This document shows positions 1-64,000 of a stretch of DNA of 64,000 nucleotides, piece after piece. Source of the DNA: Patescibacteria group bacterium. GTDB taxonomy: Bacteria > Patescibacteriota > Patescibacteriia > JAXHNJ01. The notes below the pieces were generated by a model. The model saw nothing but the letters and a program-made list of their open reading frames with translations. It did no database searches and was not told the DNA's origin. How positions within the stretch are numbered: the stretch's first letter is position 1; every line of letters starts with the position of its first letter. The stretch lies in NCBI GenBank assembly GCA_034520665.1, contig JAXHNJ010000002.1:608660-672659 (forward strand), read 5' to 3'. Both the position numbers and the translations under genes were made by a program.

Positions 1-415
1 TTTTAATATATTCTTCAAAATGTGGTTTTTTTTGGTAAAATCTATCAGTATAATTTTTGGCGCACTCTTCAATTGAATGGCAAATGGGCTGATTTTCCTC
101 ATAGGATTGATCAATAGTTATATTAATATAAGAAAAATAATTATTTTCATCAATTATTTCTTCTTTGTCTTTTGGCAGTAGTCTTAGTTGTACTAATAAA
201 TTATCATCAATTTCCCAGTCTTTTTCGGGATATTTAAAGCTAAAATTACCAAAATCGGATTTATAAGTTAATAAATTTTGCTCTTCTGTAATATTTGTAT
301 TATTGTTTTCTTCTTTAATTGGTCGGTAATAAATATATCCAATGATAACAATGCCAATTAAAAGAATTGCTACTATGAGCAGTAATACTATTTGTTTGTT
401 ACTTTTTTCCTTCAT
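1..415 (-). CDS. hypothetical membrane-anchored protein (partial, continues past window start)
   Basis: Minus-strand frame from ATG (plus 413-415) open to the window edge; begins MKEKSNKQIVLLLIVAILLIGIVIIGYIYY (single N-terminal TM) followed by an N/E-rich soluble region; absent from the ORF track because it is truncated. Confidence 0.4.
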   Translation of the reverse strand, partial: MKEKSNKQIVLLLIVAILLIGIVIIGYIYYRPIKEENNNTNITEEQNLLTYKSDFGNFSFKYPEKDWEIDDNLLVQLRLLPKDKEEIIDENNYFSYINITIDQSYEENQPICHSIEECAKNYTDRFYQKKPHFEEYIK

Positions 416-475
416 AGGTTTATTATAACAAAAGACCGTCTTTGTAGCGATTTTTAATTTATATTTTATATTTTA

Positions 476-757
476 CTAAATATTGTAATAGTACAGAGTA
501 ATTAAGATAATAATTAATAAAATAATGGAAAGCCAAATTCTCCGAATTTTTAATAAATTTTTAAAATCTTTTTTGCTTTTCTTTTTTGCTTTATAAATGC
601 TATAAATAAACCCTATAACTGAACCTATTAATAAACTATTCCAATAAAGAGACATTCGCCCCCATTTTGTACATTGATAATAGCCTAAGGTTATAATAAA
701 AAGAATAGGCACCATTTGAGCCAGTAAATTTGATTTTTTGTATTCTGTATTGTTCAT
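476..757 (-). CDS. small integral membrane protein
   Basis: 93-aa ORF with two or three hydrophobic helices; no recognisable family. Confidence 0.35.
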   Translation of the reverse strand: MNNTEYKKSNLLAQMVPILFIITLGYYQCTKWGRMSLYWNSLLIGSVIGFIYSIYKAKKKSKKDFKNLLKIRRIWLSIILLIIILITLYYYNI

Positions 758-809
758 TTTTATTTATAAATAAAGAAAGTAGTTTTTATAATTTTATTTA
801 TTTAATTCT

Positions 810-1070
810 TTAATAATTTTTTAGAGGTCTATTATCACATATATTATGTTCACAAAATGCTTCTTGTGACAAAGATGGTTTGCATAACGTTTTATCTGTT
901 TTTTCTTTTATTTTTTTCATCTCATTATTATACCAATCTGCATATTTAACATTAATAGAATGTGCATCATAGATAGTACCCTGGGTGATATCACCATAGA
1001 CTACAGTGCAGTCTGAATCTTTTTGGCAACTATACAAATTATAAGGCAGGTTAGCTCTGTCAATTAACAT
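810..1070 (-). CDS. hypothetical Cys-containing small protein
   Basis: 86-aa ORF with 5 Cys, no signal peptide recognised. Confidence 0.3.
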   Translation of the reverse strand: MLIDRANLPYNLYSCQKDSDCTVVYGDITQGTIYDAHSINVKYADWYNNEMKKIKEKTDKTLCKPSLSQEAFCEHNICDNRPLKNY

Positions 1071-1123
1071 TTTCCCCCAGTCTCTTGTATATGTTATTTT
1101 ACCATTACTAATATAAAGAAAAG

Positions 1124-1513
1124 TTATTTTTTTTTATTTCTTTTTTTAATTATAATCAATATCATTAAAATTAGACCTAAGATAACGGCAGCCATAATAA
1201 CTCGTGACCAGAAATAATAAAAAGTATAATTAGAACCACTGTACCCGGGCCATAAACAGAACATACGCCAAACTGGCTTGCCTTTTAATTTAAGATTTAT
1301 TTTATTATATCCGGCTGGACATTTTACCTCACCCAATTCGCCTATTATTTGCCAGTCTTCAGGTACTTCATAAATTACACATTCATCGCCAGCAAAAAAT
1401 TCGGCACACTGTTTTGTATCACTATTAATTATGTATTGTTGTGGTATTGGCCCGGCTAAAGACATCTTTGGTAGTAACAGTAAGGTAAATAGAAATAATA
1501 ATATTTTTTTCAT
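1124..1513 (-). CDS. small secreted/surface protein (signal peptide + C-terminal TM anchor)
   Basis: N-terminal MKKILLFLFTLLLLPKMSLAG signal-like segment and C-terminal hydrophobic stretch followed by KKRNKKK. Confidence 0.45.
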   Translation of the reverse strand: MKKILLFLFTLLLLPKMSLAGPIPQQYIINSDTKQCAEFFAGDECVIYEVPEDWQIIGELGEVKCPAGYNKINLKLKGKPVWRMFCLWPGYSGSNYTFYYFWSRVIMAAVILGLILMILIIIKKRNKKK

Positions 1514-1531
1514 ATTTATATTAAAAATAGT

Positions 1532-2830
1532 TTAATTACAACTTCCTTCTGAATCAATTCTTTGGCACTGGTTATCAATACAGTCACATGCTTCTTTACC
1601 TGTTGTTAGACATTCCCATACATAATCTTGTGACTGAGGGTTATTGTTCCATTCTTCATTCCAGTCTTTATTAACGCAAGTAGCAAAACCTTCAGGATCA
1701 CGGCTTGATAATACACAATCTGATTTTGTAGTGCAATGATGTTGTTTATAATCTGAGAAATACACTCCAAACCATTGATCGCTAGAAGTTATGATTTGAG
1801 AATTAGTATCTTTTACATCAGCTTTAATAATAAATCTTCCTATCTCTAACGAATTATCTAAATTCAATGACAATTCTTTTTTATTACCTCCCTCAATATT
1901 AAATTTTTTACTTTTATAAATATCTATTTTATTATCTAGTTCATCTATATATTTTACATCTAGATAAATATTATTAATAGAATTTAAACCCAAATTTTTG
2001 AGTCCTACATCAACTACAATAGGCTCACCAATATTATATGTATCTTTGCTAGTGCTGAAATTATTAATAATTAAATTAGAATTTTGTTTACTGGTAACTT
2101 TAATTTGAGCTTTATTAACAATATAACTTTGTTTGATACTTGGATTATATCTCATCAAAGGTAAAAATACTTGATATAAAGTATTTTTTTTATCAATATT
2201 ATTTTCATTATCCTTAATAGATATATTTTTGGGATAATATTCATCTGTTGTTGGATAATCATTACATTCCCCACATCCATAAGATGTACAATTAATACAC
2301 GGTATAATATTATAATTATCGGTTGTTAAATTTTCTTGATAATCTATTAACTCACTTGATATTTTAGCCTCATTCGGTAATTTCATTGCCATAATTAGTA
2401 CAGGTAACATAGGTTTACAATCAGGGCAAGATTTAGTTATTTCTACATTTGTTATAACTGAATTGGCATTATAATTAAAAGAAGAAGGAGTTAAAACTTG
2501 AAGATATCCATTATATCTTTTTAGATTTTCTACTTCAGCGACATTATAATTATTAAAAGAAATATTAAAAAGATATGTAATTTGATTATTTTCTTCTTTT
2601 TTTGTTACATCAATACAATTATTTTTTTTACAAAATTCAATTCTACTATTTTTATTATTTATTTCCTGGTTATTTTTTAAATTAGATGAATTATTTTTTA
2701 TTTGATTTCGCGAACTGTCTTTTTGCCAAATAAAAAATCCAGCAGCAATAATTATAATTCCTATTATAGCACTAAGAGCAATTATTAAGGTTAATTTTTT
2801 GACTCCTTTTTGATTCTTAATAAATTTCAT
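1532..2830 (-). CDS. membrane-anchored Cys-rich extracellular protein
   Basis: 432 aa; N-terminal TM (LTLIIALSAIIGIIIIAAGFFIW); many Cys motifs (CPDCKP, CINCTSYGCGEC, C-terminal CVNKDW...CDCIDNQCQ). Confidence 0.5.
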   Translation of the reverse strand: MKFIKNQKGVKKLTLIIALSAIIGIIIIAAGFFIWQKDSSRNQIKNNSSNLKNNQEINNKNSRIEFCKKNNCIDVTKKEENNQITYLFNISFNNYNVAEVENLKRYNGYLQVLTPSSFNYNANSVITNVEITKSCPDCKPMLPVLIMAMKLPNEAKISSELIDYQENLTTDNYNIIPCINCTSYGCGECNDYPTTDEYYPKNISIKDNENNIDKKNTLYQVFLPLMRYNPSIKQSYIVNKAQIKVTSKQNSNLIINNFSTSKDTYNIGEPIVVDVGLKNLGLNSINNIYLDVKYIDELDNKIDIYKSKKFNIEGGNKKELSLNLDNSLEIGRFIIKADVKDTNSQIITSSDQWFGVYFSDYKQHHCTTKSDCVLSSRDPEGFATCVNKDWNEEWNNNPQSQDYVWECLTTGKEACDCIDNQCQRIDSEGSCN

Positions 2831-2842
2831 ATTTTTTTACCC

Positions 2843-3163
2843 TTAATTCCGAAAATATTTACTATTTTTTATTATTTTTATCATAAATAAAGTTAACCAG
2901 GTTAATAAATAGGGTATTATTAATATAAAAATAAACTGTAAAATTGTTTTTAAAAAAATATTTTTTACACCTAATATATAAACGCTTCCTTCAGTATGCA
3001 TACAGGGTATTAATGACGGCTGGCATAATTTCCATTGACACCAATGGGTTGGTTCAAGAGTATTAGCATTAACTCCATACCAGCAGTCTTTTACCGGGGC
3101 ATAAGGTATAAGATTTAACAGGATAAAATAAATAGGATACAGAATTTTTTTATTTATCTTCAT
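2843..3163 (-). CDS. hypothetical membrane protein
   Basis: 106-aa ORF, hydrophobic N and C termini. Confidence 0.3.
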   Translation of the reverse strand: MKINKKILYPIYFILLNLIPYAPVKDCWYGVNANTLEPTHWCQWKLCQPSLIPCMHTEGSVYILGVKNIFLKTILQFIFILIIPYLLTWLTLFMIKIIKNSKYFRN

Positions 3164-3324
3164 AATTTTAGTCTACCAAAAAACCGCTCTTAAGGCGATT
3201 TTGTTATTAAGTTAAAATAAGTTAAGACTGAGGTCCCAAGAGTGCGGTTGTTTCCCTGCTAAAAATAATATTTCTAACAGGGTTTTAATCCCGTGACGAA
3301 GTAAACTAATTTGACGTGTCGCGC

Positions 3325-3924
3325 TTAGCGCGATAAGGGTTCTTTGGGTTCAGTATGAATAATCTTATCTTTTTTTGACTTTTTTTTAAGAATTATGATC
3401 AATAATATTATTCCGGCTATTAATACTACTGCGATTGCTATTGTTAAGTATAAATTGCTAATAAGATAATAAGAATAATAATTATATAATAACTTATTTC
3501 CTTTCTTTATCTCGCCCAGTTGATTGCTCTCAAAAACGTTTGAGGTATATATGTCACCAACTGATAGCACGTTTTCATCTTCAGGTTCCCATATTTCATT
3601 ATGAAATTCATAATTTTTACCAATTTCTAAATTATTACATAACTCTCTTGATAGTTCGTTATTATAATTTTTTTTATCAATGAGCTTTGTGTCAAATTGC
3701 ATTAAATATTCGGCACCACCCAGAGGAACATAACCGTTATCTCCGCAAAAACCCTCGGGGTCCCAATCAAATGTTTTCTCGCACCAGTTGTATTTTTCCA
3801 CTTTTATTACTTCGCCCACTATCAAACAAGAATCCTCGTGTCTATAAGCAACACTTGATTCGGCAATGTTATATGAAAAAAGAAATATACAAACTGATAA
3901 TATAATAATTTTTGTGTATCTCAT
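3325..3924 (-). CDS. secreted protein with signal peptide and C-terminal TM anchor
   Basis: N-terminal MRYTKIIILSVCIFLFSYNIAES, C-terminal hydrophobic helix followed by KKKSKKDK. Confidence 0.45.
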   Translation of the reverse strand: MRYTKIIILSVCIFLFSYNIAESSVAYRHEDSCLIVGEVIKVEKYNWCEKTFDWDPEGFCGDNGYVPLGGAEYLMQFDTKLIDKKNYNNELSRELCNNLEIGKNYEFHNEIWEPEDENVLSVGDIYTSNVFESNQLGEIKKGNKLLYNYYSYYLISNLYLTIAIAVVLIAGIILLIIILKKKSKKDKIIHTEPKEPLSR

Positions 3925-3994
3925 ATAATTATAATATCATAAAACTGCTCTTTTGTAAGGAAAGAGTTGTGGCCCCGTTATTCAACCGGGGTAA

Positions 3995-4120
3995 AGGGGT
4001 GGCTAGATCCGCCTTCGTCTTTCTGCTAGGCGACTTTGGCGAACAAGGTATTTTATTATTTTTTTATATTTAAGGTCAATAAAACTCGCCATTAAATGTA
4101 TTAAAAAAGACGCAAAGGGG
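3995..4120. repeat. direct repeat aaaggggtggctaga (3995-4010 and 4106-4120) within a GC-rich structured intergenic island
   Basis: Identical 15-mer twice, about 110 nt apart, in a GC-rich patch of an AT-rich genome; hairpins gccccgcggagcggggc and gccaaaggc-agatgc-gcctttggc nearby. Confidence 0.6.
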
Positions 4121-4215
4121 TGGCTAGAGGCCCCGCGGAGCGGGGCAAGGAATTTCAGCCAAAGGCAGATGCGCCTTTGGCGCAGAACCCTCGTCACCCC
4201 GCACCATGATTCATT
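4100..4215 (+). ncRNA. candidate small SRP RNA (4.5S-like) or other structured GC-rich RNA
   Basis: Segment GGAAUUUCAGCCAAAGGCAGAUG closely resembles the conserved domain-IV strand of bacterial 4.5S RNA (GGAAGCAGCCAAGGCAGAUG, from memory); flanking ggggtg...cacccc can close a long hairpin; ends not determinable by eye. Confidence 0.25.
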
Positions 4216-4320
4216 TCATTCATCAGCTTAAGAGATAAAGCTCCCTTGTCATAGTTCGGGGCAAGCTGGTGCCACTTTGGTTTGTTAAAGAAAAAGATTT
4301 TTAATTTTGAGAGATTCAGA

Positions 4321-4395
4321 GGGGTGACCTACGGGAATCGAACCCGTATCACTGGTGCCACAGACCAGTGCACTAACCGTTGTGCTAAGGTCACC
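4321..4395 (-). tRNA. tRNA-His (anticodon GTG) with G-1
   Basis: Reverse complement folds as G-1 + GTGACCT acceptor / TA / GCAC-AACGGTTA-GTGC D-arm / CTGGT-CTGTGGC-ACCAG anticodon arm (GTG) / TGAT / ACGGG-TTCGATT-CCCGT T-arm / AGGTCAC + C73 pairing G-1. Confidence 0.8.
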
Positions 4396-4511
4396 CCTCT
4401 GAATCACTTTATTATTATATATTTATAAAAAATATTATGATTATTTTTCAATCTTCTTTGGCAAGTAAGCCAATAACCACTGCTTGCCCTGAGCGGAGTC
4501 GAAGGGTGCTA

Positions 4512-4622
4512 TAGCCATTCCTTTGCGTCCTATATTTATATATTTTTTAAAGAATTTATTAAAATGATGCACCCCGCCCGACTCGCTTCGCTGTTTTGAA
4601 GCGGGCCATTCCTTTGCGTCCT
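4512..4622. repeat. direct repeat gccattcctttgcgtcct (4512-4530 and 4604-4622)
   Basis: Two identical 18-mers about 90 nt apart between tRNA-His and the downstream gene; adjacent motif caccccgcccgactcgc recurs at 5367-5386 (inverted) and 5270-5288. Confidence 0.6.
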
Positions 4623-4628
4623 GTTTTT

Positions 4629-5213
4629 TTAAATATTTGTTTTTCTTTCTTTATTTTTATAAATTTGCGAAATTTTTTTAGGAATTTCTTCTGGCAGATT
4701 ATTATGATCGGGATTATCTTTTTCATAAAGATTAGCTTCATATAAATCTTCGGCCAGGTTTCTCAAACCATACAAAACCGAAACCATGGCTTCGTTAAGA
4801 ATTTCCATACCTTCTTTATTTTCAACTTTAATATTAGCAGCGTCTTTTTCAATAGCTTCTGACTCTTCGGCTAGATTAATCAAAAAATTTTCAGTATTTT
4901 TTGCTTCCTCTTCTGGCAGAGTAGTTAAGTACGATCTTAATTTTTCAAATATCTGAGCAGTAATGTCTTTAAAAGTTTTACTTCTTTCAACTAATAATTT
5001 TTTATCTATAACTTCTTCAGTATTAAATTCTCTCTGGGCTATTCGGGAAATATCAGTATAGATTTTTATTAGTTCCTTAGCCTTGGGCTCCAATTTTTCA
5101 CTTTTTTCTTTAACAAAATTATAAAGCTCTTCATCTTTTTCATCAATTTTTTCCAGAGTATTTTCAACAGCTGATAATTGGTTTAAAAAATTTTCGGATG
5201 ATTTTTCTTTCAT
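4629..5213 (-). CDS. hypothetical acidic coiled-coil-like protein
   Basis: ORF-track frame 4629..5246; likely true start MKEKSSENF at 5213 because the upstream extension overlaps the tRNA fragment. Confidence 0.45.
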   Translation of the reverse strand: MKEKSSENFLNQLSAVENTLEKIDEKDEELYNFVKEKSEKLEPKAKELIKIYTDISRIAQREFNTEEVIDKKLLVERSKTFKDITAQIFEKLRSYLTTLPEEEAKNTENFLINLAEESEAIEKDAANIKVENKEGMEILNEAMVSVLYGLRNLAEDLYEANLYEKDNPDHNNLPEEIPKKISQIYKNKERKTNI

Positions 5214-5231
5214 ATAATTATTATTATTTTC

Positions 5232-5291
5232 TGGTGCCCCAGGCACGATTCGAACGTGCGACCTACTGCTTACCCGCCCGCCTGACTCGTC
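5232..5291 (-). other. tRNA 3'-half fragment (variable loop, T-arm, acceptor 3' strand and encoded CCA) with no contiguous 5' half
   Basis: Reverse complement ...AGGTC GCACG TTCGAAT CGTGC CTGGGGC A CCA; the matching 5' strand GCCCCTG TA GTTC AACGGATAGAC lies about 180 nt away at 5471-5500. Confidence 0.5.
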
Positions 5292-5366
5292 TGGTGTCCC
5301 CAGTAGGAATCGAACCTACATCTAGGGCTTAGAAGGCCCTCGTTCTATCCATTGAACTATAGGGAC
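5292..5366 (-). tRNA. tRNA-Arg (anticodon TCT)
   Basis: RC = GTCCCTA TA GTTC AATGGATA GAAC G AGGGC CTTCTAA GCCCT AGATG TAGG TTCGATT CCTA CTGGGGAC A CCA; canonical cloverleaf, anticodon UCU. Confidence 0.85.
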
Positions 5367-5470
5367 GTCAGGCGAGTCGGGCGGGGAAGGCCGCTGTCCC
5401 GCCTGCCTTCGCCTTTGGCGACCAGCCCGACTTCGTATCGACGAAGTCGATGCGGGCGGGAGCCAATGGC

Positions 5471-5568
5471 GGGCAGGTCTATCCGTTGAACTACAGGGGC
5501 GTAGGTAATGGCGGAATATCGATTGCTTGTCCGCCGTAGCTTTAGGCGAAGACGGAAACTACAGGGAC
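5471..5568 (-). repeat. tRNA 5'-end-like fragments (5471-5500 GCCCCTGTAGTTCAACGGATAGAC; 5557-5568 GTCCCTGTAGTT)
   Basis: Two partial copies of the 5' acceptor/D-arm region resembling tRNA-Arg, separated by GC-rich hairpins (cgacttcgt-atcg-acgaagtcg; tcgcc-ttt-ggcga). Confidence 0.5.
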
Positions 5569-5607
5569 AAAAGTATAAATAAATCTAACATAAAAATTTG
5601 CTCTTTG

Positions 5608-6306
5608 TCAATGCTGACGAAATGATTCCGGGGTAATATTTTTGTTTATATTAGCCTTTTTTGTGTAGCGCTCGACCATTCTTTGAATGGAGCGGGCAGT
5701 TAAAGGGGGCAAGTCTTTTTTGGCGGCATGGTCATGACGAACAAATAAATATTTAGAATCATCTTTTCTTTTATCCAGATAATTTTTTAGAGCAAAAAGA
5801 GCTTGATTAGATAAATGAATTTTTTTATAAGCAAAATCATTTCTGGTCAAATTAGAAATTTCTGAAACTTTTAAATTAGTTGAGAGTAAAACTTCTAAAA
5901 GAGCCAGGTCGCGATATTTTATAATTAAGTGAGAGGACGTTTTTTTAACGGCTGAAAAGATTTGGTTGATTTCATTTTTTTCTAACAGCGGCTGATAGCT
6001 GGTTTGGTGTTTGAACAATTTTATTTCTTTATAATTAAGACTTTTAATATTATTTTTTTCTAAAAATTTTAAGAAATTACGCAGAGTGATTAAATAGTAA
6101 TTTTGCGTGTTTGTTAAATAGTTATTTTTTTCATGAGCTAAAAAGCCTTGGAACTTTCTTATAATAAGACGGTTTATTTCTTTGGGTCTTTTTACTTTGG
6201 TAATTTCTAGGAATTTTTCCAAACGTTGTTTATATTGATTAATAGTAGCGGAATAAATTCCTTTTTCTTTTAAATAATTTATGTATTGGTTAATATATTT
6301 ATCCAT
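5608..6306 (-). pseudogene. tyrosine recombinase (XerC/XerD/phage-integrase family), C-terminally truncated before the catalytic Tyr
   Basis: N-terminal SAM-like domain plus catalytic-domain motifs (RDLALLEVLLSTNLKVSEIS, LTARSIQRMV, ITPESFRQH = HxxR box), but the ORF stops right after the H of the LRH box; the expected ~35 residues carrying the catalytic tyrosine are absent. Confidence 0.6.
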
Positions 6307-6500
6307 ATTATATATTTTACGACACTTTTTTGTTTTAAGCAAAGCTAAATTAGTGAAGTAATTTTTATTGACAAAAAAAGCTTAATATGTTAGTTTTAAT
6401 TTACTAATTTTTATTAATAATTAAGTGCGTGTTCTTGGCTAAGGCCTGAAAATTAAATGGCCAAAGACCTTTGACTCGGAACGCGTGGAGAAAATGACTT

Positions 6501-6770
6501 ATGCCATTAAGCAAAACTAAAAAAGACCGGATTATTAAAAAATTTGCTACTCATAAAGATGACACCGGTTCATCGGAAGTGCAAATTGCTATTTTAACTG
6601 AAGAAATTAAAGAATTAACCCAGCATTTGCGTACTCATAAAAAAGATTTTTCCTCTCGCCGGGGGTTGCTCCGTAAAGTCGGACTGCGTCGCCGGCTTTT
6701 AAAGTATCTCAAAAAAGAGGATTCTAAAAGTTATGAGAGTTTAATTAAGAAACTTGGTTTGAAGAAGTAA
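6501..6770 (+). CDS. rpsO: 30S ribosomal protein S15
   Basis: 89 aa; [50 protein letters not shown] matches the S15 signature. Confidence 0.95.
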
Positions 6771-6897
6771 GTTTTTAAGATTTTATAAACTAATTGCTTT
6801 TGAAAAATCGTTGATTGGCAGAGGCTCTTGATTAATTAAGTATTTTATAATAACGTTTCAATGATTTTTACGAGCGAAAGCGATAGAACAAAAATAT

Positions 6898-7434
6898 ATG
6901 GAAAATATTGATCAGCGTGTTGGTTTGTTTGTTGATGTTTCTAACATGTACCATTCAGCCAAACACTTATATAAAAGTAAAGTTAATTTCGGGCGCATAT
7001 TAAAAGAGGCCGTTGGCCGGCGCAAATTAATCCGGGCTATTGCTTATGTTATTAAAGCTAAAAGTTTAGATGAAGAAAATTTTTTTGAGGCTTTGGCTAA
7101 ACAGGGCTTTGAAATAAAAGCTAAGGACTTGCAGATTTTTTTTGGCGGTCAGAAAAAAGGCGACTGGGATATTGGTCTGACTATTGATACTATTATTTTG
7201 GCTGATAAATTAGACACAGTAGTTTTAGTCACTGGTGACGGTGATTTTGCTGATCTAGTTAAATATTTAAAAATTAACAAGGGTTGTTTTGTTGAAATTA
7301 TGGCTTTTGGCGAATCCTGCTCTTCTAAACTCAAAGAAGAAGCCGATCGTTTTATTGATTTGTCAAAAGATAAAAGAAAATTTCTTTTATCAAACCGCTC
7401 AAGATCAAAAATAAAAAAAAGAAGGAGAAAATAA
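6898..7434 (+). CDS. NYN-domain (LabA-like) protein
   Basis: VGLFVDVSNMYHS ... VLVTGDGDFADLV motifs typical of NYN/LabA-like PIN-fold nucleases. Confidence 0.7.
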   Translation: MENIDQRVGLFVDVSNMYHSAKHLYKSKVNFGRILKEAVGRRKLIRAIAYVIKAKSLDEENFFEALAKQGFEIKAKDLQIFFGGQKKGDWDIGLTIDTIILADKLDTVVLVTGDGDFADLVKYLKINKGCFVEIMAFGESCSSKLKEEADRFIDLSKDKRKFLLSNRSRSKIKKRRRK

Positions 7435-7435
7435 T

Positions 7436-8140
7436 ATGGCCGAAAAAATGCCCGAGCTGGGCAAAGAAGTGCCTTTACCAGAGGAAAAAAACAATTTAAA
7501 TCAAATTGAAATGCGTACTGAAAATGGAGTCGAACGTTTTTCTTTCGCGGCTGGTTTAAAAAGTCAGATGGAAGAAGCGGAAAATTTACCACCTTTAGAA
7601 TTTCAGGAAAATGAAGTGGCTCAAGCCAAAGATAAAGAAATATTGAATTTTGTTATTAATGAAACCCTGAAAAAAATTAAAAACAACAGTGAAATTAGAA
7701 AATTAAGAAAAAAGGTAATAGAAGAAGAAAATATAAATGTTTTAACTAAAACTGAAAGAAAAAAGATGGTTGAAGCTTTTGATAAAGCTCGTAATCAGGC
7801 CTTTGAAGCGGCTCAGAAAAAATTTGACCAAAAACTTTCATCCGAACATTTAAGAAAAATAAAAAAAGCCACGGTTAGTCAGCTTAATTATTCTCTGCGC
7901 CAGAAAATTATTGATGGGGGTGAGCCCAAATCTTGGATGCTACTGGAGCCAAAATTAAGAAAAGTTCACCTGATGGACAGAAAAACTCTAACCCGTTATT
8001 TACGTAACTCACTTAATAAGTCGGCTGACGTTAAATTTATTAAGCAGCAAGAAGAAGCTAATCAGGCTACTGATGAAATGACCGAAGCGCTGGAAGAAGT
8101 AGCCCCGGACGAAGAACTAAAAAAGGCGGCTAAAAAATAA
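7436..8140 (+). CDS. hypothetical charged protein
   Basis: 234-aa K/E-rich ORF, start 2 nt after the NYN gene. Confidence 0.45.
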   Translation: MAEKMPELGKEVPLPEEKNNLNQIEMRTENGVERFSFAAGLKSQMEEAENLPPLEFQENEVAQAKDKEILNFVINETLKKIKNNSEIRKLRKKVIEEENINVLTKTERKKMVEAFDKARNQAFEAAQKKFDQKLSSEHLRKIKKATVSQLNYSLRQKIIDGGEPKSWMLLEPKLRKVHLMDRKTLTRYLRNSLNKSADVKFIKQQEEANQATDEMTEALEEVAPDEELKKAAKK

Positions 8141-8259
8141 TAATAGATAAATACTAATTAAAAACTAAAAAAATAATTAACAGCTGAAAAGCAGACAAGT
8201 AGACTACCAGGAAATACCTTTATATCTTTATTTTCCGTAGTCTAAAGCCTGCTGTTCAG

Positions 8260-10500
8260 TTGTCAAAACGAAAGGATTTTAAATTTATGTCTGTAAAAAG
8301 TTTTTCTACAGAAATTGCCGGTAAAAAATTAATTATCGAAACCGGAAAATTGGCTGATCAGGCCAATGGCTCCTGTACTGTACGCTACGGTGATACGGTG
8401 GTTTTAGCTACTGCTGTCATGAGCCAAACTATCCGCGAGGGTATTGATTACTTTCCTCTGATGGTTGATTACGAAGAGAAGTTATACGCGGCTGGTAAAA
8501 TTAAAGGCTCGCGCTTTATCAAACGCGAGGGCCGGCCTTCAGATGAGGCTATCTTAACCGCTCGTCTGGTAGACCGAGCTTTAAGGCCGTTTTTTGACGA
8601 AAAAATGAGAAATGATGTGCAAGTGGTTATTACAGTTTTATCCATTGATGATGAAAATGATCCGGACATTATTTCTTTGATTGCTGCTTCCTGTGCCGTT
8701 TATATGTCTAATATTCCTTGGCAGGGCCCGGTCGGGTGTTTAAGAGTCGGTCGTGTTAATGGTGAATGGGTGCTTAATCCTTCTAACGAAGCCCGTGAAA
8801 AATCAGAGTTTGACTTAGTCATGGCTGGTACTGGGGAGAAAGTAGCTATGATGGAGGCCGAAGCAGAAGAAACAGCCGAAGGAGTAATTTTAGAAGCCAT
8901 TGAATTTGGCCAGAAACACATGAAAAAAATTACTAAACTAATTGAAGAAGTAAGAAGTGAAGTGGGAGCTGAGAAAATTAAGGGTGATACTGAAGAAATA
9001 GATAAAGAAGAAAAAGAAGAAATAGAAAATTTAGAAAAAAAAGTTAAAGATTTTACCAAAGATAAATTAAAAGAATCATTAAATATAAAAGATAAACTTG
9101 AACGTGAAGAAGCGATTACCAAGATTAAAGACGAATTAAATATAAGTTTGAAAGAGGATAATGAAATCAGTAAGGAGAGGCGAGAAAGAGCGGCTATGAT
9201 TCTACAGGAAATGCTGGATAAAGAAGCCAAGCGTTTGATGTTAGAAGAAGAAGAAAGAGTAGACGGCCGAAAACTGGATGAAGTGCGGCCGGTCAGCTGC
9301 CAAGTGGGGCTTTTGCCGCGTACACACGGCTCGGGTCTTTTTAACCGCGGTGAAACTCAAGTGCTTTCTATAGTTACTTTGGGTTCTCCGGGAGATGAAC
9401 AATTAATTGACACTATGGAAGAGTCGGGTAAAAAACATTACATGCATCATTATAATTTTCCTGGCTTTTCTGTGGGAGAGGTTATTCCTATGCGCGGGCC
9501 AAAAAGAAGAGAAATTGGACACGGTGCTTTAGCTGAAAAAGCTGTCATGCCGCTTTTACCGGACAAAGAAGATTTTCCCTACACTATTCGTGTGGTTTCA
9601 GAAGTTTTATCCTCTAATGGCTCTTCTTCTCAGGCCTCGGTTTGCGGCTCTTCTCTGGCTCTGATGGATGCTGGCGTGCCTTTGAAAAAAGCTGTGGCTG
9701 GTATTGCTATGGGTATAATTATGGATGATCAGGAAAAAGAATATAAAATATTAACCGATATACAAGGTATTGAAGACCACTCGGGTGGTATGGACTTTAA
9801 AGTAGCCGGGACCAGAGACGGCATTACCGCTATTCAACTAGACGTAAAAATCAGCGGCTTAACTCTAGAAATTTGCCGGGAAACTCTGGAAAAAGCTAAA
9901 CAGGCTCGTTTGAAAATTTTAGAAACCATGAATAAGATAATACCCGAACCCAGAAAAGAACTTTCTGAGTATTCTCCGCGTATTGAAACCTTAAAAATCG
10001 ATCCGGAAAAAATAAGAGATGTAATAGGTCGGGGTGGTGAAACCATTAATGAAATCATTGAAGAGTGCGGCGGAAGAGATATTACCAAAATTGATATTGA
10101 GGATGATGGTTTAGTTTTGATAACCTCCAGTGACGCCAAAATGTCCGAAAAAGCCCTTGAATGGGTTAAACAAATAACTCGTGAAATAGAAGTGGGAGAA
10201 ATTTATGAAGGTGATGTTATTCAGATTATTAAAGACCGTAACAATCCCAATAAAGAAATTGGAGCCATTGTAGAAATTTTACCCGAAAAAGACGGTATGG
10301 TGCATATTTCAGAATTTTCTCACAAACACATTAACAAAGTCTCAGATTTAGTGGATGTGGGAGACCATATTAAAGTTAAAGTAATGGAAGTTGATAAAGA
10401 AAGAGGGCGTATTGGCTTATCAGTTAAAGCTTTAACTGAATCAAAAGATAAAAATTATCACCAGAAAAAACGTGATAAAAAAGATTTTAGAAAAAAGTAG
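8260..10500 (+). CDS. pnp: polynucleotide phosphorylase (PNPase)
   Basis: Two RNase PH-like domains, KH and S1 domains (…GEIYEGDVIQII…); classic rpsO-pnp neighbourhood; true start may be the internal M at 8287. Confidence 0.95.
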   Translation: MSKRKDFKFMSVKSFSTEIAGKKLIIETGKLADQANGSCTVRYGDTVVLATAVMSQTIREGIDYFPLMVDYEEKLYAAGKIKGSRFIKREGRPSDEAILTARLVDRALRPFFDEKMRNDVQVVITVLSIDDENDPDIISLIAASCAVYMSNIPWQGPVGCLRVGRVNGEWVLNPSNEAREKSEFDLVMAGTGEKVAMMEAEAEETAEGVILEAIEFGQKHMKKITKLIEEVRSEVGAEKIKGDTEEIDKEEKEEIENLEKKVKDFTKDKLKESLNIKDKLEREEAITKIKDELNISLKEDNEISKERRERAAMILQEMLDKEAKRLMLEEEERVDGRKLDEVRPVSCQVGLLPRTHGSGLFNRGETQVLSIVTLGSPGDEQLIDTMEESGKKHYMHHYNFPGFSVGEVIPMRGPKRREIGHGALAEKAVMPLLPDKEDFPYTIRVVSEVLSSNGSSSQASVCGSSLALMDAGVPLKKAVAGIAMGIIMDDQEKEYKILTDIQGIEDHSGGMDFKVAGTRDGITAIQLDVKISGLTLEICRETLEKAKQARLKILETMNKIIPEPRKELSEYSPRIETLKIDPEKIRDVIGRGGETINEIIEECGGRDITKIDIEDDGLVLITSSDAKMSEKALEWVKQITREIEVGEIYEGDVIQIIKDRNNPNKEIGAIVEILPEKDGMVHISEFSHKHINKVSDLVDVGDHIKVKVMEVDKERGRIGLSVKALTESKDKNYHQKKRDKKDFRKK

Positions 10501-11067
10501 ATGATAATTTCTATTTCTGGCAAACCCGGTTCAGGCAAGTCAACAGTGGCTAAAAAAATAGCCGAAAAATTAAATTATGAGCGTTACTATATGGGCGGTC
10601 TGCGACGGCAGGCCGCCAGAGAAAAAGGCATGACTCTGGCTGAGTATAATCGCTTGGGAGAAAAAGATTTTTCTACTGATAAAGAAGTTGATGAGTATTT
10701 AAAAAAATTGGGCCAAAAGGAAGATAACTTTATAATTGAAGGCCGAACCGCTTTTCATTTTATTCCCCATTCTTATAAAATTTTTCTTGATGTTGAAGCC
10801 GAGGAGGGGGCTAGAAGAATATTTAAAGATATAAAAAAGGGTGGAGCTCAAAGAAATGAAGCTAAAAATCTGGAATCTTTAGAAGATGTTTTAAAAGCTA
10901 ACCAAGAAAGGATGCGTAGTGATGATTTTCGCTATAAAAAATATTATGATTTAGATATTTTTAACCCCAAACACTATGACTTATATTTAGATACCACTAA
11001 TTTAAGTCAAAAAAATGAATTTAAAAAAGTATTTGAAGCGGTTAAAAGAACTATAAACAAGCAATAA
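10501..11067 (+). CDS. cmk: cytidylate kinase-like P-loop NMP kinase
   Basis: MIISISGKPGSGKSTVAKKIAEKL P-loop and overall archaeal/CPR-type CMP kinase layout. Confidence 0.65.
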   Translation: MIISISGKPGSGKSTVAKKIAEKLNYERYYMGGLRRQAAREKGMTLAEYNRLGEKDFSTDKEVDEYLKKLGQKEDNFIIEGRTAFHFIPHSYKIFLDVEAEEGARRIFKDIKKGGAQRNEAKNLESLEDVLKANQERMRSDDFRYKKYYDLDIFNPKHYDLYLDTTNLSQKNEFKKVFEAVKRTINKQ

Positions 11068-11133
11068 TTAAATTGTGGAAAACTAATTAATAAATTTGGC
11101 TAAATTAAGCCAAATTTTTAAATATTTGTAAAC

Positions 11134-11162
11134 TTGACAAAAACAAAATGCTCTGCTATACT
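11134..11162 (+). promoter_or_regulatory. consensus sigma70-type promoter (TTGACA-17-TATACT)
   Basis: TTGACA at 11134-11139, 17-nt spacer, TATACT at 11157-11162. Confidence 0.5.
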
Positions 11163-11169
11163 AGGAGTA

Positions 11170-11560
11170 TCAGTACCTTTATAAATATCAGTTGAGAGAA
11201 GTTTTTACCTAATATTAGTTAAATTTGGATAAAGAGCTTTCTCAACTGTTTCTCAAGGGTGACTAGGCACCCGCTTGAAAAATTTCAAATAAAAACAAAA
11301 AGGGATTTCTTTCCTTATTAAGTAAGAGAGAAATTACCATAAGATGGTTGAGAATTTTGTTTTCTGTAGTTCCTAGTCTGAGAAAACCAAAAGTCTTTTT
11401 AAGACATCATGATTTTCTTTGCCTATCCATTAGGCGAATAAAATCTGGTCATAAAGACTTATCAAAGGGCGTGCTTGCCCTCTAAAGTAATTATTATCAG
11501 GGAGAAAAAGTACGCCCTCTTTAGTTTGTTTAAAATTATTTTAAATATGGCTAATATTAA
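11170..11560 (+). ncRNA. candidate structured untranslated RNA / long leader between two consensus promoters
   Basis: No ORF; long-range complementarity (cagttgagag...ctctcaactg; caagggtg-actagg-cacccgcttg; agggcgtgcttgccct) downstream of a perfect promoter; class not identifiable by eye. Confidence 0.2.
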
Positions 11561-11570
11561 ATACTAGTTC

Positions 11571-11599
11571 TTGACAAAAGTGAAAAATTAGTATATAAT
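11571..11599 (+). promoter_or_regulatory. consensus sigma70-type promoter (TTGACA-17-TATAAT)
   Basis: TTGACA 11571-11576, 17-nt spacer, TATAAT 11594-11599; about 230 nt upstream of the 1333-aa gene. Confidence 0.5.
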
Positions 11600-11831
11600 A
11601 AGTATAGGAGCTGTATATAGATTAAAAAAAATCTTAATTATTAGAAAAGTTTGATTACTTTTCTTCGATGTTATATATAAAAACAAAAATTAGCAGCTGT
11701 ATCTTTTTGGAGGGTAAATAGATCCGCGTTTTTTGCGGTCTTTTTTTATTTAAAATAACACCTTAATATATAAGAAAAACTTATGGTCGATAAGTTTAAA
11801 TAAAAAAATTATAATTAAAAAAGGAAAAATT

Positions 11832-14800
11832 ATGAAAAAAATATTTAGATCGATTATTTGCTCGCTCGCTATTTTTGGTCTTTTGTTTTCGTATTCTTCA
11901 CTGGGTTTTGTTCTAGAGGCAAAAGCGACTACGGCCTCAATTAGTGTGAGTCCAGCTGATACTAGTTTAGATGTTTCTACTAGCTATAACTATTCATTTA
12001 ATATTAGTTCTGAATTATCATCACCTAATCCAAGTACGCCTATAGTGATGAGAATTCAACATTGGTATGGTGGACCGCCAAGTGATGGTGCAGAAATTGA
12101 TTTTACTAATACCTCGGTTAGTTGGTTTAAAGATGATGGTACAGCCATTTCTGGAGTCTCCGGTCAAATAGACCCAACCAGTGGTGAATTTCGAGTTGAT
12201 ATTCCTGGAGATAATACTTTAGCAGCCGGTAGTACTTTATCTATAAAACTAAATGATGTTGGTAACGCCTCAGTAGCTGGTAATTATTCAGTACGGGTTA
12301 ATACAGCTAGTGGCGGTATGCAAACTGAAAATGCTTTTAGTTTAGGTATTGATAAATATATCGAAGGTTATGTTACTTATGATTCTGGCGGTAGAGTTTC
12401 CACTTGTTCGGTTAACGCTAATCTTGAAAGCGGACAAGCCTGGGCCAATGCTAATTGTGATAGCAATGGTTATTATAAATTAGCTTTGACTCAAACTGGC
12501 AACTGGCGGTTGCATTTAGACGCGAAGCATGAAGACGGACAAAGAGTAACCACAGACTGGATTTATAATAGTATGGACCCAACAGTTAGTGTTAGCGGAG
12601 CTGGTACGATTACAAAAAACTTTACCGTAGAAAAAGCCACCTCTACTGTTACTGGTAAAATAGTTAATCTTGACGGCAGCACTTTATCTGATCCTATGCA
12701 GTTTCATCTTGATTTAAGAAATGAACAAGGCCGGGGCTCTGGTACCGGACTTTCTGAAAATGGATCTTTTTCTATTCCTATTAAAGCCGGTACTTATAAA
12801 TTATCTCTTCATTCGCAAGATCCAAAGTATTATGTAGAGGCCAAGAAAGTTCAGGTTGATGAAAATGAAACTAAAAAATTAGGTAATATAAATTTAAAAG
12901 AAAAAACAGCTCAAATTAAAGGCCGCGTAGTTAATAGTAGTGGTAGCCCTATTTCAAATTTACGGATGAATATGTGGGGCCAGCAAGGCTGGGGTGAAGC
13001 CATTACAGATGCTGACGGATATTATACTATGTGGGGTTATCCAGGAGAATGGGAGGTTAGACCGGATGACTGGGATGCTTCTAATAAAGGACTTTTATTA
13101 AGTGGTCCTCCATCCAGGGTTACTATTAGTTCAACCAATCAAACAATTACTGGTATTAATTTTACACTTTTAGCTTCTGATGCCAGTGTTACTTTAAATT
13201 TAGTCGATTCAAGCGGTTCAGCTGTTGAAAATGTCTTTGGTTGGGCTTTTTGCCGCAAAGCTGGACAAATGCCCGGACCAGGCAATGAATTTGGTACTGG
13301 TATTCAGGGATCCAGCGCTCAGATTCCTTTAATTGGCGGTAATTCCTATATTTGTGGCGTTCATATGCCTCCGGAAGTAAATATGTCAGTTGATGATGAA
13401 GTAGAAGTGACTCTGTCCAGTGGTCAAAATAAAACAGCTAATATTACGCTTCTTAATAATGACGCGGTTATAACTGGTTTTTTAAGAGATGCTTCAACTG
13501 GTGAGGTAATTACCGGAGTTGAGGGTGAAGTCTTTGCTCACGGTGAAAGTATGGGTATGGGTTATCATTCAAGAATAAATTCTGACGGTAGTTACCGTCT
13601 TTCAGTCAGACACGGCACTTACTTTATCGGCTATAAATTACATTCATCCGGCTTTATGCAGGGTGATTCAGACCATTCTCCAGTAACTGTTTCAGCTAAT
13701 GGTCAGACCGTTAAAACAATTAGAGTTCATCGGGCTAATGCACAGATTAAAGCCAAGGTCTATGATCCCAAAGGTAATCCTGTGCCTTGGGCCTGGGTCT
13801 GGTGTGATAATATGAAACAAAAAGAGCAGGAAGTAGAAGGGCCTTTTGAAGGCGGCGACGTTCTTCACACCGGAGGCGAAACTAATGGCAGTGGGGTGGC
13901 TAATTTAGGGGTAGTAGCCGGCTCATATTCTTGTTCAGCTGGTTTGCCCCCTGAAATGTCCAGTTATATGCCACCGGATATGGTAGACGTGACAGCTACT
14001 GCTAATACTGATACTAATATAACTTTGCGCTTTAAAGAGTCAGAAGGTAATGTTACTGGTTCAGTTACTATGACTGATGGATCTAGTGTTAATATGGGCT
14101 TTTGCCATGCTTGGAATCCAGACGGCGGTTTTTCCGGCAGTCCGGTTATGGGTGGCCAGTTTAATATTCCTTTAACTAAAGGTACCTGGTATGTTGGTTG
14201 TGATTCAAAAGACGGCAAAAAGTTTTACCGCTCAGAAGAAACTTCAATAACTTTAAGTACGGTTGGAGATACCTTAAATAAAAACTTTGTTTTAAGAAAA
14301 GCCAGCTTTGAACTGCCGGATGCTATCAGTAAAACTTTTGATGCGGCTCAGATGACAGTAATAGATTTACCCGATCAATCAACTATTAGTATTCCGGCCA
14401 ATGCTATAGCCAACAGCGGTAATTATACTTTAACCGCTACCCCCAATACCGACCTTTATCACACTCCAGAAGCTAAACCGGCTTTGGGTTTTGCCTGGAG
14501 TTTGGAATTAACTGATTCTTCTGGACAAAGTGTTACCTCCAGTTTTAACAGTGATATTACTTTGACTGTTAAATATGATGATGAATATTTGGTCTCTGAA
14601 GGTATTGATGAAACCAAAATAATTGGCCGCTATTGGGACGAGAGTTCATCCACCTGGAAATTACCGGAAAATGTAATTCAGGATTCAGTCAATAATACCA
14701 TTAGTATTTATGTCAATCACTTTACCGACTTTGCCGTGACTACTGGTTCAAGCCAAACTGGCTCCCGGGCAGCTAAAAATATAGTTACCGGAGCCAAAAC

Positions 14801-15833
14801 TGGTGCTGGCCCGCATGTTACTATGTGGGATGCCCAAGGTAATAATCAAGCTAATTTTATGGCTTATGCCACTAATTTTCGCGGCGGGGTTAGAGCCGTT
14901 TCTGATGATTTAGACGGTGATGGTATTAAAGAAATAGTCACCGTGCCTTACTCAGCTGGCGGACCGCATGTCAGAGTCTTTAATAGTGACGGTGAAAACT
15001 TAGCTAATGTTTTTCCTTATACCACCGCTTTCCGCGGCGGCCTTTCTCTGGCTACTGGTGATGTTGACGGTGATGGCGGAGCTGAAATAATCGTGGCTCC
15101 GAGTAGTAACGGTGGTCCTCACGTCAGAGTTTATAAGTATGCTGAAGGAGAATTAAGCCATTATGCTTCCTGGTTTGCTTATCCAGAGGATTTAAGAACA
15201 GGTATGGAAGTTTATGCTGGTGATGTTGACGGAGACGGCCAGGACGAAGTAGTAACGGCTACCAAGTCCGGCGCTACGCCTCATGTCAGAGTGTTTGAAG
15301 GAGACTCAACTTTTATTAACCATTTCTTTGCCTTTCCAACAGCCTTTCGCGGCGGAGTTAATGTGACTTTAGGTGATTATGATGGTGACGGTAGTAAAGA
15401 TATTGTTACTTCTCCAGCTTCTAGTGGTGGCCCTCAATATAGAGTCTTTAATAGTGAAGGCGGACTTTTAACTTCCGGCTTTGCTTATAATGAAAACTGG
15501 CGTTTGGGTATGAAGACCGAAGTCGGTGATGTTGACGGAGATGGTGAAATTGAAATTATCACAGCTCCTTCCAATGGCGGACCTCATGTTAAAGTATTTA
15601 ATTCTGATGGACTAGAGTCTCAATTTATGGCTTACAACTCAACTTTCCGCGGTGGTTTGGAATTAGCAGTATCAGATATTGATGCTGACGGCACGGCTGA
15701 TATTGTGACTGTGCCCATGGGTCAAGGCGGACCTCATGTTAAGGTTCAAAATTCAACCGGCGGATTAGTTGATCACTTTATGAGTCATCACCAAGCTTTC
15801 CGTGGCGGGGTTAATCTGACTATTAGCCAGTAA
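11832..15833 (+). CDS. giant secreted surface protein with Ig-like/carboxypeptidase-regulatory-like repeats and C-terminal FG-GAP/integrin-alpha-type beta-propeller repeats
   Basis: Signal peptide MKKIFRSIICSLAIFGLLFSYSSLGFVLEAKA; about 7 C-terminal repeats of GGPHVRVF...F..FRGG...GDVDGDG..EIV. Confidence 0.85.
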   Translation: MKKIFRSIICSLAIFGLLFSYSSLGFVLEAKATTASISVSPADTSLDVSTSYNYSFNISSELSSPNPSTPIVMRIQHWYGGPPSDGAEIDFTNTSVSWFKDDGTAISGVSGQIDPTSGEFRVDIPGDNTLAAGSTLSIKLNDVGNASVAGNYSVRVNTASGGMQTENAFSLGIDKYIEGYVTYDSGGRVSTCSVNANLESGQAWANANCDSNGYYKLALTQTGNWRLHLDAKHEDGQRVTTDWIYNSMDPTVSVSGAGTITKNFTVEKATSTVTGKIVNLDGSTLSDPMQFHLDLRNEQGRGSGTGLSENGSFSIPIKAGTYKLSLHSQDPKYYVEAKKVQVDENETKKLGNINLKEKTAQIKGRVVNSSGSPISNLRMNMWGQQGWGEAITDADGYYTMWGYPGEWEVRPDDWDASNKGLLLSGPPSRVTISSTNQTITGINFTLLASDASVTLNLVDSSGSAVENVFGWAFCRKAGQMPGPGNEFGTGIQGSSAQIPLIGGNSYICGVHMPPEVNMSVDDEVEVTLSSGQNKTANITLLNNDAVITGFLRDASTGEVITGVEGEVFAHGESMGMGYHSRINSDGSYRLSVRHGTYFIGYKLHSSGFMQGDSDHSPVTVSANGQTVKTIRVHRANAQIKAKVYDPKGNPVPWAWVWCDNMKQKEQEVEGPFEGGDVLHTGGETNGSGVANLGVVAGSYSCSAGLPPEMSSYMPPDMVDVTATANTDTNITLRFKESEGNVTGSVTMTDGSSVNMGFCHAWNPDGGFSGSPVMGGQFNIPLTKGTWYVGCDSKDGKKFYRSEETSITLSTVGDTLNKNFVLRKASFELPDAISKTFDAAQMTVIDLPDQSTISIPANAIANSGNYTLTATPNTDLYHTPEAKPALGFAWSLELTDSSGQSVTSSFNSDITLTVKYDDEYLVSEGIDETKIIGRYWDESSSTWKLPENVIQDSVNNTISIYVNHFTDFAVTTGSSQTGSRAAKNIVTGAKTGAGPHVTMWDAQGNNQANFMAYATNFRGGVRAVSDDLDGDGIKEIVTVPYSAGGPHVRVFNSDGENLANVFPYTTAFRGGLSLATGDVDGDGGAEIIVAPSSNGGPHVRVYKYAEGELSHYASWFAYPEDLRTGMEVYAGDVDGDGQDEVVTATKSGATPHVRVFEGDSTFINHFFAFPTAFRGGVNVTLGDYDGDGSKDIVTSPASSGGPQYRVFNSEGGLLTSGFAYNENWRLGMKTEVGDVDGDGEIEIITAPSNGGPHVKVFNSDGLESQFMAYNSTFRGGLELAVSDIDADGTADIVTVPMGQGGPHVKVQNSTGGLVDHFMSHHQAFRGGVNLTISQ

Positions 15834-15875
15834 AAAAATAACAACTGAATATAGTCAAAAACAAAAAAATCAAAA

Positions 15876-15898
15876 AGCTCCTTAAAAAGGGGCTTTTT
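15876..15898 (+). terminator. rho-independent terminator-like hairpin plus T-run
   Basis: agctcctt-aaaa-aggggct followed by ttttt just after the stop of the giant gene. Confidence 0.45.
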
Positions 15899-16129
15899 GA
15901 ATATACTAATATTTAATCAAAACAATTGAAAAATCTTTATTTCTTTGTAAGCCGGATTCCAATATTCTTCAGCCTAGTCAAAGTCATTTGCGGTTTCCAA
16001 TATCAATACGGCTAATGTTTTTGCTGATAATTTTAAAAAATTAATTAAGTATTTGATCTCTCTCTGCGGTAAGTTCTAATACTTGTCTGCTCGCCAAACT
16101 TTTAAGATAGGTGAGAATAGGGGAATTTT

Positions 16130-16260
16130 TGTCCAATCCACGATGATATTCAGCAGGCGGACCGAATGTCAGAATTTACAAATGGAATACTTTAACTGAA
16201 AATATGGCAATTGATTATTGGTTTATGGGCTATCTTTCTTCTTATCGCCTAGGACTAGAA
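16130..16260 (+). pseudogene. remnant of an FG-GAP-repeat gene
   Basis: cagcaggcggaccgaatgtcagaatttacaaatgg encodes SAGGPNVRIYKW..., homologous to the SAGGPHVRVFNS repeat of the upstream gene, but with no intact ORF. Confidence 0.35.
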
Positions 16261-16390
16261 GTAAAGAAATTTATTAAAATTTTGCTAATCTAAAATAAGA
16301 AAATCAGCTCCAAAAATAATCCACAGGGGCTGGTTTTCATATATTGACTATAGTGATATAATGTAAACCCTAATTATTAATATTATTTTT

Positions 16391-16738
16391 ATGGATCAAG
16401 AATTTATTCAAAAAATGAAAAGAAATTTAGAATTAGAAAAGTATGAAATCAGAAAGAGATTGGGTCATTTTGGCCAGGAAGACGCTCATGTTAAGGATGA
16501 TTTTCACACAGATTTTCCAGAATTTGGAAATAAGGATGAAGATAATGCCACCGAAGTAGCGGAATATATGAATAATCTTTCTCTAGAAGGAAATTTAGAA
16601 AGCCGCATAAAAGAAATTGATGAAGCTTTAGAGAGTATTGAAAAAGGTACTTATGGTTATTGTAAAAATTGCCAAAAAGAAATTAACCCCGAAAGACTAA
16701 AAATAAATCCGGCGGCCAAAACCTGTGTTCAATGTTAA
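16391..16738 (+). CDS. DksA/TraR-family C4 zinc-finger protein
   Basis: C-terminal CKNC-x17-CVQC zinc finger with a coiled-coil N-terminus. Confidence 0.7.
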   Translation: MDQEFIQKMKRNLELEKYEIRKRLGHFGQEDAHVKDDFHTDFPEFGNKDEDNATEVAEYMNNLSLEGNLESRIKEIDEALESIEKGTYGYCKNCQKEINPERLKINPAAKTCVQC

Positions 16739-17214
16739 ATTCAAGACCTGTTTTTAAAAATAAATATTTTATTTTTATAATAATTTTTTTTACTTTTCTT
16801 CTGGATCGTTTAATAAAATTGATGATTATTAAGAAAGAAAGTTTTTTTATTATCCAGGATTTTTTAAAAATAAATTATTATGCCAACTGGGGTATTGCCT
16901 TGAGTCTGCCGGTTAGTCAGTACATAATCTATCCTTTAGTAGTACTGATTATGCTGATTATTTTTTATTATTTTTACCTTTCTCTGAAAAAAAATAATTA
17001 TCTTATGATTTGGTCTTTTGGTTTAATTTTTGTCGGCGCTTTTTCTAATCTTCTTGACCGTTTCCGTTTTGGCCATGTAATTGATTATGTAAATTTTGTC
17101 GGACGTTTTCCGGTCTTTAACTTAGCTGATGTGATGATAGTTTGTGGGATATTTTTATTTTTAGTAAATGAAATTAATAAAAACCGAAGAAAAAAAATTT
17201 ATAAAAAAACTTGA
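16732..17214 (+). CDS. lspA: lipoprotein signal peptidase (signal peptidase II)
   Basis: Four TM layout with NYYANWGIALSL, FVGAFSNLLDR and FNLADVMI motifs. Confidence 0.85.
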   Translation: MLNSRPVFKNKYFIFIIIFFTFLLDRLIKLMIIKKESFFIIQDFLKINYYANWGIALSLPVSQYIIYPLVVLIMLIIFYYFYLSLKKNNYLMIWSFGLIFVGAFSNLLDRFRFGHVIDYVNFVGRFPVFNLADVMIVCGIFLFLVNEINKNRRKKIYKKT

Positions 17215-17275
17215 CTAATAAGATCTTGTTTGATAGTTTTAAGTAAGGTGGCTTAAAAGAAAGCGACCTTTTTTT

Positions 17276-18790
17276 ATGTCTACAAAAATTTATTCAGCCA
17301 GTATAATCGGCCTTGACTCGGTTTTAGTCGAGGTTGAGGCTGATATTAATAATGGTCTACCGCGTACTCATATAGTTGGTTTACCGGATAAGGCTTGTCA
17401 AGAAGCAGCTGAGAGAGTGCGTTCAGCGGTTAAAAACAGCGGTTTTTATTTTCCGGTGAGAAAATTAACAGTTAACCTGGCCCCGGCTGATGTCCGCAAA
17501 GAAGGGCCTTCCTTTGATTTATCTATGGCTATAGCCGTGCTTTGTATTTCCGGTCAGCTGGAAAAAGATTTAAGTCAATCAATTTTTATTGGTGAATTAT
17601 CTTTGGGCGGTGAATTAAGACCAGTTAACGGTATTTTGCCAGTAGTACAACTAGCAAGAAAAAAGAATATTAAAAATATTTTTTTACCGGAAAAAAACGC
17701 TAATGAAGCTTGTTTAGTGCCGGGGCCTAATATCTATCCTTGCCAAAGCCTGTATCAATTAATGCGTCACTTAAAGAAAAAAGAATTAATAAAAGCGCAC
17801 AAATATGTTCATAAGAAAAAAAATAAAATTGATAAATCTCGAGATATGGCTTTTATTAAGGGTCAGGAACACGCCAAGCGAGCTTTGGAAGTAGCGGCTG
17901 CTGGCCATCATAATATTCTAATGACTGGACCGCCGGGTTCTGGTAAAACTCTTTTGTCAAAATCCCTAACCACTATTTTACCGCAAATGAAGCTGGATAA
18001 CTCCCTGGAAGTAACCAAAATTTATTCAGTGGCTGGTATGGTTAAGTCAAATAACCCCTTAATTACTAAAAGGCCTTTTCGCTCGCCTCATCATACGGCT
18101 TCAGCCGCCTCCATCATCGGCGGTGGCCGTGTGCCCCGGCCGGGCGAGGTCTCTTTGGCCCACCGAGGAGTTTTATTTTTAGATGAGTTGCCGGAGTTTC
18201 AAAGGCAGGTTTTAGAAAGCCTGCGCCAGCCTTTAGAAGACGGGGAAGTAACAGTGGCCAGAGTTTCTGGCAGCATGACTTTTCCGGCGAATTTTATGCT
18301 AGTGGCGGCTTTGAACCCTTGTCCTTGCGGCTATTACTCTGATCCTTCTCATGAATGCACTTGTTCACCCTCTCAAATTATTCGCTATCGTAAAAAGATT
18401 TCCGGGCCATTGCTTGATCGGATTGATATTCATATTGAAGTGCCGCGACTCAAAACAGAAAAGATATTAAAAAAAGCTAAAGGTGAGTCTTCAGCGGCCA
18501 TTAAAAAAAGAGTAAAAAAAGCGCAAAGTACTCAGCGTCAAAGATTTAAAAAGATAAAGATAAAAAATAATTCAGAAATTCCAGCCCGCAATATTGACCA
18601 ATTTTGCTCTTTGAATGAAAAAGGTCGCCAACTAATAAAAAATTCCACTATTCAGCTTAATTTATCCGTGCGTTCTTACCATAAGGTTCTAAAAATTGCT
18701 CGTACTATTGCTGATTTAGATGTTTCAGAAAAGGTTGAAGTAAAGCATTTGGCCGAAGCCTTGCAGTACCGGCCTAAAATGGATAATTAA
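17276..18790 (+). CDS. comM: YifB/ComM-family Mg-chelatase-like AAA+ ATPase
   Basis: N-terminal Lon-protease-like S5 domain, Walker A GPPGSGKT, ChlI-type AAA core, C-terminal Mg-chelatase domain. Confidence 0.9.
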   Translation: MSTKIYSASIIGLDSVLVEVEADINNGLPRTHIVGLPDKACQEAAERVRSAVKNSGFYFPVRKLTVNLAPADVRKEGPSFDLSMAIAVLCISGQLEKDLSQSIFIGELSLGGELRPVNGILPVVQLARKKNIKNIFLPEKNANEACLVPGPNIYPCQSLYQLMRHLKKKELIKAHKYVHKKKNKIDKSRDMAFIKGQEHAKRALEVAAAGHHNILMTGPPGSGKTLLSKSLTTILPQMKLDNSLEVTKIYSVAGMVKSNNPLITKRPFRSPHHTASAASIIGGGRVPRPGEVSLAHRGVLFLDELPEFQRQVLESLRQPLEDGEVTVARVSGSMTFPANFMLVAALNPCPCGYYSDPSHECTCSPSQIIRYRKKISGPLLDRIDIHIEVPRLKTEKILKKAKGESSAAIKKRVKKAQSTQRQRFKKIKIKNNSEIPARNIDQFCSLNEKGRQLIKNSTIQLNLSVRSYHKVLKIARTIADLDVSEKVEVKHLAEALQYRPKMDN

Positions 18791-19111
18791 ATCAGGGCTA
18801 GATTAAAAAGAATTTATGGTAAGCATTTATGCTATTTTGTGACTGTAAAAACTTATAGAAATAAAAAGTTTTTTTGTAATGACAAAAAGACTAAGTTACT
18901 TGTAAGATGTATGGATTTTCTTGTAGAAAAAAATATTTTAACCTTTTTGCTTGGGTCGTATTATATATAATGGATCAAAAAACAAAATTATTCGATCTCC
19001 ATAACTTTTTCAATCTGTAAAACTTTTGCCATCCTTTAAAATTACTCCAATCTATAGAACGGGCTTTTGGGCCTGTTCTAGTACATACTCTTGATCAGAA
19101 ATGATTAGATA

Positions 19112-19120
19112 GAAAAGCTG
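19112..19120 (+). promoter_or_regulatory. extended -10 promoter element (TGaTATAAT)
   Basis: tgatataat about 17 nt upstream of the ATG at 19137. Confidence 0.3.
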
Positions 19121-19136
19121 TGATATAATATAAAAT

Positions 19137-20765
19137 ATGACTTTGAATAAACTTATAAATTCAGTAAAAAAACGAGAATGGAAAATGGTGTTATTATTGG
19201 GTTTTCTGGTAGTTTTGATAACGGTTTTGCCTTATCTCTATGGTTATTTTTCTAGGCCCGCCAATACTGTCTATACCGGAATTCATAATTTGACACCAGG
19301 AGACACCAACGCGGTTTTATCTCTAATGGAGCAGGTTAAACAGGGTAATTTTATTTTTAAAAATTTATATACAGCTGAACCGCAAGATCGTATTTATACT
19401 AACCCTTTTTGGCTAAGTGCTGGTTTAATAGCTAAAGTTTTTAAGCTGCCAAATTTGTTTACCCTTCACTTTATACGTTCAGTGCTAATTATTGTTTTTG
19501 TTGTGGTGCTCTATTTATTTTTGCGGTATTTTATTGAAAAAAAGCGTTTAAGAATTTGGTCATTTGTGGTTATACTTTTTTCTTCGGGGCTGGGTCTGTT
19601 TTTTAATCCTTTTTTTATTAATTCTGAAGATATTTTAAATCACCCAACAGATATTTGGGTGCCGGAAAGTATTACCTTTTTAACACTTTACAATCTTCCT
19701 CATCAGATTGCTTCTTTAATATTAATTATTTTGGTCTTTTTGTTTATGTTTTTAGCTTTTGAAAATAATAGGTATAAATATAGCTTAATGGCCGGAATAT
19801 TTTCTTTCTTATTACTTTGGTTTCATCCTTTTAATGGACCGACAATTTACGGAGTTTTAGGAGTATATTTATTAGCAATATTTTTCTATAAAAAAAAGAT
19901 AATTTGGTCGTATATTAAACATTATATTATATTATGTTTAATACCTTTACCGGTGCTTCTCTATTTTTTTCTTATAAACCAAGCTGATTGGGTTATTAAA
20001 AACTGGGCCAAACAGAATATCTTGCTTTCACCTAGTTTATGGATGTATTTAATTGGTTATGGCTTTTTAGTGCCTTTAGCTGTGTATGGCTTGTATAAAC
20101 TTTCACAAAAAAAAGACAAAAAAAATATTTTTATTATTTCTTGGTTTATCACTTCTTCTCTGCTTCTTTATAGTCCCTTGTCTTTTCAAAGACGCTTATC
20201 AGAAGGCTTGCATATACCTTTGACAATATTAGCTATGGCCGGAGTTTTTTATTTAACAAAAAAATGGCATTCAAAAGAAAAAGGATATAATTTAAAAGCT
20301 TATGCTATTTTTATTTTTTTATTAATATTTTTACCATTAACTAATATACAAATTGTCAGTCAGGATATTTATATATATAAAACTGATCCAGAATTTCCTT
20401 ATTATTTAGGTCAAGAAGAGGTTTTAGCTATGCAGTGGATTAAAAAAAATTCTAGTGATCAATCAATAATTTTTTCAAGTTATCTCATTGGTAATTTTAT
20501 TCCGGCCTACAGCGGTCGCCGGGTATGGATAGGCCATGGCCCTCAGACCATAAACTTAGAGAAAAAAAAGGAGATAAATAAATGGTTTTGGCAAGAAGAT
20601 AATTTAGCAAAAGAAAAGTATAAACTCTTAAAAAAAGATAATATTGACTATCTTTGGTATGGTCAAAGAGAAAAAGAAATGGGTACTTTTAATCCCAAGA
20701 CAAAGGATTATCTGAAAAAGATTTATAATAATGGAAAAGTAGATATATATCAGGTAATAAATTAA
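19137..20765 (+). CDS. polytopic integral membrane protein (possible glycosyltransferase-type membrane enzyme)
   Basis: 542 aa with at least 10 hydrophobic helices and a C-terminal soluble domain; no motif assigned confidently. Confidence 0.55.
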   Translation: MTLNKLINSVKKREWKMVLLLGFLVVLITVLPYLYGYFSRPANTVYTGIHNLTPGDTNAVLSLMEQVKQGNFIFKNLYTAEPQDRIYTNPFWLSAGLIAKVFKLPNLFTLHFIRSVLIIVFVVVLYLFLRYFIEKKRLRIWSFVVILFSSGLGLFFNPFFINSEDILNHPTDIWVPESITFLTLYNLPHQIASLILIILVFLFMFLAFENNRYKYSLMAGIFSFLLLWFHPFNGPTIYGVLGVYLLAIFFYKKKIIWSYIKHYIILCLIPLPVLLYFFLINQADWVIKNWAKQNILLSPSLWMYLIGYGFLVPLAVYGLYKLSQKKDKKNIFIISWFITSSLLLYSPLSFQRRLSEGLHIPLTILAMAGVFYLTKKWHSKEKGYNLKAYAIFIFLLIFLPLTNIQIVSQDIYIYKTDPEFPYYLGQEEVLAMQWIKKNSSDQSIIFSSYLIGNFIPAYSGRRVWIGHGPQTINLEKKKEINKWFWQEDNLAKEKYKLLKKDNIDYLWYGQREKEMGTFNPKTKDYLKKIYNNGKVDIYQVIN

Positions 20766-20823
20766 AAGTTACATTTTTTTATTGACTTTTTTTAAAAAGT
20801 ATGCTAATATTAGTATATAAGAG

Positions 20824-21075
20824 GTGAAAAACACCTCTTTTTATCTATTTAAGATAAAAACAAAAATAAAAAAAATGCTGGTGACTAAAAAAACATTAAT
20901 AAAAATGGTCCTTTTTTTACGACGTAAGCTCGGCTTAAATGAGGATAAATACTGGAGAATTTTTGTTAGTCAGTCTGAAGTTGAAGATATAATGGAAATT
21001 TATCAGGGTTTATTTGAGCTTTGGCTTTTAAGAAAAAAGGTAGGACGGCTGGAATTTGCTTATAGTCTGGTTTAA
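20824..21075 (+). CDS. hypothetical small protein
   Basis: 83-aa ORF only. Confidence 0.25.
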   Translation: MKNTSFYLFKIKTKIKKMLVTKKTLIKMVLFLRRKLGLNEDKYWRIFVSQSEVEDIMEIYQGLFELWLLRKKVGRLEFAYSLV

Positions 21076-21167
21076 AATTTTTGATATTGAAGCTTTTAAA
21101 AAGACCCTTAGTTTTTAGGCGCCTTTTTTTATTATTATAATTATTATAAAATTAATTTATGAATAAA

Positions 21168-21285
21168 GAAAAAAAATAAGATTGATAAATCTCGAGATAC
21201 GGCTTTTATTAAAGGCCAAGAACACGCCAAGCGAGCTTTGGAGGTAGCGGCGGCTGGGCATCACAATATTCTTAAGTTATGAACA
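21168..21285 (+). repeat. duplicated fragment of comM (about 90% identical to 17811-17930), ending in a stop
   Basis: ataaagaaaaaaaataagattgataaatctcgagatacggcttttattaaaggccaagaacacgccaagcgagctttggaggtagcggcggctgggcatcacaatattct aligns base-for-base with comM codons KIDKSRDMAFIKGQEHAKRALEVAAAGHHNIL. Confidence 0.8.
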
Positions 21286-21581
21286 CAATACACCATTTAT
21301 AGAGTTTGAGTTAGCTAAAAAGATGCCAAAGGTTTATAATAAAAATATATGAAGGGGGGTATGCATGTAGGGGGTTACTAGTCAATCCAATAACTATACT
21401 TAACTGGGGTAATAGATTGGTCATGGTGATGGACTGTACTTGCTATAGCAATTGATTCTGAGGGCATACGTCAAATACAGGAACATAGAGCAGGCAACGA
21501 TGAGGACGAGAATAGATTGGGTATATAAACACCCCGCTTTCTCCTGGAAATTTTAATAGATTAATTAGTTAATCTGAATAT

Positions 21582-22439
21582 ATGAATGAAGCTAAATTAA
21601 AAGGAATAATTTATTTATTAATCATTGCCTATATCGGTAGTGGCGTGGGTGTTGGTTTTTTTTGGTGTGCTTCACAATTTAATTCTGAAGTAAATAATTA
21701 TAAAATAGTACACAATAAACCATCTGTACCGGATGAAGAAATTATAAAGAATTTTGTAAAAGAAGATGTCACACAGCCTGCGCCGACACCTACTCCTGAA
21801 TCAGTGTCAGAACCAGAACCGACTCCTGAACCAGAACCAACTCCTGAACCAGAACCGACTCCTGAACCAGAACCGACTCCTGAACCAGAACCGACTCCTG
21901 AACCAGAACCGACTCCTGAACCAGAACCGACTCCTGAACCAGAGTCAACTTCTGAATCAGAACCAACTCCTGAACCAGAGTCAACTCCTGAACCAGAAGC
22001 AACTCCTGAAAACAACTATACCTTTGATGATTATTTCCCAATTATTTTGTCTCTTTGTGATTCTGATGGAAATTGTTATACACGATCGGAAAAAAATGAA
22101 AGTAAAGAGCCATGGTCTGGTAATTGTTTTGAATATACACTTAAGGCTGGGGATGAAATTAACTTAAAGGTTGAAGCAAGTGACCCTAAAAATAGGCCAT
22201 TATTATATGATTGGTGGTGTGGTACTTGTGGTTCAACGCATCCTGAGCTCAAACCCAATACAGAAGTAATATGGACAACAAATAAAGAACTTAGGTATAC
22301 AATAACTGATGAAGATATACAAAATAGTGGTGAAAGTATTAGAATTGGCGTTTATATTAAATCAGAAAAAGAATATTACAGAACAGGTATACATGGTTAT
22401 GATGATGGAATTTATAATGATTTTAAAACATCATTCTAA
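21582..22439 (+). CDS. membrane-anchored or secreted protein with (PEPEPT)n linker and Cys-containing C-terminal domain
   Basis: N-terminal hydrophobic segment; about 14 tandem [12 protein letters not shown] units; C-terminal domain with [16 protein letters not shown]. Confidence 0.55.
21823..21965 (+). repeat. 18-bp tandem DNA repeat (cctgaaccagaaccgact)n encoding PEPEPT
   Basis: Near-perfect head-to-tail copies visible in the sequence. Confidence 0.8.
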
Positions 22440-22508
22440 TTAATAGAGATAAAGTTGGAATGTATACCAATTTTGCTACAGAAATTCTAAATTATTAATA
22501 AAAAATAT

Positions 22509-22988
22509 ATGGCAGGTTTTTCAAAATTTATAAACAATCTTAAAAGTTACGGGATTTCAAAAAAAGACTTTGAGAAAGAGAGAGTAAGTTTATCAAAGAA
22601 GTTTAATAAGCCAGCAGAAGATAATGATGTTTTGTGGTCAATTTATAATAAGATTGTTAGTCAAAGCAACAATTTACGAAAACTACATGGTGTTTATTAT
22701 GAAATGGCATTGTTTTTAAATAAAGAGGGAAAAGATTGTACAAAAATCTCTCAACAATCTCAAAAAATGTATCTACTTTCATTAAAAGAATCAGGAGTTG
22801 TGAAAGGTGTTGAAATATTGGCTGATATTGGTTGTAAAGAGTGTAAAAAATTGCATGGTAATAAATATACTCTTGATGAAGCGTTGGAAAAAATGCCAAT
22901 TCCTAATCCTAATTGTACCCACACCTTTACTAAAAAGGGCAAGCCATTTTGCAGGTGTACATATTTATCAGTAACTAAATCTATTTAG
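22509..22988 (+). CDS. hypothetical protein with C-terminal Cys cluster
   Basis: 159 aa; CKECKKLHG ... CTHTF...CRC. Confidence 0.4.
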   Translation: MAGFSKFINNLKSYGISKKDFEKERVSLSKKFNKPAEDNDVLWSIYNKIVSQSNNLRKLHGVYYEMALFLNKEGKDCTKISQQSQKMYLLSLKESGVVKGVEILADIGCKECKKLHGNKYTLDEALEKMPIPNPNCTHTFTKKGKPFCRCTYLSVTKSI

Positions 22989-23061
22989 CACCCCCATACA
23001 CCCCCTTTTTTAGAATTTGATTTATTTATATTACTCGTCTCTAAATTTTGGGTAAAATTTT

Positions 23062-23955
23062 ATGATTAAAGAAAAGAAATTTTTATTAATATTTAATCCA
23101 GCTGCCAATATGGGCCGAGCGGCTAAAATGATACCTTTGGTAGAGGAATTTTTTAATAAATGGAAAATTAATTACCATTTAGCAGTAACAAAAAGACCTT
23201 ATGAGGCTGAAAATATTGCCCGGGAAAAAGCCAATAAGTATGATATTATAGTAGTTCTTGGTGGAGACGGTACAATTAATGAAGTGGTAAATGGATTAAT
23301 CGGTAAAAATGTAGTTTTAGCTATTGTCCCTTTAGGTTCAGGCAATGATTTTGCTAAGGCTTTGGGGTTGAAAAAAAAGTTAAAAGATAATTTGGAAATT
23401 ATTTTAATGGGTCAGGAAAAGAAGGTTGATATCGGTCAGGTTAATCAGCGCTATTTTGTTAATGTTTTAGGTATTGGTTTTGACGCTTTAGTGGCCCAGG
23501 AAATGTTTGCCCGTCCAAGATTTTTAAAGGGATTGCCAGTTTATTTTTACAGTTTATTAAAAGCTTTAAAGAAATATAATTTTATAAATGTGAAAATTAT
23601 TTCTGAAAAAAATATCAAGAAGGAAAAAGAATTATTAATGCTGGCTATAGCCAACGGTAATTTTTTTGGCGGTGGTTTTAAAATTACTCCCAGAGCTTCT
23701 ATAGTGGATGGATTTTTTGATATTTGTTTAGTGGAAAAAATGACCAGAGGTTATCTTTTGAAAAATATTAGCAAATTAATAAAAGGCATTCACCATGAAT
23801 TACCGGAGGTTAATTTTTTCCAAAGTAAAAACTTAGTTATTGAATCAAAAAAAGAGTTACCAGTTGAATATGACGGCGAGATATTAAAGGGACAAAAAAA
23901 GCTTGAGATCAAAATATTACCTCAAGCACTTAAAGTAATTACTTTAAAAGAATAA
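23062..23955 (+). CDS. diacylglycerol-kinase-family lipid kinase (YegS/BmrU-like)
   Basis: VVLGGDGTINEVVNGL catalytic-domain motif and overall DAGK_cat layout. Confidence 0.8.
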   Translation: MIKEKKFLLIFNPAANMGRAAKMIPLVEEFFNKWKINYHLAVTKRPYEAENIAREKANKYDIIVVLGGDGTINEVVNGLIGKNVVLAIVPLGSGNDFAKALGLKKKLKDNLEIILMGQEKKVDIGQVNQRYFVNVLGIGFDALVAQEMFARPRFLKGLPVYFYSLLKALKKYNFINVKIISEKNIKKEKELLMLAIANGNFFGGGFKITPRASIVDGFFDICLVEKMTRGYLLKNISKLIKGIHHELPEVNFFQSKNLVIESKKELPVEYDGEILKGQKKLEIKILPQALKVITLKE

Positions 23956-23957
23956 TT

Positions 23958-24962
23958 TTATAAATAACTCAAAGGATTGACTTTACTGCCATTGACCAAG
24001 ACTTCAAAATGAACGTGAGTGCCGGTGCACCAGCCAGTACAACCCATCATACCAATAGTTTGACCCTTAGATACCTGCTGACCGTTTCTCACGTAAAATT
24101 TACTCAAGTGAGCGTAGAGCGTTTGTTTACCGCCGCCATGACTGATAGTAACAACATTACCATAACCCCTTCCCCAGCCTACGCGAGTAATAGTGCCGGC
24201 TTCAGAAGCATAAATCGGAGAGGAATAATTGCCAGTAATATCAATAGCCCGATGACCCCATTTATAATACTGGCTGATTTTTCGGCCAGTCGTGGGCCAA
24301 AGGAGTCGTGAAGTAGCCGGTACTCGGGCTGAAGGCGGAGCTGAAGAAGAAAATACCGAAGCGAAAGTAGAGGTGGTTGTTGGTTTTGGTTTGGGGGGCT
24401 CAATATAGCCGCCGGGAATCATAATTTGTTGACCCTCTTCAATAGCGGAAGCATCAGCTAATTGATTGTATTCCAAAATCTTGCTTTCGTTAGCTTCATA
24501 TTTTTTAGCCAAAGAAGCCACAGTATCACCGCTTTTTACTTTATATAAAACGCCGGAAGTAGGCGGGATAGTTAGGGTTTGGCCCGGCTTAATATAATCA
24601 CTGGAAGAGAGGTCATTGGCCCAGAGAATCGTATTGGTGGATATACCAAATTTAGCAGCAATAGTAGAAACTGTATCTCCGCCTTTGACTTGATAATGAT
24701 CCACTTTTTTCCGAGGTGTGCCAGTAGCGGTAGTGTCAGGGAGAGTAGATTTAACTAAAGCCGTCCCTCCTTCAGCGGTGGATATTTTTGCTTCAGTTTC
24801 TACATTATCTTTATCAGCAAAAATAGGTCCGGCTTTAAGAACGCCAATTTCCTGGCGGTATTCTTTATAACGTGAAATTGTTTCGACCCCTTCTACGGTA
24901 TCACGGTTTATATCTGGTGAAACTAATTTTGAAAAAAGTGTTTTTTCTCCAAATTCCTGCAA
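23958..24962 (-). CDS. LysM-domain M23 family metallopeptidase
   Basis: Two LysM repeats (GDTVSTIAAKFGIS..., GDTVASLAKKYEAN...) and a C-terminal M23 domain (HRAIDI..., GCTGWCTGTHVHFEV); listed start is TTG. Confidence 0.85.
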   Translation of the reverse strand: MQEFGEKTLFSKLVSPDINRDTVEGVETISRYKEYRQEIGVLKAGPIFADKDNVETEAKISTAEGGTALVKSTLPDTTATGTPRKKVDHYQVKGGDTVSTIAAKFGISTNTILWANDLSSSDYIKPGQTLTIPPTSGVLYKVKSGDTVASLAKKYEANESKILEYNQLADASAIEEGQQIMIPGGYIEPPKPKPTTTSTFASVFSSSAPPSARVPATSRLLWPTTGRKISQYYKWGHRAIDITGNYSSPIYASEAGTITRVGWGRGYGNVVTISHGGGKQTLYAHLSKFYVRNGQQVSKGQTIGMMGCTGWCTGTHVHFEVLVNGSKVNPLSYL

Positions 24963-25412
24963 TTTGACTTCACTGGCACTGAGGTTATTAGTAGTTATAA
25001 TAATAGTCAGTAAAATAACTATAAAATGGATAATGTATTTTGAACTAAAAGGATAAAGCAGTTTTCTTTTTAGAGGTAAGTCTAACTGATTAAATTCTTT
25101 TTTTACTATACGGTAAAGTTTATAAAGACCAACTAAAAAAGGTCTAATAATTTTTTTGGTAATAAAAATAAGAGGTTTAAATAGACCAATCTTAAAAAAT
25201 ATAAGCAGGCTTTTAAAAGACCAACCGAAGATTTTTAATATTTTGGCAAAGGTAATTATTAAGTATTTTTTAAGTTTGAATTTGATAGGCTAATTTCCTT
25301 AATTTATTAAATCAAAGATTTCTTCTACTTTATATAAGATAGCCAAAAATATAACAAATAGCAAATTTTCTGTCAATATAGTTATTTGTGAAAAAGCCAA
25401 AATAATGATAAA

Positions 25413-28400
25413 ATGGCTTATATGAGCCAAAAATATGATTTTAGAAAAATAGAAAAAAAGTGGCCACAAAAATGGGCCAAAGAAAAGCTTTTTTCGGCTG
25501 ATGATAAGGCTGATAATAAATATTATTGCCTAATTGAGTTTCCCTATCCTTCAGCTGATGGACTTCATGTCGGCCATCTTCGCAGTTATACGGCTTTAGA
25601 TATTATTGCTCGTAAAAAAAGAATGGAAGGCAAAAATGTTTTGTTTCCGATTGGCTTTGATTCTTTTGGTTTACCCACAGAAAACTACGCCATCAAAGTC
25701 AAAAAGCAGCCGCAAGAGATTACCAGGGAAAATATAAAAAATTTCACCCGACAGCTTAAATCTATGGGTTTTTCTTTTGACTGGGATAGATGTGTTGATA
25801 CCTCTGACCCCGATTATTATAAATGGACCCAGTGGCTGTTTTTAAAATTATACGAAGCTGGCCTGGTTTATCAAAAAGAAAGGCCCATTAACTGGTGTCC
25901 GGCTTGCAAAACCGGACTGGCTAATGAAGAGGTAGTCGGGGGAAAATGTGAAAGATGCGGCGCCGAGGTGAGTAAAAAAAACCAAAAACAATGGCTTTTT
26001 AAAATTACCCAATACGCTGACCGTTTGATTAAAGACCTAGACAAGGTTGATTATCTGGAAAAAATTAAAAAACAGCAGATTGACTGGATTGGCAAAAGCG
26101 AAGGAGCAGAGATAAAATTCCCCGTCTTCGCTAAAGCTTCGACGGGCAAGCAAATTCAAAGTAAAAAATCCCCTTCGGCCTCGAGCTCAGGGCCGAGAGG
26201 CAAAACAAATTCTCAGCCAGAGGCTGATCTGTCTTTGGCGGAAAATAACAAAATTCAAAATTCAACACAGGAAATAAAAGTTTTTACAACCAGACCCGAC
26301 ACTCTTTACGGGGTCACTTATTTGGTTCTCTCGCCGGAACATGAATTTTTGGCTAATGGCTTGTCGCATATTGCTAATCAGAAGGAGGTAGAGCAATATA
26401 TTAAAAAGGCCAAGGCCAAGTCAGATTTGGAAAGGACAGAAAATAAAGAAAAAACCGGTGTAGAATTAAAAGGACTAAAGGCCGTCAATCCGGTTAATCA
26501 AGAAGAGATTCCTATTTTTATCGCTGACTATGTTTTAATGGATTACGGCACCGGAGCCATTATGGCGGTGCCGGCTCATGATCAGCGAGATTTTGAATTT
26601 GCTAAGAAATATAATTTGTCAATAAAAAATGTTATTGAGCCTGAATTCGGAATGAAAAAACCAAATGAAAAATTTAGTCATAGGATAGTGGCAATAGTTA
26701 GAGATCCAAAAAATGATAAGTTGCTTTCATTAAATTGGGCAAAGTATAAAATAGGTCATTTATTTATCGGTGGCGGCATGGAAGAAGGTGAAGATATCAT
26801 AAAAACTGCTATTCGTGAAATTAAAGAAGAAACTGGTTATACTCAGGTAAAACATATAGCGACAGCGGAAAAAGTACGCCATCATTATTACGCTTGGAAT
26901 AAAGGATTTAATAGAGATTCCGAAGCAAGGGGTTTATTATTTGAATTGGTAGGCAGGGAAAGAGTGGAACAAAAATTAGAAGATAATGAAAAAGGAGGAT
27001 TTACAGTTGAATGGATTACTAAAGAAGAGGCCAGTAAAAATGTGATTGATCCTATGCATCATTACTATTTAGATAAATTTATTTTTGGAAAAATTTATAC
27101 TGGTGAGGGTTTAGCCATTAATTCAGGTGAATACAACGATTTAAGCACCAAAGAATTTAAAAAGAAAATTACCCAGTGGCTGAAAAAAAACAAATTAGGC
27201 GGACCGGCCGTTAATTACAAGCTAAGAGACTGGATTTTTTCCCGCCAGCACTACTGGGGTGAGCCAATTCCCTTGATTCACTGTCAAAAATGCGGCGTAG
27301 TTAAAGTGCCGGAAAAAGATTTGCCGGTAAAATTGCCCGAAGTTAAAAATTATGAACCGACTGATACGGGAGAATCACCTTTAGCTAAAATTTCCGATTG
27401 GGTTAATGTTAGATGTCCAAAATGTGGCGAATCCGCAAAACGCGAAACTGACACTATGCCCAACTGGGCCGGTTCCAACTGGTATTTTATTCGTTATTGT
27501 GATCCGCATAACGAAAAAGAATTTGCTTCATGGAAAAAAATGAAAAAATGGCTACCCGTGGATTTATATAACGGCGGTATGGAACACACTACTTTGCATT
27601 TACTTTATTCCAGATTTTGGTATAAAGCTTTAAGTGATTTAAAGTTAGTCCCGGGTGATGAGCCTTACAAAAAACGAGTCTCGCACGGCATGGTTTTAGC
27701 CCAAGATGGGCAAAAAATGTCCAAATCCCGAGGCAATGTGGTTAATCCGGATGAAGTGGTGGATAAGTTTGGAGCTGATGCGCTCCGGCTTTACGAAATG
27801 TTTATGGGACCCTTTGACCAGGCTATTAATTGGAGGGAGGATGGGCTTCAGGGCCTGTTTAGATTTTTAGATAGAGTTAATAAGGTTTTTATAAATATTT
27901 TTTCCATTAAAGATAATTTAAAAGAAAAAAAATCCAGATTAATTCATAAAACTATAAAAAAAGTTGGGCAAGATATAGAAAATATGCGTTTTAATACAGC
28001 TATAAGCACTATGATGGAATATTTTAATGAAAGAGATTTTGCTTCTAAAATAAATGAACAGGGAGAACTTGAGGGAAATGAAATTGATATAAAAGCTATT
28101 CAAAAGTTTTTAATTATTCTCTCTCCCTTTGCTCCGCATTTAGCGGAAGAGCTTTGGCAGAAATTAGGTCATAAAGACTCAATCTTTAAAGAAAAATGGC
28201 CTTCTTATGATAAATCAAAAATAAAAGAAGAAGAAATAGAATTTGTTATTCAGGTTAACGGCAAGGTCAGAGATAAGATTCAAGCCTCGCCAGATATTTC
28301 AGAGAAAGAGGCCCGGGAAAAAGCCTTGGCTTCCAAAAAGGTAAAGAAATTTTTAAAAGACGAACCCAAAAAAGTAATATTTGTTAAGGGTAAGTTGATT

Positions 28401-28415
28401 AATCTAGTAATTTAA
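25413..28415 (+). CDS. leuS: leucyl-tRNA synthetase with an inserted NUDIX hydrolase domain
   Basis: HIGH (PYPSADGLHVGHL) and KMSKS motifs, CP1/editing and anticodon-binding regions; about 140-aa insertion with a perfect Nudix box GGGMEEGEDIIKTAIREIKEETGY between the AVPAHDQRDFEFAKKY and LAINSGEY blocks. Confidence 0.95.
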   Translation: MAYMSQKYDFRKIEKKWPQKWAKEKLFSADDKADNKYYCLIEFPYPSADGLHVGHLRSYTALDIIARKKRMEGKNVLFPIGFDSFGLPTENYAIKVKKQPQEITRENIKNFTRQLKSMGFSFDWDRCVDTSDPDYYKWTQWLFLKLYEAGLVYQKERPINWCPACKTGLANEEVVGGKCERCGAEVSKKNQKQWLFKITQYADRLIKDLDKVDYLEKIKKQQIDWIGKSEGAEIKFPVFAKASTGKQIQSKKSPSASSSGPRGKTNSQPEADLSLAENNKIQNSTQEIKVFTTRPDTLYGVTYLVLSPEHEFLANGLSHIANQKEVEQYIKKAKAKSDLERTENKEKTGVELKGLKAVNPVNQEEIPIFIADYVLMDYGTGAIMAVPAHDQRDFEFAKKYNLSIKNVIEPEFGMKKPNEKFSHRIVAIVRDPKNDKLLSLNWAKYKIGHLFIGGGMEEGEDIIKTAIREIKEETGYTQVKHIATAEKVRHHYYAWNKGFNRDSEARGLLFELVGRERVEQKLEDNEKGGFTVEWITKEEASKNVIDPMHHYYLDKFIFGKIYTGEGLAINSGEYNDLSTKEFKKKITQWLKKNKLGGPAVNYKLRDWIFSRQHYWGEPIPLIHCQKCGVVKVPEKDLPVKLPEVKNYEPTDTGESPLAKISDWVNVRCPKCGESAKRETDTMPNWAGSNWYFIRYCDPHNEKEFASWKKMKKWLPVDLYNGGMEHTTLHLLYSRFWYKALSDLKLVPGDEPYKKRVSHGMVLAQDGQKMSKSRGNVVNPDEVVDKFGADALRLYEMFMGPFDQAINWREDGLQGLFRFLDRVNKVFINIFSIKDNLKEKKSRLIHKTIKKVGQDIENMRFNTAISTMMEYFNERDFASKINEQGELEGNEIDIKAIQKFLIILSPFAPHLAEELWQKLGHKDSIFKEKWPSYDKSKIKEEEIEFVIQVNGKVRDKIQASPDISEKEAREKALASKKVKKFLKDEPKKVIFVKGKLINLVI

Positions 28416-28591
28416 TATTTTTATTTTTATAATAAACCAGGCCAGGCTTTCCAGCCTGGCCGGCAAAATTGGCGAGTAGTATCGCCGAGACTAGAAAGTC
28501 TTGGCTGGAGGATGGACAGCAAGATACGATTAAAGGACTACCTGAAGAATAATATGGAATTTTTTGAAAATAATTAAACAAATTTTAAAAA

Positions 28592-29224
28592 ATGACAATC
28601 TGGGATAAGATATACAAAAATTATCTAAAAGGCGGACCAGCCTGGAAATCATTATCGGAAAAGATAAGGCCTGAGTTTAAAAGCTTTGTTAAAGAAACTA
28701 AGTTTGCCTACAAAAAAGCTCTTGATATTGGTTGTGGCGACGGGCGTTACTTAAAATATCTTGAAGAAAGAGGCTTTACAGTGAGTGGACTTGACTCCAG
28801 TCAAACCTCGGTAAATATCTGTCGGAAAAAGTTAGGCAAAGAAGCCAAAGTAGAGAAAGCCGATATGTTTAAATATAATATTCCTGACAACCAATATGAT
28901 TTTATTTATTCTATAAACACCTTGCAGCATGGTTATAAAGAACAGTCTAGAGAGTTGATAAAAAAAATTTATCAAGCTTTAATAAAATCAGGAAGAATAT
29001 TTATTACCTTACCCGATGAAAGTGGAGCTGATAAATGGCAGACTTTTAAAAAAAGTAAAAAAATGGCTGAAGGCACTTTTATTCCTTTAATTGGTCCGGA
29101 AAAGGGGCTGCCTCACAGTTTTTTTAAAAAAAAAGAAATAATGAAATATTTTTCTGATTTTAATAATATCAATAGGGAAATAGACAAAAAAAGAAAAATC
29201 TGGCTAATTACTGGAAAAAAATAA
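28592..29224 (+). CDS. class I SAM-dependent methyltransferase
   Basis: LDIGCGDGRYL motif I and downstream acidic motif. Confidence 0.7.
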   Translation: MTIWDKIYKNYLKGGPAWKSLSEKIRPEFKSFVKETKFAYKKALDIGCGDGRYLKYLEERGFTVSGLDSSQTSVNICRKKLGKEAKVEKADMFKYNIPDNQYDFIYSINTLQHGYKEQSRELIKKIYQALIKSGRIFITLPDESGADKWQTFKKSKKMAEGTFIPLIGPEKGLPHSFFKKKEIMKYFSDFNNINREIDKKRKIWLITGKK

Positions 29225-29243
29225 TTATTAATAAAATAAATAT

Positions 29244-29801
29244 ATGGATTTTTTTGAAACATTATTAAAAAGACATTCAGTTCGGGCTTATCAGACTAGA
29301 GAAGTAGAGGATGAAAAACTGGAAAAAATAATGGGGGCTGGTCTTCATTCAGCCAGTGCCCGCAATCGCCAGCCTTATCAGGTTTATGTGGTTAAAAACC
29401 AAAGCCTAAGAGAAAAAATTGTTCAGGCAAATTTTAAAGCTAATTTCTGGATGAAAGAAGCCCCAGTAATTATGGTAATTTGTATAAATGCTAGTAAATT
29501 ACCGAATCAGGGCACCTATGAACATAATTATCTGGACGCTGGTATTATGACTGGTAATATGATGCTAACCGCCACGGCCCAAGGCTTGGGCTCATGTGCT
29601 TGTGCGGCTTTTGATAAAGACGAGGTCAGGAAAATAATAGATATTCCAAAAGATTTAAAACCAATTTTATGTTTACCGATTGGTTATCCGAGAGAGGACA
29701 AAAAGGGCAAATTTGATTTATCAAAGTCTTATGAAAAGCTGGCTCATTTTTTAACTCATTATAAAAAAAGAAAAATAAATGATATTTTTAAAATTAAATA
29801 A
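29244..29801 (+). CDS. nitroreductase-family protein
   Basis: RHSVRAY...SARNRQPYQVYVV signature. Confidence 0.75.
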   Translation: MDFFETLLKRHSVRAYQTREVEDEKLEKIMGAGLHSASARNRQPYQVYVVKNQSLREKIVQANFKANFWMKEAPVIMVICINASKLPNQGTYEHNYLDAGIMTGNMMLTATAQGLGSCACAAFDKDEVRKIIDIPKDLKPILCLPIGYPREDKKGKFDLSKSYEKLAHFLTHYKKRKINDIFKIK

Positions 29802-29807
29802 AATTAT

Positions 29808-30155
29808 ATGAAAAAATTATTATTATTAGGTTTAATAATTTTACCATTGATAATACTTAGTGGTTGTAGCGAAAAAGCAGAAACAAAGGTTTCCGGAGAT
29901 ATTATACTTTTTGTTTCTCGAACCTGTGGGCATTGCGCCAAAGTCAAGGAATATATTAAACAGAATAACATTAATAATTTGGTTAATTATAGGGAAGTAG
30001 AAGCTTATGACAGTGATGAAAACTATAGTCTTTTTAATCAAAAGGCTGATGAATGTGATTTATCTCAAAGGGGGGTGCCCATGGTTTATGCTGGTGGAGA
30101 GTGCCAGATCGGCTCACCTAATGTCATTAATTTTTTTGAAAATCAAGCCCAATAA
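29808..30155 (+). CDS. thioredoxin-fold (glutaredoxin/NrdH-like) lipoprotein
   Basis: Lipobox ILSGC; CGHC redox motif followed by VPMVYAGGE. Confidence 0.55.
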   Translation: MKKLLLLGLIILPLIILSGCSEKAETKVSGDIILFVSRTCGHCAKVKEYIKQNNINNLVNYREVEAYDSDENYSLFNQKADECDLSQRGVPMVYAGGECQIGSPNVINFFENQAQ

Positions 30156-30162
30156 ATAAAAA

Positions 30163-31335
30163 ATGTCTAATCGTCTTGCCAGTTTTATAGAAAAATTTTA
30201 TCTCAAGGAAAAAATCAGGCCTTCACTTATGGCCTTATATTTAAACCGTATATTACAGGCCGCTTGTTTTGGTTTTTTTAGTATTTTTATTCCTATCTTT
30301 TTATACCAGAAGTTTAATAATTCTCTGGAGATTGTTTTAATTTATTTTATTTTGAGCTACGCCACTTATGCTTTAACTGTTGTTTTTGGGGCTAAAATTA
30401 TGTCCCGTCTGGGTCTTAGAAACTCCATGGTTATTAGTGTTATTTTTCTGATTGGATTTTTTAGTGCCTATTATTTTTTTCAAGCCTCTATAGGATATCT
30501 AATTTTTTTAGTTATTCTAAAAAATTTATTCCGTAACTTTTATTGGGTGCCTTTTCATACCGAGTTTGCCGAGTTTACTGACCGGCGCCACCGCGGCCGG
30601 GAAGTCGGTTTTTTTTACGCCCTTTGGTCAATATTAAAAGTTGGCGTACCGGTGACCGGCGGCTTTATTATCGCCCGCTATGGCTTTGATAATTTATTTA
30701 TTCTAGTCATTATTATAGCTGTTATGTCAATTATTCCTCTTTTTCTGACTCAAAAAGTAAAAGAAAAATTTTCCTGGAGTTATTTTAAAACTATTAAAAA
30801 ACTTTTTTCCAAAGGCTGCCGCCGCTGGGTTTTAGCCTTTTTTGCTGACGGAGTTCAGGATGTAATTGGTTTGGTTATTTGGCCGATTTATATTTTTATA
30901 CTTTTAGAGGAAAAATACACCAGTGTTGGTATTGTTACCAGTTTAATTGTTTTAAGTGTTCTAATTTTATATCTGGTTTTGGGCAATTTTTCGGATCGTT
31001 TTTCTAAACACAAACTTTTGCGCTACAGTAGCTTTTTTTACGCGGTTGGCTGGGTTTTTAAAGCTTTAGTTTATTCAGCCGGCCATATTTTTATTGCTGG
31101 CACTTACCATGATTTTTCTAAAGCGGTTATGCGCACTCCTTTTGACGCGCTACGATACGAAAAAGCGGCTGACCGCGGTCATTACGTTGATGAGTACACG
31201 GTTTTAAGAGAAATTGCTATTTGCAGCGGCCGAGCTTTAATGCTGGTTTTAATTTTAGTTTTAATTCAATTTACTGATTTAAGGATTGCTTTTTATGTGG
31301 CTGCTTTGGCTTCTTTATTTGTTAGTATTTTATAA
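30163..31335 (+). CDS. MFS-type transporter
   Basis: 390 aa, about 10-12 TM helices, basic cytoplasmic loops. Confidence 0.6.
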   Translation: MSNRLASFIEKFYLKEKIRPSLMALYLNRILQAACFGFFSIFIPIFLYQKFNNSLEIVLIYFILSYATYALTVVFGAKIMSRLGLRNSMVISVIFLIGFFSAYYFFQASIGYLIFLVILKNLFRNFYWVPFHTEFAEFTDRRHRGREVGFFYALWSILKVGVPVTGGFIIARYGFDNLFILVIIIAVMSIIPLFLTQKVKEKFSWSYFKTIKKLFSKGCRRWVLAFFADGVQDVIGLVIWPIYIFILLEEKYTSVGIVTSLIVLSVLILYLVLGNFSDRFSKHKLLRYSSFFYAVGWVFKALVYSAGHIFIAGTYHDFSKAVMRTPFDALRYEKAADRGHYVDEYTVLREIAICSGRALMLVLILVLIQFTDLRIAFYVAALASLFVSIL

Positions 31336-31337
31336 TT

Positions 31338-31910
31338 ATGAAAATAGTAAAATCAGAAAGTATTAACTGGCAAAAAATAAATAATATTTTAAAAAATGAT
31401 GGCGTCATTGTTTATCCAACCGATACAGCTTATGGTCTGGCTGCTGATTTCTTTTCGGAAAAAGCTTTAAAAAAAGTTTATCGGATAAAACAAAGACCTC
31501 TTTCAAAAAAAATAGCTTTAATCGCTTCAAGTTTGGCGCCGGTTAAAAAATATTTTTGCTTAAACAAAAAAGAATTGTCTCTGGCTAAAAAGTATTGGCC
31601 TGGTCCCTTAACTTTAATATTAAAGTTAAAAAATAAAGAAAAAAAAGTAGGGGTGAGAGTGCCTGATTTTAAAATGGCTAGGGAATTGGCCAAAAATTTT
31701 GAAAAACCAATTACCGCTACCTCAGCCAATTTATCGGGCCAACCAAATCCTTATTCAGCTAGCCAGGTTGTCAGGCAGTTTAAAAATAAAAAAAATCAGC
31801 CTGACTTGATTATTGACGCTGGCCGTTTGAAGAAAATAAAACCCTCAACCGTGGCTGAGATAATAAATGATAAAATAAAAATTATCAGAAAAGGACCAAT
31901 AAATTTATGA
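31338..31910 (+). CDS. tsaC: L-threonylcarbamoyladenylate synthase (TsaC/YrdC)
   Basis: VYPTDTAYGLAAD and KQRP motifs of the YrdC/Sua5 domain. Confidence 0.8.
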   Translation: MKIVKSESINWQKINNILKNDGVIVYPTDTAYGLAADFFSEKALKKVYRIKQRPLSKKIALIASSLAPVKKYFCLNKKELSLAKKYWPGPLTLILKLKNKEKKVGVRVPDFKMARELAKNFEKPITATSANLSGQPNPYSASQVVRQFKNKKNQPDLIIDAGRLKKIKPSTVAEIINDKIKIIRKGPINL

Positions 31911-33073
31911 AAAAATGGCCCGGTATTAGCTATAATCTCACCCATTATTTTTCCCATAAATTAAATCGGCAACTAAGCGAACTTTATGCTTCAGTCGCCT
32001 TGAAAGATTTTGCCGTCGCCGCTATTGCTATTTTTGAACCGATTTATCTCTGGACTCTTGGTTTTTCTTTACAGAATATTGTTTTGTTTTATTTATTAGT
32101 TTACGGTCTTTATATATTTACTATGCCTCTGGGCGGTAAGTTTGCCTCTCAGGTGGGTTATGAAAAAACTATTTTTATCAGCAGTTTCTTTTTGATTTTT
32201 CTTTATCTTTGTCTATTTTTAATTCCCTATCATCCAGTCTTTATTATTTTAGCTGTGGCCATGTATGTTATGCGAAAAACGCTTTATTGGCCGGCTTTTC
32301 ACGGTGATTTTGCCCAGTCTTCGGATGAATCAGACCGTGGGCGGGAAACAGCCAGTATTGAAACTATTTCCATGTTTGTCTATGTTTTGGGCCCTTTGGC
32401 TGGCGGTTTTATTATTAAATTTTTTGGTTTTAATGTTCTCTTTTTTGTGGTTTCCATAATTATATTGTTGTCTAATATCCCTATGTTAATTACCAAGGAA
32501 AAAGTTAAAAAGTTTAAGTATAATTACTTAGCCAGTTTTAAAATGATAACCAAGAAAGAGAATCTAAGAAGTTTTATGGCTTACCTCGGTTTTGGTGAGG
32601 AGTTAGTAGTCATGGTTGTCTGGCCGATATTTATTTATATGGTGGTAAAAGATTTTTTTAATGTCGGTGGTTTGGTAGCCTTAGCTACTTTTGTGACTGG
32701 AGTTGTTTTGCTTTTTATTGGCCGCAGCACAGATAAAAGAAAAAATAAAAATAAGATAGTTAAAACCGGTGCTATCTTTTATTCCATTACCTGGTTGATG
32801 CGACTTTTAGCCTCAACCGGTTTGCACGTCTTTTTTATTGATTCTTTTTCACGGGTTTTTAAAAATGTTATTTATGTACCGGTTATGGCTTTGACTTATG
32901 ACCGGGCTTCAAAAAAGGAGATATTAAAATCGGTAATTTTCTTTGAACAGGGACTGGCCTTTGGTAAGTTTTTAGCTGCTCTGAGCATTTATATTTTATT
33001 ATTTTTCTTTAGTGGCCCGGCCGCGGCTTTTATTATCGCGGCTGGCATGACTTTTTTATATATTTTTATTTAA
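31907..33073 (+). CDS. MFS-type transporter (paralog of 30163..31335)
   Basis: Similar length and topology; shared motifs (YWPAFH, ...SDxxxRGRE...). Confidence 0.6.
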   Translation: MKKWPGISYNLTHYFSHKLNRQLSELYASVALKDFAVAAIAIFEPIYLWTLGFSLQNIVLFYLLVYGLYIFTMPLGGKFASQVGYEKTIFISSFFLIFLYLCLFLIPYHPVFIILAVAMYVMRKTLYWPAFHGDFAQSSDESDRGRETASIETISMFVYVLGPLAGGFIIKFFGFNVLFFVVSIIILLSNIPMLITKEKVKKFKYNYLASFKMITKKENLRSFMAYLGFGEELVVMVVWPIFIYMVVKDFFNVGGLVALATFVTGVVLLFIGRSTDKRKNKNKIVKTGAIFYSITWLMRLLASTGLHVFFIDSFSRVFKNVIYVPVMALTYDRASKKEILKSVIFFEQGLAFGKFLAALSIYILLFFFSGPAAAFIIAAGMTFLYIFI

Positions 33074-33082
33074 ATATAAATA

Positions 33083-33916
33083 ATGGAAAATATTTCTAAA
33101 AAAAAGGTAAAAAAAATATGCCAGGATATTGGTTTGCGACCGCGACGACAAAGCGGGCAGCACTTTTTATATAAAAAAGAAATAATTAATCAAATAATTG
33201 GGACCAGCCAGCCGCTGATTAATGAATCTATTTTAGAGATTGGCCCTGGTTTAGGCTTTTTAACTGAAGAAATTTTAAAAAAGTCAAAAAAATTACTAGC
33301 CGTTGAAATAGATAAGCGAATGGCTGAGTATTTAAAAAATAAATTTCAAGGTGAAAACAAATTAAAAATTATTAGAGAAAATATTTTTGATGTTAACTTA
33401 AAAAAATATTTTAATGACTTAAATTATAAACTAATTTCTAATTTACCTTATAATATTACTTCTTTAGTTTTAAGAAATTTTTTATCAGAAAAACCCCGCC
33501 CAAAAGAAATGATTTTAACTATTCAAAAAGAAGTAGCCCTGAGGATAATAGCTAAACCCCCGAATATGAGTATTCTTTCCGTGGTTTGTCAGTTTTATGC
33601 TCAACCAAAAATTATAAAAATAATAAATCCAGATAGTTTTTGGCCCCGGCCAAAAGTAGACTCGGCCGTTATAAAATTTTATAGTATCGGAGAAAATAAG
33701 CGTGAAGTCAATGAAGAGAATTTTCTAAAAGTAGTCAAAGGGGGCTTTTCAGCCAAAAGAAAAAAATTAACCAATAATTTAAAGCATGTTTTAGGTATTT
33801 TACCTAATAATAGCCAAAAAATACTAAAAGATTTAGGCATAAAAAAAGATATTAGAGCTCAAAATCTAACTCTTGAAGATTGGGTGGCTTTAAGTAAAAA
33901 ATTGTTTGACGTATAA
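33083..33916 (+). CDS. rsmA: 16S rRNA (adenine1518/1519-N6)-dimethyltransferase
   Basis: GQHFL, EIGPGLGFLT, NLPYNI motifs of KsgA/RsmA. Confidence 0.85.
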   Translation: MENISKKKVKKICQDIGLRPRRQSGQHFLYKKEIINQIIGTSQPLINESILEIGPGLGFLTEEILKKSKKLLAVEIDKRMAEYLKNKFQGENKLKIIRENIFDVNLKKYFNDLNYKLISNLPYNITSLVLRNFLSEKPRPKEMILTIQKEVALRIIAKPPNMSILSVVCQFYAQPKIIKIINPDSFWPRPKVDSAVIKFYSIGENKREVNEENFLKVVKGGFSAKRKKLTNNLKHVLGILPNNSQKILKDLGIKKDIRAQNLTLEDWVALSKKLFDV

Positions 33917-34847
33917 TGATAAATGTGATATAATGAAATTAGTTAATTTATTGTTTTTCTTTTATAATAAAATGGCTGATAATAATAGTGAAATTAATTT
34001 TCTAAAAAAAGGAAAAGAAAGAAATAAGGCAGATAAAAGTCAATCAGATGAATCTTCAAATGCCAAAAAACCATTTATTTTTATCGGAATAATAAGTCTT
34101 GTTGCTCTTTTTCTCGGTTTTTTTCAAATATATAAGAATATCTATTCTCCATTTCAAACTAAATTAAGTATAAACAGTACCTCCAGCTTAAGTGATCAAC
34201 AGCTTAATGAAATTGATTCGCTTAAAACCAAAGATACTGACTCAGACGGACTTTCTGATTATGATGAACTTTATTTTTATAATACTTCGCCTTATCTAAA
34301 AGATTCAGATAGTGATGGGTTTGAAGATAAAGAAGAAATAAATTCAGATAATGATCCCAATTGCCCGGCCGGAATTGATTGCAGTGGAATAAGTGGCCGA
34401 ACTAATACAAATACTTCAAATCAAAACGGAAATACCAATAATACTTTAATAACTGGACAAGCCAATACTGATTCATTAAGGCAGACTTTAAAAAACGCCG
34501 GTGTGCCGCAGTATATGCTGGAAAACATCAGTGATGAGGAATTGATGGAAGTTTATAAGCAAACCATAAATGAAACTAGCCAAACTAATGTTAATGCAAA
34601 TAGCAATTTAAATATAAATAATTCTAATTCTTCAACTTCAGTTTCATCTAACACTAATTTACCTTCTAATATAAACACATCAGAATTACCAGAAGAAGAA
34701 ATCACTAATTATCTAGAGAATTTATCAGCTGATGAAATAAGAAGCTTTTTAATAGAATATGGAATAAGTGAAGAAGAGCTTAGCGGAGTGGATGACGAAA
34801 CTTTAAAAGCAGTATTCCTCAAGGCTTTAGAAGAACAAGAGCTTTAA
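33906..34847 (+). CDS. membrane-anchored protein with thrombospondin-type-3-like Ca-binding Asp repeats
   Basis: TM at FIFIGIISLVALFLGFF; DTDSDGLSDYDE and DSDSDGFEDKEE repeats; N/S/T-rich low-complexity tail; probable start at internal MADNN. Confidence 0.5.
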   Translation: MTYNDKCDIMKLVNLLFFFYNKMADNNSEINFLKKGKERNKADKSQSDESSNAKKPFIFIGIISLVALFLGFFQIYKNIYSPFQTKLSINSTSSLSDQQLNEIDSLKTKDTDSDGLSDYDELYFYNTSPYLKDSDSDGFEDKEEINSDNDPNCPAGIDCSGISGRTNTNTSNQNGNTNNTLITGQANTDSLRQTLKNAGVPQYMLENISDEELMEVYKQTINETSQTNVNANSNLNINNSNSSTSVSSNTNLPSNINTSELPEEEITNYLENLSADEIRSFLIEYGISEEELSGVDDETLKAVFLKALEEQEL

Positions 34848-34859
34848 ATAAATTTTAGG

Positions 34860-37800
34860 ATGGGATTTAAACAAAATAATAATTTAAATAAGAAAATAAT
34901 CAACAGCTTTTTTTTACTGCTGTTTTTGTTTTCTTTTTTATTTATAGCTATAAAAGCCAATAAAGCTAAAGCACAATTTGGAGGACTAGTATTTGATCCA
35001 AGTGTTTATCAAGCTATAAGTACAGAGAGTGTTAGAGAAGCAGCGGATGATGTAAGAGAAGCAGCGGATGATACTAAAACAAGCATATGGGATAAAATTA
35101 AGGATAGATTGCAAGTAGCCGGTGATGTGGCTTATAAAAATGCTTTAAGAGTATACGTAGGCCGGTTAGCTCAAGACACAGCTACTTGGCTGGCTTCAGC
35201 CGGTACCGGCCAGAAGCCGCTTTTTATTACAGACCCTAATTACTGGAAAGATTTGACAGATGCGGCCGCTGGGGACGCCCTTTATACCTTAGGGGCTAAT
35301 GTTTTTGGTGTTAATATGTGTGAGCCAAATATCGGTGTTAAAATGAATATTACCTTCGGCTTGGGCCGAATTTTTAATCCCAATACCTGGTGTGAAGACA
35401 GTTGTGAGTGGGCCTATAACAGTAAAATTAGTAGTGTAGGAGAAAAATTTAATGAGGATAAAGTAGAATTTATTGATGACACTAAGGTGCCTAAAACAGG
35501 TATTTTAAACTATTACCAACAGTTTGCTTCAGATGCCAAGAGAGATGATAAAACTTCAACAAGATTTGATGAATTTAAAAAAATGTATGGTGATAATTTT
35601 CCTTGCCCGGTTAAATGTGTAGGAGAAGAAACCGTTGGTCCTCCGTCTCCGGGTATGCTTTGTATGGAGGCTGAGTATGAAGATAATCCGGATAATATGG
35701 AGAAACTCCCAACCACCTTGGAAAATTTAAGAGCTTGTATCTATACTTTACAAAATATATCAATTGAAGAAAGTCAGGAAGCCACTAGTGACCGGACTAA
35801 ATGTATGAGAAATTGTAATAATTATGAGCCGAGAAAAGCCCAGTGTAAGGCTAGTGATATTTGGACTAATGTAGAAACTATGGCTGATGAAACCGGTGGT
35901 AAATTAATTGGTGACACAGTTGATATATTTCTCAAACCAGAAGAAAATGATATTGGCCAATTACTGCTTACTTATGAACATATTAATGAAAAAACGCAGG
36001 CAGAATTATCAAGAGAAAAGACTCTTGCAGAAGGACAGATTAAGCCGGTAACGGCTACTGTTAGTAAAAGTATTTTATCTCCCCTGGAATTTGTTCACGC
36101 CCGCGGTAATCTTGCTTTAGATAAAGGGACTGAACCGGCGGTAGCCTATACTGGTTCCTGGTATGCTGACTCTATTACTATTTTTACTAATACTTTAATC
36201 AATAAATTAATAGAAAGAATTTTTGGCGGGTGCGGCTTAAATCAGGCGGCTTGTGAAAGTAGTCCGAGTGGCGGCTCAAAACTTAGTCAGCTTATGTTTG
36301 GCTCTGGCGGGCCAGTCGGTACAGCCGCGGCCAAACTGCGTTTCTCTTCTATTGCCAAAGTAGAATATAGCCGGGGCAGTCCCGGGCAAGACCCGATAAA
36401 TAGCGGGAATTTAACTTCAGAAGGCATTATTGATTCTGGTTTTGGAACAGCCATAAATGAGAAGATGACCGTTAAAAAGGCTCTTGAAGAAGGATTAATT
36501 GGCGGTATTTTTGGTTTTGATATTGAAGGACGCCAGCCCTCTATTGATTCTGGTATCTCTTACCGAACTATATTATATTTAAGAAAGTACCGGGTAGTGC
36601 CCGTGGGCTGGGAGTTGGCCGCTGAGTGGATAAGAGAAAATCCGCAGAGTATTTCTTTAAAACAAATAATGAACGAATATAATAATTGTGAACCAGGCGG
36701 AGAAAGTACCTGTAGCCATTCTGAAGAGACCTGTGTTAATAATAGCGATTGTTATGACGATTCCATTTATCCTACTTGTAATAACAGTGGAGACTGTACT
36801 GGAGTATGTAGTGGTACCTTTTGTATAAACGAACCATCGGTTTCATGTACCAGTGATACCGATTGTAACCAGGTCTGTGCTCATGAGACTAGCGATGATA
36901 CTTCTCATTGTTATTATTTTTGTAATGATGACAGTGATTGCGGCCCTAGTGAAATGTGTGTTGATAATTTTGGCGGTACTTCCGGTCATTGCGTCAGCGA
37001 AAACGAAGCTTATTGCCAATATCAGTCATCAGCTTCTCCCTTTTGCGGTTTAATTGATCCTAACTGGGTTTTAAAACTGTCGGCTACTTATTGTGAAAAA
37101 AGCGGAGCCGGAAATGAAATTATAAGCCGGGATTATATTTGTGCTGATGATACTAACAGTGACGGAGAAGCAAATTGTTATTCTGGCCGTGAAGGAGATT
37201 ACGCCGATGATATTGGCCAATGGCAGATTATGAGGGATTCTAATACTTGTATTGACGAAATTTCTTGTTTAAAAGAGGATGATCAGGGTAAATGTATTAA
37301 ATATGGTTATTGTTTTGAAGAAAGGCCAATCTGGGGTTTCAACGGAGAGGAATGCCCGCGCCAATATGCTTCCTGCCAAACCTTTGCTGTTCAATCAGGC
37401 GAGGAATATTCCTATTTAACCAATACTGTGGATACAAACGGTTGTGATTCCACTAATGCCGGCTGCCAATGGTATTGCCAGGATTATGATCAAGCAAACA
37501 GCACCTGGACTTGCCCCAGTACCGGCAATAAAATATATTTAGACCGAGATGTGGCCGAATGTGAAGAGTCTGATAAAGGCTGCCAGGAATTTATCCGCAT
37601 GTCTCAAGGAACAAACTTAGAAAATAGTTCAAGTTTTGAATATTATGAGGCTTGGCCAGCTGCGATTGTTCCTAATTCCGGAGAAATTGATGATGGAATA
37701 GAAGATGAAATTTATGGAGTATATTATAAAAACCCCAGTCTAAATTGTGGCGTTGAAGTAGAAGCAGTTAGCGAGGCTCATAGCGGTTCAGTCGCTATAA

Positions 37801-40721
37801 AATTACTTCATCATAATACTGATTGTACGGGTGGTGATACGGGGCATTATCTAAGTAGTGAGGGTATTAATATGGGATCTTCTGTTTTGAATAGGACTTT
37901 TACTGCTTCTTATTATGCTAAAGCCACAGAACCTGTAAGTAGTATTTTTAGAGTAAAAAATGGTGGATGGGATGACACATTAAGCCCCCCGGCAAATGTT
38001 TTTGTACATCTAGCTAATAAAAATGTTGATTATACTACTGATTGGCGACGTTATAGTGTAACCTTTACTGTTGATGAGTTAGCTCTTAAGAGTGATGGTA
38101 GTCCGGCTAATTCTGATATGTTAGTTTTGCTTATTAACACTAGTGGTGATCCGACTATTGATCTTTTTATTGATGATTTACAAATTGAAGAAGGTGGTAT
38201 AAGCTCTTATAAAAATTATGCTGAATCTAACAAAATTTATTTAAATGGTGAAAGATTTTCTTGTCCTAAAGAAGATGTTGGTTGTGAAGAATATTCGCCG
38301 GTTAGCGGCGGACAATCAATACCAGGGGTAGTTTATGCCAATAATCTTTGTTCAGCCGATGAAGTCGGTTGTCAGGCTTTTCGCGAGAAGGCTATTGAAC
38401 GCATTCCCCAGAGACCAGAAACAGATCCTCTGTATTTTATTTCCGGTACCGGTACTCAGTGTAAAGCCGAAGATGTTGGCTGTGAGGAATACACAAATTT
38501 AGAAAAAGCAGCCAGTGGCGGTGAAGTCAGGGAATATTTTAAGAAAATTAAGCAGTGCGTTAAACCGGATTCAAGCGATATAGTCACTTATTATACTTGG
38601 GTCGGAGATAACGAAAGTGGTTATCAGTTAAAATCATTTTCCCTTAAGCAGAGTAATTTAAATAACTACGATAGTGAAACTGGATCAGCCCCTTGTACTA
38701 ATTTAGATATTTCAGGCGGCGGCGTTGACCCGGCCTGCCGAGATACGGCTCCGACTTCAGATTATGAACCGGCTGTTTGTCAAGCCTCAGAAGTCGGCAC
38801 TAATCCAGATTGCGCTGAGTTTTATGATACCAGCGGAAATGTATTTTACCGTCTGCGTTCCCGGATTATTGAAGCTACTGATAAATGTGTTACCTATAGA
38901 AATTCTATTGATAATTCCCAAAGCTTAGATAACGTCTATTTTATTAATCCTGAAGCCAGTATGACTTGTTCAGCTGACAAAGCCGGCTGTCGGGAATATA
39001 AAGGCAATACCGGTGATGTTACCCGGAAAGTTTTTGAAAGTGATTTTGAAGAAACAAATTTAGCTGCTACTAATTGGACTAATGGCGGCATTAGCAACGA
39101 ATCTTTGAATATTGACGGCCACTCTCTGCGGGTTTTAGATAATTCTACGGCCACTAGTGTTATTAATCCGGAGGTTTTAAAGGAAGCTAAATTAGTTGAG
39201 GGTCAGTATTATGAATTAAGTTTCTGGATGAAGCCAAATAATGCCAATTATATTAATTCCATAGTTATACAAAATGACGCTTATGCCTGCAGTAGTGGCG
39301 GTGATTGTTATAGTGATTCTGGTTGTCCAACTGGGGAAACCTGTGATGATGTCGGAGAGTCTGGAGCTATAAGTTTTGGTAGTTTCCCGGTTAGTTTGAC
39401 CCCGGAGTGGAATCTTTATACTTTTGGTCCGCTTAGGTTTAACCGAGAGGCTCTTGGCTTTGAACAATTAGCTATAGCAGCCGACGGTTCATTTTTTCTG
39501 GATAATATATTATTGGAAGAAGTGGCTGATACTGATTATTTAATAAAAAATACATTTGTTTCCTGTTCAGCTGGTAGTGTTGGTTGCCAGGCCTACAAAG
39601 ACTCTAAAGACGATGTGCATTATATTAAATCTTTTGACCACCTTTGCAGTGAAGAATATATTGGCTGCGAAGCTTTGATTAACACTCAGAATTCAGCTAG
39701 CCCCTTTAAGGAAACAATTAAAGATATAGACATACCAGCCGATACAGTAGAAAGTATAGTTTATGATAATAGTAAATTCTGTCCGGGTTCATCAAAAGGC
39801 TGCCAGATGCTTGGTTCGCCGGTTATGGATAGTCTTGAGCGTATAGTTAAGTGGGAAGATAAATATTTAATTAATAATCCGGATAGATATAATTATCGTG
39901 AAGGTGATCAAGATCTTTCTATAGCTTGTTTGGCTGAGGAAGAAGGTTGTCAGGAATACACTTACGCCGAAGGTTCGGGCCTTATGTGGTTTAAGGATCC
40001 TGGTGGCAAAACTTGTGAATATAAAAATTTATTTGAGGATGAAGAATATAAATGGTACAAGACTAACACTGACCAGTTTTGTCCTTCAATTACGCCACCG
40101 CCCGAGGGGAGACCTACTGGTTTAGCCTGTGTTAATACCTGTGATTCTGGGGGTTATGCGGGTCAGGCTTGTGTGCTTGACGAAGACTGTAAAAGCTGGT
40201 GTGACGCCGCTAGTGATAATACTGGAGAAATGTGTCAAGAGGCGGCGGATTGTCCTAATGGCAGCTGTGTGGCCAGTAATTGCCAGGGAGACACTGATGA
40301 AGTTGGTAAAGCTTGCACTGATTCCACTGATTGCTCGGGAGATAATAAATGTGATTATTGGGTTGGTTTATGTCCGAGAAATGAGAGTGGCTGTAATGAA
40401 TACCGTGATCCCACTGATCCGGCTGGTTGCCGCTCCTCTTGCAGTTTGATGGAAATTGGCGGAGAGCCAGTCCCCTTTAATAATAGCTGCCAAGCCACTG
40501 TTTGTGTAGCTGGTGGGGAGGATGGGGAATATTGCGGTAGTGACGCTGATTGTCCCGGCGGTGCTTGTTCTGGCGTCGGTATTTCTGGTTGCCGCTCCTA
40601 TTATTATATTAGAAACACCATTGAAGAAAACAAAGGAGACTGTAATGGCCAGATTGATCTTGAAACCGGTTGCCGGCCTTTTAATGATGTCTCTAATCCA
40701 GAATTAAATCTAAGAATTTAA
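34860..40721 (+). CDS. giant (1953 aa) secreted Cys-rich repeat protein
   Basis: Signal peptide FLLLFLFSFLFIAIKANKAKAQ; about 12 recurrences of the motif [VKAIE]GC[QER][EAM][YFL] (VGCEEY, VGCQAF, AGCREY, VGCQAY, IGCEAL, EGCQEY, SGCNEY...); many CxxC/Cx4C clusters. Confidence 0.8.
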   Translation: MGFKQNNNLNKKIINSFFLLLFLFSFLFIAIKANKAKAQFGGLVFDPSVYQAISTESVREAADDVREAADDTKTSIWDKIKDRLQVAGDVAYKNALRVYVGRLAQDTATWLASAGTGQKPLFITDPNYWKDLTDAAAGDALYTLGANVFGVNMCEPNIGVKMNITFGLGRIFNPNTWCEDSCEWAYNSKISSVGEKFNEDKVEFIDDTKVPKTGILNYYQQFASDAKRDDKTSTRFDEFKKMYGDNFPCPVKCVGEETVGPPSPGMLCMEAEYEDNPDNMEKLPTTLENLRACIYTLQNISIEESQEATSDRTKCMRNCNNYEPRKAQCKASDIWTNVETMADETGGKLIGDTVDIFLKPEENDIGQLLLTYEHINEKTQAELSREKTLAEGQIKPVTATVSKSILSPLEFVHARGNLALDKGTEPAVAYTGSWYADSITIFTNTLINKLIERIFGGCGLNQAACESSPSGGSKLSQLMFGSGGPVGTAAAKLRFSSIAKVEYSRGSPGQDPINSGNLTSEGIIDSGFGTAINEKMTVKKALEEGLIGGIFGFDIEGRQPSIDSGISYRTILYLRKYRVVPVGWELAAEWIRENPQSISLKQIMNEYNNCEPGGESTCSHSEETCVNNSDCYDDSIYPTCNNSGDCTGVCSGTFCINEPSVSCTSDTDCNQVCAHETSDDTSHCYYFCNDDSDCGPSEMCVDNFGGTSGHCVSENEAYCQYQSSASPFCGLIDPNWVLKLSATYCEKSGAGNEIISRDYICADDTNSDGEANCYSGREGDYADDIGQWQIMRDSNTCIDEISCLKEDDQGKCIKYGYCFEERPIWGFNGEECPRQYASCQTFAVQSGEEYSYLTNTVDTNGCDSTNAGCQWYCQDYDQANSTWTCPSTGNKIYLDRDVAECEESDKGCQEFIRMSQGTNLENSSSFEYYEAWPAAIVPNSGEIDDGIEDEIYGVYYKNPSLNCGVEVEAVSEAHSGSVAIKLLHHNTDCTGGDTGHYLSSEGINMGSSVLNRTFTASYYAKATEPVSSIFRVKNGGWDDTLSPPANVFVHLANKNVDYTTDWRRYSVTFTVDELALKSDGSPANSDMLVLLINTSGDPTIDLFIDDLQIEEGGISSYKNYAESNKIYLNGERFSCPKEDVGCEEYSPVSGGQSIPGVVYANNLCSADEVGCQAFREKAIERIPQRPETDPLYFISGTGTQCKAEDVGCEEYTNLEKAASGGEVREYFKKIKQCVKPDSSDIVTYYTWVGDNESGYQLKSFSLKQSNLNNYDSETGSAPCTNLDISGGGVDPACRDTAPTSDYEPAVCQASEVGTNPDCAEFYDTSGNVFYRLRSRIIEATDKCVTYRNSIDNSQSLDNVYFINPEASMTCSADKAGCREYKGNTGDVTRKVFESDFEETNLAATNWTNGGISNESLNIDGHSLRVLDNSTATSVINPEVLKEAKLVEGQYYELSFWMKPNNANYINSIVIQNDAYACSSGGDCYSDSGCPTGETCDDVGESGAISFGSFPVSLTPEWNLYTFGPLRFNREALGFEQLAIAADGSFFLDNILLEEVADTDYLIKNTFVSCSAGSVGCQAYKDSKDDVHYIKSFDHLCSEEYIGCEALINTQNSASPFKETIKDIDIPADTVESIVYDNSKFCPGSSKGCQMLGSPVMDSLERIVKWEDKYLINNPDRYNYREGDQDLSIACLAEEEGCQEYTYAEGSGLMWFKDPGGKTCEYKNLFEDEEYKWYKTNTDQFCPSITPPPEGRPTGLACVNTCDSGGYAGQACVLDEDCKSWCDAASDNTGEMCQEAADCPNGSCVASNCQGDTDEVGKACTDSTDCSGDNKCDYWVGLCPRNESGCNEYRDPTDPAGCRSSCSLMEIGGEPVPFNNSCQATVCVAGGEDGEYCGSDADCPGGACSGVGISGCRSYYYIRNTIEENKGDCNGQIDLETGCRPFNDVSNPELNLRI

Positions 40722-40725
40722 TAAA

Positions 40726-43700
40726 ATGAAATTTAGAAATAACAAAAAAATAAATAGAAAAACTTTAGTTCTGAGTATTATTGCGATTTGCCTAGTTTTC
40801 TTTGGTAGTTTTATTTTCTCTTTAAATTTTAATTTTGATAGTATAAAAAATATTATTAACCCCTTTTCCAAGGTCCAAGCGCAAACCTCAGCCCTTTATT
40901 TAACCAATATTCATGTCAGCACTATTAACCATGATAATGCGGTTATACATTGGGAAACAAATGAGCCATCTGATTCTTTGGTAAATATAGGCACTACGTC
41001 TGATTATGAAATGCCTAATGTTAGTTCTTCAGTTATGGAGAGAATTCACCGCTTAACAGTTAGTGGCTTGGAAGCAAAGACCACTTATCATTATCAGGTA
41101 GTTTCCCAGTCAGAAGACGGAGAAGTAAAGACGAGTGTTGACCGGACTTTTACCACTAGCGAAGAGTCTTCAACCACCTCTACCACTGCTCTTACTGTGG
41201 AATCAATGCAGGTGGAAGCAAATTATGACCGGGCCCAAGTTAGTCTAACGGCTTCTTCACCCAGTCAGGTTACTATATTTTATGACACTTCTTCACAGAC
41301 TGATTCCAGTGGCTATACTCATGCTCAAAGCACAGCTTCTTACGCTATTTCCTCAACTATATATTTATCCGGTCTTTTTTCGGATACAGATTATTATTAC
41401 CGAGCTCGTATAGAAGATGCCAGTGGCAGCAGCTTTGTTAGTGGTGAATTTGAGTTTAAGACTAATCCTGAGCCACCACCGGCGACTATGCCAGATAGTA
41501 CTAAGTTTAATGCTGGTTGTGGCGGTGGAATTTTAATTGGTGATTGTTCGGGCACCAGTTATTGTGATCCCGGAGCGGCCGCTTTGATTAAAAGGTGTGA
41601 TAAATGCGGCTACGCTTGCCCCGAGGGAGAAACCTGCCGTACAGACGGCACTTGTGTCAGTGACCCGACTGTTAATGTACTTAATTATTATCAGTGTAAT
41701 TCTCCGCAGTGCTATGATATAAATGGTAATTTCATCAGTCCGGCGGTAGATCCCGGTTGTAACTCAAGCTATCCCCGGTGTAATGCCAACACTGTGCTTA
41801 AAGTAGCCAGAGACCGCGAATGTGCCAAATGGCTCACTTGTGGCACGGCTATTGAACAGACTAACCCGGAAACCGGTCAGTCTGAAGAGCTTTGTATGAA
41901 CTTGGCAGTTTGTACTTCTCTGGGAGAAAGTGGCCAGTGCACTAGTTATGCTAACCTACCCCAGGTTCAGGAAACTTATCGTATGCCCGAAGAAGCTGAT
42001 AAAATTCGCTGGCTGTCTGGCTCAATCAACGCTGGTCTTGACTGGCGCTATGAAAAAGGATCACCGGTTATCTCGGGCTATTATCCCTGGTCCTCTATGT
42101 CAGAAGTGGGCGGTAAATTAAAAATTAAGAACTGGAATTTTGAAGAAACAAAAATTATTCAAGCGGAAATAAATAGTGATAAGCCTGGTCTAGAAGATGT
42201 TAAGACTTATGATATTGCTGAATGGTCCGATAATTTTATAAAATATCCTAATAAAGCGTCAAACAATACTGATTTAGAGAGTGTTTGGGATCCGAGCCAG
42301 CCAAATAAAGAAAACCGTTGTTTGAAAGTTGGGTCTATGGATGGACCGGGTCAGGGTGTGAGTATTTTAGCCCAAGGCAGTACTGCTACGGCTAGTAAAT
42401 ACGTGGCTAATTTGCGTATCAAATCCAGTGATTCTGCCAGTCAAAGAGTGGATATTCGTTTGAGCAGCGGTGGCTCTGACCCGACTATTCATGATTTTGG
42501 CACCTATTTGCTAACCACTGGCTGGCAGCAAATAACCACCCCGGCTATTGACGGCCTTGGCAAGCAGGATACTTATATTCAGGTAGTCTTAAATTCAAAT
42601 TCTGATACCCAGGCCTTTTATATTGACGATCTTAAGTTAGAGCCGGTTTTAGAGGTTAAAGATGACTTTTATTTAAAACGCTCCTGCCGTCTTTATCCAG
42701 AAGAAGACTCTATGTCTTGTGAATATTTTGATGACAACGGTATTTATCACAAGGGCTGGTATGGCTATTGCCTGGACTGGGACCCTAAAAACGAAAATAA
42801 ATGTATTTCCTGGTGGCCGGTGGATATCCTCAAATACGAAGACAATATTTTTGGCCAGAGAGAGTCGGCCGGTTACACTGGCCGCCAGCCGGTTTATATG
42901 TGTATGGAGAGTGAGGGGGGCGATTCGACACTTGAAAGAGTTGTGGATAATTCTACCGATAGTTGGTTGGGTTGGAATGTTAATTATTTAGATGAATGTG
43001 CTAGTGGTCAAGAGTATGGAATAGATTCGGAAGATGATTTGCCTACATACCCACAATTTGATTCTTCTGATTATGATTTTGCTATTTGTAATCAGACAGG
43101 CGGTGTTGAACAGGGATATTCACTTACTGGTAGTGAGATTGCAGTTTTACCAATTGGCGAAGAGTGGGCCCCTGATGATGCTAGCTGTGATCATCTTGCT
43201 GCAATTGATGGTGATGAAACTCCTGCAGGTTATTGCTACGGGGTTATTGAATATATGGAAACTAAACATCCCGAATATCATTACTTATCTGAAAATGTAA
43301 TTTCATATCTTTCATTAGATACTATCGCAAATTGGGATGAGGGTATTTTGTGGTCGTTTATTTCTTCGGGTGGTGAATGGCCAGTAGGCGGACTTACGTT
43401 TGATGGAGATAAGATGTATGGTGACTATTATGATAGTGAAGTTAAGGGTCCTACGAACAAGAGATATCGGAAGAGATTTGTTGATGACGGAAAAATATAT
43501 TGGAGATTGAGGGCACATGATGAAAATGATTTAGTGTTTTTTCTAATTTTTGAATGTTTAGATAACAGTGGTGTTGTGAGAAGCTGTAGTATAGATGATA
43601 GAGGTCAGCTTACTGCGATGGCTATGTGGGGTGACGATAATACTCCCTCCGACGCCGAAGTTTCTTCTTATAGAGTAAATATAGAGTTACGTGAGAGATG

Positions 43701-45060
43701 TAATAAATTAGCTAAAGTTGTAACGGATGGAGGAGGTAATATGGCTTGGGCTGAAACTATAAATTCTAGTAACTATAAAGTTTCAGATCTAAATTATTTG
43801 CAAAGCACTGACTTAAACCCTTATGGCGGAGCTGTTATGACTAACCCGGAAAATTTAAGACAACATCTTTTGGTAGAAGAGCCCAATAGAACAGACTTTT
43901 CCTTTCCTTTCCAGGAAAGAGCTGGTAAACCTTATGCTTGTGTTGGTGATTGTAATAATCGTCGATGTTATGGTGGTGGAGCTCTTGATGGAAATCCTTG
44001 TCGAAGTAATTTGGATTGTGTAGATGATACTGATCTTACTCAGATAAAGTATGGGACTTGTGTCGGGGTTGGCATATGCAAAAAAAGTGATGAAAATTGT
44101 TATACTGATGATGATTGTGGCGGGGAAGATTATTGTATTGGTGGAGCTGCTAGCAATCGCGGTGAGCAGGAAGTTATGCTTTGGCCAACGACAGGTCGGT
44201 GTGATGGTGACCGGCTAGGAAAAGAATGTAATACAGATGATGATTGTAATGTTGGAGAAGAATGTTATCACACATATTTTGCCGAAAATAGAATCAGGAG
44301 TTTATTTGCCTTAAGTTATGGTATATATGAATGGGATCAGACCAACGGCCGTTACTCCTCTATTAGTGATAGTGATTCGCCTTTGGTATATCATTCTAAA
44401 CCAGGCTGGGGTCCGCCTAATCGGGTTTGTGCAGACGGTATCAGGCCGGATTATGATCCTTTAAATCCGGACACTTACTGCGGATTCCCACCCAAGATTA
44501 CTAATATTAAACTGGGGGATGGCACTTCCAATACAGCTAAATTAGGTAAAGACGGCGGTAAAGTAAAGCTAAGCTTTAATACTGAAGTTGACCGCCAACA
44601 GCAGCCCTTAAAAAATATCTGGATTGATTGGGGCGATGACACTATAGATCAAGTAAATTACGGTTATAAATCAAAATCAGACCCAAACAATCCCCATATC
44701 TACACCCATGCTTATCAAGCTGAGCCTTCTGGCGTCAAATATAATATAAAAATCGCCATTGAAGATAATTGGGGCTGGTGTTCTTCTGCTCAAGATACTA
44801 ATTATATCTATTACGGCACTTGTGATGGCGGTTCAAGAGACGGCTTGATTTGTGATGAAATACCGATTTGGCCTTTTGATGCTGTACCTGATTGTCCTTA
44901 CGGTAATTGCACGGGTGTTTATACTTGTGATTTGCATCCGACTTCAACCTGGACTCCGATCAGTACCTGTCAAGGTGGTACTTGCCAAGATGGAATATGT
45001 TCAGGCGGTCTGGATGACGGACGCTCCTGCACGCCTTTAATTGTTGATTTAACCGATTAA
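40726..45060 (+). CDS. giant (1444 aa) membrane-anchored Cys-rich protein with tandem FN3-like domains
   Basis: N-terminal TM; two fibronectin-III/PAP-N-like modules (HWETNEPSDSLVNIGTT...YHYQV; ...YYYRARIED); dense Cys clusters to the C-terminus; starts 5 nt after the previous gene. Confidence 0.8.
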   Translation: MKFRNNKKINRKTLVLSIIAICLVFFGSFIFSLNFNFDSIKNIINPFSKVQAQTSALYLTNIHVSTINHDNAVIHWETNEPSDSLVNIGTTSDYEMPNVSSSVMERIHRLTVSGLEAKTTYHYQVVSQSEDGEVKTSVDRTFTTSEESSTTSTTALTVESMQVEANYDRAQVSLTASSPSQVTIFYDTSSQTDSSGYTHAQSTASYAISSTIYLSGLFSDTDYYYRARIEDASGSSFVSGEFEFKTNPEPPPATMPDSTKFNAGCGGGILIGDCSGTSYCDPGAAALIKRCDKCGYACPEGETCRTDGTCVSDPTVNVLNYYQCNSPQCYDINGNFISPAVDPGCNSSYPRCNANTVLKVARDRECAKWLTCGTAIEQTNPETGQSEELCMNLAVCTSLGESGQCTSYANLPQVQETYRMPEEADKIRWLSGSINAGLDWRYEKGSPVISGYYPWSSMSEVGGKLKIKNWNFEETKIIQAEINSDKPGLEDVKTYDIAEWSDNFIKYPNKASNNTDLESVWDPSQPNKENRCLKVGSMDGPGQGVSILAQGSTATASKYVANLRIKSSDSASQRVDIRLSSGGSDPTIHDFGTYLLTTGWQQITTPAIDGLGKQDTYIQVVLNSNSDTQAFYIDDLKLEPVLEVKDDFYLKRSCRLYPEEDSMSCEYFDDNGIYHKGWYGYCLDWDPKNENKCISWWPVDILKYEDNIFGQRESAGYTGRQPVYMCMESEGGDSTLERVVDNSTDSWLGWNVNYLDECASGQEYGIDSEDDLPTYPQFDSSDYDFAICNQTGGVEQGYSLTGSEIAVLPIGEEWAPDDASCDHLAAIDGDETPAGYCYGVIEYMETKHPEYHYLSENVISYLSLDTIANWDEGILWSFISSGGEWPVGGLTFDGDKMYGDYYDSEVKGPTNKRYRKRFVDDGKIYWRLRAHDENDLVFFLIFECLDNSGVVRSCSIDDRGQLTAMAMWGDDNTPSDAEVSSYRVNIELRERCNKLAKVVTDGGGNMAWAETINSSNYKVSDLNYLQSTDLNPYGGAVMTNPENLRQHLLVEEPNRTDFSFPFQERAGKPYACVGDCNNRRCYGGGALDGNPCRSNLDCVDDTDLTQIKYGTCVGVGICKKSDENCYTDDDCGGEDYCIGGAASNRGEQEVMLWPTTGRCDGDRLGKECNTDDDCNVGEECYHTYFAENRIRSLFALSYGIYEWDQTNGRYSSISDSDSPLVYHSKPGWGPPNRVCADGIRPDYDPLNPDTYCGFPPKITNIKLGDGTSNTAKLGKDGGKVKLSFNTEVDRQQQPLKNIWIDWGDDTIDQVNYGYKSKSDPNNPHIYTHAYQAEPSGVKYNIKIAIEDNWGWCSSAQDTNYIYYGTCDGGSRDGLICDEIPIWPFDAVPDCPYGNCTGVYTCDLHPTSTWTPISTCQGGTCQDGICSGGLDDGRSCTPLIVDLTD

Positions 45061-45061
45061 A

Positions 45062-48000
45062 ATGCTATTTAACTTAAAAAACAAAAAAGTTAAATACACT
45101 CTAACCAGTCTCAGCCTTGTTTTTATACTGGTGTCTTTTGGTATTTTCTGGCCCCAGGCCGCTAACGCTGGAGCGGTTGAACTTTTTACCGAATTACTTG
45201 GTCATCTGCTTTATGAGGTGGCTGGGCTTTTAGGTAAAATTTTAGTGGCTGTTATCCAGATGTTGATTGCTATTGTGCAATATAATGATTTTGGCCAGGC
45301 CACAGCCGTGCAAAAAGGCTGGGTGATTATTCGCGATGTTTGTAATATGTTTTTTGTAGCCGTGCTTTTGATGATTGCTTTTGGCACCATATTTAAATGG
45401 GAAACCTACCGCTATAATAAGCTTTTGGGCCGATTTATTTTGATGGCTTTTTTGATTAATTTTTCCAAGTTTATTGCTTTATTTTTAATTGATGTTTCCC
45501 AGGTAATTATGATGACTTTTGTTAATGCTTTTTCCGATATTGCGGCTGGTAATTTAATCTCAGCTTTTGGACTGGAGGAAATGTTCAAATTTATGGAAAG
45601 CGGCGGGCAGGATTTAGAATTTTCCGGCGTAATCGGAGCTCTACTTCTAGCTATTATACTCTTAACCATAGCGGTAGTTACTGTTTTGGTACTTACTATG
45701 GTTTTACTCATGAGAATACTGGTTTTATGGCTGTTAATCGTTCTCTCTCCTCTGGCTTATTTTCTGCGTACTTGGCCGGGCTCGGGCGAGAAAGCCTCTT
45801 CTATGTGGTGGAAGGAATTTGGTAAAAATTTAATTAACGGTCCTTTAATTGCTTTTTTCTTATGGCTTTCTTTGAGTATTATTTCTACCTCTGGTGGCGA
45901 CAAATTAGCCCAAGAAGAACTTAACTATGGCGACCGTAAAATTACCACTGAACAGGCTATTGAATACGAAGAGGACACTGGTATGCAGGACCTTGGCGCA
46001 TCGGTGGGGGGTAAATTTTACACGACCATTAGTAATATTTCTTCTTCAGATCGGCTGCTTAGTTTTATTATTTCCATTTCTCTGCTTATGGGTTCTTTAT
46101 TGGTAGCCCAAAAAATGTCCTCGGCCGGCGGACAAGCGGCTGGCACGGTTTTGGGCAAGGTGAAAACCGGTCTGACTAAAGCCGCTAAACTGGGAGCGGC
46201 TGGAGTGACTTTTGGAGCTGGAAGAACAGGACTTGGTTTACTGGCTCGCACTAAACCGGTTAAAAGAGCAGCTAAGGGCGTAGGTAAGTGGGCTTTGGGA
46301 GAAACTATGGCTAGGACCGGTTTTGAATTGCGTCCCTCTGAATGGGGGAAGGGTATTGAAAGAGGTGGCGAAAGGAAGTTACAAGAACGCGAAGACAGAA
46401 TGAGGGCTAAGTCCCAAAAAAGAAGAGAAAAAGGTTATCATTTGGCAGCCTCTTTAAGTAATCCCGAACACGCTTTTTATGAATATTGGCGTTTGTCAAC
46501 ACCTGGAAAAATGTTAAGGCACCCCCTTCAATTTTTTGGCAAAGGTACAAAAAAAATGCACGACGCTTCTTTAGAGCAAAAAGCTAAATTAGATAAGATC
46601 AAAGAACGCGATAGTGAAGTATACGATGATGAAAAAGGAGAGTACAAGGATGTAACTAAAATTCAAGAAGAAAAGATGATCGAAAAAGAGAAAGAAAAAG
46701 TAATTAAAGAAAAAACTGAAGAAGTGGCACAAAAAAGAGAAGATTTAAAACCGGAAAAATCCTGGCCAGAACTAGAAAAAGAACTTAAAGCTGATGGCGC
46801 TACTGAAAATGACCTGGCTGAATTTAAGAAAGATTTTCAGACAGTTAATGAGGAATGGATGCGCTATGCTTCTGTCGGAGAGGTTATTAAAAATGAAAAA
46901 GGAAAAAAAATAGGTACGCAGAGGATAACTTTTGATGAAAAATGGGAGAAAATGAGAACGAGATTAGAAAAAAAGGGTTTAACTGATGAAGAAATTAAAG
47001 AAGAAGAAAAAAAGTTTAATAAAGAATGGAATAGAAACAAAGCAGAAAATATGTTAAATCCACATGAGCTGAATAAAGAAGCCAGAAAAAAATTTGAAGA
47101 CAAAAATTACAGTGATGGCGATTTAAGAAAGGCTTATTTTAATAATAAAGAAGAGGAAATAGAAAAACTAAAAAAAGAAAAAAATGAAATAAAAGATCCT
47201 GATTTTATAATGGAAGAAGACCAAAAGCAAAGAGAAAAAAAACTGCAAGCTATTAATGATGAGTTAAAAAAAATTGATAGGGATATTAAAGCAAAAGAAG
47301 AGGAAGGCAAGAAAAAGAATATAAAAATTGATCTTTCTAAAGAAAAGAATCTAAAAAAAGACCTAGAAAAAAGAAAAGAAGAAATAGAAAAGGCTCCTTT
47401 GAGTGATAAAGAGAAAGAAAGAAAAGAAAATAAAATAAATGAGATAAATGAGAAAATTGAAAATAAAGAATTCGAAAAAGATTTTACTGATATGACGGAA
47501 ATAGATAGACGGGAATTATTAAGGCAGCGCGAAGCCCAGAAAAAGGAATATGAAAAGGCTAGAAAAAAAGAAATTGATAGAATGCCGGCTATTGATTACT
47601 CGACCCGTAAAAATCAGCGTTTGGCTATTCAGAAAGAAAAAAATGAATTGACCACTGACAGTTGGCAGGAAATTGCCAGTTTTATTGAAGACGCTAAGAA
47701 AAAAAATAATTTAACTCGGGTGGCGGCCGGTTATCTTAAGGCGGCTGAATATGGCAATGAAAACGAAATACAAAATTATTATGGTTATGATAGTGATGCT
47801 AAAGGGTTAAAACAATTTGTCATGGGTGAATTAGTCGGTGAAAAAGGTTTGGGCAAGAATTTTAGAGAAGAAACAGAAAAAGCCGGTTTATCTTGGGAAA
47901 GTTACATTGATAAATTTGGTCATTATGTTGAGGGTATGAAGGGTAAAAAGGGGATGGGCATGTCTATGGAACAAGCCTTGAGTATAGCTAACGATGTTTC

Positions 48001-48508
48001 TTATACAGCTGAAAGAATGAATCACTGGGGGGCGGCCCGGGCTGTAGGCGTACAAGACGGCCGACAAGTTTGGCAAAAAGAAAAAGATCGTTTAACCGAA
48101 GTAATGGCTGAGGTGAGAAAACTTGATTTTGAAAATACTATGAGAAGATTTAACCGATTAGCTTTTGGCTCAGAAAGAATTAAAGATAAATGGGATTTCC
48201 GTGGTGGAGGCGGAAGAGATTTTATGATGAATGATTTTGCCTTGGCTTTTATGATGGAAAACTGGAAAAAGTTTCCCACACTTTTAGAGCGGGGACGTTT
48301 TGGGGTTAACTTGGCTATTAATTTAAGTAAAGAAAATAATATTGATCTTCTTCAAGAATTATCCACAGAAATACCGGCTGAAGAAAGAGATCGTTATTTA
48401 AAAGTTGTTGATGGTATACAAAATTTTGCGGCTACTGGTGGAGAAAGCGAATTTGATGATTTAGAAAGAATGCATCAAAGAAATTTGGGAGGATGGGAAA
48501 ATTATTAA
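45062..48508 (+). CDS. VirB6/TrbL-like polytopic membrane protein with a long (~800 aa) charged coiled-coil cytoplasmic extension
   Basis: Signal/TM then 6-7 TM helices in the first ~350 aa (…VAVLLMIAFGTIF…ILMAFLINFSKFIALFLIDVSQVIMMTFVNAFSDIAAG…) as in TrbL/VirB6; remainder K/E-rich heptad-like; 2 nt after the previous gene. Confidence 0.5.
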   Translation: MLFNLKNKKVKYTLTSLSLVFILVSFGIFWPQAANAGAVELFTELLGHLLYEVAGLLGKILVAVIQMLIAIVQYNDFGQATAVQKGWVIIRDVCNMFFVAVLLMIAFGTIFKWETYRYNKLLGRFILMAFLINFSKFIALFLIDVSQVIMMTFVNAFSDIAAGNLISAFGLEEMFKFMESGGQDLEFSGVIGALLLAIILLTIAVVTVLVLTMVLLMRILVLWLLIVLSPLAYFLRTWPGSGEKASSMWWKEFGKNLINGPLIAFFLWLSLSIISTSGGDKLAQEELNYGDRKITTEQAIEYEEDTGMQDLGASVGGKFYTTISNISSSDRLLSFIISISLLMGSLLVAQKMSSAGGQAAGTVLGKVKTGLTKAAKLGAAGVTFGAGRTGLGLLARTKPVKRAAKGVGKWALGETMARTGFELRPSEWGKGIERGGERKLQEREDRMRAKSQKRREKGYHLAASLSNPEHAFYEYWRLSTPGKMLRHPLQFFGKGTKKMHDASLEQKAKLDKIKERDSEVYDDEKGEYKDVTKIQEEKMIEKEKEKVIKEKTEEVAQKREDLKPEKSWPELEKELKADGATENDLAEFKKDFQTVNEEWMRYASVGEVIKNEKGKKIGTQRITFDEKWEKMRTRLEKKGLTDEEIKEEEKKFNKEWNRNKAENMLNPHELNKEARKKFEDKNYSDGDLRKAYFNNKEEEIEKLKKEKNEIKDPDFIMEEDQKQREKKLQAINDELKKIDRDIKAKEEEGKKKNIKIDLSKEKNLKKDLEKRKEEIEKAPLSDKEKERKENKINEINEKIENKEFEKDFTDMTEIDRRELLRQREAQKKEYEKARKKEIDRMPAIDYSTRKNQRLAIQKEKNELTTDSWQEIASFIEDAKKKNNLTRVAAGYLKAAEYGNENEIQNYYGYDSDAKGLKQFVMGELVGEKGLGKNFREETEKAGLSWESYIDKFGHYVEGMKGKKGMGMSMEQALSIANDVSYTAERMNHWGAARAVGVQDGRQVWQKEKDRLTEVMAEVRKLDFENTMRRFNRLAFGSERIKDKWDFRGGGGRDFMMNDFALAFMMENWKKFPTLLERGRFGVNLAINLSKENNIDLLQELSTEIPAEERDRYLKVVDGIQNFAATGGESEFDDLERMHQRNLGGWENY

Positions 48509-48519
48509 AATAAGTTAAT

Positions 48520-49956
48520 ATGGTAAAAGAACCAATAAAAAATATAGATTATACAAAAAAAGAAACCTTAAAAAAATACCAGGATTATTTAGAGTATCTA
48601 TATACTTTTGATAAATATAAAGATGCTTATGCTATGGCCAGGGCTTTGCCTAATATATTGAGTAAAATTGATAATTTTAAAGAAAAATATCAGAGTTTTT
48701 ATAAATCTTATCAGGAAGTAATAAAATATGCCAAAATATTATCCATAAATTTTCTGAAAGAAGAAGAAATTATTGAATTATTTCGTAATAACCTCTTTGA
48801 AATATTAGATATTGACTTTCCTGAAATATATGAAAAAGTTAAAACGAAAATATCTACGCTCATGTTTTTTGAAGATAGAGATGCTTTAAAGAAAAAATTA
48901 ATTGCTGCTATACAGGAAAATAATCAGAAAGTAGGAGAAGAAGAGATAGTAGTTAATGAAAAGAGTACAGAGCCGACTATAAAAGACTGGTTAAGAGACT
49001 GCCAAATAAATATGGATTTGAAAAAAAATGATGCTTTAAGTTTAGCTGCATTTATTAATAACAGTAAAAATATCCAAAATCTAAAAAAGGAAAGGGATAA
49101 AATAATAATCTCTAAACTTTATGAAATCTACAATAATTTACACATTTCATCTAGTTCAATGGAAGGCTTGGAAAGAAAAATTACAGTTATTGATAAAAAT
49201 GGGGTAAAGAGGGTTTTTAATAATGGCAGAATGGAAAAAATTAACGTTGATGAAAAAACAAAAAAGGAATTTGATATTGCTGAAAAAATACTTATAAAAT
49301 ACGGTTATAAAAGAAAAGAGGAAAGCAATGAACCAGAAGCTAAAACTTCCTTAAAAAAGGAAACAGAAAAAACAGATAGGGAAAAAGATAAAGCTTTAAA
49401 AAAAGAGACAAAAAACATTCAAGATAAAGTAAAAAGATCTTTAGGCAAATATCAAGAGCTAATGAGGGGGATAAATAATGAGGAAGCTAATATTATTAAA
49501 TCTTCCGGCCAGAATAGTGAAAAAATAAAATTAGAATTATTTGATAACATAAAAGAAAATAATGGAGAAAATTTATCCGCCTACCTTTTTATCCTATCAC
49601 GTTTAAGAGAGCTAAAAAATATAAACAAAGAAGAGAAATTTAAAGATATTTTCAAACAAGAGATTATACTTCTTCTAAAAAAACAAATGCCGGAACTAGA
49701 CGAACAAAAACAGATTAGTAAATTTGAAGAAAATTTTAATCATCCAATTTATACTAAAATATTTATTAAATACTTATTATCCAAAGCCTTCTCTTCCGAT
49801 AAATCAGCCGGGTCTTTTGTAGCTACGCAATTGGAGAATATATTCATGGCCTTGAATCAAAAAGAGCTTTTGGGTTTGGCTTACTTTGACTTAAAAACTG
49901 AAAACTATAAATGGGCTGAGACCAGTTTAGAAAATGGTCAACTTGTTCTAAGATAA
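48520..49956 (+). CDS. hypothetical cytoplasmic protein
   Basis: 478 aa, K/E-rich, no TM; co-oriented and 12 nt after the VirB6-like gene. Confidence 0.45.
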   Translation: MVKEPIKNIDYTKKETLKKYQDYLEYLYTFDKYKDAYAMARALPNILSKIDNFKEKYQSFYKSYQEVIKYAKILSINFLKEEEIIELFRNNLFEILDIDFPEIYEKVKTKISTLMFFEDRDALKKKLIAAIQENNQKVGEEEIVVNEKSTEPTIKDWLRDCQINMDLKKNDALSLAAFINNSKNIQNLKKERDKIIISKLYEIYNNLHISSSSMEGLERKITVIDKNGVKRVFNNGRMEKINVDEKTKKEFDIAEKILIKYGYKRKEESNEPEAKTSLKKETEKTDREKDKALKKETKNIQDKVKRSLGKYQELMRGINNEEANIIKSSGQNSEKIKLELFDNIKENNGENLSAYLFILSRLRELKNINKEEKFKDIFKQEIILLLKKQMPELDEQKQISKFEENFNHPIYTKIFIKYLLSKAFSSDKSAGSFVATQLENIFMALNQKELLGLAYFDLKTENYKWAETSLENGQLVLR

Positions 49957-50038
49957 TTAAATTTTAACCAAAAACCAGGCTTTTAATAAACTGGTTTTTT
50001 TATTTGATTTTAGCCAAAAAATAAGCTAAAATAATTAT

Positions 50039-50347
50039 ATGCGTTTTACTCTAAATAAAAATAATATCCGTCTAAATACACCGACTTTACTCAAGAAGTG
50101 TGGTTATCATTATACGGGTATGTTTCGGGGTGAGCCTGGTTTTGCTCGGCGGGCCGGGAGAAGCCGCTATCCCCAGTTTCATATTTATGTTAATGAAGAG
50201 AGTCAGGATAAATTGGTTTTAAATTTACATCTGGACGCTAAAAAGGCCAGCTATGCTGGCAGCAAAATGCACGCCGGGGAGTATGATACCGAGGTTGTGA
50301 AACAGGAGATTCAAAGAATAGACGATATTATTAATAATCTTTCATGA
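50039..50347 (+). CDS. hypothetical protein
   Basis: 102-aa ORF. Confidence 0.35.
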   Translation: MRFTLNKNNIRLNTPTLLKKCGYHYTGMFRGEPGFARRAGRSRYPQFHIYVNEESQDKLVLNLHLDAKKASYAGSKMHAGEYDTEVVKQEIQRIDDIINNLS

Positions 50348-50680
50348 AAAAATATAATCTTAAGAACCAAGTTCATTTCATCACTATTAATACATATAAA
50401 AAATACTGGCTTTTTAAGAAAGAAAATCTTTGCCAAATAGTAATTGATAATCTAAATTTTTACCGCCGTAAATTTAGTTTTAAATTATTGGGTTACGTAA
50501 TTATGCCTAATCATCTACATTTATTAATTCAATTAAATAAAAAATATAATGATATTTCAAAGGTAATGAGGGATTTTAAGAAATTTACAAGTGTTCAAAT
50601 TATAAAGCAGTTAATAAAAGAAAATGAAAAAGATTTACTTAAAACATTTTCTATGACTGGTAAAATTTTTAATTATCCCT
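50344..50680 (+). mobile_element. IS200/IS605-family (HUH, Y1) transposase or RAYT-like remnant, truncated
   Basis: HFITINTYKKYW...LLGYVIMPNHLHLLIQ (HuH motif) ...ISKVMRDFKKFTS; the C-terminal catalytic-Tyr region is not recognisable; reading frame runs in-frame through REP-like palindromes into nnr. Confidence 0.6.
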
Positions 50681-50870
50681 CTACTCTGGGTACTGCCCGA
50701 TCCTCAGATCGGGCTAGTCTCTCGGCCGAATCTGAGGATTCGGCCTACCCGACTAGTTTTAGAAAGAAAAGAAAATATTCAGTCTGGATGAATGATTTTT
50801 ACGACTTTAACATCTATTCCGAGAATCTTCTACTCTGGGTACTGCCCGATCCTCAGATCGGGCTAGTCTC
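50681..50870. repeat. REP/BIME-like palindromic repeats (41-bp direct repeat at 50681-50721 and 50830-50870, plus inverted variant 50724-50747)
   Basis: ctactctgggtactgcccgatcctcagatcgggctagtctc occurs twice; core hairpin gcccgatc-ctca-gatcgggc; between them ggccgaatc-tgag-gattcggcc is the same palindrome type in inverted loop orientation. Confidence 0.75.
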
Positions 50871-50886
50871 TAAAAAATTTATCTAT

Positions 50887-51672
50887 ATGAAAAAAATAAA
50901 TAAATTAATTTTTAAAAAACTCTATCAACCACCCAAAAATTCCCACAAAGGCGACAACGGTGTTTTATTGATTTTAGCCGGTTCAAAAAAGTACCACGGG
51001 GCTCCTTGGTATGCTATTGAAGCGGCTTCAAAAATTGTTGATTTGATTTATTTTCATTCAGATCCAATGGCTATGCGCTTAATGGAAGAAATAAAAAAGA
51101 AAACTCCGTCTTTCATTGTAGTCAGTAAAAAAGAATTATCGAAAACAATTCAAAAATCAGATTGTCTTTTAATTGGTCCGGGTTGGGGTAAAAATGAAGC
51201 TAATAAAAAATTAATAAATAATTTATTAAAAAAGCATAAAAATAAAAAATTCGTTTTAGATGCTGATGCTCTGGCTTTAGTTAATTTAAAGCAGTTAAAT
51301 AAAAATATTCTGATTACTCCCCACAGCAGCGAGTTTAAAAAATTATTTAACATAAAAGCCAATCAGGAAAATCTCAAAAAAATGGCTAAAAAGTATCGGG
51401 TCAATATATTATTAAAAGGAAAAAAAGATATTATTTGCTCGCCCCAGGCATGTTTTTTCAATACTCGAGGTAATCAAGGTATGACCAAAGGCGGCACCGG
51501 TGATGTTCTGGCCGGTTTAATTAGCGCTTTGGCTTGTAAAAATGATTTATTAACCGCCACTAAAGCTGGCTGTTTAGTTAATGGCTTAGCCGGAGATAAA
51601 TTATATAAAAAATACAAAGTTTATTATAACGCTCGGGATTTGATTAAAGAAATACCTAAAATTTTAAAATAA
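50887..51672 (+). CDS. nnr: ADP-dependent NAD(P)H-hydrate dehydratase (YjeF C-terminal domain)
   Basis: HKGDNGVLLILAGSKKYHGAPWYA, LIGPGWG, VLDADAL, GGTGDVLAGLI motifs; probable own ATG at 50887 although the ORF track fuses it to the transposase remnant. Confidence 0.8.
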   Translation: MKKINKLIFKKLYQPPKNSHKGDNGVLLILAGSKKYHGAPWYAIEAASKIVDLIYFHSDPMAMRLMEEIKKKTPSFIVVSKKELSKTIQKSDCLLIGPGWGKNEANKKLINNLLKKHKNKKFVLDADALALVNLKQLNKNILITPHSSEFKKLFNIKANQENLKKMAKKYRVNILLKGKKDIICSPQACFFNTRGNQGMTKGGTGDVLAGLISALACKNDLLTATKAGCLVNGLAGDKLYKKYKVYYNARDLIKEIPKILK

Positions 51673-51872
51673 TGGAAATATACCGCAACTAAAGGGAATC
51701 AAGAAACATAGAAATTTTGATCATTGGATCATTTGAATTTGAAATTTGAAATTTGTTTTTAGTACTTGGGTCTAAAATACATCTAAAATCAAGACACTGA
51801 CCCCTCAAAAAAGCCTATTAAACTTTCTTTGTCTAAACAAACATTATATGGTATAATAAACAAGTAAAATAT

Positions 51873-52817
51873 ATGCCTAATTTTGTCTTACCTTTTTCAA
51901 AAATAAGCAAAAAAGACGTGAAAAAAGCCGGTGGTAAGGGCGCTTCTTTGGGTGAAATGACAGGCATAAAATTACCAGTACCACCTGGATTTGTAGTTTT
52001 AGCCAATGCTTTTGAAAAATATTTAAAAGATACGGATATTAATGTAGAAATTGAAGCAGCTTTGGATAAAGTAAGTGTTAAAGATGTTAACAGTGTGGAA
52101 AGAACTTCAAGCAAAATTAGAGATTTAATCCATGATTTTAAAGTTTCTTTAGACATAAAAAAACAAATTGAAAAAGCCTTTGATAATTTAAAAAGTAAAT
52201 TTGTAGCGGTCCGCAGTTCAGCTACAGCTGAAGATTCAAAAATAGCTTCTTGGGCTGGTGAATTGGAAACTTATCTCTTTGTTGATAAAAAGAATTTAAT
52301 GGATAAAGTAAGAACTTGCTGGTCTTCCTTATACACTCCTCGGGCTATTTTTTACCGCTTTGAAAAGGGGCTACATAAAAGAAAGGTGGGAGTAGCTGTA
52401 GTAGTTCAGGATATGATTGATTCAGAAGTTTCCGGGGTGGCTTTTACCGTTCATCCGGTTACCCGCGATAAAAACCAAATGGTGATTGAAGCGGTCTTAG
52501 GCCAGGGTGAAGCCATTGTCTCCGGTCAAGTGACTCCTGACACTTATGTTATTGATAAAGAAGATGATTATATTGTTGATATAAATATTTCTGAACAAAA
52601 AGAAAAAATAGCTTATAAAAAAAATGGCGGGACTAAGAAAGTAAAAATAGTAAATAAAGATATTGGAAAACAAAAATTAAGCGGCCAAGAAATAATAGGG
52701 CTGAGTAAAATCTGCAGCCAGATAGAAAAGCATTACCGCCATCCACAGGATATTGAATGGGCTCGGGCAAAAAATAAATTTTATATAACCCAATCAAGAC
52801 CAATAACTACCTTATAA
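51873..52817 (+). CDS. stand-alone PEP-utilising-enzyme N-terminal (PPDK_N/PEP synthase ATP-grasp-like) domain protein
   Basis: AGGKGASLGEMTGIKLPVPPGFVV ... VAVRSSATAEDS ... typical of PEP synthase/PPDK/rifampin-phosphotransferase N-domains; no phosphohistidine or PEP/pyruvate domains follow. Confidence 0.7.
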   Translation: MPNFVLPFSKISKKDVKKAGGKGASLGEMTGIKLPVPPGFVVLANAFEKYLKDTDINVEIEAALDKVSVKDVNSVERTSSKIRDLIHDFKVSLDIKKQIEKAFDNLKSKFVAVRSSATAEDSKIASWAGELETYLFVDKKNLMDKVRTCWSSLYTPRAIFYRFEKGLHKRKVGVAVVVQDMIDSEVSGVAFTVHPVTRDKNQMVIEAVLGQGEAIVSGQVTPDTYVIDKEDDYIVDINISEQKEKIAYKKNGGTKKVKIVNKDIGKQKLSGQEIIGLSKICSQIEKHYRHPQDIEWARAKNKFYITQSRPITTL

Positions 52818-52818
52818 T

Positions 52819-54597
52819 ATGACGGAGGGAAAATCCATACAACTGATAAGTGAAGAAGATTTATTTGAAGAAATTCAAACTAATCTCTTAGAATTAATTT
52901 CCGACAGTGATTTTGTTTTAGAGTTTAAGCTAAGGCTTATTTCCTGGCTTCCCTCAGACCGCCAGAAATTTATTAATCAAATAGTTGAAGCTCTTAAAAA
53001 TAATAATCAGTCAGTCGGTACTTTTATGGTTTCAGCCGAAGGCCATAAAATGCCCCCAACTGTTTCTAACTGGCTTAAAGACTTTGAACAAAGTGTTGGT
53101 GAGAATTTTAATCAAAAAAAGAAAGAGGAATATCTTAATTCCCCAGAATTTAAAAAGATAGAACTGGGACCGAGAACACTGCTGCAAAATCTTTTTGAAT
53201 TTTATGAATTAATAAAGTCTTTTCAAAAAGAACCGGAAAAAGTGGAAAAAATGATGGTGCGTGATAAAAAAGGCAATCTTCATGTTATGGATAGAGGAGA
53301 GTTATATGATTTAGAGAAAAAAACTTCATCTTTAGAAAAAGAAAAAGAATCTGACGTGGCTTTTACTTCTGATCCCGTTCCCGATAGATTTTCGGCGGAT
53401 AAAAAATCTACAGCCGATAAGTCTATTTCTTCTAAAGCTACGGTGGATCCGGAAGAAAAAAAGAAAATTAAGCCAGAGGAACCATATGAAAAGAAAAAGC
53501 AAGAATTTCCTAAAGAAAAAGCGACTAAAATTGAAGAAAAGCCTAAAAAAGAGGAAAGCCAACCAGAGGCCAAAAAACCAGAAAAACCGATTGCTTCTTC
53601 CTATATGTATCCTGAGGATGAAGAAGAAATCAGGGCTCAAAAAGATAATCTGTCCTCATATTCTCTGCCTAATATGGTTACATCTAATTCGGTTATTAAG
53701 GAAATAATTGAAAAGAATAATATTAATTTTTCGGATGATAATTTAGAAAAAAGATTTAAATCAATTTGCATTTCATATTTTAAAGGTATCCGCAATGAAA
53801 GAAGAACTAAAGATTTATTAATGCGCTCCACTAAAGTGGGAGGCCTGAATTATTCTGAAGATACAGCTCAAAATATTATTGAAATTCTGGAAAAAAATAA
53901 GGATAAAATTGATAAAATTCCACACGAGGAAGAAAAAAAAGAAGTAAAACAGAAAGTACCTACTCCCAGAGAAGCTTTAGAAAAAGCTATGGCTGATAAA
54001 GAAGTTATAAAGAGTAAAGAAGATATTAAAGCAGAAAAACCAGCCACTGAACAAAAAAGACCCGAACTCAAAAAAAGCAAAAATATTAAACCAAAATTTA
54101 AAGAAGAAAAAAGAAAAAAAACAAAAGAGGAAGAAAAAAAAGAGCCTATTTTACCAAAGACAGAATTATCACCAAAAACTGAAAAAAAGAAAGATATTAA
54201 AGTTGCCCGGCCAACCTCATCAGTCCGTGGAAAGAGGAAAATTGAAGATATAAAAGGTAAAACTAAATTACTGGGTCCTATTGATGAATTAAAGGAAATG
54301 AATCTTCGTGATTTTTCAAGATTGGGCTCTGATAAAAACAGTGCGGCTCAGAAAATTTATGAAAAATTAAATTTATTAAAGGAAGATTCTTTTTCAAAAT
54401 ATTCGAAAGGTGTTAAAGCGTGGCGGGAATCTGAAATTTATAATTTATATCTTGAAATGGGCCGTCAGAGTATGGAAAACCAAAAAACTATTCGGGAAAT
54501 AATTGAACAAAGAAAAAAAGAAAATCAGCCCTATTTAAGTGAACAACAATTTAACGAAATTGTTGATTTAAATAAAAAATTAAGCTTTAGTTTATGA
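52819..54597 (+). CDS. hypothetical K/E-rich protein
   Basis: 592 aa, highly charged low-complexity centre; 2 nt after the previous gene. Confidence 0.45.
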   Translation: MTEGKSIQLISEEDLFEEIQTNLLELISDSDFVLEFKLRLISWLPSDRQKFINQIVEALKNNNQSVGTFMVSAEGHKMPPTVSNWLKDFEQSVGENFNQKKKEEYLNSPEFKKIELGPRTLLQNLFEFYELIKSFQKEPEKVEKMMVRDKKGNLHVMDRGELYDLEKKTSSLEKEKESDVAFTSDPVPDRFSADKKSTADKSISSKATVDPEEKKKIKPEEPYEKKKQEFPKEKATKIEEKPKKEESQPEAKKPEKPIASSYMYPEDEEEIRAQKDNLSSYSLPNMVTSNSVIKEIIEKNNINFSDDNLEKRFKSICISYFKGIRNERRTKDLLMRSTKVGGLNYSEDTAQNIIEILEKNKDKIDKIPHEEEKKEVKQKVPTPREALEKAMADKEVIKSKEDIKAEKPATEQKRPELKKSKNIKPKFKEEKRKKTKEEEKKEPILPKTELSPKTEKKKDIKVARPTSSVRGKRKIEDIKGKTKLLGPIDELKEMNLRDFSRLGSDKNSAAQKIYEKLNLLKEDSFSKYSKGVKAWRESEIYNLYLEMGRQSMENQKTIREIIEQRKKENQPYLSEQQFNEIVDLNKKLSFSL

Positions 54598-55082
54598 GAC
54601 AATACACAGTGCCACAATTTATAGATATTGAAAGTAAAATTATCGGTTCTATTTCAGTGAGGCAATTTATTATTTTATTGGCTGGTGGTATTGTTATTTA
54701 TCTTAATTATGAATTGTTTGGTTCTATAAATTTCTGGTATTTTGGCATAACTTCTTTGTTTATATTTGCCTTTACAGGGACTTTAGCTTTTTTGAAAATA
54801 AATGGACAGTCTTTTCAATATTTTTTACTTAATATCTTTAATATTATTAAAGATCCGAGATTAAGAGTTTGGAATAAGGAATTTAGTAAGAAAGATTTTC
54901 AAGTTAAAAAATCTAAATCACCCGATACAAAAGTAATAGCTAAAAAAGAACCGCTTTCTTTATCGCATTTAAACCGTCTTTCTTTAGTGGTTGATACAGG
55001 CGGGGCTTATAAGGACGAAGACAAAATATTTAAAAAATCAACAGTTAAATATATTAAAAGAAAAAAAGATAATAATGAGTAA
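54594..55082 (+). CDS. VirB3/PrgI-like small two-TM protein
   Basis: 162 aa with two adjacent TM helices (FIILLAGGIVIYLNYELFG; YFGITSLFIFAFTGTLAFL), immediately upstream of VirB4-like genes. Confidence 0.4.
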   Translation: MRQYTVPQFIDIESKIIGSISVRQFIILLAGGIVIYLNYELFGSINFWYFGITSLFIFAFTGTLAFLKINGQSFQYFLLNIFNIIKDPRLRVWNKEFSKKDFQVKKSKSPDTKVIAKKEPLSLSHLNRLSLVVDTGGAYKDEDKIFKKSTVKYIKRKKDNNE

Positions 55083-55764
55083 AAAAAAGAAAGTAAAAAA
55101 AATAAAAAATAAGAAATCTGCTTCTACCCAGAAATATCTAGATATAATGGAAATTAAGGATAATTGTGTTATTCTTAAAGACGGCACTTTAAGAGCAGTT
55201 TTGATTGTTTCTTCTATTAATTTTTCCTTAAAATCAAATGAAGAGCAGGATGCGGTTATACAGAATTATGTACAATTCTTAAATTCTCTTAAATTTAATC
55301 TACAAATAGTAATACAGTCAAGAAAATTAAATATTGAAGGATATTTGAATAGGCTTCTAAAAATAGAAAAAGAACAAACAAATGAACTTTTAAAAATGCA
55401 AACCAAAGAATACAGACAATACATTACTGAATTAGTAGAAATGGCTGATATAATGAGTAAGAAATTCTATGTAGTTATTCCCTATACAGGACAAGGAGAA
55501 AAACCAAAAAAGTTTTGGAATAGATTAACTGAAGCCATTTCTCCCGGAAAAGTTATACATATAAAAAAGAAAAAGTTTAATAAATATAAGACACAGTTAT
55601 TTAAACAAGTGGATTTTGTCAGAGACAATCTCTCCTCAATCGGCTTAAGGGCCGAGCCACTAGATACCCAGAGTTTAATTGAATTGTATTATAATACTTA
55701 CAATCCGGAAACTTATGACCAACAAAAATTAACTGATGTAGAAAAAATAAATTTAGAGAAATAA
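55076..55764 (+). CDS. VirB4/TrbE-like N-terminal domain protein (split VirB4, part 1)
   Basis: DIMEIKDNCVILKDGTLRAVLIVSSINFSLKSNEEQDAVIQNYVQFLNSLKFNLQIVIQSRK matches the CagE/TrbE/VirB4 N-terminal pattern; ends TAA 3 nt before the next ATG. Confidence 0.5.
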
Positions 55765-55767
55765 ATT

Positions 55768-57777
55768 ATGGCTGATATAAATCTATCAAAATTTAAATCA
55801 GAAAAAGAAAAAGAGGTAGCTTCGGAAGAGAGTAAAAAGAAAAATTTGAAACCGGAAGAAGAAAAAGATCTGATTGAAGCCGAAAGAATTTATCAAAAAG
55901 GCGCTGTTTCAGTTAGAGACTTAATAGCTCCGGCGGCTGTTAATATTGAAAAAGATTATATAAATTTAGGTAGTCAATTTGTGCGTACAATATTTGTGGT
56001 TACTTATCCGCGCTATATTTCAGTGGGCTGGTTTGCTCCAGTAATAAACTTAAACTTGACCTTGGATGTTAGTATGTTCTTTTATCCGGTTGAATCAAAA
56101 GTAATTTTAAAACAACTTAAAAATAGAGTCGGTGTTTTAGAAGCTCAGATAATGTCAGATGCGGAAAAAGGAGCCCCCCGTGATCCGGTGAGAGAAACGG
56201 CTTTGAAAGACATTGAAAAATTAAGAGATGGTTTAACTCAAGGGGTAGAAAGATTTTTTCAATTTGCTCTTTATGTCAGTGTTTATGCTGATAGTAAAAA
56301 AGAACTGAATAATATAACAGAAAAAATAGAATCAATTTTTGGCTCGGTTTTGGTTTATACTAAGAGAGTGCTTTTTCAGGCTGAGCAAGGCTTCAATTCC
56401 ACAGTGCCTTTGGGTTTGGATGAACTGCAAATAGCTTTTAATATGAATTCCAGTCCTTGTGCTTCTTCTTTCCCTTTTGTTTCAGCCGATTTAACTTCAG
56501 AAAATGGTATTCTTTACGGCATTAATCGTCATAATAACAGTCTTATTCTTTATGATCGTTTCTCTCTGGAGAATGCTAACTTTAATGTTTTTGCTACCTC
56601 AGGTTCTGGTAAGAGTTATGCTATTAAACTGGAAGTTCTACGCTCACTTATGTTGGGCGCTGATGTTATTATTATTGATCCGGAAATGGAGTATAAATAT
56701 ATTTCAGATGCGGTTGGCGGTACTTATATTAATATTTCCTTAAATTCTGAAAGTAAGATTAACCCCTTTGATTTACCCAAATCAGTATACAGTGGTGAGA
56801 AACCGGCTGATATTATTCGTTCAGCCGTTATTACCTTAAAATCTCTTTTACGTTTAATGCTGGGAGATTTAACTCATGAAGAAGATTCCATTATTGATCG
56901 GGCTTTATTAGAAACTTATTCTACTCATGATATTACAGCTGATTCTGATTTAGAAAAAGTTAAACCTCCTTTAATGAAGGATTTACAAAATGTTCTTGAG
57001 GGTATGGTCGGAGCTGAAGAATTAGTCCAAAGAGTAAAAAAATATACTGAAGGAACATTTTCCGGTCTTTTTAACAGCCCGACAAATGTAGAAGTTGAAA
57101 ATCAATTGGTCATATTTTCGGTCCGTGATTTAGAGGATGAATTAAGACCGATTGGTATCTCTATGATTATTTCTTATGTTTGGAATGTGGTTCGTTCGCA
57201 AATGAAAAAACGTATTTTAGTTATTGATGAAGCTTGGTGGCTTATGCAAAATGAAGACTCCGCCAAATTTATTTACGCTTTAGTAAAACGCTGCCGCAAA
57301 TATTATCTTGGTGTGACTACTATTACCCAGGATGTTAATGACTTTTTACGCTCACCCTATGGGCAGGCTATTGTTAATAATTCGGCTCTTAAACTTTTGA
57401 TGAAACAATCTCCGTCTAGTATTGATATTGTGGCTAAAACTTTTCTTTTAACTCAAGGGGAAAGATACTTGCTTTTAGAGTCGGGCGTGGGAGAAGGTAT
57501 CTTTTTTGCCGGTACCCGGCACGCAGCTATAAAAATCGTCGCTTCCTATGCTGAGGATCAAATTATAACTTCTGACCCCAAGCAACTTTTAGAAATTGAA
57601 GAAGCCAAAAAAGAATTTAAAGATCAGATGGTAGAAGACGACGAAGAACAACAAGAAGAGGGGATAAAAGGAGAAGAGGCAGAAAGCCCGGTTAATAAAA
57701 TTGGCGAAAAACCTGAAGCTAAGGAGGAAAGTATCAGAGGTATAAATATTAGTAAAGACAGCCAAGGTTTAGGTTAA
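55768..57777 (+). CDS. VirB4/TrbE-like conjugal-transfer ATPase, C-terminal ATPase domain (split VirB4, part 2)
   Basis: Walker A FATSGSGKSY, IIIDPEMEY, Walker B RILVIDEAWWLM, C-terminal TTITQDVNDF...ALKLLMKQSP...GEGIFFAG motifs. Confidence 0.85.
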   Translation: MADINLSKFKSEKEKEVASEESKKKNLKPEEEKDLIEAERIYQKGAVSVRDLIAPAAVNIEKDYINLGSQFVRTIFVVTYPRYISVGWFAPVINLNLTLDVSMFFYPVESKVILKQLKNRVGVLEAQIMSDAEKGAPRDPVRETALKDIEKLRDGLTQGVERFFQFALYVSVYADSKKELNNITEKIESIFGSVLVYTKRVLFQAEQGFNSTVPLGLDELQIAFNMNSSPCASSFPFVSADLTSENGILYGINRHNNSLILYDRFSLENANFNVFATSGSGKSYAIKLEVLRSLMLGADVIIIDPEMEYKYISDAVGGTYINISLNSESKINPFDLPKSVYSGEKPADIIRSAVITLKSLLRLMLGDLTHEEDSIIDRALLETYSTHDITADSDLEKVKPPLMKDLQNVLEGMVGAEELVQRVKKYTEGTFSGLFNSPTNVEVENQLVIFSVRDLEDELRPIGISMIISYVWNVVRSQMKKRILVIDEAWWLMQNEDSAKFIYALVKRCRKYYLGVTTITQDVNDFLRSPYGQAIVNNSALKLLMKQSPSSIDIVAKTFLLTQGERYLLLESGVGEGIFFAGTRHAAIKIVASYAEDQIITSDPKQLLEIEEAKKEFKDQMVEDDEEQQEEGIKGEEAESPVNKIGEKPEAKEESIRGINISKDSQGLG

Positions 57778-57792
57778 TTAAAATATAAATAT

Positions 57793-58404
57793 ATGAAAAA
57801 ATTATCTATTATCATTATGGTAGCCGTTATAATTATTTTAGGAGGTCTGGCCTTTGTATTTTTTTATTGGTATGAGGGTAATGGCAATGTGAATGACGAC
57901 AATCTTAATCAAGCAAATACTAATTTTGCTTTAAATTTAAATCAGAATCAAAATCTAAATCTTTCGGTTAATACAAATGCGAATAATAATACTAATTCGG
58001 CTATTGATAAAAGTAAAGAAAAAAATGAAATAATAGGAATGGCCCATACTTTTGCTGAACGTTTCGGCAGTTATTCAAACAAAAATGATTTTGAAAATTT
58101 AGAAAACCTTAAATCATGGATGACTTCTAGCTACCAAAAAGATATAGATAGCTATATTGAAGAACAAGAGAAAATTAGATCTGAAGACGATGATTATAAA
58201 GCTATGGTGAGTAAAGTAATTTCTAATAAAATAACTAATTTTTCCGACGAAAGCGCTAGAGTAGAGTTATTAACTGAAAGAACTGAAGAAGATCTAACAG
58301 ATACTCTGGATAATTATTATCAGAAATTAGTTTTAGAGTTAAAAAAAATTGATAATACATGGAAAATTAATGCTGCTTCCTGGGGTGAAAAGAGTGATCT
58401 ATAA
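57793..58404 (+). CDS. bitopic membrane protein (possible VirB8-like)
   Basis: N-terminal TM, N/Q-rich linker, ~130-aa C-terminal domain; position after VirB4; no motif confirmed. Confidence 0.3.
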   Translation: MKKLSIIIMVAVIIILGGLAFVFFYWYEGNGNVNDDNLNQANTNFALNLNQNQNLNLSVNTNANNNTNSAIDKSKEKNEIIGMAHTFAERFGSYSNKNDFENLENLKSWMTSSYQKDIDSYIEEQEKIRSEDDDYKAMVSKVISNKITNFSDESARVELLTERTEEDLTDTLDNYYQKLVLELKKIDNTWKINAASWGEKSDL

Positions 58405-58414
58405 AATATAAGTT

Positions 58415-58708
58415 ATGAAAGAATTAGATGAAAAAAAAAAGAGTGAAAATAAAGATAGGGAAATTGAAAGAGAGTTAAAAGAAAAACGTTTTAATGAAAG
58501 AAACATTAATCAAGAAAATTTACGTGAAATTCCTGAAACCCAAGCGGATGATGGGGAAACTCCAGAAGAATATAGAAATTCATCCTCTGAAAAAGATGGA
58601 TTAGATTTTAATCAGGAAGATACAAAAAAGGAGGAAGAAGAAGATGAGGAAAGACAAAGAAGAAGAAAATTAGAAAAGAGTAAGAAAAATAGCCAAAGAG
58701 GAGGTTAG
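58415..58708 (+). CDS. hypothetical highly charged small protein
   Basis: 97 aa, E/K/R-rich. Confidence 0.3.
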   Translation: MKELDEKKKSENKDREIERELKEKRFNERNINQENLREIPETQADDGETPEEYRNSSSEKDGLDFNQEDTKKEEEEDEERQRRRKLEKSKKNSQRGG

Positions 58709-59029
58709 AGAAAAAGTCAAAAAGTAGTTAAAAAAGCAGCTAAAAGTTTTTAAAAATACTCATTCAAAAGAATAATGATACCAAATTCTGGGGCTATCGT
58801 CAGTTTTTTTCTGGCTACCTGGTATATTTGGCTTGATTTTGGCAGTAATTATTTTTCTGATTATTTTAGGACATTACATTTATGAAAATCCTAGCGAGAT
58901 TACAAATTTTTTGGATAAAGAAACTTTTGAGGGCTTAAAGGCAATTTTTAAGTCCTGATTATTAAATTATAATATGATAAATAAAAATATAAAAATATTA
59001 ACTAAATTAACTTTAGCTTTTAACAGTAT

Positions 59030-60300
59030 TATTTTTTTACTCTTTCCTTTTATAATACTTTAGCTCAAGAAGGAGGCGTCAGCGAACGAAATCCGGAGAA
59101 AAAGGAAATACCAGTAAGATTTGAAAATACCAAAAATCGACTAAAACCCTGTGATGAAAACGGGAAAATTTGCTGGTAGTTACTGTGCTCAATAACTTTG
59201 GCGAATTGCTGTGTCAGTTTTTCTGACGGGTTTGCTGGAGCAGTGTGTTTGCCGCTGTCATGATTGTCTTTGCTGGTTTGAAATCGATTACTGCAGCGGC
59301 AATGTCCACCAAAATAGAAAAAGCCAAAGCCACTTTAAACGGCGCTTTAATAGGTCTGGTTTTAACCTTAGGGGCTTTTGTTTTACTTGATCTAGCCCGG
59401 CCTTGGTCCGCTTTAAACTTTTGCCCTTGATCTAATATATCAAAAAATGTTTTAGATACTTTTTATTGCAGGGTCTACAAATCGAGATAGATAGATCACA
59501 CCACATTTTGCTTGCTGGTACAAGTTATGGTATTCCTAAAAGTGTCCAGGATGAAGTGGGTTATAATAAATATTATTGTTGTGGTAGTGTCTGTAGTGAC
59601 TGTTTGATGAGGAGGGTAACCCACGAATTTGCGCTAATGATGTAACTATGGTGGGTGAAGATTGTCCTTCTTTATTGTTCTGACCCACAAAAATCATGTG
59701 AGGAAGCTAATAAAGATGAGCGTCAGAAAATTGAACTCGACATATTGGAAAAAAATAAAATAACTGATTATAAATGTAGTAAGGATAGACCGGTATTTCC
59801 TCCGACTCCTGTGCTTATGTTGAAAATAGTAGAAAATCCTTGTGAAGGAAATTGGAAAAGAATAAATTGTAGTTTTAAAGGTAGAATATTCTGGAGAAGT
59901 AGAAACAGCTTGTTGGGATAGAGTGGAAGGATTATTGTACAACGATGAAAGAGTATAGATATCGATAATGGTGTTGCGTTTTATTGAAAGAAAATACATT
60001 TTTTGCCAAGAAGAGTTATGTATGGAGATGTTTGAAGAAAAGATATTATACAGATAGATTGCTATAATAGTTGTATAATACAATGGAGAAAGTTATACAG
60101 TATGTCAGGGACGACTATGGAAAATTGTAGTTCAATATTACGCACTAATTTATTGTGGAAAAAATTTAAAGATAAAAAGTAAATATTATTAATAGGAACC
60201 TAAGTTAAAAAGAAATTCACCACTTTATGTGGAGAAAATCCTTGTGGATCAAGTACATCTGCCAGTGCGCCAATGGATATTTGGCTGTATGGATGTTAAC
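59030..60300 (+). pseudogene. degraded copy (a) of the pilin-like/Cys-rich gene family (d-type paralog)
   Basis: Multiple frameshifts; fragments LAQEGG..., FGELL..., MFAAVMIVFAGLKSITAAAMSTKIEKAKATLNGALIGLVLTLGAFVLL (ORF 59245..59430), CEEANKDE...ILEKNKITDYKCSKDRP...IVENPCEGNWKRINCSFKG (ORF 59655..59921) and LCGENPCGSSTSASA align to the minus-strand copy at 62840-64000. Confidence 0.6.
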
Positions 60301-60339
60301 TTATATGTTAAAAAAATACAATTTTTCCTAATTTAAATA

Positions 60340-61470
60340 CAAGATGAAAAATAGCTAAATAATTTTTACCCATCAATTTTCCGTTTTGTTATTTATTCAG
60401 ATTTTTAGTCAGGAAGAAGGAGCTGATACAGAAGTGGTTAAAAGGATATTAGAGTCTACAAATTCCTGGTTAACCAAAAAAATGTATCCCATACTTCGAC
60501 CCGCTGATTATTGTGTCAATAACTTTGGCCATCACACTATAGAATTTCACCAGCTCGCAGCGGCGCACCCCCTTTGCCGGCACTGCCAGTGCACGCCACT
60601 CGAAAAGTGAGAAAAAGCCAAACTTGATTTTAAACGGCGCTTTAATGGGTTCGCTTTAGGGCTTTCGTTTTACTTACACTTACCCCAGCCTCTGGTCCAA
60701 CTTTTGCCCTTGTCTAATATATCAAAAAATGTTTTAGATAATTTCATTGCAAAAATAATTCCCGCATAACTCAATATAGTTACCCATATTTTGCTTGTGG
60801 GCAAGATACTATATTCCTAAAAGTGTCAATATAAAAAAGCAGTTATGGTAATTCATATTGTCGTAGTGAATGCGATTCCGACTGTAAGAAAATAACTTTG
60901 GGGAGAACGGCAAAAAATTGAAAAGGATTGTCCTTTTAAAATTGTTGAATCTTATATTTATGCGATGAAGCTGATGATGAAAAAATGCGAAGGATGCTGT
61001 TATCGGCTAAAAAATCAGGAAATAAAATCAAGCTGCCGTAGTAATTACAAGGGTTTTGGAAATAATGGACTGCCGAATTTTCAAAAACACGTGGTACGAG
61101 GATAACCTAATATTTGAAGTTACCTTTTACAAGATTGATGGAAAAGTTGTGAAAGAAGTTACTGATATAAGAATAGATTGTGAGTGGTGGTACCAAATGC
61201 TTGACTCTGATAATAATAAATCACAAGATAATTTATAATTCTGACAAAATTTTTGTACTATTTTTGTATAGCTCAATACTATTTGTCGTATGAAAAAAAA
61301 AAAAAACAGTAAATTGATTGTTGATCTGGAATGGTTATAGTAAAAAATGAATTTGAGACGCGCGACACCTATATAATCTGAATTTACCACACGAAATACC
61401 AGGTGGCGGCGAGGATTGTTGATTGATATGAATGTCTTTGCTTCAGTCATCATATCAACTATCTTCATTA
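60340..61470 (+). pseudogene. degraded copy (b) of the pilin-like/Cys-rich gene family (c-type paralog)
   Basis: Broken signal peptide; SQEEGADTEVVKRI...ADYCVNNFGHH... (ORF 60386..60610); degenerate IEKAKATLNGAL segment; ...CDEADDEK...; EVTDIRIDCE (ORF 61056..61238); in-frame stops and frameshifts throughout. Confidence 0.6.
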
Positions 61471-61655
61471 AAATTCTTTATATCGTCAAATTATTAGCTG
61501 TATTTAGATATAAAAAAATATTTCTCGAATAATTTGACGATATAATCAAGTAAAATTTTAATGAAGATAAGGTCCGAGCACAACAAATATGATCAGCTGG
61601 ACAAAAACATTCATTATTATCAATACAAGCAAGATCCTCGCCGCCACCTTGGTAT
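61393..61655. repeat. 24-bp inverted repeat gaaataccaggtggcggcgaggat (61393-61416) / atcctcgccgccaccttggtatttc (61631-61655) at the convergent 3' ends of paralogs b and c
   Basis: Near-perfect inverted match (one extra a in the right copy) visible directly; part of a longer stretch of inverted homology between the 3' ends of the plus- and minus-strand copies. Confidence 0.8.
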
Positions 61656-62743
61656 TTCATATCATTAAATTCCGGGCTATTATAGGTGTCACAGTCTACC
61701 TCAATTTCATTTTTACTATCACATTTCCCAGGATCCCGACAATCAATTTCTGTTTTTAAGGCTTTCATACAACAAATAGTGTCAGCTTCTACGTTAGCCC
61801 GGGAATCACTGCTACAAAAAATTTTGCTAGGAGCTATGAGATATCTTGGTTCATTATTATCAGAGTCCCAACATTGGGTACCGCCACGTTCACAATCTAT
61901 TCTTATATCAGTAACTTCTTCACAGACTTTTTCAGTCAACTCATCTTGTAAAAGATTAACTTCAAATATTCCATTACTACTAGTACCACGTATTTTTGCA
62001 AAACGGCAGTCCATATTCCCAAAACCCTTATTAATTCTACGGCAGCTTGATTTTATTTCTGGATTTTTAGCAATAACAGCATCCACTTCTTGGCATTTTT
62101 CATCATCAGCTTCATCGCATAAATCCTTGGGGTCAAAACAATTTAAAGGACAATCCTTTTTAGAAGTAACGTCATTGGCGCAAATTTTTGGTTCTCCGGA
62201 TTTAGTTTCTACAGTCGGATCACATTCACTACCACAACAATATGATTCACCATAAGCTGCTTTATCCTGGGCACTTTTAGGAATATCATATCTTGTACCA
62301 CAAGCAAAATATGGGTAACTATCTATTGATTCTTTATCCGGGAAATCTTTGCAATAAAAAGTATCTAAAACATTTTTTGATATATTAGACAAGGGCAAAA
62401 GTTTAAAGCGGACCAAGGCTGGGTTAATAGTATTAAGTAAAACAAAAGCCCCTAAGGTTAAAACCAGACCCATTAAAGCGCCGTTTAAAGTGGCTTTGGC
62501 TTTTTCTATTTTGGTGGCATTGCCGCTGGCAGTAATCCACTGGAAACCAGCAAAGACAATCATGACAGCGGCAAAGATACCGGCCGCTCGAGCAAACCAT
62601 TGGTAAAACTGTATAATATAATCGCCAAAGTTATTGACACAATAATCACAGGTAGAGGTATTACAATCGGGATCACATTTTTTGGTTAAGCCGGGAATTT
62701 GTAAATTTACTTTAATCTGTTTTTCACCCAACTTCTGTATCAC
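61478..62743 (-). CDS. VirB2/TrbC-pilin-like protein fused to a ~300-aa Cys-rich C-terminal domain (paralog c)
   Basis: ...DYCVNNFGDYIIQFYQW then two hydrophobic helices separated by TASGNATKIEKAKATLNG (TrbC/VirB2 topology), then about 40 Cys in CxC/CC clusters; start is GTG; the signal peptide lies upstream in another frame. Confidence 0.65.
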   Translation of the reverse strand: MIQKLGEKQIKVNLQIPGLTKKCDPDCNTSTCDYCVNNFGDYIIQFYQWFARAAGIFAAVMIVFAGFQWITASGNATKIEKAKATLNGALMGLVLTLGAFVLLNTINPALVRFKLLPLSNISKNVLDTFYCKDFPDKESIDSYPYFACGTRYDIPKSAQDKAAYGESYCCGSECDPTVETKSGEPKICANDVTSKKDCPLNCFDPKDLCDEADDEKCQEVDAVIAKNPEIKSSCRRINKGFGNMDCRFAKIRGTSSNGIFEVNLLQDELTEKVCEEVTDIRIDCERGGTQCWDSDNNEPRYLIAPSKIFCSSDSRANVEADTICCMKALKTEIDCRDPGKCDSKNEIEVDCDTYNSPEFNDMKYQGGGEDLACIDNNECFCPADHICCARTLSSLKFYLIISSNYSRNIFLYLNTANNLTI

Positions 62744-62835
62744 TTCCTTCTTCCTGAGCTAAAACTTGCCCTGAATAAAATAACAAAACGGAAAAAATTG
62801 ATAGGATTAAGATTATTTTAGCTATTTTTTTCATC
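62726..62835 (-). CDS. signal-peptide exon of paralog c (MKKIAKIILILSIFSVLLFYSGQVLAQEEGSDTEVG*), separated from the main ORF by a -1/+1 frameshift
   Basis: ATG at 62833-62835 (minus), typical signal peptide, stop after 36 codons overlapping the GTG start of 61478..62743; homolog 60386.. reads through (SQEEGADTEVVKRI). Confidence 0.55.
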
Positions 62836-62839
62836 TTAT

Positions 62840-64000
62840 TATTTAATTAGGAAAAATATTATTTTCATTTTTAACATATAAGTTAACATCCATACAGCAA
62901 TGTCCATTAGGCACAATACTGCAATCAGTAGCACTGGCAGATGCACTTGATCCACAAGGATTTTCTCCACATAAAGCCGATAATGAGTAAAATTCTTTTT
63001 AATTTTGGGTTCATATTAATAATATTTACTTATATTTTAATTTTTCCACAATAAATTAGTGCGCATCCAACAATTTGAACTACAATTTTCAGTAGTGTTG
63101 TCGTAATAGGTACCTGACATACTATTATAACTTTCTCCATTGTCTAAAATATCACTATCACAATCTATCTGTATAATATCTTTTTCTTCCCAAACATCTC
63201 CCATACTCGAGTAAGGTTTTTCTTCTTGGCAAAATATATTTTCTTTAGGAAATAGAGCGCAACACCATTTATCAATATCTCCTACTCTTTCATCATTTGT
63301 ACAATAATCCCTTGGCTCATCTTTATCCCAACAAGCTGTTTCTACTTCTCCAGAATATTCTCCTTTAAAACTACAATTTATTCTTTTCCAATTTCCTTCA
63401 CAAGGATTTTCTACTATTTCAACATAAGCACAGGAGTCAAAGGAAAGACCGGGTCTATCCTTACTACATTTATAATCAGTTATTTTATTTTTTTCCAATA
63501 TGTCGTCAATTTTATAACACTCATCTTTATTAGCTTCCTCACATAATTTTTGTGGGTCAAAACAATTTAAAGGACAATCTTCACCCACCATAGTTACATC
63601 ATTAGCACAAATTTGTGGGTTACCCTCCTCATCAACATCACTACAGACACTACCACAACAATAAGATTCACCATAACCCACTTCATCCTGGACACTTTTA
63701 GGAATATCATAACTTGTACCACAAGCAAAATGTGGTATTATCTATCGATCTCGATCCGGAAACCCTGCAATAAAAGTATCTAAAACATTTTTTTATATAT
63801 TAGACAAGGCAAAAGTTTAAAGCGGACCAAGGCCGGGTTAATAGTATTAAGTAAAACAAAAGCCCCTAAGGTTAAAACCAGACCGATTAAAGCGCCGTTT
63901 AAAGTGGCTTTGGCTTTTTCTATTTTGGTGGCATTGCCGCTGGCAGTAATCCACTGGAAACCAGCAAAGACAATCATGACAGCGGCAAAGATACCGGCCG
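62840..64000 (-). pseudogene. paralog d of the pilin-like/Cys-rich family, frameshifted, running off the window
   Basis: ORFs 63037..63681 (Cys-rich domain) and 63780..63977 (MIVFAGFQWITASGNATKIEKAKATLNGALIGLVLTLGAFVLLNTINPALVRFKLLP) are separated by indels relative to paralog c; C-terminal ALCGENPCGSSASASATDCS... in a third frame at 62880-63000. Confidence 0.6.

Follow-up and report, generated by a model that had tools for sequence, protein, structure and literature searches.

Organisation of the locus

In the window, that is, the whole 64-kb stretch of Patescibacteria DNA that was analysed, an ORF of 442 codons was confirmed at 50344-51672 on the + strand from the list of open reading frames. 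The frame was open throughout, and it comprised an N-terminal Y1/HUH transposase part and a C-terminal complete NAD(P)HX dehydratase. In Pfam, residues 9-99 of the 442-aa product matched Y1_Tnp (profile positions 6-92 of 121, E 2e-9) and residues 208-439 matched Carb_kinase (E 9e-45). The upstream 102-aa gene, whose stop overlapped the RAYT start (ATGA), had no family match in Pfam, NCBIfam or PHROGs. All features of the locus were collected in Table 1.

Table 1. Positions of the features at the RAYT-nnr locus, numbered from the first nucleotide of the window
Feature	Position	Strand	Basis
102-aa conserved hypothetical gene	50039..50347	+	ORF list; lies upstream of RAYT-nnr in syntenic order
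RAYT (TnpA-REP-type Y1 HUH transposase) remnant, codons 1 to ~162	50344..50828	+	Pfam, NF047646, alignments, tblastn
43-bp direct repeat, copy 1	50680..50722	+	Repeat search
Intragenic in-frame REP dimer (REPIN/BIME-like, "double foot")	50688..50750	+	Sequence, repeats, folding z-scores, covariation
43-bp direct repeat, copy 2 (half REP unit)	50829..50871	+	Repeat search; RAYT homology ends there
AT-rich leader of 15 nt, from half REP to nnr start	50872..50886	+	Read in frame as KKFIY
nnr, stand-alone ADP-dependent NAD(P)H-hydrate dehydratase, 261 aa	50887..51672	+	TIGR00196, Pfam Carb_kinase

The NCBI annotation gave one 442-aa protein, which was entered twice in the same 698-kb contig, so that either the fusion was copied or the assembly was duplicated; three proteins were present as the same sequence under two NCBI accessions each, in mirrored order, and the presumed inverted duplication would have its centre near window position 61.6 kb. 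No second RAYT gene was detected by tblastn in the 64-kb window, and the MAG from which it was taken probably contains three truncated RAYT copies.

The first-pass annotation of this DNA had proposed a complete nnr with its own ATG at 50887, and this was borne out. TIGR00196 scored 200.5 bits (cut-off 129.85) over residues 11-260 of the 261-aa Nnr, and the Met of 50887 was the start in 7 of the 7 closest Nnr homologues (245-265 aa). ATG 50887 is the ancestral nnr start, preserved here; nnr is complete, and it is most probably the functional gene. The ribosome-binding or promoter signals that had been looked to for support of this start were not found: no Shine-Dalgarno-like sequence was visible before ATG 50887 or neighbouring starts, promoter-like matches were at chance level (10 found vs 9.0 +/- 2.3) with none placed to serve nnr, and the 15-nt leader held no promoter-like or terminator-like site beyond chance. 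Since neither a Shine-Dalgarno nor a promoter signal was assignable to ATG 50887, it is homology that points to Nnr being made from its own start.

The RAYT remnant and its in-frame REP dimer

The transposase part was compared with profile models and relatives. With NCBIfam NF047646 (REP_Tyr_transpos, cut-off 80) it reached 78 bits, the match covering positions 4-118 of a 146-position profile and missing the last 28, and the intact orthologue P0002 reached 114 bits, above the cut-off; on these grounds the window copy was regarded as a truncated member of the family. The IS200 model NF033573 gave 31.5 bits, below its cut-off of 55 (31-34 bits with the intact orthologue P0002 included). The earlier reading of this part as a HUH transposase remnant of RAYT type without the catalytic Tyr was thus upheld, both by the two scores and by the missing equivalent of E. 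coli TnpA-REP Y115. The HUH motif was N56-H57-L58-H59 (H57-L58-H59 at nt 50512-50520), with H57 and H59 invariant or nearly so in two alignments to relatives, and the conserved W148 lay at 50785-50787. The earlier reading had let the transposase end at about codon 110, which needed revision: RAYT homology resumed past the first hairpin pair (KKRKYSVWMNDFYDFNIYSENL) and continued up to codon ~162, where the second repeat copy interrupts it seven residues short of the catalytic Tyr. The tblastn match of the RAYT part spanned 50344-50823/50832.

The window sequence was aligned with the intact relatives P0002, P0003 and P0004. Residues 170-216 of P0002 aligned without gaps to residues 92-138 of 4ER8, by which Y115 of 4ER8 corresponded to P0002 Y193 and N119 to P0002 N197. 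The window sequence departed from the relatives at residue 162, its Tyr-equivalent position was D169, and the YIxxNP catalytic-Tyr helix was absent. The catalytic Tyr and the downstream Asn were kept in the orthologues P0002, P0003, P0004 and P0006. Among relatives the HUH motif was NHVH, NHIH or NHLH, the W motif WQ or WM, and the Tyr motif YIHNNP, YIHHNP or YIHFNP. Judged by these alignments, the window remnant is predicted to be incapable of Tyr-dependent cleavage and joining.

Two palindromes were found in this reading frame, GCCCGATC-CTCA-GATCGGGC at 50695-50714 and again at 50844-50863, and GGCCGAATC-TGAG-GATTCGGCC at 50724-50745. The REP dimer was laid out as GGGTA (50688-50692), hairpin 1 (50695-50714), a linker of 8-9 nt, hairpin 2 (50724-50745) and TACCC (50746-50750), and it was translated as GTARSSDRASLSAESEDSAYP. 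Hairpin 1 followed GGGTAC after one nucleotide, and on the - strand GGGTAG preceded hairpin 2. The stems were 8 and 9 bp and the loops 4 nt, the two units were inverted, and the arms were 80% mutually complementary; the proposed REP/BIME anatomy, a GTAG or GTAC foot with a hairpin in two inverted units, was accordingly recovered. GC content was 0.55 at the hairpins vs ~0.2 in the flanks. Folded as single-stranded DNA, the + strand of the 73-nt unit gave -22.5 kcal/mol (z = -5.9) and its - strand -23.1 kcal/mol (z = -6.6); for the half unit z was -5.1.

The REP dimer was inserted within the RAYT core without breaking the frame, in the loop that separates the HUH motif from the Tyr motif, after helix alphaC (which follows the HUH strand) and before strand beta4 (W..FYD motif). 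The palindromes had been taken for the junction, possibly a translated linker, of two genes, and for the first pair that view was not sustained, as the first pair sits in the RAYT core and is present in intact orthologues as well. L001, L002, L082 and L083 had the same REP unit at this place in the protein, and a unit with other stems was present there in L084, L085, L089, L091, L017 and L056; the unit was read in another frame in L084 and L085. At the nucleotide level, the stems of orthologous units were nearly invariant, and the loops, linker and flanking codons were variable. In the covariation test on 8 units, 98.3% of cells were paired and both partners had changed in 7 pairs; none of 500 shuffles did as well. 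At nearly all of the 79 related loci for which a hairpin was listed, GC-rich hairpins lay beside the gene.

Other identities of the hairpins were considered. A CRISPR-like repeat was rejected (Rfam CRISPR-DR9 at 15.6 bits vs a gathering score of 45, with two copies lying inside an ORF). A known structured RNA, ribozyme or tRNA-like element was also rejected, as Rfam at gathering thresholds returned only two tRNAs elsewhere in the window. An intrinsic terminator or attenuator was rejected as well, the T-run being absent after both hairpins and the terminator scan being empty there.

A search for more REP copies did not bear out a wider spread. No further hairpin copies were present elsewhere in the 64-kb window, and among 185,579 species genomes the hairpin-1 pattern had only 3 matches in Patescibacteria, all in one MAG (GCA_043812155.1) and all inside its two RAYT-like genes, which are paralogues. 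The sole match outside Patescibacteria, L088 (76% GC), was set aside as chance, RAYT being absent nearby. As far as testable in the 64-kb window and the species-representative genomes, the hairpins do not form a dispersed REP family.

Orthologous loci and the RAYT/nnr junction

The RAYT gene was syntenic across five assemblies, which supports its vertical inheritance, whereas the two paralogues of MAG GCA_043812155.1 and the probable three truncated copies of the source MAG exceed the roughly single copy per genome that is typical of RAYTs. In L001, L082, L089 and L091, an orthologue of 101 aa lay directly upstream of the RAYT-like gene, and the order was 101/102-aa gene, RAYT, nnr, then PPDK_N or another gene; RAYT and nnr were separate genes in L001 and L082. 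Hairpins were also found near the 3' end of the gene. In L001, GGGTAC and a hairpin stood 11 bp before the nnr ATG. In L002, a 63-nt unit with GGGTA...TACCC as its ends occurred in two exact copies, the first within the gene and the second immediately 3' of the RAYT stop. Several orthologous copies were damaged: the RAYT of L089 had a frameshift immediately after the REP dimer, that of L091 had several in-frame stops, P0001 ended inside the REP dimer, and in L083 the RAYT was cut after the dimer and joined to nnr, the dimer ending 12 bp before the nnr ATG. Orthologous RAYT thus appears to decay independently elsewhere (L089, L091, L083 and P0001).

The direct repeats reported earlier were confirmed as exact, and their length was corrected from 41 to 43 bp (50680-50722 and 50829-50871). 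With <=3 mismatches allowed, a third copy was not found in the 64-kb window, and none of 100 shuffles had 2 matches to the repeat. In copy 1, GGGTAC, hairpin 1 and the linker TAGTCTCT were accompanied by 8 nt of flanking coding sequence; in copy 2, GGGTAC lay at 50837-50842 and the hairpin at 50844-50863. Copy 2 was located 15 bp upstream of ATG 50887, which is the position of the relatives' 3'-flank REP, 11-15 bp upstream of the nnr start. Only this second, half-unit copy marked the RAYT/nnr junction, and homology to orthologues stopped there.

For the junction, in which GAGAATCT is joined to TCTACTCT, a clean REP-REP crossover was rejected because it fails to reproduce the sequence, and CT-site strand transfer did not fit. 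The 8 nt of coding flank and the half unit in copy 2 are not explained by simple REP-REP recombination or simple REP transposition, and they count against the account of a dead RAYT preferred below. A candidate two-step path, a 149-bp tandem duplication followed by REP-REP deletion, would fit the junction of the 43-bp duplication.

Interpretation and comparison with known systems

The locus most probably represents a dead RAYT accidentally fused in frame to nnr and carrying its own REP dimer. Anatomy, homology, the missing Tyr, synteny, conservation of the hairpins, lack of other copies and uniqueness of the fusion were observed directly, and the following history would accommodate them. A RAYT/TnpA-REP gene would have been vertically inherited in this Patescibacteria lineage between the 102-aa gene and nnr, with the cognate REP dimer already placed in frame within its coding region, where it occupies the surface loop alphaC-beta4; each REP consists of a GTAG or GTAC foot and an 8-9-bp hairpin, the two being inverted. 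A rearrangement ending at the REP upstream of the nnr start would then have removed the last ~45 RAYT codons and the stop; the lost codons include those for the catalytic Tyr (Y115 in E. coli TnpA-REP) and for the Asn that binds metal (N119). By chance the frame stays open through the half REP, which is GC-rich and has no stops, and through the 15-nt leader, so that the remnant reads into nnr. The deletion may have proceeded by REP-REP recombination, by hairpin-promoted slippage or template switching, or by RAYT-catalysed strand transfer. The 181-codon remnant is still stop-free in 35% GC DNA, which implies either a very recent casualty or some constraint and counts against this history.

A broader proposal is that in these reduced Patescibacteria genomes the REP population has shrunk to the RAYT locus, with an in-frame dimer in the gene and one copy at its 3' end, and that these direct repeats on either side of the Tyr-coding segment make recurrent self-inactivation of the catalytic module built-in; the proposal is tentative and doubtful. 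The catalytic module would be deleted or frameshifted when REPs recombine with each other, when a hairpin induces slippage, or when the enzyme itself cleaves and joins the DNA. The first lesion was at or beside the REP dimer in four decayed copies (window, L083, L089 and P0001), and the 63-nt direct repeats of L002 flank both sides of the Tyr-coding segment. The exchange of stem types at one site among closely related proteins is a hint that REPs are still being turned over, with this loop as the target.

Among the rival explanations, it is unlikely that the hairpins are active mobile REPINs and that the second 43-bp copy is a fresh product of RAYT-catalysed transposition or strand transfer which disrupted the gene. 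The two 63-nt units of L002, 100% identical and with precise GGGTA...TACCC ends, would agree with mobility, and different stem types at one site in similar proteins and orthologous loci suggest turnover. On its right side the window repeat stops after CT, a dinucleotide of the type at which TnpA-REP enzymes cut, either 5' or 3' of the REP (PMC8266576), but the left junction is unlike a simple CT-cleavage product in its sequence, and the window copy has coding flank and half a unit only. Moreover, neither the 64-kb window nor MAG GCA_043812155.1 had copies away from RAYT loci, and the RAYT copy at the window locus has no Tyr.

It is also rather improbable that the hairpins act mainly as RNA and not as DNA substrates, within the mRNA of the RAYT, which they would stabilise, mark for processing or hold back in translation so as to limit transposase expression. 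The compensatory stem changes, the sense-strand G-U pairs (UG or GU in 4 cells) and a very stable sense-strand RNA fold (-34 to -48 kcal/mol) are in keeping with such a role, and many REPs have been argued from G-T pairs to work as RNA (Di Nocera et al., PMC3733652). Against it, no Rfam family was matched, units of identical sequence are present beyond the ORF too, in the 3' flank of the gene in L002 and L001, and the GGGTA[CG] foot with an inverted pair are DNA-recognition features of TnpA-REP (PMC8266576). RNA-level and DNA-level roles of the hairpins are compatible.

The two alternatives left by the first-pass annotation were not equally supported: a dead RAYT with nnr expressed from its own start fared better, and a functional chimera, in which a hairpin-DNA-binding RAYT N-domain is tethered to Nnr by REP-coded peptides, is very unlikely. 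The unbroken frame and the single, twice-entered 442-aa protein of the NCBI annotation are what a chimera would give, and an N-terminal domain is commonly tolerated by bacterial Nnr, YjeF_N fusions of ~450 aa being among the matches listed. However, no other protein combining PF01797 and PF01256 (Y1_Tnp+Carb_kinase) occurred among the best 120 of 3042 matches, where the closest Nnr were stand-alone proteins of 245-272 aa, and the closest 7 start at the Met of 50887. Two separate genes are kept at orthologous loci, the catalytic Tyr is gone, and the exact 43-bp repeat points to a recent accident. An assembly artefact as the cause of the truncation, of the repeat or of both is hardly credible: the source is a MAG and the mirrored double accessions of three proteins could reflect fold-back misassembly, but the 50828/50829 junction lies outside any repeat able to mis-join the graph, a single read is long enough for the 43-bp repeat and the 106-bp spacer, and analogous truncations at the REP occur in independent assemblies (L083, L089 and P0001).

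With a dead RAYT read through into nnr as the preferred account, the public 442-aa "NAD(P)H-hydrate dehydratase" would be better named a RAYT pseudogene with read-through into an nnr of the normal kind, 261 aa long. In addition, one syntenic locus provides a small comparative series of intact, frameshifted, stop-ridden and deleted copies, which could be used for asking how domesticated RAYTs and REPs decay together in streamlined genomes. The type of arrangement is already known, and the locus is mostly ordinary and does not open a new mechanism.

The RAYT part shares the PF01797 domain and the HUH motif with IS200/IS605 TnpA (subclass 1.1). It differs in that the relatives' Tyr motif is YIHxNP rather than Y---Q, and in that the gene is syntenic in five assemblies, which is not suggestive of a mobile IS.

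The REPIN or BIME, as Bertels and Rainey reportedly described in 2011, consists of two REPs in inverted orientation. The dimer resembles it in its inverted, related REPs with a short spacer, in a possible single fold closed by GGGTA/TACCC, and in the exact extra copies with precise ends in L002. Unlike a REPIN or BIME, its units are in frame inside a gene, and a genome-wide population is not in evidence in the 64-kb window and species genomes. Rickettsia palindromic elements are said, after work by Ogata and colleagues in 2000, to lie in frame in protein-coding genes. The likeness to these and to other intragenic REPs consists in palindromic repeats that are in frame in coding genes and translated as loop peptides (PMC3733652). 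Such elements, however, are spread over many unrelated genes and in Rickettsia mostly bear a CGTC tag, whereas the host gene here is the cognate transposase.

As in E. coli TnpA-REP (RayT/YafM, PDB 4ER8), the protein belongs to the Y1 HUH fold family, with P0002 aligning to both halves of the core, and as in the E. coli REPtron a GTAG foot stands beside the hairpin in substrate-like elements (PMC8266576). The E. coli REPs differ in being extragenic, bulged and dispersed in hundreds of copies, whereas the hairpins here have perfect 8-9-bp stems, are intragenic and occur only at RAYT loci, and the window protein has no Tyr.

RAYT group 4 of Bertels and colleagues (2017) reportedly corresponds to TnpA-REP subclass 2.4. 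In-frame REPs inside tnpA-REP genes were described for this subclass by Quentin et al. 2018 (PMC6006769), and intragenic REPs in RAYT genes were then known mainly from Cyanobacteria and Bacteroidetes (PMC6006769). The key motifs of the subclass are NH[IFV]H / WQ / YIxNNP, with a variable insertion beta3-alphaC and no tail domain (PMC6006769). Like subclass 2.4, the genes studied here hold REPs between the HuH and Tyr motifs without breaking the frame, show the "double-foot" layout (5' GT[AG]G, 3' C[TC]AC), and have an NH[IFV]H-type HuH, a YIxNNP-like Tyr motif in the relatives and a variable inter-motif distance (PMC6006769). Unlike that subclass, compared here by published motifs, the window copy is truncated. 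The insertion here is alphaC-beta4, whereas Table 1 of that work puts theirs at beta3-alphaC, and the relatives have an "SS" tail motif (WSSYRNY), which the table gives for other subclasses, e.g. 2.6 (PMC6006769), so that subclass 2.6 would fit as well. The host is a member of the Patescibacteria, outside the phyla listed there (PMC6006769), and the in-frame intragenic REPs of RAYT genes are now extended to Patescibacteria.

A RAYT remnant read in frame into nnr

Pfam Y1_Tnp covered residues 9-99 of the 442-aa ORF and Carb_kinase residues 208-439. The N-terminal part scored 78 bits against NCBIfam NF047646 (cut-off 80; profile positions 4-118 of 146) and 31.5 bits against the IS200 model; of the IS200/RAYT-like affinities first proposed, it is a REP-associated tyrosine transposase (RAYT) and not IS200 proper. 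The nearest intact relatives, P0002 (231 aa), P0003 (220 aa) and P0004 (209 aa), were 60-65% identical. RAYT homology had been thought to be limited to the first ~110 codons; in alignment to these three proteins it picked up again after the hairpins with KKRKYSVWMNDFYDFNIYSENL and stopped at about residue 162, exactly where the second repeat copy begins. In a gap-free alignment of P0002 to residues 92-138 of the E. coli TnpA-REP structure 4ER8, Y115 and N119 corresponded to P0002 Y193 and N197, N119 being a metal ligand of the E. coli enzyme (PMC6006769). The Tyr-equivalent position in the window ORF was D169, so the catalytic helix is missing, in agreement with the suggestion of a dead RAYT.

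C-terminally the ORF encodes an NAD(P)HX dehydratase, complete as first annotated and of the stand-alone kind (TIGR00196, 200.5 bits, cut-off 129.85), and the Met of its own ATG at 50887 was the start of all seven closest Nnr homologues (245-265 aa). RBS or transcript-start evidence for this ATG had been proposed as a check; no promoter, terminator or Shine-Dalgarno signal was assignable to nnr or to ATG 50887 in the scan, so that it is homology which points to Nnr expression from this codon. No protein combining PF01797 with PF01256 occurred among the 120 best-scoring listed of 3042 hits, where long Nnr homologues carried the usual YjeF_N domain instead. The RAYT-Nnr chimera is probably not functional as such. 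The 442-aa product was named 'NAD(P)H-hydrate dehydratase' by NCBI under two accessions. The 102-aa, 442-aa and 314-aa proteins of the locus had two NCBI accessions each in mirrored order (MDZ7799048-50, MDZ7799069-71), a sign that a larger stretch of the 698-kb contig, this locus included and reaching beyond the window, may be duplicated in inverted orientation or misassembled as a fold-back.

Features of the window and of related RAYT-like loci (L numbers)
Feature	Sequence	Position	Strand	Remark
442-aa ORF	window	50344-51672	+	open throughout (ORF list)
Exact direct repeat, 43 bp	window	50680-50722 and 50829-50871	+	repeat search
REP dimer, 63 nt	window	50688-50750	+	GGGTA, hairpin 1 (8-bp stem), 8-9-nt linker, hairpin 2 (9-bp stem), TACCC
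102-aa ORF	window	50039-50347		overlaps RAYT start by ATGA
Large repetitive charged proteins	window	45062-48508 and 52819-54597		either side of the locus
18-nt-unit tandem array	window	21747-22034		at least 11 overlapping 108-nt registers, 69-100% identity; presumably codes a 6-residue repeat
107-nt repeat	window	17813-17919 and 21166-21272		92% identity; near the 18-nt array
GC-rich hairpin cluster	window	3254-5456		amid AT-rich DNA; partly tRNA genes (- strand, 4323-4394 and 5295-5366)
Imperfect inverted repeat	window	59189-64000		~59.2-61.2 kb vs 61.9-64.0 kb, centre ~61600; 77-100% identity, indels
Direct repeats	window	62.2-64.0 kb		~1.4-kb period
2-nt expansion of CT-rich linker	L083	858-870		first inactivating lesion, in/beside REP dimer
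G7A8 run	L089	1238-1256		first inactivating lesion, in/beside REP dimer
LexA-like gene	L002; L083; L084	1-493; 1-474; 407-1018		directly upstream of RAYT-like paralogues
23S_rRNA_IVP and bAvd match	L084	5704-6105		contig of RAYT paralogue P0006
PrgI-like, TraC-like and VirB4/TraG-like (AAA_10) proteins	L001; L089	9400-10696; 4042-5316		downstream of nnr and a PPDK_N-like gene

Structure and conservation of the intragenic hairpins

The direct repeats noted in the first-pass annotation were indeed exact and two in number, their length being 43 bp and not 41 bp. Both copies contained GGGTAC, one base and the palindrome GCCCGATC-CTCA-GATCGGGC, and between them lay GGCCGAATC-TGAG-GATTCGGCC followed by TACCC; the core palindrome and its inverted-loop variant were thus both seen inside the open reading frame (50680-50871), as described there. 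No third copy was found in the 64-kb window at up to 3 mismatches, and no shuffled sequence gave two matches. The hairpin segment had a GC content of 55% vs ~20% in the flanks, and ssDNA folding against shuffles gave z = -5.9 and -6.6 for the two strands and -5.1 for the half unit. Since hairpin 2 reads as GGGTAG plus hairpin on the minus strand, the 63-nt unit consists of two inverted REP-like modules, each a GTAG/GTAC foot beside a hairpin. This layout is that of a REPIN/BIME closed by a 'double foot', bearing out the REP/BIME architecture recognized earlier. The second repeat copy was a half unit only (8 nt that are coding flank in copy 1, GGGTAC, hairpin 1 and linker), followed by an AT-rich leader of 15 nt and ATG 50887. 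No foot-bearing module lay outside 50688-50863 in the GC-rich hairpin scan of the window.

Between the window and the related locus L001, the stems were nearly invariant, loops and linker differed, and flanking codons were ~70% identical. Across 8 units, standard pairs occupied 98.3% of cells and 7 pairs had changed on both sides; none of 500 shuffles equalled the pairing, double-change counts or covariation score, and pairing fell to 16-51% in slid registers. Three stem types were found in the same protein loop: type 1 in the window, L001, L002, L082 and L083, type 2 in L084, L085 and L089, and type 3 in L017, L091 and the peptide GRRKPSLSPY..ASEGSHLP of the RAYT-like proteins P0008-P0014. 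The first G of GGGTA was at codon position 3 in type-1 units and at position 2 in L084 and L085, so the encoded peptides were entirely different (e.g. TLGTARSSDRASLSAESEDSAYP vs VQPEPLLGLSKGRSRGSDLP). The conserved thing is the DNA or RNA structure with its GGGTA/TACCC feet, not the peptide. A REP-encoded linker in a chimeric protein had been one of two proposals; the first pair is instead an ancestral in-frame insert, present in intact relatives too.

A genomic REP population had also been expected. When a degenerate hairpin-1 pattern was scanned over 185,579 species-representative genomes, 3 Patescibacteria matches were obtained, all within the two RAYT-like genes of MAG GCA_043812155.1; a fourth match, in a genome of 76% GC that had no RAYT close to the site, was attributed to chance. 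As far as tested, in the window and in these genomes, the hairpins are not a dispersed REP family. Distant metagenomic RAYT-like loci had classical REP arrays flanking the gene, on both sides in L004, L008, L009, L018, L038, L061 and others (e.g. GTAGTTCGCATCCTCAGATGCGAAT in L009 and L018). About 12 of the distant loci also had REP-like hairpins in the same protein loop, and in L061 the intragenic hairpin and flanking REPs were one family. Upstream ORF extensions at distant loci sometimes read through REP arrays, so these gene calls are likely overlong.

Decay of the relatives and origin of the arrangement

The order 101/102-aa gene, RAYT-like gene and nnr recurred in L001 (MAG GCA_043812155.1), L082, L089 and L091. 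The RAYT-like gene was intact in L001, separated from nnr by a 165-bp spacer, and in L082, with stop and start overlapping; it was frameshifted at a run directly 3' of the REP dimer in L089, and had several in-frame stops and no gene called in L091. In L083, which has a LexA-like gene upstream, the CT linker had a 2-nt insertion and the frame ended directly after the REP dimer, itself 12 bp upstream of the nnr ATG. This synteny and the varied states of the relatives indicated that the gene is vertically inherited and has decayed independently several times, the window copy being one of the outcomes. The lesion sites in L083 and L089 suggest a mutational hot spot in the region of the hairpins. 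P0001 shared 123 of its first 124 residues with the window protein and ended within the dimer; to judge by its accession number at NCBI, it may come from the same MAG.

The 102-aa ORF, directly upstream of the RAYT-like gene also in L001, L082, L089 and L091, matched no family in Pfam, NCBIfam or PHROGs, and may be a functional partner or a mere syntenic neighbour. LexA-like genes preceded two paralogue lineages (LexA_DNA_bind and Peptidase_S24 on record in L084; L002 and L083 identified by upstream-ORF sequence similarity), and hint at SOS-linked expression. The L084 product matching 23S_rRNA_IVP and bAvd resembled the accessory protein of diversity-generating retroelements. The PrgI/TraC/VirB4-like genes of L001 and L089 look like a cluster for type IV secretion or conjugation.

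We infer that ancestrally the 102-aa gene was followed by a complete RAYT gene containing the REP dimer in frame and, after a 3'-flank REP that stood 11-15 bp before it, by nnr; a rearrangement that ended within the 3'-flank REP would have taken out ~45 RAYT codons and the stop codon. L002 had an exact second 63-nt unit, ending precisely GGGTA...TACCC, 3 bp 3' of the RAYT stop, and the L001 spacer carried additional foot-plus-hairpin modules, with GGGTAC and a hairpin 11 bp 5' of the nnr ATG, the position of the window's second copy. As the intragenic and 3' units of L002 were exact direct repeats 286 bp apart, recombination between them accounts directly for L083-like products. The window product retained 78 nt of coding sequence 3' of the dimer, and its second copy included 8 nt of coding flank, which would take either tandem duplication of 149 bp and then REP-REP deletion, or template switching at the hairpin. 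The repeat's right end fell after CT; simple CT-site strand transfer was rejected because the left junction did not fit. Most simply, the in-frame read-through is chance, given that one frame in three would match and that the GC-rich stretch has no stops. It seems unlikely that the REPs are restricted to the RAYT locus and work there as a means of repeated self-inactivation.

Comparison with known REP systems

Quentin et al. 2018 (PMC6006769) reported REPs lying in frame within tnpA-REP genes (subclass 2.4) as well as 'double foot' REPs, and Di Nocera et al. (PMC3733652) catalogued in-frame intragenic REPs in other genes, which makes the window feature one more case of something already described. 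TnpA-REP enzymes require a GTAG foot and cleave at CT dinucleotides lying on the 5' or the 3' side of the REP (Corneloup et al., PMC8266576). The motifs NH[LVI]H, WQ/WM and YIH[NH]NP seen in the relatives fit TnpA-REP subclass 2.4, and the insertion between alphaC and beta4 and the 'SS' tail motif also fit subclass 2.6.

Follow-up and report, generated by a model that had tools for sequence, protein, structure and literature searches.

The window analysed here, a stretch of 64,000 nucleotides of contig JAXHNJ010000002.1 from a Patescibacteria MAG, carries on its forward strand the core of a monoderm-type T4SS cluster, recognised by profile matches (52819..58404) and adjoining a group of pilin genes. 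Within it are encoded a 592-aa membrane protein, a PrgI/VirB3-like protein (54594-55082, PrgI match), a TrsD-like protein (54991-55764, TrsD match), a VirB4-like ATPase of the CD1110 family (55768-57777; 365.9 bits against NF045971, cut-off 325) and a conserved 203-aa protein. An error-rich forward-strand segment (58674..61495) then holds a 182-aa gene and two pilin-like copies, a and b, and two further copies, c and d, lie on the reverse strand. Copies b and c correspond to one gene, pilin b, and copies a and d to its paralogue, pilin a (intact form 408 aa, P0015), of which copy d occupies 63037..64000 and extends past the window end. As deposited, copy c is a 421-aa ORF starting at GTG (61478..62743, reverse strand; MDZ7799060.1, 'pilin'). 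A separate ORF on the same strand (62724..62834; 36 codons, stop TGA at 62724-62726) is translated as MKKIAKIILILSIFSVLLFYSGQVLAQEEGSDTEVG followed by the stop, and equals residues 1-36 of P0011, an intact 424-aa protein. The offset of one nucleotide between signal peptide and GTG-start ORF that had been proposed from the letters was thus confirmed for both ORFs, with the frame change lying at 62724-62730 and not, as first placed, at 62740-62760. Rfam and tRNA scans returned two tRNAs only, both far from the pilin locus.

The TrbC/VirB2 layout suggested for the first part of the protein was upheld. The VirB2-like core (62429..62617, reverse strand; residues 43-105 of the 421-aa ORF) matched Pfam PF18895 T4SS_pilin with 26.6 bits (E 6.2e-6), a score equal to the gathering cut-off, relatives in L002 and L003 scored 35.5-36 bits, and a PF18895.6 match was precomputed for each of P0001-P0006. 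Hydropathy gave a signal peptide and two helices (helix 1 at ~62531-62599 and helix 2 at ~62420-62485, both on the reverse strand) separated by a K-rich basic loop, TASGNATKIEKAKATLNG; in P0011, hydrophobic segments were found at residues 1-27, 79-104 and 114-141. An AlphaFold2 model built from an 11-sequence alignment, with the query starting at the GTG, placed helices at residues 39-71 and 78-106 and was of poor quality (mean pLDDT 62.5). PF04956 TrbC/VirB2 gave no match to pilin c at E<=1, and the NF045849 Mbov_0395 model, the best NCBIfam match to the pilin core (residues 67-136), scored 26.1 bits for P0011 and 27.1 bits for P0015, below its 40-bit cut-off.

The core is followed by a C-terminal Cys-rich acidic ectodomain (61577..62392, reverse strand) with 26 cysteines and a net charge of about -23. 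Full-length pilin b contains 30 cysteines, four before helix 1 and 26 in the C-terminal ~275 aa, rather than the roughly 40 counted in the sequence-only reading, and every full-length member checked (P0011, P0015, P0002-P0006) has an even number, between 20 and 30. The ectodomain had no Pfam match, a profile search against PDB sequences gave no match, and a Foldseek comparison of the predicted model with the PDB returned nothing below E=1. A single-sequence search found only eight matches among 1.84 billion representatives and, because all eight have the same architecture, they do not link the domain to a known family. The extension of a pilin core by a large Cys-rich domain, as first read, recurs in homologues of 31-64% identity, and the protein length across the family is 408-442 aa. 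Pilins a (408 aa) and b (424 aa) are divergent tandem paralogues, 59% identical, with the variation in the ectodomain. The gene belongs to a small Patescibacteria family of pilin-like membrane proteins with a large Cys-rich outer domain, and pilin b is, as judged from its sequence features, a candidate VirB2-like membrane anchor bearing an acidic, disulfide-rich ectodomain. In relatives (L002-L005 and L009) the gene order runs VirB4, a ~200-aa protein, an acidic TM protein, the Cys-rich pilin, a ~416-aa protein and a DsbA-like protein, the last encoded two genes downstream of the pilin, with a single strand carrying the pilin, the T4SS genes and the genes that directly follow the pilin. A related architecture found in relatives couples the same pilin core to an M15/VanY peptidase.

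Pilin c is placed close to the middle of a mirror-image duplication, 45 nt from its centre, and each arm of the duplication extends for ~27 kb. At the centre, a loop of 32 nt (61496..61527) separates the innermost arms, 61467-61495 and 61528-61556, and window positions 59248-61417 align with the reverse complement of 61634-63989. The inner left arm (58674..61495) corresponds to the right arm in reverse complement and is interrupted by a very large number of small indels. Past the window end (64000) the mirror rests on protein accession pairs, which in the 698,002-bp contig are symmetric (MDZ77990 55/64, 54/65, 51/68, 50/69 and 49/70, then 47/72, 46/73, 45/74 and 44/75), and RsmA and each gene preceding it are represented by one accession only. 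A second fold-back is present in the same MAG, where the 455,760-bp contig begins with genes of 424, 408, 104 and 195 aa followed by 195, 182, 408 and 424 aa; its centre differs, and that contig runs on past pilin b.

Comparison of the two arms gave 153 indel events and 177 substitutions, the latter divided between 93 transitions and 84 transversions (ts:tv 1.1). An independent reference was provided by L001 (SRR26473340), a short-read Logan contig of the same organism that spans the outer part of the left arm. The window showed no differences from this contig over 50842-58673 (7.8 kb), whereas the 530 nt past 58673 contained 24 indels and nine substitutions with an abrupt onset at 58674. Half of these indels fall in runs of three or more, and the ORFs of the short-read contig are intact where the window carries indels. 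VirB4, the 592-aa protein, a 478-aa protein and others are identical between both arms and, therefore, the gradual decay of an old duplicate is incompatible with the data. Mirror order around a short loop and differences of the error type, the marks of a fold-back or false inverted duplication, were both observed. From the error pattern and the contig sizes, we infer long-read noise as the error source. Since the window is full of indels relative to the short-read contig past 58673, copies a and b, previously taken for degraded genes, represent unpolished noise and not pseudogenes. Copy b does read through the junction, as had been noted (ORF 60386-60610); however, because it is part of this indel-riddled mirror of the c/d region, its read-through carries no information on the cause of the offset.

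An intact twin of the gene, P0011 (MDZ7797993.1 / MDZ7798000.1), is encoded on the 455,760-bp contig, with the locus-tag prefix U5L76 common to it and the window proteins. Its signal peptide is in frame, the junction reading ...QEEGSDTEVGEKQIKVNLQ..., it shares 384 consecutive identical residues with the 421-aa ORF (GEKQIK...HICCA), and its neighbours (the 195-aa and 182-aa genes and pilin a) are identical to those of the window locus. In copy c the codons at the frame change are GTT GGG TGA A, with one extra base between signal peptide and mature part at the site T-GGG-TGA (62724..62730, reverse strand). Dropping one base there gives back ...SDTEVGEKQIKVNLQ... as in P0011; the extra base is most simply a GG read as GGG, and the mirror copy in the left arm, itself noisy, has GG-T at this position. 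The site falls outside the repeat core common to pilins a and b, an observation that was counted against the error reading. A second error cluster, consisting of one substitution and a one-base insertion in CGGACCT, is present at the 3' end of pilin c (61558..61576, reverse strand), where the predicted true stop is a TAA at 61558-61560 and the intact version ends ...ICCAQTYLH. The tail of the 421-aa ORF (61478-61557, reverse strand) is spurious, its last ~30 residues (RTLSSLKFY...NNLTI) being read-through caused by the second indel at 61570-61576. Pilin d is likewise divided, into MDZ7799061 and MDZ7799062, by errors at ~63700-63806 (CCC read as CC, and an in-frame stop). The deposited entries MDZ7799060-62 represent MDZ7797993 and MDZ7797994 in truncated or split form. 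When the 421-aa ORF and P0011 were looked up as exact proteins in the contig index, no match was returned; a protein search for short-read fragments across the junction, using the 79-aa repaired N-terminus, and a search of JGI metagenomes with the exact DNA pattern upstream of the junction were likewise negative.

Of the three causes originally offered for the offset, the sequencing indel was therefore retained, and a frameshift mutation and a programmed frameshift or phase switch were not: the shift of the signal peptide out of frame almost certainly reflects a sequencing error of one base within a mis-assembled mirror duplication. Were the frameshift instead a genuine mutation, which is improbable, pilin b would be, in this population or strain, a recent pseudogene or a protein translated from the GTG without a signal peptide. 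The extra base is present in the deposited sequence, which NCBI annotates as a 421-aa GTG-start protein, and the loss of one paralogue is conceivable given the variability of Patescibacteria pilin arrays described in PMC12102498. Such a mutation, however, is difficult to reconcile with an identical in-frame copy beside identical neighbours in the same MAG, and the right arm contains three separate error sites within 2.5 kb, adjoining 2.8 kb of obvious noise. As there are no amino-acid differences over the 384 residues, any mutation would also have to be extremely recent.

A real chromosomal inverted duplication whose decayed arm would act as a store of silent donor cassettes (pilE/pilS-like), or alternatively a hairpin telomere that has been read through, was judged more improbable still. 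Four pilin-like segments arranged symmetrically as a b / c d about a short-loop centre might be expected under this explanation, as might the occurrence of the mirrored layout twice in the MAG, but the centres of the two mirrors differ although both fall in the same 4 kb, so that one chromosome cannot contain both. The divergence between the arms is dominated by indels, has a ts:tv of ~1 and is limited to 2.8 kb, the proteins encoded in the outer ~24 kb being identical; furthermore, the short-read contig carries the left-arm locus in intact form, and none of the five relatives' genomes (L002-L005, L009) contains a mirror. Silent cassettes were rejected specifically, as the left arm mirrors whole genes together with intergenic DNA and differs mainly by random small indels. 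A hairpin telomere was also rejected, since the second contig extends beyond pilin b, which rules out a telomere there, and its fold-back centre differs.

Least credible of all is that ribosomes undergo a programmed +1 frameshift at GGG-UGA-A in the manner of prfB (RF2), or that slipped-strand phase variation switches pilin expression on and off: the 0-frame stop UGA does lie immediately 3' of GGG, and a +1 slip onto GGU would retain glycine and yield the exact P0011 sequence, just as a slip at the sense codon before UGA restores the prfB ORF at CUU-UGA-C, yet here, unlike in prfB, conservation and an SD-like stimulator are lacking (no GGAGG-like element within 10 nt upstream, ...GTGATACAGAAGTT-GGG-TGA, and none 3 nt upstream) and elsewhere in the MAG this gene is found in frame. 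The genes for P0011 and for five more distant homologues (P0002-P0006), like the pilin genes of L002, L003 and L009, carry signal peptide, core and Cys-rich domain in a single ORF, and the prospect that orthologues might likewise be split was not borne out in any homologue compared. The homopolymer run envisaged for a phase switch amounts to G3 and A5 only (62719-62729), far below contingency-tract length, and the break in copy d falls at another position with no relation to this one, which favours random errors over a designed site. Recoding of UGA as glycine was considered separately and discarded, the 0-frame meeting a TAA four codons later.

Copy c is thus very probably, on the evidence of the sequence comparisons, the gene of a 424-aa secreted membrane protein that has been broken by assembly errors inside a fold-back mis-assembly. 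From its N-terminus, the intact product would consist of a Sec signal peptide, a short segment with four cysteines, a VirB2-like helix-loop-helix membrane hairpin and an acidic ectodomain of ~275 aa with 26 cysteines, and pilin c would have been disrupted by the single-base insertion error at 62724-62730 and the small error cluster at its 3' end. The contig would follow the order VirB4, 203-aa, 182-aa, pilin a and pilin b, reverse 45 nt past the pilin b stop and then retrace itself for ~27 kb, with the same locus assembled again at the start of the second contig. Errors would remain in pilin c because the gene sits in this fold-back, where several competing copies would have prevented full polishing; raw-read quality would persist over 2.8 kb in the inner part of the left arm, and a few indels would be left in pilins c and d. 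False duplications and read-starved stretches, whose reads are recruited to a duplicate elsewhere, have been described in long-read metagenome assemblies (bioRxiv 10.1101/2025.04.22.649783). Those cases resemble the present one in that a contig-end duplicate has one copy disagreeing with independent data, with ORF-breaking indels and reads apparently drawn to another copy; they are, however, mainly direct repeats in PacBio HiFi data, whereas here the repeat is an inverted fold-back.

The pilin resembles the diderm conjugative pilins of the TrbC/VirB2 type (Agrobacterium VirB2, RP4 TrbC; PF04956) in predicted topology, helix-loop-helix and association with VirB4, but its context is monoderm-type, with no VirB7/9/10, and it has a large C-terminal domain. 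Classical TrbC/VirB2 pilins are trimmed or cyclised to ~70 aa. The Mycoplasma ICE pilin-like protein Mbov_0395 (NF045849) is similar in belonging to wall-less or monoderm systems with a VirB4_plasma-type ATPase; its family, however, is only ~80 aa long, and the score of the window pilin core lies below its cut-off. A close parallel is with the VirB2-like T4SS pilins of Patescibacteria (PF18895), which share the core of signal peptide, two helices and basic loop, and whose arrays are alike in their position downstream of VirB4, PrgI and TrsD in an MPF-FATA-like cluster and in their tandem divergent paralogues. According to PMC12102498, such pilins and pilin arrays beside virB4 are widespread in Patescibacteria. 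The present protein differs in its length of 408-442 aa, as opposed to the small size of VirB2, and in the addition of a ~275-aa acidic ectodomain with 20-26 cysteines and no Pfam model; extensions of this sort are not mentioned in the passages of that paper that were searched.

The break in the signal peptide, the copies that look 'degraded' and the symmetric arrangement of four copies are very probably all products of the fold-back mis-assembly, and no biological interpretation of them is warranted. The protein itself would be inserted like VirB2, with the loop cytoplasmic and both ends outside, and would display its disulfide-stabilised ectodomain at the cell surface, within or beside the monoderm-type T4SS of Patescibacteria. 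The ectodomain protein is most plausibly a contact or adhesion component, making it a candidate surface adhesin of this T4SS. T4SS clusters, reportedly essential to Patescibacteria in epibiotic growth, are described as having no recognisable adhesin, and a PrgB-type adhesin was not found in the group (PMC12102498). It can be suggested tentatively that the family may be the missing T4SS surface adhesin or host-recognition element, in which the hairpin anchors, or feeds into the pilus, a fast-evolving, disulfide-knotted ectodomain oxidised via the DsbA-like gene product, with paralogues widening host range. On this reading, the M15/VanY fusion in relatives suggests that the pilin core may serve more generally as a module by which extracellular domains are delivered. 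Cell-cell contact is a role for which a VirB2-like protein with a large, acidic, disulfide-rich ectodomain, conserved beside VirB4, can reasonably be considered a candidate, and this role would be testable in tractable Saccharibacteria systems if homologues are present there.

The signal peptide of pilin c was found to be encoded on the minus strand by an ORF at 62724-62834 (MKKIAKIILILSIFSVLLFYSGQVLAQEEGSDTEVG, ending in a TGA stop), which overlaps a GTG-started ORF of 421 aa (61478-62743, minus strand) in a frame shifted by one base. The minus-strand ORFs thus bear out the split signal peptide described in the sequence-only reading, and the offset is real in the deposited sequence, although the frame change lies at 62724-62730, within GTT-GGG-TGA-A, and not at about 62740-62760 as first placed. 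The long ORF is deposited as MDZ7799060.1 ('pilin'; Patescibacteria MAG) on a 698,002-bp contig. An intact protein of 424 aa, P0011 (MDZ7797993.1 and MDZ7798000.1), falls in the same 90%-identity cluster, carries the same locus-tag prefix (U5L76) and is encoded on a 455,760-bp contig. It reads MKKIAKIILILSIFSVLLFYSGQVLAQEEGSDTEVGEKQIKVNLQIPGL..., that is, the window signal peptide joined in frame to the window mature part. P0011 and the window ORF share 384 consecutive identical residues and differ at the junction and tail only (...ICCAQTYLH vs ...ICCARTLSSLKFY...NNLTI). Removal of one base from GGGT regains the P0011 reading, and the aberrant tail would, on sequence comparison, be explained by one substitution and the insertion of one base at 61570-61576, with the true stop at 61558-61560. 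A split shared by orthologues had been put forward as the mark of a pseudogene; at the junction, five more distant homologues (from JGI, ENA and Logan; 30-50% identical to P0011 in alignment) and the genes of three related genomes were all unsplit, being single ORFs with the three-part architecture of P0011.

The frame offset and the neighbouring 'degraded copies' are very probably assembly artefacts. Window positions 59248-61417 form an imperfect reverse complement of 61634-63989, the innermost arms (61467-61495 and 61528-61556) enclosing a 32-nt loop about 45 nt past the true pilin c stop; the left arm comprises the 'degraded copies a and b' and the right arm copies c and d. Accessions of the 698-kb contig (prefix MDZ77990) pair symmetrically about the mirror centre for proteins of 203 aa (55/64), VirB4 (54/65), 592 aa (51/68), 314 aa (50/69), 442 aa (49/70), 478 aa (47/72), 1148 aa (46/73), 1444 aa (45/74) and 1953 aa (44/75). 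Because this pairing reaches the 1953-aa gene, while RsmA and the genes before it have a single accession only, the arms were estimated at about 27 kb. The right arm extends well past the window; mirrored locus tags were traced as far as U5L76_05775, so that this arm is probably the contig end, and window 34860-64000 and beyond appears to be an inverted false duplication. The second contig opens with another mirror (424, 408, 104, 195 | 195, 182, 408, 424 aa), centred near the start of the 195-aa gene, and runs on beyond pilin b. As a consequence of fold-backs at the ends of both contigs, some 15 proteins are deposited twice in the U5L76_ MAG, several of them split. Assembly would have broken at the pilin locus, chimeric fold-back reads extending both contig ends, and as many as four copies of the pilin region would have competed, which may have left polishing incomplete. 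False duplications have been described for long-read metagenome assemblers, as have genes broken by indels and stretches that lose their reads to a duplicate elsewhere (bioRxiv 10.1101/2025.04.22.649783).

Between the two arms, 153 indel events (91 of a single base), 93 transitions and 84 transversions were counted. This profile, rich in indels and with a transition:transversion ratio near 1, resembles raw long-read error and not the evolution of a pseudogene. The same organism is represented in Logan by a short-read contig (L001; SRR26473340, 8,382 bp), which is identical to the window across 7,832 bases (50842-58673). Over the next 530 bases the window departs from it by 24 indels and 9 substitutions, and the 182-aa gene and the start of pilin a are intact in L001 but not in the window; half of the indels fall in runs of at least three bases. 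The error profile and L001 together identify the left arm as noise, and the description of its copies as decayed genes was not upheld. An old duplication decaying in place is ruled against by identical proteins from both arms beyond the inner 2.8 kb. Residual errors are also present in the right arm. Its pilin d (63037-64000, minus strand) is deposited as two pieces, MDZ7799061 (214 aa) and MDZ7799062 (158 aa), owing to errors at about 63700-63806, among them a CCC that was read as CC and a stop codon in frame; the unbroken protein of 408 aa (P0015) is encoded on the other contig. A divergent stretch at about 63700-63800 (CAGGG...ATCGAGAT.GATAGAT), common to both arms, mismatches the P0015 protein and may be a shared read error, or P0015 may have been over-polished with pilin b reads.

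The frameshift is unlikely to be a genuine, very recent mutation, since the in-frame twin and its neighbours are identical and other errors cluster nearby. Programmed frameshifting or slippage, also offered in the sequence-only reading, found no support: a +1 frameshift at GGG-UGA-A formally yields the right protein, but the junction is conserved in no homologue, an upstream stimulator is absent and the break in copy d is at an unrelated position. Phase variation is opposed by the lack of a repeat tract, only G3 and A5 runs being present, and a pilE/pilS-like system of silent cassettes by arms that mirror whole genes with their spacers and differ by random indels. Decoding of UGA as glycine was rejected, as a TAA follows four codons later. 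As the two mirrors turn at different points within the same 4 kb, one chromosome cannot contain both, and a hairpin telomere at the centre was excluded by the continuation of the second contig past pilin b.

Apart from the very probably artefactual frame offset, a pilin core with a Cys-rich extension stood up to analysis. Residues 43-105 of the long ORF match PF18895 (T4SS_pilin, Pfam) with a score exactly at the gathering threshold; the classical TrbC/VirB2 Pfam model gave no match at all to this ORF, and NF045849, a Mycoplasma-ICE pilin-like family of NCBIfam, a sub-threshold match only. Hydropathy indicated two hydrophobic helices around TASGNATKIEKAKATLNG, plus the signal peptide. The cysteine count, previously put at about 40, is 30 in the full-length protein, 4 before helix 1 and 26 in the C-terminal ~275 residues, which are acidic (net charge about -23). 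The Cys-rich domain is a rare orphan, with only 8 cluster representatives among 1.84 billion proteins, all of the same architecture; no match was found in Pfam, PDB sequences or folds, and AlphaFold gave a low-confidence model.

PrgI/VirB3 and TrsD-like genes, together with a CD1110-family VirB4 that scores above the curated cut-off, occur in what is the monoderm-type (MPF-FATA-like) T4SS described for Patescibacteria. Among the other genes, the 314-aa stand-alone PEP/pyruvate-binding protein (PPDK_N; 51873-52817, plus strand) keeps its place directly before the T4SS membrane gene in the related loci L003 and L004, an odd partner for a secretion cluster. In the 442-aa protein (50344-51672, plus strand), a Y1 transposase domain of the IS200 type at the N-terminus (PF01797, E 2e-9) is joined to an NAD(P)H-hydrate dehydratase domain; a 'transposase' of 132 aa, encoded on the other contig, belongs to the same 90% cluster. 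Shortly before the T4SS genes come three very large genes in a row (34860-48508, plus strand), whose products of 1953, 1444 and 1148 aa have only weak fn3, purple-acid-phosphatase-N and CBM matches and may reside at the cell surface; another large protein, FG-GAP/CarboxypepD_reg with 1333 aa, is encoded at 11832-15833. Within 1-6900, the genes and the GC skew change direction at about 4-6.9 kb, beside tRNA-His (4321-4394) and tRNA-Arg (5292-5366). This switch, the tRNAs and RsmA/KsgA (33083-33916) near virB4 fit the reported near-origin tendency of Patescibacteria T4SS clusters; no dnaA was found among the genes scanned.

Five related loci (L002-L005 and L009) share the order PEP/pyruvate-binding protein, 592-aa protein, PrgI, TrsD-like protein, VirB4, a protein of ~200 aa, acidic TM protein and Cys-rich pilin, with T4SS genes, pilin and the genes directly following it on one strand and no reversed VirB4 copy in any of the five. 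In the three that were followed further (L002, L003 and L009), a ~416-aa protein and then a DsbA-like protein follow, the latter thus conserved two genes downstream of the pilin. This DsbA/thioredoxin-like gene carries a CPYC or CPFC motif (L002:12542-13177, L003:12552-13178, L009:7098-7718); in the source genome the fold-back conceals the matching region. A second PF18895 protein of the relatives carries an M15/VanY D-Ala-D-Ala peptidase domain behind its pilin core (L002:13184-14398, L003:13179-14393; also P0008 and P0009); in L002 and L003 a Cys-rich segment also stands N-terminal to the core. The fusion might supply the peptidoglycan-remodelling role of VirB1, missing from most Patescibacteria T4SS clusters.

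In VirB2 the loop is cytoplasmic and both ends face outwards. By analogy, the pilin c loop would be cytoplasmic with both ends outward, and the Cys-rich domain would therefore be extracellular. Every full-length member checked (P0011, P0015 and the distant homologues P0002-P0006) has an even number of cysteines, between 20 and 30, which, with the DsbA-like gene of relatives, fits a disulfide-bonded ectodomain. Paralogues a and b share 59% identity, most of their differences lying in this ectodomain. According to a Patescibacteria survey, VirB2-like PF18895 pilins occur near virB4 in more than 1,000 assemblies, often in arrays of 2-11, and no PrgB-type adhesin was detected (PMC12102498). The domain architecture is genuine and a modest new variation within a known family; we propose that the protein may be a contact or adhesion component that a pilin-type hairpin anchors for display at the surface.
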